From Phyllobates terribilis (lineage: Eukaryota): 64,000 bases of DNA. The position numbers were made by a program, and so were the translations under genes. Location of the stretch: the NCBI RefSeq assembly GCF_046119375.1, contig NW_027362765.1, positions 170,252,001 to 170,316,000 on the forward strand, in the 5' to 3' direction. Shown here one piece after another: positions 1 through 64,000 of the stretch. The notes beneath the pieces are model-generated. The model ran no database searches. It was not told the DNA's origin and saw only the letters and a program-made list of their open reading frames with translations. Position 1 is the stretch's first letter; every line of letters begins with the position of its first letter.

Positions 1-2918
1 AAAAATCTTTCAGGGGTCCAGCCTCCGAAACTTCTGCACTTCCCAGGTATTAAGTGACTGCATTTATTTGGCTTTTCCAGTATACCTACTGTAAAGGTAA
101 GTGTAAAAGCTCCATTCAAAGGACAAGAATATGAATGGGCTGGGGAAAACCAAAAAGCCTAAGCACTGAAAGGGTAGCCTCCATTCTTATGCTGGTAGGC
201 ACCTGTGGATGAGGTGTGGAAGGAAGTGGTGCATGAGCAACCCTTCAAAGAAGATCTGTCACCAGATTTTCTAATACCAACTACATCCATTATTAAGCCA
301 TTATTAAGTAGATCTTGGACTGATGATGTTGGTGTACTTACTTTGAAAATCCCTGTCAGAATGGCTGTATAATCATTTTTGAAAGCTCACACTCAATCAC
401 AGTAGACTAGCAGAGATCAAAAGATCATTCCTCCTCACTGCTGCTGAGATCTTCTGCTGCTCAGTACAAGTTGCAGATCTCAGCCAGGCTCAGTGGCCAT
501 AGACTGAATGTAATTGGACTCATTAGACTCCTTACTCTAAGGCCACGGCCCCGCTATCAGTATTCGGTCAGTATTTTTTCTCAGGAGTGGGAGCCAAAAC
601 CAGGTGAGGAACAATCAGAGAAAAGGTATAATAGAAACAAGTCACCAATTCTGCATTTATCACCCACACCTGGTTTTGGCTTCCACTCCTCAGAAAAAAA
701 TACTGACCAAATACTGATAGTGGAGCTGTGGCCTTAAGCTCAGGTTTCCCCAACCTTTGGCTCTCCAACTGTTGCACAACTAACTAGCTGTCTGGACATC
801 TCCCATCATGTCCAGACAACCACAGATATTATGGCATGATGGGAGTTGTAGTTGGTAACAGCTGTAGAGCCACAGGTTGGGGAACACTGCTTTGGGACTC
901 AGTCAAATGTTTGTTTTCCCGTACATGGCTAGAACACTGACCCATTGTAGTGTATGGAACCGTTCACATGTCTTTGCTTTTTCCTGGACCGTGTGTCTGT
1001 GCCAAACTTGTGGAGACATGTCCGATATCATCGATGAAATGGGCCAATATAAGTCTATGGGTCTGTGATACCATCCGTGTGCTGTCTGTATTTAACACTG
1101 CAAAGGATAGGAGAAGCTTTGTCATTTATTGATCTATCCATAAAAAAACTCTGTAGGTGAAAACACACACGGACCTTATGCTGATGAAACCAGTACCATT
1201 TTTACAAGTACGTGTTTAAACACGGACATGTGAATGAGGCCTAATGTGAGTATGGTGAAATCTGCTTTAATTACCATACAGCCATATATCCCTGGTCACA
1301 CCCTGGGAACAAGCAAATGGAATTCTTGTGCACTCACTAGGGCCTTAATCAGACATCCCTGTTTATTCATGTACGCCAAAAAAAAAGTACAAGTGTCAGT
1401 TTTTACCACTTTTTTTTTTTTTTTTTACTTAATCAATTAAAGCTTCTCCTATCCATTGCTATATTAATCACAGACAGCACACGGATGGCACTTGAAAAAG
1501 GAATGTGCACATACCCTAAAGGCCCCCATACAAATTATACTAATGTCGGCAGAACCCGTCAATATCGAGGGATTGAGCCAACTGTCTAATAGGGGTGCTG
1601 GCTGAATAATGGTCTGGAGACATGTCCATCAGGCATGTCTGATTTTGGACTGCCGATCGCATTGTTCTTTCTCCCTGAGATAATCTGCCACACTGTCAGT
1701 CGGCAGCTTCAGACAACACAGGAGCACTCGGCCGAGCGTGCACTCCTGTGTATGAGAGAGCTGCCGGAGCATCGTTCAGCTGACAGACATCTAATGTGTA
1801 TAGCCCCCGTCTCACATAGCGAGATCGCTCCTGTGTCACGGTTTTGGTGACGCAACAGCGATGTCGCTATGTGTGACACTTTGCAGCGATCAGGCCTCTG
1901 CTGTGAGGTCGCTGATCGCTGCAAAGTGTCCTGGACCATTTTTTGGTCGTTGCTCTCTCGCTGGTCAGCACACATCGCTGTGTGTGACCAGCGGGACCAG
2001 CGATCAGGCTGGTAACTATGGTAAACAGCGGGTTACTAGGGGCACACGCGCATCCACGATGTCGCTGCTCCCCTGATCGTTGGTGAGCCTGCCTGTTTGA
2101 CAGCTCACCAGCGACCACATAGCGACGCAGCAACGATCCCTGACAGGTCGTATCATTGTCGGGATCGTTGCAGTTTGTCGCTAAGTGTGACGGGGCCTTA
2201 TGGCCATATGGCCAGCCTTAGTTTGTTGACTGCTTAAAAGGTTGGATTGATTTGTCACATCAGTCACAAGAATGAATCCTTTCATAGCTGATGTTTATCC
2301 AGCTTAGATACATTGTGTTTGCACAGTTCTCTGGATGCATTTTGAATGAAAGATAATTGTGAACAAGTGTTCTTAAGTCACCCTAGTTTACACTGCAAGA
2401 GAATTGTGAAACAGGATGCCGATCACCCGATTGAGTAAAAATTATCTTTTGTGCAGAGCATAAGATAATTCTGGGCAGTGCATTGTCCTGTGTAAACTAC
2501 TCGCGCTGCCGAGAACTACGACAGCCTATGTGCGCTGAGTATGCTGTTAAAGATCAGTACTTATAGTTTAGTTTGGTCTGCCTTTGTAAACAGGGTATTG
2601 AACAACCGCTGATGGGTAAAGGTTTACAGGTCAGTGTTAGTTTAGTGGTGCCTGTTGTTGCATGTAAACTGACCATTATATATCCAGAAACATTGCCAAT
2701 GAGGACCTTGATATATAAGGTCTTTCTGCCATCATAAATTCCAAGCAATTAATGATCATTGCAAAGTCATATGCAGTTGCAAAGATTCTTTTTAGAATTA
2801 CATGTTTAATTTTTTTATGCCATATATACACAGATGCTACATTATATTTTACTTCCCCTTCAAACCCATGTGTTAACCAATGCAATAGATGTATCATGTG
2901 ATTCAAGTGAAGTGGACT

Positions 2919-3357
2919 TCACTTTTGAGCTTCTTTCTGAGCCCAAACAAAAAATATCCCACTCACATCGTCTACACCAACTTTCATACTAGGAGTCATA
3001 GAATAGCTGGAAAATTCCCTTATAACACACTTTGCAGTACCCAGTGCCTTCTTTACTATGTCTTCAGTAACTGGCACCACACTCAGCCGTGCTTCTCCAG
3101 CCAAGTAGTAGGACTCCTCTAAAGCCCCAATCCATAAAAAGTGCCCATTTGGTTTCAGGAGTCCAACAACATTTTCAAGTGCCTTCTGAAAGGCCTCAAG
3201 GTTAGGACTGCAAGCCTCAAGGCAGAACGATGATACCAGACAGTCCACAGAACCACTGACCAGTTCTCCTCCTAGTGGACTGGGCTGATGGACATCAACT
3301 GGAATCACGCGGGACACGTGTTCCCGAAGTCGCTTCTGCTTATCTTTCCAAGACTCT
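2919..3357 (-). CDS. PNMT: PNMT exon 3 (coding part)
   Basis: Strong acceptor (ttttttcctttccccccggcag); ESWKDKQKRLR...FFVWAQKEAQK*. Confidence 0.95.
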
Positions 3358-6300
3358 CTGCCGGGGGGAAAGGAAAAAAAGAGCATCAGTACAGATAACT
3401 ACACAGCAGTCTAATCTATTGGCATGAAAGGTTTATTCTACAGAGGCCAATATAGAATTTAGGTTCTCAGTCACATAAGATAGTTGGATGGTCCTGCCAT
3501 CAATGGGTTTGGCCAACTCTGCACTTATGAGAAAGGGATTGTATCATCTTTCTTCAGGAGCACACGACTCCCCTGCCTTACAGATTTCTGCTTGCTTGGG
3601 GGGAGTTGCACTCGTGAAACTTGATAGTTCAGACCAGTGGCATGGTCACACTTCTGCTCCACCCTGTAACGCTATAGAAACAGCATTGCCTTTTCAGCAT
3701 GGTAGGAGAGCGGGACACATGCTGATCCAGCCATGTTCAGACTGGAGCTTATAATCAACGTAGCAAAGAGCTGGCAGGCACACGCTCCTTGCCTAGGAAA
3801 CTTGTGACTGAGGTGGCCAGAATTATAGGCAATCAACAGTAAATTCTAGAGTTAAAAATACTTGGTTCTGAACAACGGTGGGATATTTAAGTAGTAGATT
3901 GCAAAGTTGATTGTTTTTACAATTACATCCATTTAATAAGAAGCTTTTAAAAAGTATTCATTCATTTTTTTCCGCAATGCTATTGCTGTCAGACTTAAAA
4001 GTGAAAACTGGAGTAATGAGAGGGAACTAGACAGAGAACACCAAAGTTTGGGTCTCCATTGGTTTAAATGGGGTTTGGGTACAGTTCTGGTAACTGAACT
4101 TTAGACTAAAGGTTGAGTACCAGAACCCGAATTTCCAGGGGTCCGCTCATCCCTAGCTGGGACAGAGCAGGGATGCCGACCGTCCAGAAATTCCAGGACA
4201 GTCCGTAAAATAAGGGCACTTTTTGCCCCGTGGAAAAAAAAATTAAGGTGTCCCTGAATTTTTTTTTTTTTGAGGCTGAGGAAACACAGAATTTTTTGAC
4301 TGTAATTATTTTACAGTTTACATTGAATGCTACTAATGTCGTCTTAACTGAATTATAGGCTGTAGACATGTCTCACTAATCATGATTTTTTTTATGGTTT
4401 TACTATGTGTCGGTAAAAAAAATACTGTCTGTCCATCATTTTTTAATTCTCTTTTTTAATAAGCTGTCCAATTCTTTTCCCTCCAGAAATGTTACACTAG
4501 TCCCTGACTAGGGCAACTGTTTGTGGGAGGCACACGCCGCTGATAGAATGCCCTCAGTTCATTAAGTGACTCGCACCCCTTAAAGGGGTTGTCCCATCAA
4601 AACCGATAAGTCTGCAGTCGCTTTGTGTGACTGTAGACTTATGAATTCCTCCAGCGCACGCTATATATGCTACAGGGATTCGCTGGTTTTAGACCCGGGA
4701 CCGGCGGGTACATATGAGTTATACATACTCCCAACCAGTGGGCACGGTCTCCCTCCATACAAGTGTATGGAGAGTGAGGCTGCTCCCGCTGGCCGGGAGT
4801 ATGTATAACTCATACATATCCTCTGGTCCCAAGTCTGAAACTGGCGAATCCCTGCAGCGCACAGTGCTTGTGCTGGGGGGGATTCATAAGTCTACAGTCA
4901 CACAGAGCGACTGCAGACTTGTCGGTTTTGACCGGACAACTTCTTTAAGACTTGAATACCAAACACCATTCTTGGTGAGTTTTCAGAGCAGAAATTCTCC
5001 ATTGAAAACTTGTGGCTTTTGTTTCTGCTTCAAGAACTCAGGGTGTGTTCACACTGATTTTTTTTTTTACTAACATCAAAAATCCCAAAAAACATAAGGG
5101 CCTGTGCACATGTTGCAGATTTGTCTCGTTTTATTTCTGCACAGATTTGTCACCAAACCTGAAGGATTTCCTGATGCCAGCAAAGTGAATGAGAATCCTG
5201 AAGTCTCATGCAGACGTTGCTTGTTTCTGACTTGCAGATTTGGAGCAGATTTAAATCTGTAACATGTCAATTCTTTCAGCGTTTTTGCTGCAGATTTCAC
5301 TCATACTAATGACTGGGGAAAAATATGCATCAAAATCGAGCCTATTTTATGCAGCATCATCCTGCTTATACCCCAATTATGTCACAATTGGATACTGATC
5401 TGGTATATGGGGAATTGTGTGGCGGTCATTATTCCTGGATCTGGACAAGGGCTTGGTCACGCTTTTGATTACTCACCCTTTGCCCTCTAACTTGCAAACA
5501 TGTTCAAAGTAGGGACTCCAGTCGAAAGCCCCTGGTTCATCACTGAGCCACATCTTCAGTTCTTTACGATTCACCTCCAAGTATTCTGCCAAAATAGTCT
5601 CCTGAAAGTGCTCAAACGCACTCAACAACTGGTATATTGTAGGACCTGAGCCAATATCGACCAAGGTGTGCCCTTTAATCCCACCTAGGAATACAGGAGG
5701 GGAGATTGTTTTAGTTGGTCTTTATGTGAAGTTATTAAAAGCAAAAGTTACACTAGGGTTATGGTATGGTTACAATTTAACAAATAAAATGAGTTCTCCT
5801 AGGAAAGCAATTTAAGGGGCAATTGCCTTTACTAAAGGTCCCATATATACAGACACACACACAAAGCTGACCACAGCCATTAAACGACCGCTGATCAGCT
5901 GTACAGTGGCATGTAAAAGTTTGGGCACCCCTGGTCAAAATTGCTGCTGTTGTTAACAGTGAAGTAAGTTGAAGATGAGATAGTTTAGAGATTATTGCAT
6001 CGGCCCATTTTCCTTTTTGTAATTTTTAAAATGTAAAAGATGAAAATATATATCTTTTTTTTCTCCCTAAAATACAAAGGAAATGTGTCATCTTTAACTT
6101 TAGGCCTATTAGAGATCATATCATTTTCAACTTGCTTAACTATTCACAATAACAGTAATTTTGACCAGGGGTGCCCAAACTTTTCCATGCCACTGTATAG
6201 ATATAATCTGATCCGCAGTTGTGTAAATGCCTGTTTAGACAGAATGCTATGCTCACAGAATGATGGTTAATATGATCAATATAATCGCTCTTTGCGTTTA

Positions 6301-7479
6301 GAATATATCATCAGTAGGACAGTGTGCTTAATGATTTTTAAGCTTGCTTAAAAGTCAACGCTCTTGATGTTTGAGCGTCTTGCTAGTTCATCAGGTGGTT
6401 TCTGGCTTATTGAGACAGGCTGGTAATTGGGAGTGTTCTTACAAACACCCATCTCAATAATTGGCCCATCATAAGCTATGACACTGACACTCTGGCACTG
6501 ACTTTTGAAGAATTTGTCAGAGCAAGTTTGCTGAGAAAAAACAAACAAACCAAAAACTGCATTTAAATTACTGGAAAGACGTCATACATTTCTATTGTAA
6601 GGCCACTCTGCTGTTCATATGTTTAATCTTTTGAGCTCCCCCCCCCCCCCCCCACACACACTTTTTGAAAAACTCCTAGTGAAGAAGGGGAGTGTTTGCA
6701 TCTGAAGAGTCCCATGTTGGATTCTGCTCCAAACTAGACATTGTCAGTATCAAGACGCTGCAAAAATTGTGCAAAACCACTTCAGGAAACAATTCCTCCA
6801 AAAGCTCCCCAACTGATGGAGCATTTTCTAAAGCGGTTAACACTAGACTTGTTATTTTTGACACCTAAAAAAAACTGTGTGCCTATACCCTGCATGGGCC
6901 TAAATTACTCCCCTCTATATTAGTGGGACAGAAGACATACTGTTCCCTAAGCATTTAGAGCCTGGACTCGGTTATACTGGATGAGGGCTGTAGGGAGCTT
7001 ATGGCTTGTAATGGCTCAGTGTGCCATCTATAAAAGAGAAACATACAATGACATTCTATGGGGCTACTTTTTGCAGACAAAAAAAAACAACACACTATGT
7101 AACAAGCTATACAATGAAGTATGCACAGTCAACATTAAAAAATAAAAGTAAAATTGCCCAAGACTTGTATGTACCCCAAAGCTTTACCAATGAAAATTCC
7201 AAGTCATATTGAAGAAAAAATGAATGTAAAAAAAGAAAAAAACAACATTTTTTTGTTGTTACAGTAAGATCTCGGCAAATGCTCTCAACTAAAAATACAC
7301 GACTTATCTAAACCGGAGAGCTCACCTTTGGTACAAGCCTCATGAAGTCGCCGCAGCTTCCAACACATGACACTGTCCTCGCTTGAGAAGTCCGCCCGAG
7401 GGGGCACATAGTTATTCTGCAAGTAGGCTCTGGGATTGAATAGCTGATAGGACTCAGCGACTGCCTGGATGCTGCTCAT
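2919..7479 (-). CDS. PNMT: Phenylethanolamine N-methyltransferase, 3 exons: complement(join(2919..3357,5477..5684,7326..7479)), 801 nt, 266 aa
   Basis: Exons of 154+208+439 nt join in frame through canonical GT-AG sites (AAAG|gtgag, cctag|GT, AAGG|gtgagt, ggcag|A). The product MSSIQAVAESYQLFNPRAYLQNNY...WKLRRL...VDIGSGPTIYQLLSA...DVHQP...FCLEA...ALEESYY...GVDDVSG carries the SAM motif I (DIGSGPT). It also has residues equivalent to human PNMT K57, E185, E219 and D267, which favours PNMT over NNMT/INMT. Lying next to TCAP on the same strand matches the known TCAP-PNMT synteny. Confidence 0.96.
4584..4944. mobile_element. T2/Kolobok-like MITE in PNMT intron 2
   Basis: Imperfect TIRs of about 65 bp (aggggttgtcccatcaaaaccgataagtctgcagtcgc... 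/ ...gcgactgcagacttgtcggttttgaccggacaacttct) flanked by TTAA at 4580-4583 and 4945-4948. Confidence 0.8.
5477..5684 (-). CDS. PNMT: PNMT exon 2
   Basis: 208 nt; GIKGHTLVDIGSGPT...CKLEGK; pyrimidine-rich acceptor ending cctag and donor gtgagt. Confidence 0.95.
5904..6195. mobile_element. Tc1-derived MITE in PNMT intron 1
   Basis: TA-CAGTGGCATGTAAAAGTTTGGGCACCCCTGGTCAAAATT ... AATTTTGACCAGGGGTGCCCAAACTTTTCCATGCCACTG-TA; TA target duplication, no coding capacity. Confidence 0.88.
7326..7479 (-). CDS. PNMT: PNMT exon 1 (coding part)
   Basis: ATG at 7479; MSSIQAV...HEACTK; donor gtgag at 7325. Confidence 0.92.
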
Positions 7480-7523
7480 GTTGGAAGAGACAGATAATAC
7501 AGCACTCAGTGCGCTCCTCTTAC

Positions 7524-7530
7524 ATTTATA
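7524..7530 (-). promoter_or_regulatory. Putative PNMT TATA box (TATAAAT)
   Basis: TATAAAT on the minus strand 45-51 nt upstream of the PNMT ATG; position alone, no expression data. Confidence 0.5.
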
Positions 7531-8139
7531 AGCTGGAGGTATCATCCCATCCTATCATTAGTCTGCATTACAGGTACACCTCCCATCACTCTCCATTACA
7601 ACTGCATCCACCCTTAGTCTGTGATACCATCTACCAAACTGATTCACTTTTCAGTCTTCCCCAAGGGCTATACAGCAGCACAAGGGTATCTAGAAATGTC
7701 ATTACTTTATCTGCCAGATGCCAGCCACCCCAGAGCTGAAGCACATACATGCAGATTGCCCTTCGCTTTCTGTACATATTATGCTCTGTGCCAGTTGTAT
7801 ATAGATAGGATGACTTTTGAATAATACGACATACAATTATAATTGTGCTGGTTTTATATACTGTATCCTATGTATGCTACCATGTTGATCAATTAGTCTA
7901 CAGCAAACCTGGGCAAATTGCGGACTGCAGGCCACACCCGTCCCTTTGTCTGTCCCCGTTCGGCCCAAAAACCATCAAATGGATGGAAATCAGATGCTAC
8001 AGTAGTGCAACGGCGACTCTAGAGAACAGCAAGCACCTGACTTGCATGGAGACGCAGATCAGATGCACACGGTCTGCGCCTTTCTGTGGGTGCTCCTCAC
8101 AGTCTGTGTCTGCCTGCCAACATTAAGGTGTGCTTGATA

Positions 8140-11100
8140 ACTGTTCCCTGCCGCGCCACCTGAGCAGCACACCAAGAGAATGCACCCCACACTGCCTGAG
8201 CAGCACACCAAGAGAATACACCCCACACTGCCTAAGCAGCACACTAAGAGAATGTACCCCACGCTGCCTAAGCAGCACACCAAGAGAATACACCCCACGC
8301 TGCCTAAGCAGCACACCAAGAGAATGCACCCCACGCTGCCTAAGTAGTACACCAAGAGTATCCACCCTGTGCTGCCTGAGCAGCACACCAAGAGAATACA
8401 CCCCACACTGCCTAAGCAGCACACTAAGAGAATGTACCCCACGCTGCCTAAGCAGCACACCAAGAGAATGTAACCCACGCTGCCTAAGCAGCACACCAAG
8501 AGAATGTACCCCACGCTGCCTAAGCAGCACACCAAGAGAATACACCCCACGCTGCCTAAGCAGCACACCAAGAGAATGCACCCCACGCTGCCTAAGTAGT
8601 ACACCAAGAGTATCCACCCTGTGCTGCCCGAGCAGCACACCAAGAGAATACCCCCACGCTGCCTAAGCAGCACACCAAGAGAACGCACCCCACGCTGCCT
8701 AAGCAGCACACCAAGAGAATCCACCCCACGCTGCCTAAGCAGCACATCAAAAGAATGCACCCCACGCTGCCTAAGAAGCACACCAAGAGAATGCACCCCA
8801 CGCTACCTAAGTAGTACACCAAGAGTATACACCCTGTGCTGCCTGAGCAGCACACCAAGAGAATACACCCCGTCGCACATGAGCAGCACACCAAGACAAT
8901 GGACCCCGCACTGCCTGAGAACCACACCAAGAGAATACACCCCGCGTTGCCTGAGCAGCACACCAAGAGAATACACCCCGCATTGCCTGAGCAGCACACC
9001 AAGAGAATGCACCCCACGCTACCTAAGTAGTACACCAAGAATATACACCCTGTGCTGCCTGAGCAGCACACCAAGAGAATACATCCCGTCGCACATGAGC
9101 AGCACACCAAGAGAATACACCCCACATTGCCTAAGCAGCACACCAAAAGAATGTACCCCACGCTGCCTAAGCAGCACACCAAGAGAATACACCCCACGCT
9201 GCCTAAGCAGCACACCAAGAGAATGCACCCCACGCTGCCTAAGTAGTACACCAAGAGTATCCACCCTGTGCTGCGTGAGCAGCACACCAAGAGAATACAC
9301 CCCACACTGCCTAAGCAGCACACTAAGAGAATGTACCCCACGCTGCCTAAGCAGCACGCCAAGAGAATACACCCCACGCTGCCTAAGCAGCACACCAAGA
9401 AAATACACCCCTCGCTGCCTAAGCAGCACACCAAGAGAATGCACCCCACGCTGCCTAAGTAGTACACCAAGAGTATCCACCCTGTGCTGCCTGAGCAGCA
9501 CACCAAGAGAATACACCCCACACTGCCTAAGCAGCACACTAAGAGAATGTACCCCACGCTGCCTAAGCAGCACACCAAGAGAATACACCCCACGCTGCCT
9601 AAGCAGCACACTAAGAGAATGTAACCCACGCTGCCTAAGCAGCACACCAAGAGAATGTACCCCACGCTGCCTAAGCAGCACACCAAGAGAATACACCCCT
9701 CGCTGCCTAAGCAGCACACCAAGAGAATGCACCCCACGCTGCCTAAGTAGTACACCAAGAGTATCCACCCTGTGCTGCCTGAGCAGCACACCAAGAGAAT
9801 ACACCCCGTCGCACATGAGCAGCACACCAAGACAATGGACCCCGCACTGCCTGAGAACCACACCAAGAGAATACACCCCGCGTTGCCTGAGCAGCACACC
9901 AAGATAATACACCCCGCATTGCCTGAGCTGCACACCAAGAGAATGCACCCCACGCTACCTAAGTAGTACGCCAGGAGTATACACCCTGTGCTGCCTGAGC
10001 AGCACACCAAGAGAATACACACCGTCGCACATGAGCAGCACACCAAGAGAATACACCCCACATTGCCTAAGCAGCACACCAAGAGAATGCACTCCAATGC
10101 ACCTGAGCAGCACACCAAGAGAATGGACCCCGCACTGCCTGAGAACCACACCAAGAGAATACACCCCGCATTGCCTGAGCAGCACACCAAGAGAATGCAC
10201 CCCACGCTACCTAAGTAGTACACCAAGAGTATACACCCTGTGCTGCCTGAGCAGCACACCAAGAGAATACACCCCGTCGCACATGAGCAGCACACCAAGA
10301 GAATACACCCCACATTTCCTAAGCAGCACACCAAGAGAATGTACCCCACGCTGCCTAAGCAGCACACCAAGAGAATGCACCCCACGCTGCCTAAGTAGTA
10401 CACCAAGAGTATCCACCCTGTGCTGCCTGAGCAGCACATCAAGAGAATGCACCCCGCACTGCCTGAGCAGCACACCAAGAGAATACACCCCACGCTGCCT
10501 AAGCAGCACACCAAGAGAACGCACCCCACGCTGCCTAAGCAGCACACCAAGAGAATACACCCCACGCTGCCTAAGCAGCACACCAAAAGAATGCACCCCA
10601 TGCTGCCTAAGAAGCACACCAAGAGAATGCACCCAACGCTACCTAAGTAGTACACCAAGAGTATACACCCTGTGCTGCCTGAGCAGCACACCAAGAGAAT
10701 ACACCCCGTCGCACATGAGCAGCACACCCAGAGAATGGACCCCGCACTGCCTGAGAACCACACCAAGAGTATACACCCCGCGTTGCCTGAGCAGCACACC
10801 AAGAGAATACACCCCGCATTGCCTGAGCAGCACACCAAGAGAATGCACCCCACTATACCTAAGTAGTACACCAAGAGTATACACCCTGTGCTGCCTGAGC
10901 AGCACACCAAGAGAATACACCCCGTCGCACATGAGCAGCACACCAAGAGAATGCACTCCAATGCACCTGAGCAGCACATCAAGAGAATGGACCAAGCACT
11001 GCCTGAGAACCACACCAAGAGAATACACCCCGCTTTGCCTGAGCAGCACACCAAGAGAATACACCCCACATTGCCTGAACAGCACACCAAGAGAATGCAC

Positions 11101-13605
11101 TCCAACGCACCTGAGCAGCACACCAAGAGAATGGACCCCGCGCTGCCTGAGCAGCACACCAAGAGAATGGACCCCGCACTGCCTGAGAACCACACCAATA
11201 GAATACACCCCGCATTGCCTGAGCAGCACACCAAGAGAATACACCCCTCATTGCCTGAGCAGCACACCAAGAGAATGCACTCCAACGCACCTGAGCAGCA
11301 CACCAAGAGAATGGACCCCGCGCTGCCTGAGCAGCACACCAAGAGAATGGACCCCGCGCTGCCTGAGCAGCGCACCAAGACAATGGACCCTGTGCTGCCT
11401 GAGCTGCACACCAAGAAAAAGCACCCCACGCTGCCTAAGCAGCACACCACGAGAAAGCACCCCACTCTGCCTACGCAACAAACCAAGAGAATGGACCCTG
11501 CATTGCCTGAGCAGCACACCAAGAGAATGCACCCCGCACTGCCTGAGCAGCACACCAAGAGAATATACTCCACCGCACCTGAGCAGCACACCAAGAGAAT
11601 ACACCTCGCCGCACCTGAGCAGCACATCAAGAGAATACACGCCACCGAACCCGAGCAGCAAACCAAGAAAATGCACTCCACGCTGCCTGAGCAGCACGCC
11701 AAGAGAATACACCCTGCACCACCTGAGCAGTACACCAAGAGAATAGACCCTGCACCACCTGAGCAGTACACCAAGAGAATGGACCCCACGCTGCCTGAGC
11801 AGCACACCAAGAGAAGGCACCCAGCACTGCCTGAGCAGCACACCAAGAGAATGCACCCCGACGCACCTGAGCAGCACACCAAGAGAATGCACCCCACGCT
11901 GCCTAAGTAGTACATCAAGAGTATCCACCCTGTGCTGCCTGAGCAGCACACCAAGAGAATACACCCCACGCTGCCTAAGCAGCACACCAAGAGAATGCAC
12001 CCCACACTGCCTAAGAAGCACACCAAGAGAATGCACCCCACGCTACCTAAGTAGTACACCAAGAGTATACACCCTGTGCTGCCTGAGCAGCACACCAAGA
12101 GAATACACCCCGTCGCACAAGAGCAGCACACCAAGAGAATGCACCCCGCACTGCCTGAGATCCACACCAAGAGAATACACCCCGCGTTGCCTGAGCAGCA
12201 CACCAAGAGAATACACCTCGCCGCACCTGAGCAGAACATCAAGAGAATACACACCACCGAACCCGAGCAGCAAACCAAGAAAATGCACTCCACGCTGCCT
12301 GAGCAGCACACCAAGAGAATACACCCTGCACCACCTTAGCAGTGCACCAAGAGAATAGACCCTGCACCACCTGAGCAGTACACCAAGAGAATGGACCCCA
12401 CGCTGCCTGAGCAGCACACCAAGAGAAGGCACCCAGCACTGCCTGAGCAACACACCAAGAGAATGCACCCCGACGCACCTGAGCAGCACACCAAGAGAAT
12501 ACACCCCACACTGCCTAAGCAGCACACCAAGAGAACGCACCCCACGCTGCCTAAGCAGCACACCAAGAGAATACACCCCACGCTGCCTAAACAGCACACC
12601 AAAAGAATGCACCCCACGCTGCCTAAGAAGCACACCAAGAGAATGCACCCCACGCTACTTAAGTAGTACACCAAGAGTATGCACCCTGTGTTGCCTGAGC
12701 AGCACACCAAGAGAATACACCCCGTCGCACATGAGCAGCACACCAAGAGAATACACCCCACATTGCCTAAGCAGCACACCAAGAGAATGCACTCCAATTC
12801 ACCTGAGAACCACACCAAGAGAATACACCCCGCACTGCCTGAGAACCACACCAAGAGAATACACCCCGCATTGCCTGAGCAGCACACCAAGAGAATACAC
12901 CCCTCATTGCCTGAGCAGCACACCAAGAGAATGCACTCCAACGCACCTGAGCAGCACACCAAGAGAATGGACCCCGCGCTGCCTGAGCAGCACACCAAGA
13001 GAATGGACCCCACGCTGCCTGAGCAGCACACCAAGAGAATGGACCCCGCACTGCCTGAGCAGCACACCAAGAGAATGGACCCTGTGCTGCCTGAGCAGCA
13101 CACCAAGAGAAAGCACCCCACGCTGCCTAAGCAGCACACCACGAGAAAGCACCCCACGCTGCCTACGCAACAAACCAAGAGAATGGACCCTGCGTTGCCT
13201 GAGCAGCACACCAAGAGTATGCACCCCGCACTGCCTGAGCAGCACACCAAGAGAATACACTCCACCGCACCTGAGCAGCACACCAAGAGAATACACCTCG
13301 CCGCACCTGAGCAGCACACCAAGAGAATACACACCACCGAACCCGAGCAGCAAACCAATAAAATGCACTCCACGCTGCCTAAGCAGCACACCAAGAGAAT
13401 ACACCCTGCACCACCTGAGCAGTACACCAAGAGAATAGACCCTGCACCACCTGAGCAGTACACCAAGAGAATGGACCCCACGCTGCCTGAGCAGCACACC
13501 AAGAGAAGGCACCCAGCACTGCCTGAGCAGCACACCAAGAGAATGCACCCCGACGCACCTGAGCAGCACACCAAGAGAATGGACAACACGTTGCCTGAGC
13601 AACAC
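8140..13605. repeat. 36-bp minisatellite, about 150 units, with higher-order structure
   Basis: Consensus approximately CAAGAGAATACACCCCACGCTGCCTAAGCAGCACAC. The 12-aa periodicity of every overlapping ORF confirms the 36-nt period. Variant units recur at 216/252-bp spacing. Confidence 0.97.
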
Positions 13606-14156
13606 AAATCCCAAATATTTTTTACTATAAGTTGAAACATGCACATCAATTAAACATCATACTATGTAAACCCACCCTGCGCCGCTCAACATCTTTGAGC
13701 CCTGTTTCCCCTGCCGCTCCTGTAACATAAAAATGAGAACACAAGGCTCACACTGGCCGAACAACGCGGACAAATCGAACATCAACAGGAAGCCAGGGCT
13801 GCAGCTGCTCTCTGACTTCCTCTTGATGTTCAATTTGTCCAAAGGCGGAGACAGTGACACCAGCGCTGATTGGTGATTGGATGCATGGCTCACGTGTCAT
13901 GACAACCATAAGAGAGCCCCAGGAATGCAAGTGCCAACATCGCTGGAACGACGCTGGCATGGGAGGTGAGTATAGGTGTTTTTATTTTATCGGCCCCAAA
14001 CATTCAGATCGAGGAGGGGTTGTCCTAGTAGTGGACAACCCCTTTAATTTAAAAGTGTTACTTGGTTATAGGTTTTTAGTCTTCCCGAGGATGCTCCAAG
14101 CTTTACTACTGGCTGCAGCGGAGAAGTCACGACTACAGCGTGCATCATCACTACAG

Positions 14157-14204
14157 CCAATTAGTGATACAATCAGTGATACAATCAGTGATACAATCAG
14201 TGAT
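14157..14204. repeat. 12-bp tandem repeat (ATCAGTGATACA-like) x4
   Basis: agtgatacaatc agtgatacaatc agtgatacaatc agtgatat read directly from the sequence. Confidence 0.8.
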
Positions 14205-15303
14205 ATTGGCTGCATAAGTGATGTGCGCTGAAGTCGGGCCGTCAAAGATGGAGCCAGTAAACAGAGACTGGGGCAGGGCTGGACTTGGCAGGGTAAGTGA
14301 CATCTGATTTTATTAGTTTTGTCCAGAGCTGGCCACTAGAGTCCAGAAAGCAATAGCTGAAAAACATATATGCAGCAGCCTGGGGACACTTATGAGGGGC
14401 TGGACAGCTGTGGACTGACCTTTTAAAGGGGTTTTCGATGAATATTTTTTTCTGTCCATTGGATTGTCCTGTGTGAAAAAAAACAAATTGAGCCGTTACT
14501 CACCTTCTCCTGTTCTAGCATCATGTCCCCACTGCTTCTCCAGTGTTTGTTTACCGGTTGCAGTGGTGGCGTCGCAACTACGACTAATAGTTTCGCCTAT
14601 TGGTTCAGCCATTCGCAACAGTTTCAATTTCTCATGTGGCCCCTTTGGGAAATTAATTGCCCTCCACTGATCAACAGAATTGCAGTGATAAATGACAGGA
14701 TATTTTTTGCCATCATTGTTGGATATTTGAACATCTGTAGATGCCAAGAACACAACGTTTATAAAGTCTTGGTAGTCTGCCAGCCTCTATAACGAGTAAT
14801 CAGACAGTAAAATAATTAATATTAAGGTATAAAACATAACATTTATTCAATAAACCTAAATGTAAAAATAATATTTATGGGAAAATTAGGACAGGAGTTG
14901 GACAACAATCATGTGATGCCTCCACTGGTCCTTAATGTAGCCTAGTCCACCCTATGTAATGTTGAGTAATGCTCTTGATCCTTAACTCGGCCATACACAT
15001 TAGATGGCTGTCAGCTGAACGATGCTTCAGCAGATTGTTCAGCCGACAGGCATCTCAGCTGACTCTCCCATACACCCATACACAGGGGTGCTCTTTTGGC
15101 TGAGTGCTCCTGTGTTCACTTTGAGAAAGCCACCCGCAGCTTATTTCTGTGAGAAAATGCAGTCTGAAATCGGACATGACCAATTTACATCTTCCCTGAC
15201 GATCAGCTAGCCGGCACCCTCATACACATTAGACTAATGGCCAAACTCTTTAATTTCGTCGAGTTCAGTGTATGGGGACCTTTACCCTAATGCATCACAT
15301 ATA

Positions 15304-18058
<2,755 letters not shown>

Positions 18059-18944
18059 TAGATAAATAGCAACACATAAGAACATATTAATGTATGTGAA
18101 CTGCCAACAGGATGATTAGGATGTGGAGTACATCCAAGTCATCTACATTGAGTGGCCAGAATTATAGTTCCTACAGAGTTATCACCTAACATTTGTAAAA
18201 ATAGACAAATATAAATAGACAAAAAGACTAATAGAATTTTCAACAGCCTGAAAGAAATGGCAATTTGGCAAATAGTACATTTTTTGGTTTCCTGAAATAA
18301 ATTAGAATGTCCATTGTCCTTAACGAGCCAAAAAAAAGTCTGTTTTATGGCTGTAGCGCAAAATGATCTAAGATCGGTTCCATAGGTCAGGTCTTGGCTT
18401 CACATAGAACAGTTATTGTTAACCATGTTAATGTGGGAGAAACCTCACAACGACATAACCACCTCTTTCTGTTGTAAATGTGATCTCATGGAGAACCCCT
18501 AATAAAATGGCGAGGAGTTAGAGGGTACTCTTTAGTTTTTTGACTCAAAAGCTGACCAACTTTTACTTGAAGATATAAGAAGACCCAACAGAAGTAATTC
18601 CAAGGAAAAAAATAATCATCTGAGGAGAAAGAGAAACAATCCAAGAAGAATGTATAAAGAGGGGCGTCAGTTTTTTAATGCATTTAGAATGGATCCTCTT
18701 GTTTTAATGATTTTGCAATAAAGGATATTTTAATTTACTGGATGGTTATGCCGTGCCATCCCTCTTGTTCCATAGTTTTGCTGTGCTCCACCATCAGGAT
18801 TCGGCGGCCACCAGTACCAGGGCTAGAAGCCTTCTACTACAAGCAAGCGTTGTGAGCTCTTACCTCTATTTTGAATCCAGGAAGAATGTAACCACCAAGT
18901 GATACTTTTTACCAGTACAGCACCAAAATGCATGAATAGATTAA

Positions 18945-19348
18945 AGGGAATCTGTCACCAAGAAAATGCTATGCAATCTGCAGGCACCATGTTATAGAGC
19001 AGGGGGAGATGAGAAGTTGATATGTAGTTTTGTGAGAGAAGATTCAGTATAACCTGTGTTTTCTAAGTTAAAACCTCTGTTCTTTTAGGGATTTTTTTGT
19101 ACAGTGGGCGGCCCTATCAGTGACTGACAACTATCTCTTTATGCACACATATACAAAGAAAGCTGTCAGTCACTGATAGGACCTCCCACTGGACCAAAAA
19201 TCCCAGAAAGAGCAGAGGATTAAATGATGAAAACATAGGTTATACTGAACCTTTTATCACAAAACTATATAACAATCTTCTCAGCTCCCCCTGCTCTATA
19301 ACATGGTGCCTGCAGATTGGATGGCATTTTCATGGTGACAGGTTCCCT
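18945..19348. mobile_element. Palindromic T2/Kolobok-like MITE
   Basis: TTAA-AGGGAATCTGTCACC ... GGTGACAGGTTCCCT-TTAA; arms of about 130 bp are complementary. Confidence 0.85.
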
Positions 19349-19771
19349 TTAATCTATTCATGCATTTTGATTGACAGAATTTATTTCCTAAACTTTGTGT
19401 TATTGAAGGTCGGCAGCATGAGGTCTGTATGCAACAGTATAAGAGTTGTGATTAGTGATCTGTCAAAGGCAGACAGAGTGCAGGTTGAAGCCTGAGGCCT
19501 CTAGACACAATCCTGTGAAAACATTACATCATTGAACCTCATTACACAAGAAATATAGTCCTGTCATTTATCTATCTCCTTCCTCCTTTATCCCTTATCT
19601 CTATAATGCCTCAGCCTTAAACCATGTAGGGTGTTCTGCTCATCATACACAACATTGATGGGTTCCTGCATCTCTCTTTCTTTATGGATTGTCAGACAAG
19701 TTATGAGCAGTGGGATTCCACACTTGGGACCACTACTCAAACCAAGGATGAGCAAGTTTCTACAGTGTATG

Positions 19772-20815
19772 TGTGTCACCCTGGCCTGGATGCCACAAAT
19801 ATAATAAAGCTGTGTCTGAGAGCAAGGGGGTGGTTCTCTGGTCAGGGGAACATTAGCATGCAATACCTCCTGTCTCAGGCCAGTAGGGGGAGCAGGCTGC
19901 CCCTATAAAAGCTGGAATTGGGGGCAGGGTTAGGGAGAACTGGACGACCTGTCTCTGGATTGAGAGGTGTCCCAGAGCAGTGAGGGACAGTTGTATTGCA
20001 CCCTAAGAGGACGTGTGGCAGTAGGAGAGCCACAAGCCAGGGGCAAGAGGTGAAGTATGCCTGTCCTGGTAGACAAAGAACCCAATTTACCAGACTTTGG
20101 CGTCTGAGGCGTCTGAGGCTGTGAGGACTCCACGTCCTACAGCGGATAACCAGTCCGCAGGGGACTGTACGTTCCTTGGCCTAAGAAGCCCGGAGGTTCC
20201 GCCACACCAGAAGGGACCAGCAAAGCCGTACCAGGCCGGGAGTAGAAAGGAACCCACGTTGCAAACCATACGGGTGAGAGGACACGGTGAGCTCGGGACC
20301 GTGGGCTGTTACCCTATAAGGAGGAAATAGCCAGAAGGAGTGCAGAGAGCACGGTAGGCCTACACCCTCACCCTGACCAGGGCCAATTTCCCAATTGCTC
20401 TCAGACATCCAGGTCCCCTCCCAGCCGGGACTGTTTGTGGGTCAGTTCACCTGTTCTAGTAAAGACCCTGGACTGCAACCTGTTGTCTGTGTGCTCCTTG
20501 CTCCTCCAGCACTAACGGTACTGGGATGCCCTACACCATCACCCCCATCTTCCATTATACTGCCCTGGGGCCGCACTCTTCCCATGGGGAGTCACACTAT
20601 CCCAGCTGCATACATCATCAGCCCCAGCGGTCTACCTGGCAGCGGCGGTCCACACTGACCGCAATCCACGGGTGGCGTAGTCGGATACATCAACAGCGCG
20701 TCGCAGACTACCACTGGCCTGACCACCCTGAGCCACGGAACCGGGTAGCCACTACTACCCCCATCGTTCCCCTATTGCCCGGATCCGAGTGCCCCACGGC
20801 CCAGGGGGCGAGTCA
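19772..20815 (+). mobile_element. Solo LTR of a Gypsy-family retrotransposon
   Basis: TGTGTCACCC...GGGGCGAGTCA with a perfect 4-bp TSD TATG (19768-19771 / 20816-20819). Collinear similarity to the 60884-61883 LTR. Confidence 0.88.
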
Positions 20816-23800
20816 TATGTAATGTTGCACATCCACAAACAGGTCATGCCAGAAGTCTAAGTGCAGGGCCAGATAATGGAGATGGCAAAATAGATCAATC
20901 CCTTAGGACTTTCTTCGTCCAGTGGTCCATCAACTCTCTTCTGGATGGTTCACATCAGGGTTGTAAAACTGGCTGGAAAACTGAGGACCTGAGTATTGTG
21001 ATCTGAGCTGAGTGTTGCTTTCGTAATTGGGTGGTAATATGGCACTGGGACTAATGATTTTATTAGTACCACTACAAGCTTAAAGGCATTTCCAAACTAG
21101 CAATGTCTATGACTGCCAAATGCTTCAGATGCATTATTGAGCACCATGACCCTGATAAAAAGAGTAACCGGCTCATCTTTCTTGATGAGTGCAATGGATC
21201 TTAAATCCACAGTAAATTGGAACAGTTCAAAAAGTAAGATCCAGCTCATCTGAAAAACTGTAAACTTTATTTTCTTCCAATAAAATGGCAATACAAGGAT
21301 GATATGTCAAAAAAACAGAAATAAAAAGTCCCTTAGAAAAACATACTGGATGACGCGTTTCGAATCATAGCACTTCTTTCTCATAACCTCATTCATTTAT
21401 TAGAAGAAAATAAAGTTTACAGTTTTTCAGATGTGCTAGTGACTGTGTTAAAATGATGTGTGGTTCAGAGCATTTAATCCAGGCATTACAGCCAGAAAGG
21501 TCCAAATGTTCCTACTCTACACTAGAGAACAAAGTAACTACTTTGAGGGGGGTCCAGTCTCTATGTGAAGGTCCCAGCTCACAATCTTCACAAATATCTC
21601 TTTAAACATGTCCAGAATCCGGTTTTATAATTAGCACAGTGCAGTTATATCTTGTACTTTTATATAAGATCCCTAAATAGTAACATCTCCTGTGTCAGCG
21701 TTACTAGCGTGTCTAATGGCTGGCTCGCTAATACCAGCTCACATTGTGTACAGTGGGGTATTAAGTAAGACAGCCGGACTGCTTACAGAGTGTCAGTTTT
21801 AGTAAGGTCTTTGATGAGCACAGTGCAGAATAACAGTGCTCTAACTTACAAAGAAAGATAATTAAAGCTCAGTTCACGGTATATTAACCATGGCTAAAAA
21901 ATACGCTCCTTGCTGTTGTCACTCAGGTCTCCCAGGCTTCTAAATGGGAAATCGAAATGCTATAGCAAAAAATCAGATAGATAAAATGTAACCTTTATTG
22001 GTACAATTAAAAGTTATGTATATAAAAGTGCAAAGTGCTCATACAAACAACAAACAAAAAGGAGAAAGTGACCTAATCACTCTATGTTAATTATAAAAAT
22101 ATTTTGTCCAAAGTTCCTGGTTTACGCTAGATCTTACAATGAACTATCTTGTAGGGGCCCGGGATTAGTATATTCTCCTGTATTATATTGTGCTCAGAAT
22201 CTATATCCAGTATGTTGAGAAACCAAGCCCCTACTTAAAGACACAGTTCTTCATACATTTAAACAATGTTCATTCATCCGTAAGGTTCAGTACATGGAAT
22301 AGTATCAGGATAATTAACGGAAATGATGAACAAGAAAGTGGGAACAAGATACCATCAAATATTCATATAGATTTCCATATATTCATGAATGGAGAACACA
22401 TTTAAATATACCCATATACTGTATATGTGCAGATCCCCCTGAATTCATGAATGGCAAAATACAGATTGAGAACTGAAATAGACAAAATGTCATGCAAACA
22501 TTAATACTAGTGTTGCCAGTGGAAAAATTAGTCAGAATGCATGGTGGAAATGGTAATGACCACCTGTTATAATGATGACCACCTGTTATAATGTAAAATA
22601 AGGGTATATGTATATAAGGAAACAAGGATATTTGTGTGTGACAATCCTTAAACGTGCTGATTAGCGTTACCTGTCTTGTGAGGCTATATATACCAGGACA
22701 GAATAAGGATTTTGAACACCATAGCTGCAACATAGGTGTTCATTACCATTTCCACCATGCATTTTGACTCATTTTTCCATGACACTCCATTTGGCAACTT
22801 TACATCTGAGTTTGATATAACCTTGATAAAGGCGATTAGCCGAAATGAAACGTTCCGTTGGTTATTATCATTATACGGTCACTTACCTGGAATAAATTTG
22901 ATTTTTTTTAACTATACTTATCTGTTCTTCAATTTATTAGTGCCGAAGGTTTATTTGATATTATAATTGGACTCTTTTCCTTCTGGACACATATTCTGTG
23001 CGAACCTTTGATGCTTTTCTGAACACCTATGGAAAGTTTAACTGTAATATTATCCATCAGTGGTTTCACAGTTGGTAACATTGATTATCTCATGACAATA
23101 ACGCATTTCGGGCAGGGTTCAACCCCTTACCTACAATGGTGTACTTCTATGTCCTATATCGGCTCCCTGTATTTGACACAGGCTCAGGAGCCGAGCCCAC
23201 ATGTTTCCTGGCAAATGATGGCTGTATTATTCAGCCATCATCTGCCTCTGACAGCCACAGGTAGAATTGCTGTTAACCTTTCTTGTTAATCTCTGACAGC
23301 GGAGAATGAGGGAAGGGGATGCCATTCTAACCGCCCACCGTGATAGTGGGGCGCCAATGGGCTGCCTTGACAGCCAAGGGTCTGCTGAAGACCCTTGTGT
23401 CTGTCCTGATGGTACTCCTCTGAAAACCATCCTGTGGCTGAGAGTGTAAATTTTTGCTTTATACAGCAACACTTTGTTATTACTGTATATAGAACAAGCG
23501 ATTGGCTAATCACAGGTTCAAGTCTCCTAAGTGGACTTACAAATGCAGTAAAGAGTCCAATCTATCAGAATATAAAATCAATCAACCCGATTGGTAAACA
23601 CTATATATAAAAAAAAAAAATTAAATGCCAGAGTTGCAGTTTTTCGACTGCTGAAATACTGCAAATAATGCAATAAGAAGCCATCAGAACATCGTATCTT
23701 CCCCAAAATTGTATTAATAAAAAGTGAAACTCGGGGCAAAAACAAACCTTCACATAGCTCAACTGAAGAGTCAAATCTTTTTTACATTTTTTTTTTGAGA

Positions 23801-24574
23801 ATCATATTATTATGTTATTTAAAACAAAGAAAAAAAAACAATTCTGGTATTCAGGTTTTTTTTTTTTTGCGTTTTTTTTGGGGGGGCTATTTTGGAATTG
23901 CTTTTCCATTTTCCAGCATATTACATGATAAAATGGTTGATGTCGTTTAAAAGTACAACTCATCCTGCACAATATAAACCCTCATACGGCTATGTGGTAT
24001 AAAAAAAATAAAAAGTGTTATGGCTTCTGAAAGAAGGTGAGGAAAAAACTAAAGGGCAAAAACAGAAAATATCCATGTAAGGAAGGGGTTCAAATCCAAA
24101 GTTGATAGGTAACAAAATTTACTTTTATGTGTTACTTTCATAGTGAGGATCCTGTAAAAATCCTTTATGGGGATCTCAAAGTTAGAAAAATTGTGACATT
24201 TCTAGTGCCAATATACAATGTAATTGCAGACTAAGCATTTATAGCTAAACTTTAACATGCCGTTGTCCATTTTATAGCCACAGAGCTTATGGCATGGTTT
24301 CCTTCAGTCTCTATGGATGGACAGTACTCAGTTCCCTTTCGTCCCGAGACTCCCCCGTTTCCTCTCCCTTGATGAATCGCGTGATATAATATTACATGTT
24401 GTGTTAATCCTAGTTGAATCCAAGTCTGACAGCTGCATGTGTGACGGGACGAGCTGTACTGTCTGCTGCAGGCATATTCCTGGGTACAGCACCTAACTTT
24501 AGGGAGGGTTTGTTTGGCACAAGCTCTATCTGTTGGTTTAGACTCTGTAATACTGAACTATAGTCTTGAGAAAA

Positions 24575-25300
24575 ACTAAGTACACCCTCTTTGAATCCTA
24601 TTGTTTTACACATCAGGACATAATAAAAAACTCTTGTCGTTAGAAAGTTTGAAAATTAGGTAAATGCAACCTCAGATGAACAAAACACATGAAAAATTAC
24701 ACCAAATCACTATATAAAAAAAAACTAGGCCTAAATTCAGAAGTAGTGTGTGAGAAATTAAGTACACCCTTAATGCTTCTACAGAACTTAATAAGGTAAG
24801 TCACAGCCAGGTGCTTCTAATCAAATACCCCTGATTAATTGATAATCACCAAGTGTGGCAATCCATATAAAAGCAGAAGTTTTGCCTGTTTGCTGGTCTG
24901 GAGCTTTCTGACACGTGTTAACACAATGCCAAGGAAAAACGATAACTGCAATGATCTTATAGAAGCAATTATTGCTGCTCATCAATCTGGGAAGGGATAT
25001 AAGGTAATTTCCAAACAATTTGGAGTCCATCATTCTATAGTGAGAAAGATTATTAGAAAACATTCAAGACAGTTAACAATCTTTAGAAGGAGGAGGAGAA
25101 GTCCCACTAAATTCATCCCAAGGTCAGACCATGCATTGCTCAGAGACATTGCAAAAACCAAAGAGCTACAGTTCAGGCTCTAAAGAACTTAGAATGTTTA
25201 ATGTTCAAGATCATTACAGTAATTCAAAGACTGAACAATTTTACTAGCAAGAGGGCATGACCATTAGGAAGACACCCAAAGAACAGTTCGGTAAGAAGAC
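24575..25300 (+). mobile_element. Degenerate Tc1 fragment
   Basis: ORF 24839-25183 contains MPRKND...AAHQSGKGYKVISKQFGVHHSIVRKII (Tc1 N-terminal HTH), then breaks; termini not clearly resolved. Confidence 0.7.
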
Positions 25301-26030
25301 CAGATTTTCAAAAAGGGAAGAGGGCCCAATGTGTCAGGAACAAAGAGGCGCAGCGAGAAAAAAAACAAGAACGCCAGACTCAAACAAACAGGAATATTTA
25401 GACCAAGTTAACATTTTTTTACATGTTTTATACAAATTACATATTTATGGCAAATTACAGGTCAATGTTTAAGTTGAAATCTCATTTGAGATTTATACCT
25501 GTGAGGCTTGTAGGGCCCCCTGCACTACAAACGGATGATGTCAGAATATATCATGTAAGTTATATAATGATGGACTTGTGCCAGATAGATCTCTCTCTCT
25601 AAGAGACACAGTAATTTTATTGTGAATATGGAGTCTCTACAGGGTAATGTCATAGTATATGGTGGAGCATTATGTCGCCAGTGGAGCCTAGAAGTTTCAA
25701 CTCAATCAAAGTAATATCAGAAAATCCCCATACACATTAGATTGTCAGCAGAGCCCTCTGAAACTAGGATCCTCTTTTTTTTAGGGTATGTTCACACTAG
25801 GCGTTTTTTTAGCATTTTTTCTCATAGACTTTGCTGGTACTGTAAAATGCAGCTGAAAATTTGCATAAAAAAAAGGTGAAAAAACGCCTAGTGTGGACAT
25901 ACCCTTTATCTAGTATGCTAGGTTTAATATACTGTAAAGGAATACTATTATCTGAAATTGTGACGGCACACATTCTGAGAAGCAAGACAAAACCCCATTT
26001 ACTTGCAAGATGGCACCAATGTATAAAGGC

Positions 26031-27895
26031 CAGGGCCGGCGTCAGCACCCGGTCCACCCGGGCAGGTGCCGGGGCCCTGGGCCATCAGGAGGGCCCACCC
26101 GCCACTCCCCCCAGCATCTGTGTAGGTCCGCTGATGCTGTTTGATCCATCACTTTACCAGACATGGCCGCTTGCAGTGCGCTGTACAGCTGTGTCTGCTA
26201 GTAATGACACGGCAGGGTTGGCACGGCGCCTTTAATTTTGCTTGTGTGTCGCCCCTGCCTCGTCATTACTAGCAGACACAGCTGCACGCGGCCATGTCTG
26301 GTAAAGTGACAGCAATCAAACAGTGCCAGCGGCCCTGCACGGATGCTGGGGGAGAGGCACGGGCCCAGACGGCGAGTGGGTCCCCCTGATGGTCCCAGGG
26401 CCAGGTCTGTGACTGTGATGACCATCAAACACACGCCAGCGGCCCTGCACAGCCACATGCCAAAAGACCTGGACCTGAGACAGGCCGGGGGCAGGTGAGC
26501 GAGGCTTGTTGCTGGCTTCCCCAATCCCCATATTAAAAATATTTCTAATGTGTCTGTGTCTGTGTGTGTGTGCATGTCTGCGTACCGTGTGCATGTCTTC
26601 TTTACTGTGTGTGTGCATGTCCGCGTACTGTGTGTGTGCGTGTGCAGGTCTGCGTACTGTGTATGTGTGTGTGTCTGCGTACTGTGTGTGTGCGAGTGTC
26701 TGCGTATCGTGTGTGTGTGCATGTTTGCATACTGTGTGTGTGCATGTCTGGGTACTGTGTGTGTGTGCATGTCTGTGTAATGTGTGCGTGCATGTCTGTG
26801 TGGCACCCCAGGAGTCCGGTTGCCACAGTGGCATTGCCTCTCTCACAAGAGGTGATGCCATGCCTGGAAGCAAGCAGGGGTCCCCTAGTCAGGTATACTA
26901 GCATGCAACACTTTCCTGGCTCCAGACCAGCAAAGGGGAACTCCTCCGCTTAGCAACTGGAATCTGGAGGCTTGGTTAGTTAGAGTTAGTGAGAGGAGTC
27001 GAATACAGGACAGCGACGAGGAAAGACCTGGGGAGTGGAGCTGCACGGCAGTTCACCCCAGAGAGGAGCATAGAAGAACCGGACACCGGAGTTGTGGGGC
27101 ACTGAAGGCCCAGCAGAAGAAACCGGAGGGCAGGAGACTGCAGGTCTCCTGGCCCCATCAGACGCCCGGAGGCTCAGCAGCATGATAGGGCCCAGCACCG
27201 CCACGTGGGAGCGACACTCCAGGAAGGCCCGAGCTGCCTGCCATACAGGTGAGGAACAGACGTTATACTCAGGGACGAGGGCCGCAGCATAGCTATACGT
27301 AGCAGGGCCAAAGAGATTAGCGCAAAGGGAAGGCCTCCAACTTCACCTGGCGAGGTGGATTTCCAATTCGCTTCCAGGCCGCCCGGACCTCTACTACCAG
27401 CTAGTACCCGTGCCCCGGTCTGCTTAACAACCGCAAGTAAAGATAAGAAGAAACCGCCATTAAGTTGTGGACTGATTATTAACTGCACCATCACCTGCAC
27501 TACACTGCACAGCAACATCTATAACGTCACCATTTCCTGCCCTGGAGCTAAGCTCTGCCTGTGGAGCGCTGTCCCAACTCTGCTGCGTCAACATCAGCTC
27601 CACAGGATCTGCACCGCAGGTGGCGTCACGAACATTTATATAAAACTTTAATTCCCCTTTTCTCAACATCCCCTTTTATCGACCGCCCTGGGTCACGGAC
27701 CGGGTCACCGCCACTGTGGCATCCCCCAGCATCGTCCGGCCCGGCTACCGAGTACCCAACGGCCCAGGGGGAACATCAACTGTGTACTGTGTGAATGTCT
27801 GCATATGTGAAGGATGAGGAGACAGCCTGGGCCCTGTGTTGTATAACCTATATTTCTCCACGGTATCTGTGCATCATGAATCGTGGTATTTGTTA
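26031..27895 (-). mobile_element. Non-autonomous hAT-like element with TG/CA-rich core, interrupted by a solo LTR, right end not found
   Basis: Starts with CAGGGCCGGCGTCAGCACCCGG. It is a reverse-orientation relative of the 39297-40478 element, sharing GC-rich blocks and the (GTGTGTGCAT)-type core. Confidence 0.75.
26799..27778 (+). mobile_element. Solo Gypsy LTR nested in the hAT-like element
   Basis: TGTGGCACCCCAGGAG...GGGGGAACATCA; 4-bp flanks TCTG/ACTG (one mismatch); similar to the other two LTRs. Confidence 0.85.
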
Positions 27896-28132
27896 AAGAG
27901 AACCTGTCATGTCCTATCTACTATCTACACCCCCATTGCTTTGTTAGTAATGCAATGTGCATCACTAATAAGCTTTTTTCATTAAAATTGGTGGTATTAT
28001 AATGATTCTATAACATTTTATTACTTATATCCTACCTGCTCGTTTTCAGTCACATGGGTGTGATCCTCGTATTCAGTCAGGGGTGGGCGCAGCATTCAGT
28101 CCCAGCTGGCGCCGCCCACGTATTTGAAATTT

Positions 28133-28365
28133 GCTCCCGGCGAACGCTGATATTTGTGGGGCGCATGTGCAGTTTTACATGTCCGGCCCCGGGTCCCCGC
28201 TTGCGCAGTGAGGCCGTGTAGTTCGCAGCTTCACTGCACATGCGCTATGACCTGCAGCTCCCCGCGTGTGTGAACTACACGGCCTCACATCGCATGCGCG
28301 GGAACGCGGGGCCGGACATGTAAAACTGCACATGCGCCCCACAAATATCAGCGCTTGCCGGGAGC
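28133..28365. repeat. GC-rich inverted repeat (arms about 100 bp) inside a MITE starting near 27896
   Basis: gctcccggcgaacgctgatatttgtggggcgcatgtgcagttttacatgtccggcccc... pairs with ...ggggccggacatgtaaaactgcacatgcgccccacaaatatcagcgcttgccgggagc. Confidence 0.85.
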
Positions 28366-31300
28366 CATCAGCTGCATTCACTGTAAATTGTAAAAATGAT
28401 AATTACAGTCAAAATAATCTGTATTAGTTTTTTCATCTTCAAAAAAATCACGGATGTCTTACATCTTTTTTATGGACTGACCAAAAAAAGTGGCCTGTTT
28501 TTACAGACTGTCCTGGAATTTCAGGACGATTGATAACTCTGCGTCCAAGGCCTGTGGAATAATACATTTCTATGTTCAGGGATCTTCCTGAAACTGAAGG
28601 TCAGATTTGTGGTGCAGCTCCTCTTCTTGATACGCTCATTACTTCCTGTGTTGTTACTTACTTGTCTTGGACTGACTCTGGGTTGGTGTGATGCGGAGCC
28701 TTTTCAAGAGTAGGATGTTTATATGTAAATTGCTCCATGTATGTAGTGTATGAGATATACGTGCCTTACCCTGTGTAGATTGCCGAGTAATCTCATCTCA
28801 AGGCTTACCTCATATGTGAGACTTCTGGCGTTTTTATATCTGACATTCTCAGTTGTCGGGTCTTTTGCTGAAAGTTACTTTATTTGTGATCGCAATGGAT
28901 ACATGAGTAGCTGTGGGGTTTCTGATTACCTTCTCTGGCACATTTCATATGTCTCAGATGGGATTTGTCTTAACTAAGAGATATCCTAGTTATGATGTGC
29001 CTGACTGTTTTAGGTTTGTTCTGCATGTGCGGGTATGGATCTATGTGTTGCTTTTACATGCAGTATACAGTATATGATCTCATATGTATAGGTTGTTATG
29101 TTCAATTTCTATTTAAAAGGTGTTTCCATTTATTTTTGTTTTAATCAGAGGCAAAATTATTGGGGTAAAATAAGAAAAAGAAGTTCAGCTTAACCTATGA
29201 GTCCTCTTCAGCGTTGCCTCTCAGATAGTTTTTGTCAGACCGCTAGTAAAGATGTCATAACTACCAGTCACCTGACGCCACTAATCAGTGTAAGGTCAGG
29301 AGACTGGTGATCGGGGCACCATCACTAATGGTCCAGTGGAGATTATCTGGGCAGCAACAATGGAGCATGGAGTGGATTCCTGGGGTAAGAACAACTTCTT
29401 TTATCCCAATGCCCTCCCCTGACATTTTTTTTAATTTTTTTTAAAAGGTTACAAAACTTCTCTAAAATGTTGAGAGAAAGTAAAGTATCAGGACTTCTTG
29501 AGTAAGGTTAATAAGGTTATACATCTGAGATAACTATCAGCCAACAGATCAAATGCCCCCATATATATTACAGGAAAATCATCCACACCTGAGCCTTGGC
29601 AGACCATCTAATGTGTATGGGGACCCCAGATATCATCTGTTGGTTGCGAAAATTATTCACGGTTTAAGATTAATTTCCGATGCTTTTGTTCTGCAAGTAG
29701 ATAAGCTAATGAGACTTGTAGGGGTTAAGGGCTCATTTAGAAAGGCCTACTGTGGCCGCTAAATGACCCCCATATGCAAGCTAATTGGCAGTTGTTTAAA
29801 AGCCTGTCAAGATGGGCCGACAGCACTTCCATGTGTATTGTACAATTGTTAACTTGCTCACATGTGGTGACATGCTGCAAAAACAATGATTTTTAAGTTT
29901 ACTTAAAATCATCTCACCCGGCGAACAAACATTTTACTAATTTGTCTCGTGATTGCCGTCCTGTTTAGACAGGCCAATAATCGGGAATCGAAAGTTTCTA
30001 GGAAGGCTCCTTCGTGTTTATCATCCTAAGTGGGCCCTTACTTCACTCTCCCCATTTAGCACATGAATAGGGAGTCAGAAGAGACACCTGTTGGCTGAAT
30101 GAGCTAATCTGGGCACGTTAAAATGGCTGGCTACCTTCGCGATACATTTATAGCTAGCCTTCTAGCCTTTACTGGTGGTCTGTAAACTATGGAGCCCCAA
30201 CTGTTGGAAATCTATAATTATAAGCATGCAAAAATAACTGGCTGTAGTCAGTGCATAGGATGGAGACCACCCATTTACTACATCATACTACTCCTGAAAT
30301 ATCAATAAAGTAAAAGGTGTAGCACTTTTTTTTTTTAAACATCAACAATGTCCCTGCCGTACATAAATAGTTAATAACCCTTTAAACATCTATTTTCCTC
30401 CAACATGTGGTTTCTAATAAAGAGCCTGTTAAATCTCTCTCTGGGCAGAGCACATTCCACTAGGTGTGAATTCCTAACAGCGGCCAACTTTCCGGCAACC
30501 ACTGGGACAACACATAAACAGTGGTATTAAATATAACACTCCCCTCCCCCACTGTTATCTTTTCATACAGTACATAATAGATCATTTATTCTCATATTGC
30601 AATTAGTATGATATGTCTTATCATCGCTGCTCTCTTATGTACTGGGAATTATCCGCGGACTCTAGAGACTGAGGGGTCGGGTAATTTGCAACCTCTACAA
30701 GTATTATTGCTATAGCACATAGCCAGTCCGTAGTCATGTGCTTTATGTTATATACTCTGTTGCAAGCTATGCTTTGGAAGCACAAGTGTGATGTACCTAG
30801 GTATTATAGACGTAATGACACCGCCAGATTGTTCCCTGGTATCAGCCACTTTAGATGGTTGAAAGGCTTATTTAAGGCTGGGTTCACATCATGCATCATT
30901 CTGTTTCACTCTTTTCTGGAAAACCATCTGTTCCCATCACACAGACCAGTGTTTCCCAAACTCCCGTCCTCACGGCCCCCAACACATCATGTTTTCAGGA
31001 TTTCTTTAGGGTTGTACAGGTGAGGGAATTATCATCAAGGCGTCAGAAATTGCTCCAGGCTCTCTCACCTGAGCAATACTAAGGAAATCCTGAAAACATG
31101 ATCTGTTGGGGGGTGTGAGGACAAGGTTTAGGAAGTACTAACTGGGATCAACTTGCTTTTCCATCTGTTATTTTAAAAAAAAGTTTGATGGAAAATATAA
31201 TGGAAGTCCGGCTATAAGGAGGACCTAAGTGTTCTTCAATGAGAAGGGAAAATCCTTGGCCCTAGCTATCACTATTTGATTTCTAAATTGTCCAGTTCTG

Positions 31301-31704
31301 TGTTTGTGGGAGATTCTTTGTAATTTTAGAATTCAGTGGCATAGAATTGAGGGAAGCAAAGGGCAGTTACCCCAGGATCAAAAGTCTATGAGGTCGGAAA
31401 ATTTTACCACTCTCTCCTCTCTACTGAGGCAACACCCCACTGTTAAATGATCGCTGTTGCAGGCACCGCTTCTTGGTGTAGTGTAGTGAGTGAATGCCCA
31501 ATGCTGCCTAAAGGGATCCCGACAGCTGATACATACTGCCCTATCCACGGGCAGAATGTATCCGTCACAATGCCTGTATGATCTCAGCCAAGTATTTTTA
31601 ACTCTGAAATGCTGTGTTTTGGAGAAGTTGTGTAATATAGCTGATGGCAAGAAGGAACTGAAGTAATTTTGTGAAACATGTAATCCCTATAAAACTAACA
31701 TCTT

Positions 31705-32011
31705 ATTTTTCAGATGGTACACTCTCCATGCTACTGTCCATCATAGTCCTTTAGCCCCTCTGAACCTCCTAAGACATAGATCTTGTGAAGGAAGATGCCA
31801 GGCCGGGTTTAGATAACTCCATACGTGCTGGCTGCATAACTGGAGGCAACTCTTTGGTTATTTGAGAGATGGGTATCTTGTCTTGGCACAACCCATCAGT
31901 GCCTGGATTTCTGAGGACTCTCTCAAACTCAATCATGCTACGAAGCTGTGGAGGTGTTGCCATGCGATCCATCTTGGAGGAGAGGTCTGCTGGCTTGAAG
32001 ATAGGCAGTGG
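31705..32011 (-). pseudogene. Partial duplicate of TCAP exon 2 (3' coding part and start of 3' UTR) with premature stop
   Basis: Gap-free match to 34877-35183 at a constant offset of 3172; about 7 substitutions by manual count. CAG>TAG truncates ...RSMS*. Confidence 0.92.
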
Positions 32012-33415
32012 TGGTTTGAATGATACTGGGCCCGACCTGCCGCATGGCGTCAGGCAGAGCAGGGACCAGCATACACGGCCGGGAGCGTCTATTTAATGGT
32101 TCAAATGAGGCGCCCACTCACATCACGCAGCCGCTCCTAGCCGGCAGCGGCGGCCCCATATTGTCACCACTGCATGCAGTAAATGATGCAGGGCCTGCCC
32201 TGCTTCATGATCCGGAATACAGGGTCGGGGGTACGGGAGTGAGGTGAGTATGTGTTGTGTTTTTTTATTATTATTAATATATATATATTGGCTATGGGAG
32301 GCTCATACTGTATATAAGCAGCTATGGGGGGCTCATACTGCATATAGGCAGCTATGGGGGGTTCGTACTGTATATAAGCAGCTACGGGGGTTCGTACTGT
32401 ATATAGGCAGCTATGTGGGGGCTCATACTGTATATAAGCAGCTATGTAGGGCTCCTACTGTATATAGGCAGCTATGTGGGGCTCCTACTGTATATAAGCA
32501 GCTATGTGGGGGTTCATACTGTATATAGGCAGCTATGTGGGGGTTCATACTGTATATAGGCAGCTATGTGGGGAATCATACTGTATGTAGGGGGCTATGG
32601 CTATGTAGGGGCATATTGCGTGGGCCTGTGAGCGGTTATCCTCATTGCAGTATGGCTTATGGTCTCCTTTTCTTGTTCTGATTGAAGGAATCCCCTGATC
32701 AATTTCTGAATGACCAAAAGAGGGGAAAAGGCGTTAGAAGAAGATGCCATTAAACTAAGTACACAACTTCTTAGGCCATATAGGGTCTATATACGGTATA
32801 TATAATAGTCCATGTCCATAGAAACGTGTCTATGAGGTATATGAGTTTTCAAATTAGCTAAATAAAGAGAATTTTTTAAGTTTTTTTTTGTTATGGTTTA
32901 CATGTATAAGGGCCCCATAGGTTGATTCGTTTGGTTGTTTGAGGGGGCTATCTGAGGTTTCATATTGTATGTAAGGGCTATGTGGGAGCTCATACTGTAT
33001 ATAGGGGGATGTCAGCATACTTAATTCTGCTCAATATTAAGTCATACAATTAATGTAAAAAATAATTATAATTAATATGTTAATATTGAGCAGAATTAAT
33101 TCAACCTATTGGCTCGGCATCCACAACAGTCAGGGTCTCTCATGTAGCCCCTTCGGGAAAATTAATTTCCCACCCCTGCTTTATTATGTATAGTACTATA
33201 TTATGTATAGTGCTGTACATAAGGGAAAAATTTGCACGGTGCACATAGCGCACCGCTATCTCTGTCATTTTCAATCTACAGATGTGCACCAGAGCATGTG
33301 TTACTCACATGACCTATCACATGACCTATCACATGACCTATCACATGATCGAGTACCTGGGGGGGCCACACCTTCTAAACTGCCCGGGGCCCTGGCTTCT
33401 CTTAATCCACCCCTG
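32006..33415. mobile_element. Non-autonomous hAT-like element with internal 30-31 bp tandem repeat
   Basis: Imperfect TIRs CAGTGGTGGTTTGAA / reverse complement CAGGGGTGGATTAAG; no 8-bp TSD recognisable. Confidence 0.6.
32290..32605. repeat. 30-31 bp tandem repeat, about 10 copies
   Basis: Unit approximately GCAGCTATGTGGGGGCTCATACTGTATATAG. Confidence 0.9.
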
Positions 33416-34142
33416 ACTAAGGTAATGAAATTGTTACATGAAACAAGTGTAATAAAAATAAAAAGCAAAAAAAAAACATACAACTTTTTATTTGTAAAAT
33501 TCTAGGTCTGATTTTAGTAAAAAGCAGATTACAACATATAGTATGTGTTTGCCATACAATGAGTTCAGTACTGGACTGGTGGAATGGATTCAGGGAGTGA
33601 TAACTATTCAGGGGTCCGACAGAGGATGCTAAGTAATTGTCAGGCATTTGTAACATGTACTTTGCCACTGTAATAATCTGATGTGAATGACCACTGACAA
33701 AAAGTAACTATATAACCATTTTATTACATCATAAATATGACAATCATTAGTAAGTAACACAAACATAATACAGAAAAATAGACTTTATTACATATCTACA
33801 TATACCACTGTGCAAAGTATTTGTAATCCAAAGCAACATATAATCTGTGTTCATTACTACACAGGATTGACCCCATTAAAGGCCCAGAGAATTCGCATTT
33901 GGTAGCTTATAATTAATTTTGACAGATAAGCCCCAGCTATACATAGAATTGACTAAACACCCATCGAATGACCCCAAAGTCTTCAGATCTTTCTTTCACA
34001 CCTTTGAACTTCCTAAGTCTGCTACATGTAGCTTATTTACTGAAATGAGAAATAAGAAAGACTAAAAATAGGATGCAGCTCATAAATTCATGGGCAAACT
34101 AGCAAAAGCAACCCAGGAAAAAACTTTCAGCAATAAGGTGCT

Positions 34143-34340
34143 ATCCTTTAGGATCCAGTTATAACATCATATCCTTTAGGATCCAGTTATAACATCCTAT
34201 CCTTTTAAGATCCAGTTATAACATCCTATCCCTCATGAACAAGTTACAATATCCTATCTTCTGGTACTAGTTATAGCAATTATCCTTTAGGACCAGTTAT
34301 AATATTCTATCCCTCTGGAACAGTTATAACATCCTATCCT
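34143..34340. repeat. About 28-bp degenerate tandem repeat, about 7 copies
   Basis: Unit approximately ATCCTTTAGGATCCAGTTATAACATCCT, decaying rightwards. Confidence 0.8.
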
Positions 34341-34922
34341 TCAGCTTCCTCTTCCATGGCCTCTCCATGCCTAATACTTTCTAATGCCAATTCGTTTTGC
34401 ATTTCAACTATCTACCTGTATCCTATGTCCAATGACTTATTGTTTATGGACATGAGAAAATTCAAGTACCACAACCATATCTTCCTCTGAACCACCAATT
34501 TCTACACATGACATTAAGAACCTTCTCAAGAACAATGAAGAGATGGGTGAACGTTCCACCTCTCACTGCAAAGCCGATATTCTAACCTAACAAGACTTTG
34601 GGTTTATTGACTTCCAACATTTGTAGCAGATAACAAAGGAGCTGACGTTCAGCACTGTAAAATGATGATCCGATACATTAATGTAATACAATGATTTCCA
34701 GATACAAATATTACTTTCCTATGCAATATTCCTACCACAATCTGAGCAATTTGTCTATAAATTAGTTTGCTAATGGACATTTTGCTTCTGGGCATAAACT
34801 CAGTAACTGAGATTCTAGTGCAAACACAATGCAGACACAAACTGCATTCAAAAACTGACCTTCCTAGGACTAATACATTTTTCAGATGGTACACTCCCCA
34901 TGCCACTGTCCATCATAGTCCT

Positions 34923-35340
34923 TTAACCCCTCTGAACCTCCTGAGACATAGATCTTGTGAAGGAAGATGCCAGGCCGGGTTTAGATAATTCCATACGTGC
35001 TGGCTGCATAACTGGAGGCAACTCTTTGGTTATTTGAGAGATGGGTATCTTGTCTTGGCACAACCCATCAGTGCCTGGATTGCTGAGGGCTCTCTCAAAC
35101 TCAATCATGCTACGAAGCTGTGGAGGTGTTGCCATGCGATCCATCTTGGAGGAGAGGTCTGCTGGCTTGAAGATAGGCAGTGGCAGTGTCCTCATGTAGG
35201 GCAACTGATATTGAGTAAGGCGGTGACCAATGCGACCCATTTTCATAACCTGAGCTGGAGAACGTTGAACAAGGAAATGTGTCTTGCCCTGCTGTCTGAA
35301 GCTTTCTCTTCTCCAAATGTTGGCATCACGAGCATTGCAG
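34923..35340 (-). CDS. TCAP: TCAP exon 2 (coding part)
   Basis: 418 nt within ORF 34923-35366; acceptor tgtcattcag. Confidence 0.95.
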
Positions 35341-35740
35341 CTGAATGACAGAAAAATGGGAATCAATCACATCTTCTATGTAATATTACACATTAGATTA
35401 AATGATACTTTTTCATTTGTATCGATAATATCTGTAAAGCGCTGTGTAATTAATGGCCCTATATAAGTGACTAAAATAAATAAATGATTAAATAAAAATA
35501 TCTCTAGATTTCAGTGCCATATATTGGTCCTCAATAAAATGTAACTTTCCAACATAGTGGAGTTCAGGTGGCTGTGAGGCATTAGATGTCATCTATCTGT
35601 CTACTAGTTATAACTTCATTGGATCAATTGTCTCACCTTTCCTCTGGTCTACTGAAGACTGATGTATCCAGCCACTCTGCGGAGTAGTGCTCCCGTTGGG
35701 CCAAGTTGTCTTCCTTCACTTGACAGCTTAGCTCAGCCAT
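34923..35740 (-). CDS. TCAP: Telethonin (titin-cap), 2 exons: complement(join(34923..35340,35637..35740)), 522 nt, 173 aa
   Basis: MAELSCQVKEDNLAQREHYSAEWLDTSVFSRPEE|SCNARD...LVQRSP...YQLPYMRTLPLPIFKP...ITKELPPV...RSMSQEVQRG*. This aligns with human telethonin (ELSCEVSEEN, RPEEGC, VQRSP, YQLPY, LPLPIF, ITKQLPPV, RSMSQEAQRG). GAAAG|gtgag donor and ttcag| acceptor, phase 2; strong Kozak context. Confidence 0.96.
35637..35740 (-). CDS. TCAP: TCAP exon 1 (coding part; missed by the ORF track)
   Basis: 104 nt, ATG at 35740, donor gtgaga at 35636. Confidence 0.93.
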
Positions 35741-35872
35741 AGTGCTGCCCTCTTCATGTGTCTCTGACTTCCCTACCATCTTGCGTTAAGTGTGTGTTAA
35801 CAGGTTACAGTAGTTTTTGCAGTGCGTTTCCTCCCCTTGTTCTTGTTCTCCCCTATAGTGTTATGTCCTGGG

Positions 35873-35886
35873 TTTATATACACTTG
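35873..35886 (-). promoter_or_regulatory. Putative TCAP TATA box with adjacent E-box/NKX-type site
   Basis: Minus strand reads CAAGTG-TATATAAA, about 135 nt upstream of the ATG; motif match only. Confidence 0.45.
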
Positions 35887-36236
35887 GCTGCATCTATTTT
35901 CATTCTGCTTTGTAACAATCTATATCTATCCACAGAGTCATCCTCACCCCCCTCTAACCCCTCACTCCCACACAGTGACCACTGACTGACACACAGGACA
36001 GATATGGAACTGTGCCCAGACGTCACTGTTTATGGGAACATGCTCACTGCAGCAAGATGCGGGCATTGCTATTCATTTTGTCATCAGATCAAAGTTACAC
36101 AGTTCCCAGCACAGGTTGTGCTCATTATGCCATCTGTTATCAACTACTACTGAGGTTCCTAACTCAGGATATGGCAACCAGATTTTTGCAATGATCTCCT
36201 GACTATAGACTATCAGGACTGGATCACACTGTGCTG

Positions 36237-36237
<1 letters not shown>

Positions 36238-36286
<49 letters not shown>
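36238..36286. repeat. (TA)n microsatellite
   Basis: About 24 TA units. Confidence 0.95.
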
Positions 36287-36291
<5 letters not shown>

Positions 36292-37916
36292 TACAGACTA
36301 AAAGTTTGGACAAACCTTCTCATTTAAAGATTTTTCTGTATTTTCATGACTATGAAAATTGTACATTCACTCTGAAGACATCAAAACTATGAATTAACAC
36401 ATGTGGAATTATATAATTAACAAAAAAGTGTGAAACAACTGAAAATATGTCTTATATTCTAGGTTCTTCAAAGTAGCCACCTTTTGCTTTGATGACTGCT
36501 TTGCACACTCTTGGCATTCTCTTGATGAGCTTCAAGAGGTAGTCTCCGGAAATGGTTTTCACTTCACAGGTGTGCCCTGTCAGGTTTAATAAGTGGGATT
36601 TCTTGCCTTATAAATGGGGTTGGGACCATCAGTTGGGTTGTGCAGTAGTCAGGTGGATACACAGCTGATAGTCCTACTGAATAGACTGTTAGAATTTGTA
36701 TTATGGTAGAAAAAAGCAGCTAAGTAAAGAAAAACGAGTGACCATCATTACTTTAAGAAATGAAGGTCAGTCAGTCCGAAAAATTGGGCAAACTTTGAAA
36801 GTGTCCCCAAGTGCAGTTGCAAAAACCATCAAGCGCTACAAAGAAACTGGCTCACATGGGGACCGCCCCAGGAAGGGAAGACCAAGAGTTATCTCTGCTT
36901 CTGAGGATAAGTTTATCCAAGTCACCAGCCTCAGAAATCACAGGTTAACAGCAGCTTAGATTAGAGACCAGGTCAATGCCACACATTTCTAGCAGCAGAC
37001 ACATCTCTACAACAACTGTTAAGAGGAGACTTTGTGCAGCAGGCCTTCATGGTAAAATAGCTGCTAGGAAACCACTGCTAAGGACAGGCAACAAGCAGAA
37101 GAGACTTGTTTGGGCTAAAGAACACAATGAATGGACATTAGACCAGTGGAAATCTGTGCTTTGGTCTGATGAGTCCAAATTTGAGATCTTTGGTTCCAAC
37201 CACCGTGTCTTTGTGCGACGCAGAAAAGGTGAACGGATGGACTCTACATGCCTGGTTCCCACCGTGAAGCATGGAGGAGGAGGTGTGATGGTGTGGGGAT
37301 GCTTTGCTGGTGACACTGTTGGGGATTTATTCAAAATTGAAGGCATGCTGAACCAGCATGGCTACCACAGCATCTTGCAGCGGCATGCTATTCCATCCGG
37401 TTTGCGTTTAGTTGGACCATCATTTATTTTTCAACAGGACAATGACCCCAAACACACCTCCAGGCTGTGTAAGGGCTATGTGACCAAGAAGGAGAGTGAT
37501 GGGGTGCTACGCCAGATGACCTGGCCTCCACAGTCACCAGACCTGAACCCAATTGAGATGGTTTGGGGTGAGCTGGACCGCAGAGTGAAGGCAAAAGGGC
37601 CAACAAGTGCTAAGCATCTCTGGGAACTCCTTCAAGATTGTTGGAAGATCATTTCCGGTGACTACCTCTTGAAGCTCATCAAGAGAATGCCAAGAGTGTG
37701 CAAAGCAGTCATCAAAGCAAAAGGTGGCTACTTTGAAGAACCTAGAATATAATAATATTTTCAGTTGTTTCACACTTTTTTGTTAAGTATATAATTCCAC
37801 ATGTGTTAATTCATAGTTTTGATGCCTTCAGTGTGAATGTACAATTTTCATAGTCATGAAAATACAGAAAAATCTTTAAATGAGAAGGTGTGTCCAAACT
37901 TTTGGTCTGTATTGTG
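36287..37916 (+). mobile_element. Full-length Tc1 (family D, copy 1), transposase disrupted
   Basis: TIRs of about 200 bp (CAGTACAGAC[C/T]AAAAGTTTGGAC...). Transposase split into ORFs 36696-36959 and 36976-37752 by a frameshift, a stop and a small deletion. Motifs WSDESKF, FQQDNDPKH, SPDLNPIE. Confidence 0.95.
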
Positions 37917-37956
37917 TATATATTTATAAATAAATAAATAAATATATATAAATATA

Positions 37957-38681
37957 CAGGGTGGTCCAAAAGTAGGTGGACAGAAAGTGTAATAAGGTTA
38001 TGAAGGGGGAGATTTATCAAACACTAAATTGCAGCTGCCTGTCTGGATCATCCTCCAATAAACCATGAATTAGACGTGGACGATAAGCTTTCCACCCAAT
38101 AGATTTCAGGATTCGCAGGATAGAAGCTTGTGAAATTCCCAATTCCAAAGAGGCTCTTCTGGTGAACTTTTTTGGACTCTGAACAAATGTTTCAGCAACA
38201 AGTTGCTTATTATCTTCTGTACAGACTGTTTTGGGTCGACCAGTTTTTGGAGCATTAAGGATTGAGCCAGTGGCATTGAATTGGTCACGAATGCGGTAAA
38301 TGGTTTGTCTCTTTGGGTCATGAGTAGCAAATGTTTCAACCCAATTTGCTCTAACGGTTTCAGCATTTTGAGATTTCCAATAATCCATTTTCTTTAATCT
38401 GTATTTAAATTATTTGCCATTATGTGTTATCTGAATTATCTGAAAAGAAAAAAGATTTGGGGGACATCTATCTGTGAAAACTAGATCTGTGAAACTGTCT
38501 CAGTTGCCCTTAGCAACCAATCAGATTCCACCTTTCATTTTCCAAAGAGTCTGTGAGGAATGAAAAGTGGAATCTGGTTGCTAAGGGCAATTGAGCCAGT
38601 TTCACTTTACACCATGTTTGATAAATCTCCCCCTTCATAACCTTACTACACTTTCCGTCCACCTACTTTTGGACCACCCTA
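37957..38681 (-). mobile_element. Internally deleted Tc1/mariner-superfamily element
   Basis: TIRs of about 65 bp (CAGGGTGGTCCAAAAGTAGGTGGAC...). Minus ORF 38017-38388 encodes a transposase N-terminal HTH region (QTIYRIRDQFNATGS...GRPKT...RRASLELGIS); no DDD/E domain. Confidence 0.8.
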
Positions 38682-38696
38682 TATATATATACATGT

Positions 38697-38743
<47 letters not shown>

Positions 38744-38746
<3 letters not shown>

Positions 38747-41515
38747 TGCTCAAAAAAATAAAGGGAACACTACACTTAAACAACAGAATATAGCTCCAAG
38801 TAAATCACACTTCTGTAAAATCAAACTGTCCACTTAGGAAGCAACACTGATTGACAATCAATTTCACATGGTGTTATGCAGGTGGAATAGACAATAGATG
38901 GAAATTCTTGGCAATTATCAAGACACACTCAATAAAGGAGTGGTTCTGCAGGTGGGGACCACAGACCACATCTCAGTACCAATGCTTTCTGGCTGATGTT
39001 TTGGTCACTTTTGAATGTTGGTTGTGCTTTCACACTTGTGGTAGCATGAGACGGACTGTACAACCCACAGAAGTTGCTCAGGTAGTGCAGCTCATCCAGG
39101 ATGACACATCAATGCGACCTGTGGCGAGATGGTTTGCTGTGTCTGTCAGCGTAGTGTCCAGAGGCTGGAGGCGCTACCAGGAGGCAGGCCAGTACACCAG
39201 GAGACGTGGAGGGGGCCGTAGGAGGGCAACAACCCAGCAGCAGGACCGCTACCTCCGCCTTTGTGCAAGGAGGAACAGGAGGAGTACTGCTAGAGCCAGG
39301 GCTGGCTCCAGGTTTTTGTGGGCCCCGGGTGAAAGAGTCTCAGTGGGCCCCTTTAGCACATATCACAATTCATGATACACAGATACGGCGGGGAAATATA
39401 GGTATACAACACAGGGCTCAGCCTGCCACCTCATCCTTCACATATACAAACATGCACGCACATACACAGTACGCAGACATGCACACACACACACACAGTA
39501 TGCAGACATGCATGCACACACACAGTACTCAGACACGCACGCACACAGTATGCAGACACGCACACACACACAATACGCAGACACGCACACACACAATACG
39601 CAGACACGCACACACACAATACGCAGACATGCACACACACAATATGCAGACACACACACATACACAATACGCACACACACACACAATACGCAGACACACA
39701 CAATACGCAGACACGCGCACACACAATACGCTAACATGCACACAATACGCAGACACGCGCACACAGTGCACAGACATGCGCATGCACAAGGTACGCAGGC
39801 ATGCACACACATACACACATGAACATGGTACACAGATATACACACACAATAAGCAGACATGCACAGATACATACACATACATATTTGAACACATTCTTAA
39901 AAACACATATAAACCAGACATAAATATATATACACAGTCATAATCACGGACATACACAGAAATTCACATCATACATGCACACACACATAAGAAATATTTT
40001 TTATATGTGGATTGGGGAAGCTCGCTCACCTGCCTCCTGGCCTGTGTCCCGTCCAGCTCTTCAGTCATGTGGCAGTGCAGGGCCTCAGGCCTGTCACATG
40101 GCCCTGGACCATCAGGGGGGCCCACTCGCCGTCAGGGCCGGGGCCGCTTCCCCGGCATTTGTGCAGGACCGCCGATGCTGTTCAAGCAGGTGCGACACAC
40201 AAGCACAATTAAAGGCGCAGTGTCACCCCTGCGTGTCATTACTACCAGACACAGCCGCACTGCGCACAGCGTGCGGCCATGTCTTCAAAGTGACAGCACT
40301 GGGCCTGATTGGTGGAGCAGCAGCACACTGACCGCACACTGCTGCTGCTGCATGTAGCAAAGCTTGAACAGCATCGGCGGCCCTGCACAGATGCTGGGGA
40401 AGCGGCCCGGGCCCCGATAATGAGTGGGCCCCCCTGATGGCACTTGCCCGGGTACGCCGGGGGCTGACGCCGGCCCTCGCTAGAGCCCTGAAAAATGACC
40501 TCCAGCAGGCCACAAATGTGCATGTGTCTGCACAAACGATTAGAAACTGACTCCATGAGGGTGGTATGAGGGCCCGACGTCCACAGATGGGGGTTGTGCT
40601 CACAGCCCAACAACATGCAGGACGCTTGGCATTTGCCACAGAACCCCAGGATTGGCAAAGTCGCCACTGTCGCCCTGTGCACTTCACAGATGAAAGCAGG
40701 TGCACACTGAGCACATGTGACAGACGTGGCAGAGTCTAGAGCCGCCGTGGAGAGCGATCTGCTGCCTGCAACATCCTTCAGCATGACGGGTTTGGCAGTG
40801 GGTCAGTAATGGTGTGGGGTGGCATTTCTTTGGAGGGCCATACAGCCCTCCATGTGCTCGCCAGAGGTAGCCTGACTGCCATTAGGTACCGAGATGAGAT
40901 CCTCAGACCCCTTGTGAGACCATATGCTGGTGCGGTTGGCCCTGGGTTCCTCCTAATGCAGGACAATGCCAGACCTCCTGTGGCTGGAGTGTGTCAGCAG
41001 TTCCTGCAAGATGAAGGCATTAAAGCTATGGACTGGCCCGCCCGTTCCCCAGACCTGAATCCGATTGAGCACATCTGGGACATCATGTCTCGCTCCATCC
41101 ACCAACGTCACGTTGCACTACAGACTGTCCAGGAGTTGGCGGATGCTTTAGTCCAGGTCTGGGAGGAGATCCCACAGGAGACCATCCGCAACCTCATCAG
41201 GAGCATGCCCAGGCATTGTAGGGAGGTTATACAGGCACGTGGAGGCCACACACAATACTGAGCCTCATTTTGACTTGTTTTAAGGACATTATATCAAAGT
41301 TGGATCAGCCTGTAGTGTGTTTTTCCACTTCAATTTTGGGGGTGACTCCAAATCCAGGCCTCCATTGGTTAATAAATTTGATTTCCATTGATGATTTTTG
41401 TGTAATTTTGTTGTCAGCACATTCAACTTTGTACAGAGCAAAGTATTCAATGAGAATATTTCATTCATTCAGATCTAGGATGTGTTATTTGAGTGTTCCC
41501 TTTATTTTTTGAGCA

Positions 41516-41518
<3 letters not shown>
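38744..41518 (+). mobile_element. Tc1 (family C) with transposase split by a hAT-like insertion
   Basis: TIR CACTGCTCAAAAAAATAAAGGGAACAC / GTGTTCCCTTTATTTTTTGAGCAGT between (TA)n tracts. The reading ...RRNRRSTARA|LKNDLQQ rejoins across the insertion. C-terminal ORF 40809-41261 has VWGGIS, QDNARP, WPARSPDLNPIEH. Confidence 0.93.
39297..40478 (+). mobile_element. Non-autonomous hAT element with CA-rich core
   Basis: Perfect 8-bp TSD GCTAGAGC (39289-39296 / 40479-40486); TIRs CAGGGCTGGC / GCCGGCCCTC. Confidence 0.9.
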
Positions 41519-41562
<44 letters not shown>

Positions 41563-41565
<3 letters not shown>

Positions 41566-42320
41566 CCACACATCCAAGCTCTCGCCACCTCCTGTCGCCT
41601 CCAGCTCAAAAATATTTCCAGAATCCGTCCTTTCCTCAACCCTCCCGCCTCGACTACTGCAACATCTTCCTCTGTGGCCTACCTGCTAACACACTTGCAC
41701 CTCTCCAGTCTATCCTTAACTCTGCTGCCCGACTAGTTCATCTCTCGCCTCGCTACTCCTCTGCTTTGCAAATCCCTTCACTGGCTCCCAAGTGCCCAGC
41801 GTATCCAGTTCAAACTACTAACACTGACATACAAAGCCATCCATAACCTTTCTCCTCCGTACATCTCTGAACTAATCTCCCGAAATATTCCCTCACGTAA
41901 TCTCCAGTCCTCCCAAGACCTCCTTCTCTCCTCCACACTTATTCATTCCTCACCCAATCGCCTCCAAGACTTCTGAATGGCCCACATCCTCTGGAATTCT
42001 GTGACCCAACACGTCCGATTATCTGCCAAATTCGGATCCTTCATATGGAACCTGAAAACCCAACTCTTCAAGAAAGCTTACAACCTGGAATGACCCCGCT
42101 GCCTCCTCACCACTACCAAAGCTGCTGCAACCCCCCAACCTACTGTCTGCTTCCCCATCATCCAGTTGAATGTAAGCCCGCAAGGGCAGGGATCTCTTCC
42201 CTCCGTACCAGTCTATCATTGTTAGTTCATTTACTGTAAGTGATATCTGTATTTGGTATGTAACCCCTTCTCATGTACAGCACCACGGAATCAATGGTGC
42301 TATATAAATAAATAATAATA
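41563..42320 (+). mobile_element. 5'-truncated L2/CR1-type LINE (RT C-terminus and 3' tail)
   Basis: Translates HIQALATSCRLQLKNISRIRPFLN...SRLDYCNIFLCGLP...LQSILNSAARLVHL; ends in ...GGTGCTATATAAATAAATAATAATA. Confidence 0.85.
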
Positions 42321-42602
42321 ATTATATATATAGATATAATGTACAGTGATCTCCTGACTATAGACTATCAGGACTAGATCACACTGTGCTAGGCATATAT
42401 ATTGTATATTAAAATATATACTGAAGTGGCACTAGTAGGTCTGCCTAGCTGGGCCTGCGGCAAGTGGGACAACTACCACATGTTGTCAGTGGTTAAGGAT
42501 AGTAGGTTTAAAAGTGTCACTTGCACTGGACAGGTAGACGTAAAAAAAGGGGCAAGAGGGTCTGGAGGAAGAGTGGAGAGGCACGCAATCCAGGCTGCTT
42601 GA

Positions 42603-43200
42603 GGTCTAGTGTGAAGTTTCTATTATCAGTGATGGTTTGAGGAGCCATGTCATCTGCTGGTGTAGGTCCACTGTGTTTTATCAAGACCAAAGTCAGCGCA
42701 GCCGTCTACCAGGAAATTTTAGAGCACTTCATGCTTCCCTCTGCTGACAAGTTTTTTGGAGATGGAAATTTCATTCTCCGGCAGGACTTGGCACCTGTCC
42801 ACACTGCCAAAAGTACCAATACCTGGCTTAAAAACAACAGTATCACTGTGCTTGATTGGCCAGCAAACTCGCCTGACCTTAACCCCATAGAGAATCTATG
42901 GGGTATTGTCAAGAGGAAGATGAGAGACACCAGACCCAACAATGCAGACGAGCTGAAGGCTGCTATCAAAGCAACCTGGGCTTCCATAACACCTGAGCAG
43001 TGCCACAGGCTGATCGCCTCCATGCCACGCCGCACTGATGCAGTAATTGATGCAAAAAGAGCCCCGACCGAGTATTGACTGCATTTACTGAACATATATT
43101 TCAGTAGGCCAACATTTCGGAATATAAAAACATTTTTCAAGCTGTTGTTATAAAGTATTCTAATTTACTGAGATAATGACTTGTGTTTTCATTGGCTGTA
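42603..43200 (+). mobile_element. Tc1 family B 3' fragment
   Basis: ORF 42647-43078 (MSSAGVGPLCF...WPANSPDLNPIENLWG) plus a partial TIR; same family as 15636-16761. Confidence 0.88.
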
Positions 43201-43480
43201 CCCTGCTTCCACAGATTTAAAAAAAAATTAAACTCATGAAATAGGCCTGGACAGAAATGATGGTACTCTTAACTTAATATTTTGTTGAACAACCTTTTGA
43301 GGCAATCACTGCAATCAAACGATTCCTGTAACTGTCAATGAGACTTCTGCACCTCTCGACAGGTATTTTGGTCCACTCCTCATGAGCAAACTGCTCCAGT
43401 TATCTCGTGTTTGAAGGTTGCCTTTTCCAGACAGCATGTTTCAGCTCTTTCCAAAGATTCTCACTAGGATTTAGGTCAGG

Positions 43481-44046
43481 ACAGTGATCTCCTGACTGTA
43501 GATTATCAGGACAGGATCACACAGTGCTGGATCTCTATATAATGAACAGTGATCTCCTGACTGTAGGTTATCAGGACAGGATCACACAGTGCTGGATCTC
43601 CATATAATGTACAGTGGTCTCCTGACTGTAGATCATCAGGACAGGATCACACAGCTGGATCTCTATATAGTGTACAGTGATCTCCTGATTGTAGATCATC
43701 AGGACAGGATCACACAGCTGGATCTCTATATAGTGTACAGTGATCTCCTGACTGTAGATCATCAGGACAGGATCACACAGCGCTGGATCTCTATATAATG
43801 TACAGTGATCTCCTGACTGTAGATTATCAGGACAGGATCACACAGTGCTGGATCTCTATATAGTGTACAGTGATCTCCTGACTGTAGATTATCAGGACAG
43901 AATCACACAGTGCTGGATCTCTATATAATGTACAGTGATCTGACTGTAGATTATCAGTACAGGATCACGCTGTGCCGGATCTCTATATAGTATACAGTGA
44001 TCTCCTGACTATAGATTATAAGGACAGGGCCAGAGTGCTAGGTATA
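43481..44046. repeat. 62-65 bp tandem repeat, 9 units, each with an internal hairpin
   Basis: Unit CAGTGATCTCCTGACTGTAGATTATCAGGACAGGATCACACAGTGCTGGATCTCTATATAATGTA; unit starts at 43482, 43547, 43612, 43675, 43738, 43803, 43868, 43933, 43995. Confidence 0.95.
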
Positions 44047-44048
44047 TA

Positions 44049-45678
44049 CAGTACAGACCAAAAGTTTGGACACACCTTCTTATTTAAAGATTTTTCTGTA
44101 TTTTCATGACTATGAAAATTGTACATTCACACTGAAGGCATCAAAACTATGAATTAATACATGTGGAATTATATACTTAACAAAAAAGTGTGAAACAACT
44201 GAAAATATGTCTTCTATTCTAGGTTCTTCAAAGTAGCCAACTTTTGCTTTGATGACTGCTTTGCACACTCTTGGCATTCTCTTGATGAGCTTCATGAGGT
44301 AGTCACCAGAAATGGTTTTCACTTCACAGGTGTGCCCTGTCAGGTTTAATAAGTGGGATTTCTTGCCTTATAAATGGGGTTGGGACCATCAGTTGTGTTG
44401 TGCAGAAGTCTGGTGGATACACAGCTGATAGTCCTACTGAATAGACTGTTAGAATTTGTATTATGGCAAGAAAAAAGCAGCTAAGTAAAGAAAAATGAGT
44501 GGCCATCATTACTTTAAGAAATGGAGGTCAGTCAGTGTGAAAAATTGGGAAAACTTTGAAAGTGTCCCCAAGTGCAGTTGCAAAAACCATCAAGCGCTAC
44601 AAAGAAACGGGTTTACATGAGGACCGCCCCAGGAAAGGAAGACCAAGAGTCACCTCTGCTTCTGAGGATAAGTTTATCCGAGTCACCAGCCTCAGAAATC
44701 GCAGGTTAACAGCAGCTCAAATTAGAGACCAGGTCAATGCCACACAAAGTTCTAGCAGCAGACACATCTCTTCAACAACTGTTAAGAGGAGACTTTGTGC
44801 AGCAGGCCTTCATGGTAAAATAGCTGTTAGGAAACCACTGCTACAGACAGGCAACAAGCAGAAGAGACTTGTTTGGGCTAAAGAACACAAGGAATGGACA
44901 TTAGACCAGTGGAAATCTGTGCTTTGGTCTGATGAGTCCAAATTTGAGATCTTTGGTTCCAACCACCATGTCTTTGTGCGACGCAGAAAAGGTGAACGGA
45001 TGGACTCTACATGCCTGGTTCCCACCGTGAAGCATGGAGGAGGAGGTGTGATGGTGTGGGGGTGCTTTGCTGATGACACTGTTGGGGATTTATTCAAAAT
45101 TGAAGGCATACTGAACCAGCATGGCTACCACAGCATCTTGCAGCGGCATGCTATTCCATCCGGTTTGCGTTTAGTTGGACCATCATTTATTTTTCAACAG
45201 GACAATGACCCCAAACACACCTCCAGGCCGTGTAAGGGCTATTTGACCAAGAAGGAGAGTGATGGGGTGCTACGCCAGATGACCTGGCCTCCACAGTCAC
45301 CAGTCCTGAACCCAATCGAGATGGTTTGGGGTGAGCTGGACCGCAGAGTGAAGGCAAAAGGGCCAACAAGTGTTAAGCATCTCTGGGAACTCCTTCAAGA
45401 TTGTTGCAAGACCATTTCTGGTGACTACCTCTTGAAGCTCATCAAGAGAATGCCAAGAGTGTGCAAAGCAGTCATCAAAGCAAAGGGTGGCTACTTTGAA
45501 GAACCTAGAATATAAGACATATTTTCAGTTGTTTCACACTTTTTTGTTAAGTATATAATTCCACATGTGTTAATTCATAGTTTTGATGCCTTCAGTGTGA
45601 ATGTACAATTTTTATAGTCATGAAAATACAGAAAAAGCTTTAATTGAGAAGGTGTGTTCAAACTTTTGGTCTGTACTG
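44049..45678 (+). mobile_element. Full-length Tc1 (family D, copy 2); transposase 44463-45515 with two N-terminal nonsense codons
   Basis: TA-CAGTACAGACC...GGTCTGTACTG-TA. The frame from ATG 44463 has two TGA codons where copy 1 has CGA, then stays open (ORF 44556-45515) with WSDESK, QQDNDPKH and SPVLNPIE. Confidence 0.95.
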
Positions 45679-48600
45679 TATATAAATATATATTAGTGTG
45701 TGTGTGTGTGTGTGTGTACAGTGATCTCCTGACTGTAGTTATCAGTGTACTATCACACATTACTGGCTGGACAGGATGAAACAGTTGCAGCTAGTGATTG
45801 GCTGAGTGGGCTTTTCTGGCCATTTCCGTTGTGTCCAGATGAGACCAGCAGGTAGGCACCGCCATTTACTGCCATTCATGTACGAATACTTTTTTTTCTC
45901 TTTTCAGCCAGGGAGTTGTATAGATCAACTGGAAGCCATGGTGGAAAGGATGGGAGGCTGTAAAAATTGTGCCTTTGGGCAGGGGTGGGAGGGCAGGTTT
46001 TAGAAAGGAGAAAGACCAAGTAACTGGTTACCCCCAGAGAAAGGAGGACAGGTGGTTTACAAACTGTTTTCCATGCCGTGAATAGGGAGGATTGAAAGAG
46101 ATTGTAATAGCACTCTGGCTGTTCATTTAGTTTGTTGACTTGTTGCACCTCCGGTGATAGGATTGATGATGTTGCCAGGACATTTCTACAGTGAGGTCAT
46201 CTATATGCTGAGATTAAAGACTGAAGGGTAGCCTGTGTCAGTAGTGTAGATAATGACCTCCTTCAATTACCAGCTAAAGATTAGTGACCCCCTCCATGAA
46301 TATTTTACCATCATCACCCAATCCAGCAATTCTCAAACCATGATCTGCCAAAACCTATCATCAGTCTTCTATGTAGTAACAACCCATATAGCAAACTGCA
46401 AGTAAATAAGAAGGATCCATTTCCTCCACCTCGTGCTATAGGCTCGGCCTCCGCAGCTTTGTCATGCTCAGGTCATTGAGGTGCATCCTTAATCTCTACA
46501 TTTTTTTTTTTTTAATTAATCTAAAGATTAAAAAACATTCTTTCCATTATTAGTGCAGCTGTCTCACTTTATTCGGGTAGTATCAGCTGGCTGCGGTTCA
46601 ATGTCAATGTGACCTTCACAATTCTCCTCTATAAAATCAACAAGCTCAGCACCATTAATCTCCATGTCTCATTTCATGCCAATATGCAATCTGAGAAAGT
46701 TATTTTAAAGCCTGTACCCACTTTGCTGGCACACGCATGTATCTTGCTTCTGTTGGAGGGATAAAAAGCTACTTAATCCACTACTAATTATTTTTTAGGA
46801 ATCTGTGTGTTGCTTTCTTATGAAAGTGGATCACAATTAAAAATCAGACTTGTTTTCTGGCAAATGCATGGTAGTTTGACCATGGATGGTACTTTGGACA
46901 AACCAAATAGCCAGGTGCCCAGTGTTACCTGCTCGAAAACTGACATGTATGGTACCATTCAGTAATGATTTCATAGGTGATAACCAATCAGATTAGCAGA
47001 TGTCTGTGCAAATGATTCCCCAACATGTTGGAAAAGGCATTTTGGCAGATGGTCACTACTGACAGGTGGTGCCGCTGCATAAAGTGTTACAAGAACCTGA
47101 TATTACATCTTAGATATGTCCAAACAAATGTAACCCCCTGCTCTTTCTGTATAAACAAAATTAAGCTACTAAATTGATGTATTATAACATGACTGTTAAA
47201 GGGGTGATCCAGTATTAAAAAAAAAGTCTCTTATTTTTCAGAAACAGAAAAAGTCCTAGCTTTGTCTATGGGCTGTGCCTTGAATTACAACTCAATCTCA
47301 CTCACTTGAAAGGGAGTAATACTATTCCCAGCCAATGGACATGACTGGTTTATGTTGTGGGAAAACAATGTCCCTCTTTTTGAACACAGGCCCACCCCTT
47401 TAATACCACAGGCCGTAATCACTATTGCTGAATGTTACAAGGCTGTACTGAAGTAGTTGCCAAAAAGATGTCACCTTCACCCCCAACACCTCCTATTCTG
47501 CAGCTATTGATTGAAGCTGCACCTCACAGACTTCTCATCCCATTTTTCTCCTGTACTTGGCCAAAAGACAAGAGAGCGCGGCATCCCCTTCATTGTTTAG
47601 ACAGCTCCATACAGCACAGCTCTGCACTTATTGTAGTGAAACTATGTCACTCGTCACTGATCAGCTGCAATCTGCTCTGGCAGTAGGCAGATGTAAGAGA
47701 TCTACAGGGCAGGACACAGTAGCCCAATACATTGCTTAGTGGCCACCACCAAGTTCTGCAGCTCATATCTCCATAGTTAAGGCTGTAAGTAAACCGGAAA
47801 TCAGGAGAAGCAGTTCAGGGTAAGGGCTAATGTAGATGTCCATGAACCTCGGTCAAAGCACGGATTGCAATGCAGACTGTCCACTGGTCTCCTAACCTGA
47901 GCTTGACACCCTTATAGGCATGTATGAGTCTGAGTTGGGACACTGACGGACAGTCCGTGCATTGCTATCCGTACTCGGACCGAGTTTCATGGACTTCTCC
48001 ATGAGCCCTTACCCTGTCTGCCCTAAGGCTCATGGTCTACCTCTATAAAAGAAATAGCACAGTCAGAAGACACAACCGAGTCAGACGATTCTAGGTAGAG
48101 CAGGGTTTGGGTTGCAGGCAGGTGCACTGTAATCTTGACCATGACAAGGAATAATTCTGTTTATTACTTTACTGAAGTGATTATTCAGACAAACACAAAG
48201 GCGATGGGTAATGAATGTGAAAATACTTCTGAAGAGAAGAGCTGAAAGCGTAGCAGAGTTGAAGTATTTGGAAAGGGATGGCACTGTGTAGGAAAAATCC
48301 GAGCATGGGCTGTAGCACTCTGTGAAGCTCTAAATTCTGACTGTCGTCAGGAATCCTAAATTTTTTCTTGAACTCCATCGACAGCCTGTCTTTTGCTTAT
48401 ACAGTAAATCTTGTTGAACATTTTTATGTATCTCTCTTTTGGATAAAGCTTAGTCGCATCCACTATGGCCACCATAAGTCATCCAACAGGGTTTGTCACT
48501 ATTGTGCTTTCCTGGGATCCTGACATTATACCACAGCACCAAAGCAGGCTAAAGCAACTCTTAGGATCGGACTACTATATTAATTGTAATTTTTCTCCAG

Positions 48601-49023
48601 AGTGGGATATTAATAAAAAAACAAAAACAGTTGCATAAAACATATAATAACTTGACACAAGACAAAGACTCTTTAAAAAGAACAGTCACTTTGGAAGTAT
48701 TTTGCCCTAAAAAGTTGTAATTAAAATAAACGTATGTTCGGATCTTAATGTAGGACAGGGTTTAGCCTTCTTACAATCGGGGTATGCTATGAGTTGTAGT
48801 CTCATAAAAGCTGTTTTTCTGTAGGGTGTTGACCCCTGGTGCAGGAGAAAGATTCTATTTGAAGGGTGAAAACATCTCTATATATATATAACATGATTGA
48901 ATAGAAGGAAGTGGGCATGGTTGCCAGAAAATGAGCTAGGTAGTGGCATGGTGGGCTATAGAGTGGAGGAGAACAGAAAGCTGAGGACAATAGGTAAAAG
49001 ATGGAAGTTAATATTGGCAATTA

Positions 49024-49245
49024 TCATTCGATGAGATTGACCAGAAAATTTTCTTCGTCCACCTCAATACATTCTTCTTCCTCGTTATCTCCACCATTTT
49101 CCACTTTTTGCTTGCACGGGATAACCAGGACAGCAGTGCCAGGCCCAACACTCTCCTTCTCGCTGCTGTCCAAGGTCTCAGGGGGGTAAAACTGTCTTGC
49201 AATAGATACAAACTCTGTTACCATGTCGAGAACGATGAGCCGGTC
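49024..49245 (-). CDS. mreg-like: MREG-like exon 5 (coding part)
   Basis: Acceptor gtttttcag; DRLIVLDMVTEFVSIARQFYPP...EENFLVNLIE*. Confidence 0.88.
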   Translation of the reverse strand, partial: DRLIVLDMVTEFVSIARQFYPPETLDSSEKESVGPGTAVLVIPCKQKVENGGDNEEEECIEVDEENFLVNLIE

Positions 49246-52200
49246 CTGAAAAACATTAGGTTCCCATGTTATAAATAAATAGTGTCATCTTTATGGACTC
49301 ATCTCTGTTCTCTATAGTGTTACGCTCTCCATAACAAAAACCATAAGGGGCTTCCTCATCCTCATCATCAGCGCTAACAGATCTCTGCGGAATGAAACAC
49401 TCCAGAGCTGACATTTAACACTTGTAATTAGTGTCTGTTCTGTCACCACTTACAGCAAATCACACAATCCAGAACATTGTGTTACGAGCCTGAGGGAAGA
49501 AGGTGGTGGAGGGGGGCGATGGAGGGACCTTTCAATGAAGACCATAAATTCAACTACTCCTGCACTGCAGAGATTCACCATGTCAAATATGGATATTCTA
49601 TTACTGTACATACTGTTCAAAAGCCTTGGATGAAAAGTTAATCTTCAGAAGGAGAGCCAGGGGTCAGATATTGTTCCCATCATAGATCTGGAGATGTTTT
49701 ATGAGGTGCTATACAAATCTTACATGAGTTCTAATTATCAGAAACTGATCTGATTCGTATATGGCATATTAATGATACGCTTATAAAATAAACCATATAT
49801 TAATCTCTCATCTACCCAATACATAACATTTAAAATAGTTAAACCCCTGGAAGGGCCACTGATCATCATCGCCTTTCTACACTTCTTCTACAGTAAACTA
49901 TGTGGGGTGGTAAGATATGAGGAGTGTGCCACATGGGAAGATGAGCAGAGAGGTCATATTGGCATGAACTGATAAAATACCAACTAGGAGGACATAGCGC
50001 AAAGCTAAAATCAAATACTGTATCTGGATTTTGTTTTATTAAAGGTTCCCTGAAATTAATCTATAATTTGTTTAGAACCTGATTAATAGGAACTGGACAG
50101 TATTTGAAAGAAGTTCTAAATTAAAGTGAATAATACTCTTGCAAAAGGAAGAAGGCCACATCTTCTGTTCAACAAACTCAAGTTGTATGGCTCCCACCTG
50201 ATATCTGAATAACTGGGGGAGTCACTGGACTTACCCCTTTTTCTTGGCTTTGATTGTCATGTGATTATAAATGAGTTATATAACATAATGGTCCTGTATC
50301 TGCTCTTAAAGGGTTGTGCAGGATTATAAAAACATGGTTGTTGTTCACAATGGCTTTATCTTGTTGTACTAAGCTCAGGTCCATTTATGTAAATGGGGCT
50401 CAGTGGAAAAATCACACCCAATCTGTGGACAAGTGCGGAAGTGTTTTTGGAAGCACAAAGTAAAGTTTTTCCTATTTTACACAACTCTTTTGATGATATG
50501 TTCTGATGTCATACAAGTCTAAAGGACCCCCATACACATTAGAGTATTGTCAGCCGCACCCGACGATATTGACGAGATTGGACAACAATCTAATGTGTAT
50601 GGTGCCACCAGCCAACTGATTGGCAGGGAATATGTTGATCAGGGATGTCCGATTTCAGACTGCGGATCGCCTTGTTCTCCCAGAGATAAGCCACCAGCAG
50701 AGATGTCTATCAGTGACTTTCTCACAGAACGAGTGATCCTATGTATGGGATACACCCAAGATGGCTTAACAGCTATATAACACATATGGCCGGCTTAAAT
50801 CTTTGGTGTCGTAGGATCTGAGGGAGTATGTGGAAATCTTTAGTCTTCCTCTTGACTTACCAGAACAAATAGGTACCTCTCAGGAGGTGGAAGGTTGTGC
50901 TGTTCAAATATGCTGGTCTCCTGGGCCAACAGGTTGAGCAGACGACGAGCCTCTGTGGGGTCCAGCATACTATTATAGGAGTGGTTGGAGGTCACAGTGA
51001 GCAAAGAATCTGCTTCATTATGAAAACCTGAGTGTGAAAGAAAGAATCTGAGTAAAGACTGGAAAAATAAGGGTATATTCACACAAATGGATGGAAAACC
51101 AAAGGGAAATTTGCAGCTGTACTGAATTGTGCAAATTTTGGTTGTGATTTATTTTTCGAATTTTCCTGTGGAAAACAGCAGGACATCTGCAATAAAAGCA
51201 ATACATTCACCTCCTCTGGCAGTTGTTGAATACTGCTCCAGTCCCCACATTTTTTGGCCTCCAGCTCAGATATCTGATCACAAGTGATCACTACGGGCTG
51301 GACGTACAGAGACTGGAGGGGGACAAGGGGGTGATTGTCACATGACCATCAGGAGAAGTTTTCAACTTTTCTTATTTTTAACTCATCTGAATGTACATAT
51401 TCTGCAACAGAAACTACAGAAAATTGGGATTTGTCACAGATTTTATCTAGCACCAACCCCCCACAATGAACTCAATGGGAACAATCCACCAGAATCTGAA
51501 CAAAATCCAGTCTGCAACAATGTGGACAGTCCATGGATTCTGCAGGCAATGCATCAGGTTTTTTTGCCATGTCAGATATACAGATTAAACCTTGTGAAAA
51601 TATTCGGTAATCATTGGCTCACCTAGATTTTCCAGAAGAGCCCTCCAACGATCCTTCACATCTTTACGGATCTGTCTGTGGGCGCCGATATCAAAACTCA
51701 GTCGGCGGTAACCCTGAGTAAGAGGTGGAAAATCACAAGCATCTCATAGAAAGATACAACGCTATTCATCTTCACCTGTCTTCCTGAGCATGCTGGCCAT
51801 TGCTGACTTCAAAGATCATGTATCTCTTTCTGTCATCTTAGGTCTGTATTCTTAGCCTTTAATCCTTCATCGTATTTCCAGTGATTTTCAGAGTGACCTG
51901 ACCTTAATATTGAAAATCTGAAGACTATATTAAATTCTCAATTATATTCAATGATCAGCCCAAAAACCGACAGTACAATTAGGACTAAAGTTTTGTTAGT
52001 CTTTTTAGTGAAGTCTTTACTGCTCACTATCGTAAAAATAACTTTTTGCTCTTAGGCTACATTCACACACTGCGTATTTGCTGCTTTTTTTTTACTCGCG
52101 CGTATTTTCCTGCAGTTTTTACCTGCGTTTTTTTTCGCAGGTGAAAAAAACACCTCCATTCACACACTGAGTTTTTTGCTGCGTTTTTTTACGCATGCGT

Positions 52201-55200
52201 TTTTTCTGCAATGTACACTACAAAGACAGACAAAGTTTGTTGAAAAAAAAAAAGAGAAAAAAAAAAGTGTCATTGATGTCATTTCCTGTCTTCTCTACTG
52301 AGAAGAGATTATACACTGAATTTCATGAAATAATTAAAAAAAAAATTGACGTGGGGCTTCGCCCTATTTTTGTGTCCAGCCAGGTACAGCAGGCAGGAAC
52401 GGGCAGCCCCCAACCACCAGCTGCCTATTTGTACCTGGCCGGACACAATATAGGGAAGCCCTTTTTTTTTTTATTATTTCATGAATTTCATGAAATAATT
52501 AAAAAAAAAAATACGTGGGGCTTCGCCCTATTTTTGTGTCCAGCCAGGTACAACTAGGCAGCTGGGGGCTGGAATCCGCAGCGCAGGGAGGCCCAAGCTT
52601 TCTGGGCCCCCCCCGCTGCAAATTGCAGTCCGCAGCCACGCCAGAAAATGGCGCGTTCATAGAAGCGCCATCTTCTGGCGCTGTACCCAACTCATCCAGG
52701 GCCCTGGTGCCGTGGCTCACTGGGTAATAAAGGGGTTAGGGCCAGCTTGGTGTTATCAGCTGGCCCTAAGCCCGAAATTCATGGGGTCACGCCAATATTA
52801 GACATGACCGCCATGAATTTCTAGTAAAGTATTTAAAAAAAACACAACACCCAGAATAAAGTCCTTTAATTGAAATAAACACACAATTTTTTAATGTTCT
52901 AAATTAAACCATACTTACCATCACGACCCATTCCAGCTGAAGCCAATGTCTTCTACAATAAAAGTAAAATAATAATAAAACCTCATCCTTACCTTTCCAT
53001 GGTTCCCAGGACAGCTTCAGCTCTGCTACAGTCACATGACAGGCTGGATCGCAGCAGAAAGCTGCCATCCAGCTTGCCATGCCACAGACACTGAGAAGCG
53101 CAGGCATGCTTGCGCTCCTCAGTGTCTGGCTGTGACGGCATCCAGATGAGCCGAGATCATGTCCAATGAACTCGGCTCACCTCATGCACGTCACTGACAG
53201 CGTGGGAAAATTCTCCTGCGCTCAGCGCTTGAGCAGGAGAATTCTCCCACGCTGGGATGGCATTGAGATGACAGGCTGGATCGCAGCTGAGCGCTGCCAT
53301 CCAGCTTTTCATCCTTCAACCGGACCGGACGCCTCTCCCATCCATCGGATAGGTGAATATCCATAGTTTTTTTCTTTTAAGTTAAGCTGTGTATGTACTG
53401 CAGCCAGAAGCTGTCTGTACGTACACTGCTAGGGGGACACTCACACTCACACACACGATACATAGACACAGACAGTACACACATGACACACAGACACATA
53501 CATTACACATACATATACTTACCGCCTCGATGAGGACACCGACATTGATGGACGTCACACGTGAGCAGCGGCGGGGAACCAGGAACAAAGAATCCCAAAA
53601 TAGTGGGATTTCCTGTTCCTGTTTTCCCTAGGGCTGCCCCCGTGTGACGTCACATCCTTCATTTCTCCTGCACCTCCGTAAAAAAGCGCTGGAATTACGC
53701 AGTGTGCGAACACCGCTGCGTACTTCCATCGCTTATAAAGGGCACAATATCGGAGAAAGCGCAGGCCGCGGTGCGTAAAGAATTGACATGTAAATTCTTT
53801 ACGCAGCTGCGCTTTCGCGTTGCGTAAAATTAAACAGTGTCTGAACAGCAAAGTGAATTTCCCATTCACTTTGCCGGCAGACACAAGGCACATTGCATAT
53901 TTTGAAAAGGCGTGCGCAAAAAAGCGTGCAAAAATACGCAGTGTGTGAACGTAGCCTCCTTTATGCCCACTGCTCCAATGAGTATTACATTTTTTTTTTC
54001 TTTGTAAATCCACCATATGGTTACAAAGAGATATTTCTATATATTACTATTTGATGCTTATTTGTACAGTCTTTACAAGGGGGTGGTGCTTGCCAGATTC
54101 TCTGGAGGCATGTCTTTAGGGTGCTCTGCATTATTACATTGTGAGGACCACCCACCTTGGTAAAAAAACATATAATTAGCACAAAATAATAAGGAACGGT
54201 ATAGCAGATTTAAAAAAAAAGGGAAGAAAAAATGAGAACAAAAACCAGTTTCTCTTGATCTGGCGTCAGGTCCTCTTTAAGACCTATTATTGCTTATTTC
54301 AGCAACATTGCTGAAAGCATATCTTTGCATTTTACTATCATTTTCAGATCCAACATTCTGTTCTCAACGATTTCTTAATAGGTCTACATAAAAAGGTCAA
54401 AGCTCCATTTTTCTGGCATAGAGCGCCAAATCTCTTGCATATAAATAGCACTGAAAAGTAGTAAGGTAATGGGGGGTCTTCGAAAAGAAGTTGGACTGTA
54501 TGTATAATAGACAGGGTGGTCTTTTACATATATGCTTCTCCATGGTTTTTCTTTTGTATGGCCTTGTGGTTACCCCACAGTTGACATGGTTGTTGATGTT
54601 TAAAGACTAAAATTACATCTAAATTTGCTGGGACTGTCCCAATTTTCTGGAAACAATCTTGGCAAATTTAGAGAAAACAAGGTTTTCATATGCCTTACCC
54701 CAAAAATTTGCAACCTATTTTGCGGTTCCCAAACCAGAATTTAAACATCTTTATTTGAAAAATATCGACGTTGGTAAATATGGAACTACTGTTCCTCCAG
54801 TCCAAGTAAAATCTCCAACCATCTTTGTACATGCTCTTTGTCCTGCTGTTCCGTCGGCTTCTGATATTCACGATTTCCCGTCACTTACTGACCTCTGAGC
54901 CCCTCCGGGTCCGTGCTCGCTTCTGCAGCAAGTTGTACAGCTCTCGATCGTCGTCTCTTTCAGTGTGAGACACATCTTGGGGCTCATTCCACAAGTTTGC
55001 TTCTTCTGCTCTCCGACGTTTCACCTCCCGGGCAAAGTACAAGAGGGTATCGCTACAATACAAATAGATCCCTGAGCACAAACTGTCCCAAGTTACGACA
55101 AGGATTCCCTCATGCACGGTGACATTTGACAAGCATCTGCTTTTCCTGAAGAGGTTGTTTGTAGGAGAACTTTAGGTCACTTGGAAACTTCACCAATACA

Positions 55201-55743
55201 TCACATTCTACATACATATGTCAGAACATGAGTTATATATAGCCCCAGGCCAGTACGTCTTCTAGCAGCTGTACCATATAGTCAGCTCATTCATGTTACG
55301 GTCAATAAGTCAATAGCAACAACTGTTAGCGGTAGTCACTCAACATACTACAAGTATACATAATCAGGGGCGGAACCACAAGAGCGGCAATAATAAATGC
55401 AGTTATCCAGGCATCATAGGGAATGCTCTTTTAATTCCCCCTAGCCCCCTGATGAACCGGCATCTATAAGGGGAAACGCGTTGAGGTGAAACAATGTTTC
55501 CATGTTGATAACTGTGACAGTATCTTGGTATTGGTAACTATGGGGAATGTACCTATGTTTATACTAGTGGGACACATTGCAATAGGTTCATATCAAGAAC
55601 CAATATTTAGGACATGGTATTGGTAATTATGGGGAATGTATTTCACTTACATCAATATAGATGAGACCCATTCCTTTGCTTGGGATTATCAGTACAGGAC
55701 TAATATTTGGGATTTATCGGTGTTTATAATGTTCCATGGGTTA

Positions 55744-55805
<62 letters not shown>

Positions 55806-57951
55806 CATTAGGGTGCAACAATAGCCTTAGGAAACATCTAGGATGCCCCTTATGTCCTGTACCTTAAAGCCATTTGTCCTTTTGCATTCCATGGTTGTGT
55901 TTACCACACATATCTTGTTGGTGGATTAACTATTTGTTTGTACGTTTTTCCTTCATAGCATACTCTTGTTTGTACCTGCACATCATTTTTGGGAACAATA
56001 GTGTTTATAAGTGAAAGACAAGGCAGAGTGGGGATGGCATTCTTGCGTGGTTTATTCTGGGGGTGCCAACTTCCGCTGCCAGGCTGGATTGTATTTAGGG
56101 GTGTATAGGGGCATAGTATGTATCTGCTTAGTATCATTCCTATTGCCTTATAACCTTGAGGCAACTGCCTTCCATATTTGTTTTTATCATTATATGTGTG
56201 TTCTCTTTAGGTTTGCTGTATACTTTTAATGAATATTTAATAACATTTATCCTTTTGGGGAATTTTTTTCTATAAGACTGTTTTGTGGATTCTCTTGCGA
56301 ATATACATTACTGTTAATACAATATTAAAAACAGAATTGGTGCCCACTTTGTACTGATGGTGAAGGTTCTCTCTAGGAATTAGTGGCACTGTGGGGGCTG
56401 GCACAGTGCCAACATAGACATCCTAGGGAAGCTCTCCAATTTGCTAGTCTATAAAATACAATTGGCAAATTGATTTTCCTACCGTTGTCTTTAAAATTGA
56501 CAAGAGTGAATATTAAACCTGGCAACAATAAATTCATCCTATTGCCCCTAGAGTCAGATTAGATGAAATATTTTTTCAAGCCTTATTCATCACAGTAAAA
56601 CTTTCTTTGATCGCAAAAAGAGCTCACCTTTGATTTGACCAGAGCAGTGTAAAAAATGAAGGTGGCCCATCGCCCTTGGCCTTCTCTGCCAATTAAGCAG
56701 TACATTTTGCGGCAGATAATATTGTTGTGTGTCCAACATGCCATAGAGCTGGATATAGGGTTTGGTGGAAAGGGGTGTATTACAAGATTCATGGCTGATG
56801 CCAATTTTCACTATTCCATGATGACATGTGGATACATGGGCATCTTCTAGCCACTCTTTATATAGTTAACTGTTCACGAATGTCAGTTTTGTTATTTTTT
56901 TGCAAGAAATATGATTGTTTTCCATGGCTACCCTATATATATTTCGATACTAACTCATCGAGATATTAGTGTGACTCAAACCATCATGATGGCCTGACCA
57001 TACAGTAACATGTCATACATACTGACAGTAGACAACACTATTGTGATAGAGAGCTGTAAAAAAAAAAAAAAGCATGAAAAAAGATTTGGAGATGGAAAGA
57101 AAGGAAAAAGAGGGACCCCAACTTACCCTTACCCCACACAACCAGCGATCTCATGAACAGGCTCTACAATGCCCCATTGGATGGAGCGACGGCTGTACAT
57201 GCTCATCTCTGATCTATTGGACTGCTGGAATAAAACAAGCACTGTACTGCTCCACTAAGAGTATCTACAGATTTGGAGTACCAATAGGAGTCCCTCCAAA
57301 CCTCTGAATGGGGTACTTCTTAGCTTCAAACCACTAGATTCAGTGCTTTTTAGCAGCATTTGCATTTTCTATGGAAAACTATTGGTACCTGCTTTGAGTA
57401 TTTAGTCTTTCATCATATCAGAAACCTATGATCCTGCATTTGAGGTGGGCACCTTTACTCCTAGATAAGGTGAACAATGGAACTTCCACAATCTAAGACA
57501 CTCATAACACATTTTCATCTCCACAAAATCCTTAGTTGAAAGCTAGACAGTATATGTAGTCTGTCTTAGGAAAAACAGGCCCTATCTGCCTTAGTATAAA
57601 CTTAGCTGACATTGACATTGCATTGAATACTCTAGAAATGTCAGTACATGATAGAATTATGTTGCCTTGAAAAGTGCAGGAGTTCCAGGAAATTGTGACT
57701 TGTAGTACACCAACAACTACGCCGACTGAATTTCATGTGTGGTACATGCAATATTAGAATAAACATTAGTGGAACATATATGGTATCATACAAGAGACAG
57801 TAGAAGTATTTATAGGTATATATCACTATAGGTATGCATTATACAAAATCACCAATACTACCTAGTGTTACCTGATTAAAGGGCTCTTCTCTGGTGCCTC
57901 ATCATGACAGCAGCAACAAAGGAAGCGATAAAAGGTCCTCCGCTCTGCCAT
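49024..57951 (-). CDS. mreg-like: Melanoregulin-like protein (probable MREG paralog), 5 exons: complement(join(49024..49245,50861..51027,51623..51713,54893..55052,57872..57951)), 720 nt, 239 aa
   Basis: Exons of 80+160+91+167+222 nt join in frame with GT-AG sites (phases 2,0,1,0). Product: MAERRTFYRFLCCCCHDEAPEKSPLISDTLLYFAREVKRRRAEEANLWNEPQDVSHTERDDDRELYNLLQKRARTRRGSEGYRRLSFDIGAHRQIRKDVKDRWRALLENLGFHNEADSLLTVT...RYLFVLDRLIVLD...FYPP...NLIE. It is collinear with recalled human MREG motifs (CCCC, PEKEPLVS, NLWSMPHDVSHTEADDDRTLYNLI, LEDLGFQKEADSLL, ERYLFVVDRLIALD). Confidence 0.9.
50861..51027 (-). CDS. mreg-like: MREG-like exon 4
   Basis: 167 nt; acceptor ttctttcacactcag, donor CTG|gtaagt; GFHNEADSLLTVT...PERYLFVL. 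Confidence 0.92.
51623..51713 (-). CDS. mreg-like: MREG-like exon 3
   Basis: 91 nt; acceptor ccacctcttactcag, donor CTAG|gtgag; GYRRLSFDIGAHRQIRKDVKDRWRALLENL. Confidence 0.92.
52055..53956. mobile_element. 1.9-kb non-autonomous PIF/Harbinger-like element in MREG-like intron 2
   Basis: TIRs GGCTACATTCACACACTGCGTATTT / AAATACGCAGTGTGTGAACGTAGCC, preceded by TTA; internal direct repeat at about 52315-52400 and 52490-52560; no transposase. Confidence 0.72.
54893..55052 (-). CDS. mreg-like: MREG-like exon 2
   Basis: 160 nt; acceptor tatttgtattgtag, donor GAG|gtcagt; NLWNEPQDVSHTERDDDRELYNLL. Confidence 0.9.
55445..55487 (+). ncRNA. Degenerate minimal type I hammerhead ribozyme motif (Penelope-like element remnant)
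   Basis: cccc-CTGATGA-accggcatctataaggg-GAAA-CGCGT-T-gagg: both core boxes, palindromic ACGCGT stem III and an imperfect stem I. Confidence 0.5.
55747..55802. repeat. (GT)n microsatellite
   Basis: About 27 GT units. Confidence 0.95.
57872..57951 (-). CDS. mreg-like: MREG-like exon 1
   Basis: MAERRTFYRFLCCCCHDEAPEKSPLI-S; donor AG|gtaaca. Confidence 0.88.
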
Positions 57952-59062
57952 ACTGGGGGTCAGTACTGCATAGCATAGGAATGGTAGGATGGGGGTCTTA
58001 GCATGGGTGGTGTTAATATACAAAAAAATCACTGTAATTGGGATGAAAGAACAAGAGAGTCACATGGACAACTGCACAACTATAAGCCTCCAGCTAAGAA
58101 GCGTGATAAGTAGGGGTTGGCTATGAAGACATCTCCTATCATATTCCGGTATGAAGATGAAAAGTAGAGGAATATTTCATTTTGGAGACTATTGAGAGGG
58201 GTTAATCTGTGAGGTTTAGAGAGTCATTATAGGGGAAAAATCGTAATGTTGGGATCCCTTATATCTACAGAAAGGAGAGATATGCTATATTGTTACTTAG
58301 TGTTAGTTAGAATGAAAATAAGGTGCCCTAGTGAAGAGGTCTCATTGGGTATATCTGCCAATATATAAAACACAGGCATGCCACATCAGTTGGTCATCTT
58401 GGACAAGCAGAAATCAGATTGCTTGATACAAGGGGTACACAATCTGTGGCCTGGGGGGTTGTGTCCTGTCCCGTCTGTCAGAACACATACATGATTGTTT
58501 ATGCTTCAGTACTTTAGAAAGACAACCGCGTCCATATGATCCAGAGATTGTAGCAGGTCTCAAAACAACACAGGAGTGCTCAAGCAAGATCAGCATTGCT
58601 ATGCATGCTGCCAGAGATGGCAGCGATAGCAGTGGGCTGAAATGTCACTCGGCCACTGGCTATCTAATGTGTATGGTCAGCTTTAGCCTGTGGGCAAGTA
58701 AATAAAATTGACCCAAGAATAGCCATGAGTAGTTTACCTCTGTCTGCCTTATAACAGCAGAGGTAAGTAGGGTTAAATCTGGCCACCCCTGAAGATGTAG
58801 CTGGGGCTATTGTTATGTTGGAATTGAATGTCCCTGTGCAACCCCAAACTCACTACATACAGTAACAGAACCAAGCATACTACACAGATTCAGGATGTAG
58901 TGAGCTTGGTTCTGTTACTGTAACAGAACCAACCTCACTACATAGATACAGTAACAAGTTCACTACATAGATACAGCAACAGAACTATACTTCTTGCAGA
59001 TATACTGTAACAGAGCAATGTTTACAACATAGATTTGGTGACCAAAACAAGCTTGCTATATA

Positions 59063-59222
59063 CAGTGGTGTAAAAAAATGTTTGCTCTCTTCCTGATTTC
59101 TTATTCTTTTACATGTTTGTCACACTTAAATGTTTCAGATCACAAAACAAATTCAAATATTAGATAAAGGTAACACAAGTAACGACATACATAATGCCAT
59201 TTTTAAAGTAAGGTCTTTATTA
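59063..59222 (+). mobile_element. Tc1 family A left-TIR fragment
   Basis: TA-CAGTGGTGTAAAAAAATGTTTGC..., matching 15304-15470; stops at the TTAA where the next element begins. Confidence 0.8.
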
Positions 59223-59226
59223 TTAA

Positions 59227-60467
59227 CCCCTTAAGGACCCTGGGATTTTCCGTTTTTTGCTCCCCTTGTTCCCAGAGCCATAGCGTTATTTTTTGGTCAA
59301 TATGGCCATGTGAGGGCTTATTTTTTTGCGCGACAAGTTGTACTTTTGAACGACATTACTGGTTTTACCATATCGTGTACGGGAAAATGGGAAAAAAATT
59401 CCAAGTGCGGTGAAATTGCAAAAAAGTGCAATACCACAGATGTTTTTTTTTTTTTACCACGTTCACTGACTGCTAAAACTGACCTGCCATTCTTATTCTT
59501 CAGGTCATTACGAGTTTGTAGATACCAAACATGTATAGATTCTTTTTTATTTAAGTGGTGAAAAAAGATTCCAAAGTTTGCTTAAAAAAAAAAATAAATG
59601 GCGCCATTTTCCAAGACCCGTAGCGTCTCCATTTTTCAGGATCTGGGGCCGGGTGAGGGCTTATTTTTTGCACACCGAGCTGAAGTTTTTATTGATACCA
59701 TTTTGGGTTAGATCCGATGTTTCAATCGCCCGTTATTGCATTTTATTGCAATGTTGCGGCGACCGAAATATGTAATTCTGGCGTTTAGAATTTTTTTATC
59801 GTTACGCCATTTACCGTTCGGATTAATTCTTTTTCTATATTGATAGATCGGGCGATTCTGAACACGGCGATACCAAATATGTTTTTTTTTTTATTATTAT
59901 TTTATTTTGAATGGGGCGAAAGGGAGGTGATTTAAACTTTTATATATTTTTTAATATTTTTAAAAACATTTTTTTACACTTTTTGCTTGCTTCTATAGTC
60001 TCCATAGGAGACTAGAAGCAGCAACTGTCTGAACGCCTCTGCTACATAGAGGTGTTGAGCAGATCACCTCTATGTAGCAGAAATGTTCCTGTGCTATGAG
60101 CGCTGGCCACTAGGCGGCGCTCATAGCGATCAGTACATGACAACCACTGGAGTCTGCTGCAGACCCAGGGTTGTCATGCCCATCCATCAGTGACCCGCGA
60201 TCATGTGACGGGGTCACCGATAGGCGGGGCAAGTGACGCGCTTCTGGCGCGGCGCTGTTAAATGCTGCTGTCAGAGACTGACAGCGGCATTTAACATGTT
60301 AACAGCCGCGGGTGGATCGCGATTCCACCTGCGGCTGTTGCAGGCACATGTCAGTTGTATAAATCAGCTGGCAGGTGCCCGGTTCAGTGTGGGCTCAGCG
60401 CCGGAGCCCGCGCTGAACAGGGGGTGACAGCCTGGTGCGTACTATTACGCCCCAGGTTGTAAAAGGG
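59227..60467. mobile_element. Non-autonomous piggyBac-like element
   Basis: TTAA-CCCCTTAAGGACCCTGGG ... CCCAGGTTGTAAAAGGG-TTAA (TTAA TSD, CCC/GGG termini); non-coding. Confidence 0.75.
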
Positions 60468-61888
60468 TTAAGGACACTTCACAGAAAAGACCCCCATGAT
60501 AAAGGCAGGGGCAGCACAGGTTCAAAATACTGATATAATACCCACTCACCTCCTTTATCATGGGGGTCTGCTGCATCCTGCTAGTGCATTGGTAATCTGA
60601 CTTGGTTGATAAGGTTGTTTTCTTTTCTGTGATGTTTTTTGAATGTCTTTTTCTGTGAAGCATTTTTAATTTTAGAGTAGGGACTCGCAAGTATGAGGAC
60701 CCTTGACGTGGGTTGCGAACTTGCGTATTTTTGCCAAAATATCGACAAATACCTCATGTAATGTATTTATCTTATAAATTCTTTTTCTTTTTTTTTTGCA
60801 CATTTTCCATTTTTATGTAGGATGCAGCCGGGCCCTTTAGTGCTGGTTGGGAGAATTAGGGCGTCTGTCCTGTGGGTTGCACATGTGACACCCCAGGGGT
60901 CTGGTTGCCACAGTGATAGAGATATTACGTCTGAGAGCAGGTGGGAGGTCTCTTGGTCAGGGATCCTATGCATGCCACACCTCCTGCCCAGTCCTGGGAG
61001 GGGAAGGACTTCCCCTATATAAACCTAGGGCTGAGGCAGGGTTAGGGAGTAGAGAAGAAGTAGAGACAGAGAAGAGCAGCAGATATAGGAGAAGAACATC
61101 AGGAGCTCTGTGGGAGCAGTGCTATAAGGAGTCAGGGGCTGGCAGCTGCAGAGCTCGCCCTGACTGAGAAGCTATCACCGGACCCGGAGTCCGAGGCTGT
61201 GGGGACTAATCTTTACCCAGCAGCAGAAACCGCCCGGCAGGGGATTTCAGGTCCTCTGGCCAAGAAACCCGAAGGCACGGTCACACGCGTGGGACCAGCA
61301 CCGCCGTCATGGAGCGGAAGCCACTAGAAGGCCCCGAGTCACCGGCCATACGGGTGAGCACCACACGGTACACTCAGGGACGTGGGCTACTTATACCCGC
61401 CTCTAGCAAGGTAGCCAGAAGAGTACAGTCAGTTTGGGAGGCCTACAACTCCGCCTGGCCAGGGGAGATCCCATCTGCTCAAGGACTGACCAGGCCCCGA
61501 TCGCTAGCCAGTACTCCGGGAGGGTCTATCTTTATCACCAGTAAAGACCCTGAACTACACCGCATCGTCTCTGAGTGATTCCTGCTACCCCCATCATCCA
61601 CGTCGGCTGCCCTGAGGCCATACCCCTCCCGTTGGGGGTGATACTATCACGCTGCACAATCCTACCACCGGCCTCAGCGGTCTGCCCTGCAGCGGCAGCT
61701 CCTTCGCTGCATCCAACGGGTGGCGTAGTCGTCCAACATCTACCGCTAATACAACGCTACTTAGTCTGACTCCCTGGGCACGGACCGGGTCACCGCCACG
61801 AGACTACAACCCTCAACAGATCCGGCTCCGGGTAAGCTCCTGCATGCGCAACACTGTGCGACACAGGCCCAGGGGTGCGTCAACTTTT

Positions 61889-61906
61889 GGCGTAGTCGGC
61901 AGGATC
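61889..61906 (+). promoter_or_regulatory. Primer binding site complementary to tRNA-Ser (AGA/TGA type)
   Basis: TGGCGTAGTCGGCAGGAT is the reverse complement of ...ATCCTGCCGACTACG-CCA (vertebrate tRNA-Ser 3' end, from memory); 5 nt downstream of the LTR end. Confidence 0.88.
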
Positions 61907-62343
61907 TCGTGCCCGCAACCACCGGGTACTGCGTGCCTGAAAAAGACTGTTCAAACTTACCAGTGGTGAAGATTCCCGCCATCCGTGGAGGTTTCCCGCC
62001 ATCCGGCGCCATCTTCTACCTTCTTCCCGCCATCCGCGAAGTTTTCCCGCCATCCGGCGCCATCTTCTGCCTTCTTCCCGCCATCCGTGGAGTTTTCCCG
62101 CCGTTGGACGCCATCTTGAAGATGCCGCGCGGGAAGAAGAGGGGCGTGGACTCCGAAAGCGCGCGAGAACTGAAGCCCCGCCTCACGTCCGGACGTTGCG
62201 TAAGGTCCTGGAAGGAGCCCAACAGACGCCGACGTCACAGGAGCGCGACGGAAGGTCCTCAACCCTGACGATCCACTGCGGAGCCGCGGCCTACGGAAGA
62301 GGATCATCGCAAGGTAGGCCACGGTCCACTAGGGGGGAGGAAG

Positions 62344-63324
62344 ATGTCGGATACGGAGGAGAGCTTCACTGCCTCAACCCCCGCCAGCGTCACCGCTGCT
62401 GCAGTCATGCCTTTCACCATGCCCTATATCCCGGGAGCGGCCTGGCTACCCCAGTACTCAGGGGAGTCACATACCCTGCATGACTTTAGAGAAAAGCTGG
62501 ATAGCCTCTTCCAGGTGTATCCCCTCACAGAAGAGCAAAAAGTGAGCATCCTGGTGGCCCAATTAACCGGGGCAGCCCAAAGGGAGGTAAAGTCCTGGCC
62601 ACCTGGGGGGAGGACTGTTGCAGGGATACTAACCCGGCTGAGGGACACCTTTGATACCCGCACCTCAGCCGAGATCAAGCTTAGATTCTACGGGTGCAAG
62701 CAGCGAGCACACGAGAGTATAAGGGACTATGCACTGAACCTACAAGAGGCCCTGAGAGCCATTAAGCAGACCGACCCTGACGGCGTGGGAGACGAGGACA
62801 GGCTGTTGACTGAACAATTTATAGAGGGTTTATATTGCAATGCCCACCGAACCCAGTTGCGGGCAATGGCCTTACAGGACCCTCATCTGGGATTTGCACA
62901 GTTCAAGGACAGAGCCATCCGGGTGCTCCGAGAACCGGCACCAGGTGGCGTTGTGACCCACAGACGCCCCACTACCACTTACCACCAGGAGGCGGCGCCC
63001 TTGTCGGCAGGGCCTGTGGGAGCTGATGCGCAGGCTTTGAACAATGACCCGGCTCCAGACCTGCACCATCAGGTCCAAGAGCTAGCTAAAAGCGTTGCTG
63101 CGCTAACCCGAACTGTGCAGTCTTTACAGGTTTCCACTCCAGGGAAGATCCAGCTGGCATCCGGACCGGAGGACATCCCGTGGCGTCGACCAAGGAGGAC
63201 CCCACCGGCCAGATGAAGACCCAGCGACCGATACAACGAGGACGGACAACCCATCTGCCGCCGCTGCAATCAACCCGGACATATGGCAAGGTACTGTCCT
63301 TTAAACTGGCACAACCTGGGGTAG
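62344..63324 (+). pseudogene. Gypsy gag with an in-frame premature TGA at 63214-63216
   Basis: The 290-aa capsid-like ORF continues in frame past the TGA into CRRCNQPGHMARYC (CX2CX4HX4C) and ends at TAG 63322-63324. Confidence 0.88.
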
Positions 63325-64000
63325 AGGGCCAAACCCCAGGAAAAAGATCATCAGGCCCATCGAACTGGCGCGACAAATATGTGGGAGGACGTCCAGTCTT
63401 GCCTGTGGTACTGGATGGCATCCCCATGAGTGCCCTACTGGACACCGGGTCACAGGTTACCACTATCCCGTACGTGCTCTTCAAGCAGTACTGGAATGAC
63501 TCGGATATCACCCGCTACCCTGACGACGACTTGAGTATCATCGCCAGCAATGGTCAGCCCGTGCCACAGATTGGATTTAAAGAGGTGACCATTAAAATAG
63601 GTAGAGTCGAATTGGCGGCACAGGGACTGATCATTGTAGACATTGACAAGCACGAGAGTCACCCAAAGATAACTCTAGGAACTAATGTAATTGAAAATTG
63701 TCTTGCAGAGGTGATTTTCCTTTTACAGCAGGTTGCCAAGAACGCCAGCTCCGGCCAGCAGCGAGTGCTCCAGAAAGAGATCCGGGCACTGATGCGACGG
63801 CAACAGATAGAACTCTCCGGTGGTGAGATTGGTAGCGTAAGAATGTGTGACCCTTTCCCTATTGCCATGCCCCCAAAAAGTGAAATGATGATTTGGTGCC
63901 GGGCAGCTATTGGTCTGAGAGGTAGAGATTACCAGGCAATGGTAGAACCAGTTTACTCAGACAGTAGGCCCACCATTTTGACAGCACGGGGGGTGGTCAA
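63300..64000 (+). CDS. Gypsy pol N-terminus (aspartic protease), open to the window end
   Basis: The -1 frame from TTTAAAC reads FKLAQPG...DGIPMSALLDTGSQVTTIP...LGTNVIENC... with no stop to 64000; catalytic DTG at 63441-63449. Confidence 0.9.

Follow-up and report, generated by a model that had tools for sequence, protein, structure and literature searches.

A melanoregulin-like gene next to TCAP in Phyllobates terribilis, probably one of two melanoregulin paralogs older than the split of sharks and bony vertebrates

The melanoregulin-like gene described here (MREG-B) lies in a 64,000-nt stretch of Phyllobates terribilis DNA (the window) and very probably belongs to a pair of melanoregulin paralogs that a DNA-level duplication produced before the split between sharks and bony vertebrates, with a predicted mechanism as an organelle adaptor. 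The other paralog (clade A, MREG-A) is canonical MREG, the mouse dilute suppressor (dsu). MREG-B is transcribed, correctly spliced and under purifying selection. A sequence-only reading of the window had proposed a complete, intact 5-exon, 239-aa gene of the MREG family, and exons, GT-AG introns and Pfam match all agree with this proposal; its description of the gene as hidden does not hold. The gene is correct but already known from public annotation, where it was predicted automatically. The exon translations are 100% identical (237/237 in-frame residues) to the 239-aa RefSeq model XP_073539509.1, “melanoregulin-like [Phyllobates terribilis]”, and the annotated gene in GCA_046119375.1 covers the same 8928-nt span as the exons found here; model and exons represent the same gene, with no difference between them, and XP_073539509.1 served as the sequence for all whole-protein analyses. 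Melanoregulin-like proteins are annotated in about 90 further vertebrate entries. The literature searched contained no experimental study of the P. terribilis gene and no paper that distinguishes MREG-A from MREG-B. The gain is a clarified orthology and no addition to the gene catalogue.

The features of the window on which the argument draws are the following.

57872..57951, minus strand: coding exon 1, 26 codons plus 2 bases of the split Ser27 codon; GT donor
54893..55052, minus strand: coding exon 2, 160 nt; Pfam MREG positions 1-42, 59.2 bits
51623..51713, minus strand: coding exon 3, 91 nt; Pfam MREG positions 43-72, 38 bits
50861..51027, minus strand: coding exon 4, 167 nt; Pfam MREG positions 74-127, 52 bits
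49024..49245, minus strand: coding exon 5, 73 codons plus TGA; Pfam MREG positions 128-149, 18.5 bits
48140..49023, minus strand: probable 3' UTR of about 0.9 kb; end position approximate
34926..35366, minus strand: main coding exon of TCAP (telethonin); Pfam Telethonin, 178 bits, profile 34-163 of 163
2922..3386, minus strand: last coding exon of a PNMT-type methyltransferase; Pfam NNMT_PNMT_TEMT, 125 bits, profile 122-261 of 261

The five coding exons occupy 49024-57951 on the minus strand, with coordinates exact to the base, and run from the ATG at 57951 to a TGA stop ending at 49024. Their lengths (80+160+91+167+222 nt) add up to 720 nt, or 239 codons and the stop, and all four introns are bounded by GT..AG. 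Exon 1 encodes a cysteine cluster (C12-C15) and EKSPLI; exon 2 encodes NLWNEP..DVSHTERDDDRELYNLL and the basic stretch RTRRGSE; exon 3 starts with GYRRLSFDI, and its final base is the first of the split Gly111 codon; exon 4 supplies the helical core as far as ERYLFVL; and exon 5 supplies DRLIVLD..FYPPE, an acidic region that is disordered, and the terminal motif EVDEENFLVNLIE. When the exons were searched one by one, exons 2, 3 and 4 each exceeded the curated cut-off of 27 bits for PF15812 (MREG) and exon 5 scored 18.5 bits, in colinear order. Exons 2 and 4 also match the mouse MREG structure 6cmy, with 38 and 23.5 bits, respectively. Two further hits are noise, namely a Talin_VBS2 match to exon 4 (E = 0.27) and a weak chance match of exon 5 to the SH2 domain of CSK among solved structures (E = 0.047).

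Spliced RNA across the four junctions, which the initial reading had called for, is found in contigs of three studies. Logan contigs of 1161-1539 nt from runs X7, X9 and X17 carry a spliced MREG-like mRNA, and their joints at 49244/50860, 51025/51621 and 51712/54892 correspond exactly to introns 4, 3 and 2, given the cut offsets stated for them. Intron 1 is covered as well, by a loose contig end at 55054 whose sequence matches the 3' end of exon 1 from 57874 on. The RNA nature of these runs was assumed, with the splicing seen in the contigs as the evidence for it; run X18 contributed only an unspliced piece over the exon 2 donor, and no spliced contig. An alternative exon 2 donor (GTAAGT, 7 nt downstream) was ruled out by the RNA joint at 54893. 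The spliced contigs reach 945-966 nt past position 49100, as computed from record coordinates, and the sole AATAAA/ATTAAA in the 1.1 kb after the stop is located at 48165 on the minus strand.

Selection was estimated as dN/dS summed exon by exon. Against Bufo the ratio is 0.115 at a dS of 0.56, well below 1 and in line with the check that had been suggested, whereas against two dendrobatids it is 0.37-0.46 at a dS of about 0.1, where substitutions are few. Constraint within dendrobatids is thus less clear, and is concentrated in exons 2-4. These higher values against close relatives are what a transcribed pseudogene, or a decaying duplicate without protein function, might produce; yet the 239-aa frame is intact, the canonical splice sites are in use, the ratio against Bufo is low, and orthologs keep a length of 232-247 aa with 42 invariant columns from sharks to frogs, which leaves such a reading with a negligible probability. 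Melanoregulin-like orthologs of the same length and with the same C-terminal motif occur in about 30 frog species, salamanders, a caecilian, lungfish, turtles, crocodilians and squamates, and those of frogs are 75-91% identical to the P. terribilis protein.

The same assembly also contains a canonical melanoregulin, XP_073502740.1, on a contig of 417.9 Mb, whereas the MREG-like gene lies on one of 657 Mb. The canonical gene spans about 239 kb. The MREG-like protein is 37% identical to XP_073502740.1 and 58% identical to the clade B protein of the elephant shark. In the maximum-likelihood tree melanoregulins fall into two clades, each with sharks and lobe-finned lineages. The canonical clade (support 100/96) holds chimaera, sharks, coelacanth, lungfish, amphibians and amniotes; the P. 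terribilis MREG-like protein nests with Bufo and Aquarana (98/87) within a frog clade (100/100), in clade B with sharks and ray-finned fishes. Both clades are represented, by a single protein each, in elephant shark, horn shark and sevengill shark. Because the clade of the window protein already includes chondrichthyans, the duplication predates crown gnathostomes. A lamprey protein groups with clade B, with a support of only 93/86.

The tree bears directly on two other histories. In the first, the gene would be a rapidly evolving ortholog of MREG, the only one in the frog, that was relocated beside TCAP; its identity of about 42% to rodent MREG could, taken alone, pass for fast divergence. 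Against this, XP_073502740.1 lies on another contig and groups with amniote MREG at 100/96, and an AU test rejects joining frog clade B to clade A (p = 0.00056), so that this history has next to no chance of being correct. Equally implausible is a duplicate of more recent date, confined to tetrapods or to lobe-finned vertebrates, to which only the NCBI “-like” naming, mostly in tetrapods, lends any colour: three sharks have a protein in both clades, the tree that forces the duplication to postdate the divergence of sharks is rejected (AU test, p = 2e-72), and the STARD3/TCAP neighbourhood is the same in elephant shark and mullet. The earlier proposal of an ancient paralog, as opposed to a canonical ortholog, is thereby borne out by a separate clade that includes chondrichthyans, by the AU tests and by a second mreg in the genome.

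Gene order and gene structure were compared across the two clades. In P. terribilis the next gene downstream of the MREG-like gene on the same strand is TCAP, followed by PNMT. STARD3 was found neither within the window nor up to 10 kb upstream of the MREG-like start; its predicted position, on the side away from TCAP, is the one it occupies in elephant shark, mullet and crocodile, since the order STARD3 (MENTAL+START) - MREG-like - TCAP (Telethonin) occurs in Callorhinchus, Mugil and Crocodylus. MREG-B probably sits in an ancestral block STARD3 - MREG-B - TCAP - PNMT. Canonical MREG is on a different chromosome with different neighbours. The 10-kb flanks of the clade A genes contained no recognized neighbour in elephant shark and only an unnamed methyltransferase in finch. 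The four intron positions are the same in canonical MREG and MREG-B. At the resolution of tblastn, junctions in finch clade A map to frog residues 26/27, 80/81, 110/111 and 166/167, and in elephant shark clade A three of the four map, with no separate match to exon 3. For clade B all four map in elephant shark and crocodile, and three of four in mullet, where exon 2 has no match.

From the known paralogy of 2q and 17q, together with the common intron positions, we infer a whole-genome event as the origin of the duplication. Human MREG lies at 2q35 near ERBB4 and IKZF2, and the human TCAP block at 17q12 beside ERBB2 and IKZF3; both belong to segments classically regarded as 2R paralogs. In favour of an ancient DNA duplication of a segment, or of the gene alone, are the survival of just two copies, not four, and the lack of STARD3 or TCAP paralogs within 10 kb of clade A genes. 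The classic 2R relationship of the two blocks speaks against it, and a date before crown gnathostomes and the retention of all intron positions both fit 2R timing, so that a smaller-scale origin of the two clades seems improbable.

Protein searches found MREG-B in cartilaginous fishes, ray-finned fishes, coelacanth, lungfish, amphibians, turtles, crocodilians and squamates. Word-seeded protein searches, as distinct from genome inspection, gave no MREG-B of birds or mammals and no clade A protein of ray-finned fishes among the matches listed. The suggestion that the paralog was lost in mammals is consistent with the absence of mammalian proteins from clade B among these matches, and birds, like mammals, appear to be without MREG-B. 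This apparent absence would require two independent losses, because crocodilians and turtles keep the gene. Dermal chromatophores and physiological colour change were lost in these same two lineages.

In ray-finned fishes MREG-B is the sole copy seen among the matches listed. Fish “mreg” (melanoregulin; zgc:91968 in Tetraodon) shares the clade and exon structure of the frog gene, is 48-55% identical to the frog protein and lies between STARD3 and TCAP in Mugil; in percomorphs its tail is shortened and lacks the terminal hydrophobic motif. It is named like the mammalian MREG ortholog, but the tree gives no support to this name: judged by sequence, fish “mreg” would be the MREG-B paralog and not the mammalian MREG ortholog, because no ray-finned protein among the matches listed falls in the canonical clade. 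Vertebrates would have begun with two melanoregulins, of which mammals and birds appear to retain one and ray-finned fishes the other. Reports on “mreg” in fish pigmentation and in frog transcriptomes may accordingly concern a gene other than the mouse dilute suppressor; that fish “mreg” results concern MREG-B, and do not transfer one-to-one to mouse dsu, is a supported reading. Both copies are present in frogs and reptiles, which makes these animals a place to ask how the functions divide.

The two paralogs are 37-42% identical and have in common the Pfam MREG domain, an N-terminal cysteine cluster followed by EKxPL[IV], and the blocks NLW..P.D..H.E.DDDR.LY and ERYLF..DRLI.LD. In the frog protein the motifs pointed out at the outset are all in place, with CCCC at residues 12-15, EKSPLI at 21-26, the DVSHTE block as DVSHTERDDDR, and YRRL at 82-85. 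Conservation in both clades extends to 52 positions, including C12, C15 and E21-K22-x-P24, and C12 and C15 are kept in at least 85% of the proteins of both clades. Ten fixed differences between the clades cluster at residues 77-86, a region that is basic in MREG-B (RRGSEGYRRLS) and acidic in canonical MREG (KDSEEWQKLN). GYRRLS, at residues 81-86 of the frog protein and the start of exon 3, is a clade B signature: among 52 clade B proteins R83, R84, L85 and S86 are invariant and G81 and Y82 nearly so, and five of the six residues (all but L85) differ from the conserved residues of clade A. The C-terminus of MREG-B also extends further; it contains a stretch of acidic residues and closes with a conserved motif, E[VM]DE[DE]x[FL][LM]..[LS][LM][ED], which is matched by the frog EVDEENFLVNLIE. 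The acidic tail with this ending had been described as an addition that human MREG lacks; it is indeed present in MREG-B and absent from canonical MREG, but it is no frog novelty, having been kept clade-wide from sharks to frogs.

The AlphaFold2 model of the protein has a pLDDT of 70.6, with a helical core at 80-95, low values at residues 192-234 and a short helix at 231-237. The best Foldseek match in the PDB is 6cmy (E = 8.4e-7, 42% identity), but with a TM of 0.24-0.30 and an rmsd of 18.8 Å the NMR and AlphaFold2 models show no global superposition, and the match is best read as reflecting sequence and local structure rather than a common three-dimensional arrangement. Foldseek matches to the C-terminal prodomain of legumain are not significant (E ~0.1, TM 0.33-0.37).

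From its family membership we infer that MREG-B may act as an MREG-type organelle adaptor, a role that would entail binding of RILP/dynactin or LC3 and a location on melanosomes or lysosomes. The N-terminal cysteine cluster of mouse MREG is a palmitoylation site, and palmitoylated N-terminal cysteines would likewise hold MREG-B to lysosome-related organelles or late endosomes, on their cytosolic side. Its conserved helical core (about residues 60-190) could then act as an adaptor that links the organelle to the machinery of transport or fusion, and the basic patch at 77-86 and the acidic-hydrophobic C-terminal motif probably select partners unlike those of MREG-A. Besides melanosome transport, mammalian MREG acts in LC3-associated phagocytosis in the retinal pigment epithelium and in lysosome function. 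Quite possibly MREG-B has no special link to pigment organelles and serves as an adaptor of general function in endolysosomes or phagosome maturation, or else in connection with its muscle-gene neighbourhood. This wider activity of mammalian MREG favours a general role, spliced contigs at similar depth in three unrelated studies suggest broad, not skin-restricted, expression, and the 5' end of the gene shows neither a CpG island nor a pigment-specific signal. A pigment link is suggested by the taxa that retain MREG-B, which are those with dermal chromatophores, although this is a correlation only, and by a lake trout QTL for spots and vermiculations that has MREG-L among its candidates, an argument from position alone (PMC7263693). 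That MREG-B, and not canonical MREG, was the ancestral regulator of melanosome movement in dermal chromatophores is a tentative idea and on the whole unlikely. Two observations lean that way: the apparent double loss in birds and mammals, which gave up dermal chromatophores, and the conserved basic patch and acidic-hydrophobic C-terminal motif of MREG-B, through which it could engage a motor or adaptor other than the one used by MREG-A.

The melanoregulin (MREG)-like gene of the window consists of five stop-free exons on the minus strand, which share one frame and amount to 720 nt (239 codons and a stop), and its introns are all of the GT..AG type. The coding exons (E1-E5) rest on open reading frames and canonical splice signals. 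Each in-frame exon was used as a separate query in the family searches, including that with the Pfam MREG model (PF15812, cut-off 27 bits), so exons were not joined.

Coding exons of the MREG-like gene and their matches to PF15812
57951-57872, minus strand: E1
55052-54893, minus strand: E2; profile positions 1-42, 59 bits
51713-51623, minus strand: E3; profile positions 43-72, 38 bits
51027-50861, minus strand: E4; profile positions 74-127, 52 bits
49245-49024, minus strand: E5, including the TGA stop; profile positions 128-149, 18.5 bits

Exons E2-E5 tile the profile perfectly colinearly and, together with the splice signals and the frame, bear out the sequence-only reading of a five-exon, 239-aa MREG-family gene at 49024-57951. 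Among solved structures, mouse melanoregulin (PDB 6cmy) comes closest to E2, E3 and E4 (38, 24 and 23.5 bits, respectively); no relative was found there for E5. An exhaustive HMMER scan with E2 separates two tiers of matches, at 56-103 and 35-41 bits, the lower of which is the level of mouse MREG. The upper tier carries the names "melanoregulin-like" or "melanoregulin" in caecilian, Xenopus, geckos, monitor, turtles, gharial, pipefish and lamprey, and the caecilian protein as query in a word-seeded search returned 92 relatives. The gene had been presented as hidden; however, it is already annotated in RefSeq. Translated, the five exons match XP_073539509.1 (P0071; "melanoregulin-like [Phyllobates terribilis]," 239 aa) at 237 of 237 in-frame residues (100% identity), and the gene of that protein in GCA_046119375.1 has the same span of 8928 nt. 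P0071 stood in for the window protein in all whole-protein analyses.

Transcripts of the gene are spliced as modeled. Twenty sequencing runs contain the stretch, and four of them were compared with window positions 49100-55060. Three runs from three different studies (X7, X9, and X17) each contain one long spliced contig (1372, 1161, and 1539 nt, respectively) that omits 49244-50860, 51025-51621 and 51712-54892. On the plus strand all three segments begin with CT and end with AC, the complement of minus-strand GT..AG, and once the reported cut offsets are applied they coincide exactly with introns 4, 3, and 2. Past 55054 the contigs go on with sequence that the window contains only once, at 57874 (E1, 3′ end), so that the junction of intron 1, and hence all four junctions, are covered. 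They also run ~950 nt beyond the stop, where the sole poly(A) signal is at 48165; we therefore infer a 3′ UTR of roughly 0.9 kb. Unspliced pieces of the locus are also present at low depth. X17, a run labeled as another organism (organism B), has the spliced transcript with 0-1 differences from the window exons, which points to a very close relative or to a difference in labeling. Within intron 2, a repeat block (52200-53500) with many variants and strand-switch joints has very high contig depth in all four runs (up to ~14,000, vs. ~100-380 in the exons), and probably represents an abundant family of transcribed transposable elements that does not belong to the gene.

Codon comparisons, made per exon and then summed, give a dN/dS of 0.115 against Bufo bufo (dS 0.56), which is not near 1. 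The values against Dendrobates tinctorius (0.37, dS 0.13) and Ranitomeya imitator (0.46, dS 0.10) are noisy, with 15-26 changes of each kind. Replacements fall mostly in exon 5.

The same assembly encodes a canonical melanoregulin of 248 aa (XP_073502740.1, P0313) on a 417.9-Mb contig, the MREG-like gene being on a 657-Mb contig. The P0313 gene spans ~239 kb vs. 8.9 kb, a 27-fold difference in intron load. In Bombina bombina both paralogs (P0073, P0271) are on contigs of 1,601,664,463 bp each and, unlike those of P. terribilis, probably share one chromosome. In a maximum-likelihood tree of 50 proteins (LG+C20+F+G4, outgroups amphioxus and crinoid), canonical melanoregulins of four cartilaginous fishes, coelacanth, lungfish, amphibians and amniotes form clade A (support 100/96). 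The window protein groups with Bufo and Aquarana among the frogs of clade B, which also includes salamander, caecilian, squamates, crocodile, turtles, coelacanth, lungfish, and five cartilaginous and six ray-finned fishes; a lamprey protein is its sister (93/86). The window protein shares 37% identity with the canonical MREG of its own genome, 42% with rodent MREG and 58% with the clade B protein of elephant shark. AU tests reject both the joining of frog clade B proteins to clade A (p = 0.00056) and a duplication limited to lobe-finned vertebrates (p = 2e-72). The protein thus stands apart from canonical MREG in a genome that holds a second mreg, and the proposed ancient paralogy stands.

Searches with bird and frog canonical melanoregulin found the mammalian type in amphibians, lungfish, coelacanth, sharks and elephant shark as well, and no ray-finned fish among the clade A matches listed (best 120 per query). 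The "melanoregulin" of gar, bowfin, bichir, sturgeon and teleosts is in every case clade B, as is a Tetraodon entry named after zebrafish zgc:91968. A useful by-product is therefore an orthology statement: fish mreg is the clade B paralog, not mammalian-type MREG. Crocodilians, turtles and squamates are present among the 92 clade B matches of the protein search, and no birds or mammals, in line with the suggested loss in mammals. Judged from these matches, birds and mammals appear to be without clade B, and frogs and reptiles have both copies; if real, the absences would represent two independent losses. In the literature searched, the phrase "melanoregulin-like" was found only in a lake trout linkage map, where MREG-L is a candidate for spotting by its position (PMC7263693), and no paper separating two ancient copies was found (melanoregulin with paralog, ohnolog, zebrafish or gene symbols). 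A study of poison-frog color reports "mreg" with the copy unspecified (PMC6472079).

Other features of the window are as follows.

Coding and transposase features beside the MREG-like gene
2922-3386, minus strand: last exon of a PNMT-type methyltransferase, 125 bits
34926-35366, minus strand: main telethonin (TCAP) exon, 178 bits
15907-16425, 36976-37752, 40809-41261, 42647-43078, 44556-45515: Tc1/mariner-type transposase ORFs

The minus-strand order MREG-like, TCAP, PNMT is that of mullet, elephant shark and saltwater crocodile, in which the clade B gene is flanked by STARD3 (a MENTAL+START protein) and telethonin. STARD3 was not found within 10 kb upstream of the frog gene start and would therefore lie outside the window. 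Mammals have STARD3 directly beside TCAP, the arrangement expected after loss of the MREG-like gene by deletion. The four intron positions fall on the same residues in clade A of finch and in clade B (three of four map in elephant-shark clade A, where exon 3 gave no match), and what was duplicated was therefore genomic DNA rather than an mRNA. Human MREG lies at 2q35 near ERBB4 and IKZF2, and TCAP at 17q12 beside ERBB2 and IKZF3; these neighbors suggest a whole-genome duplication as the probable source of the two clades, and an old segmental duplication is the less probable one. Tc1/mariner copies fill the space between the genes of the window, including most of the interval from TCAP to the MREG-like gene; the two ORFs scanned match HTH_Tnp_Tc3_2 and DDE_3, and those at 36976-37752 and 44556-45515 are near-identical. 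Between PNMT and TCAP lies a 5.4-kb tandem array (8159-13606; 36-bp unit, ~151 copies, 82% matches), whose plus strand is rich in GC and in A and which gives long spurious ORFs in several frames. The block at 60000-64000 is GC-rich (55-56%), and a 290-aa plus-strand ORF (62344-63216) with weak matches to PNMA (E = 4e-4) and retrotransposon Gag profiles (E = 4e-3) is probably the gag of an LTR retrotransposon rather than STARD3.

Clades A and B share 52 conserved positions, including two cysteines of the N-terminal cluster, the EKxPL stretch and the blocks NLW..P.D..H.E.DDDR.LY and ERYLF..DRLI.LD; 42 columns are invariant among 52 clade B proteins. Ten positions are fixed differently, eight of them at residues 77-86, where clade B is basic (RRGSEGYRRLS) and canonical MREG acidic (KDSEEWQKLN). 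At the clade B C-terminus, a short motif (frog EVDEENFLVNLIE) comes after an acidic run. Conservation of this motif extends from sharks to frogs, turtles and crocodiles; percomorphs have a shortened form and squamates an altered one. The acidic tail noted earlier is thus present, but as an old clade feature rather than an addition by the frog gene. An AlphaFold2 model of P0071 (mean pLDDT 70.6) has a confident helical core at ~60-190, then disorder at 192-234 and, at the terminus, a short helix. Its sole significant Foldseek match in the PDB is mouse MREG (E = 8e-7), with poor superposition. After it, the core matches legumain C-terminal prodomains from plants and mammals, consistently across many entries but below significance (E ~0.1, TM 0.33-0.37, rmsd 4-6 Å over ~130 columns).

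According to published work, to which PMC6472079 and PMC7263693 refer indirectly, mouse MREG is palmitoylated on its N-terminal cysteines and couples two kinds of cargo, melanosomes and lysosome-related organelles, to retrograde transport and to the LC3-associated maturation of phagosomes. By analogy, the chances are about even that the paralog works in the same general mode, in which case it would be palmitoylated on its N-terminal cysteines and would link these organelles to the same two processes. The basic patch and C-terminal motif of clade B would be the likely sites for partners other than those of MREG.
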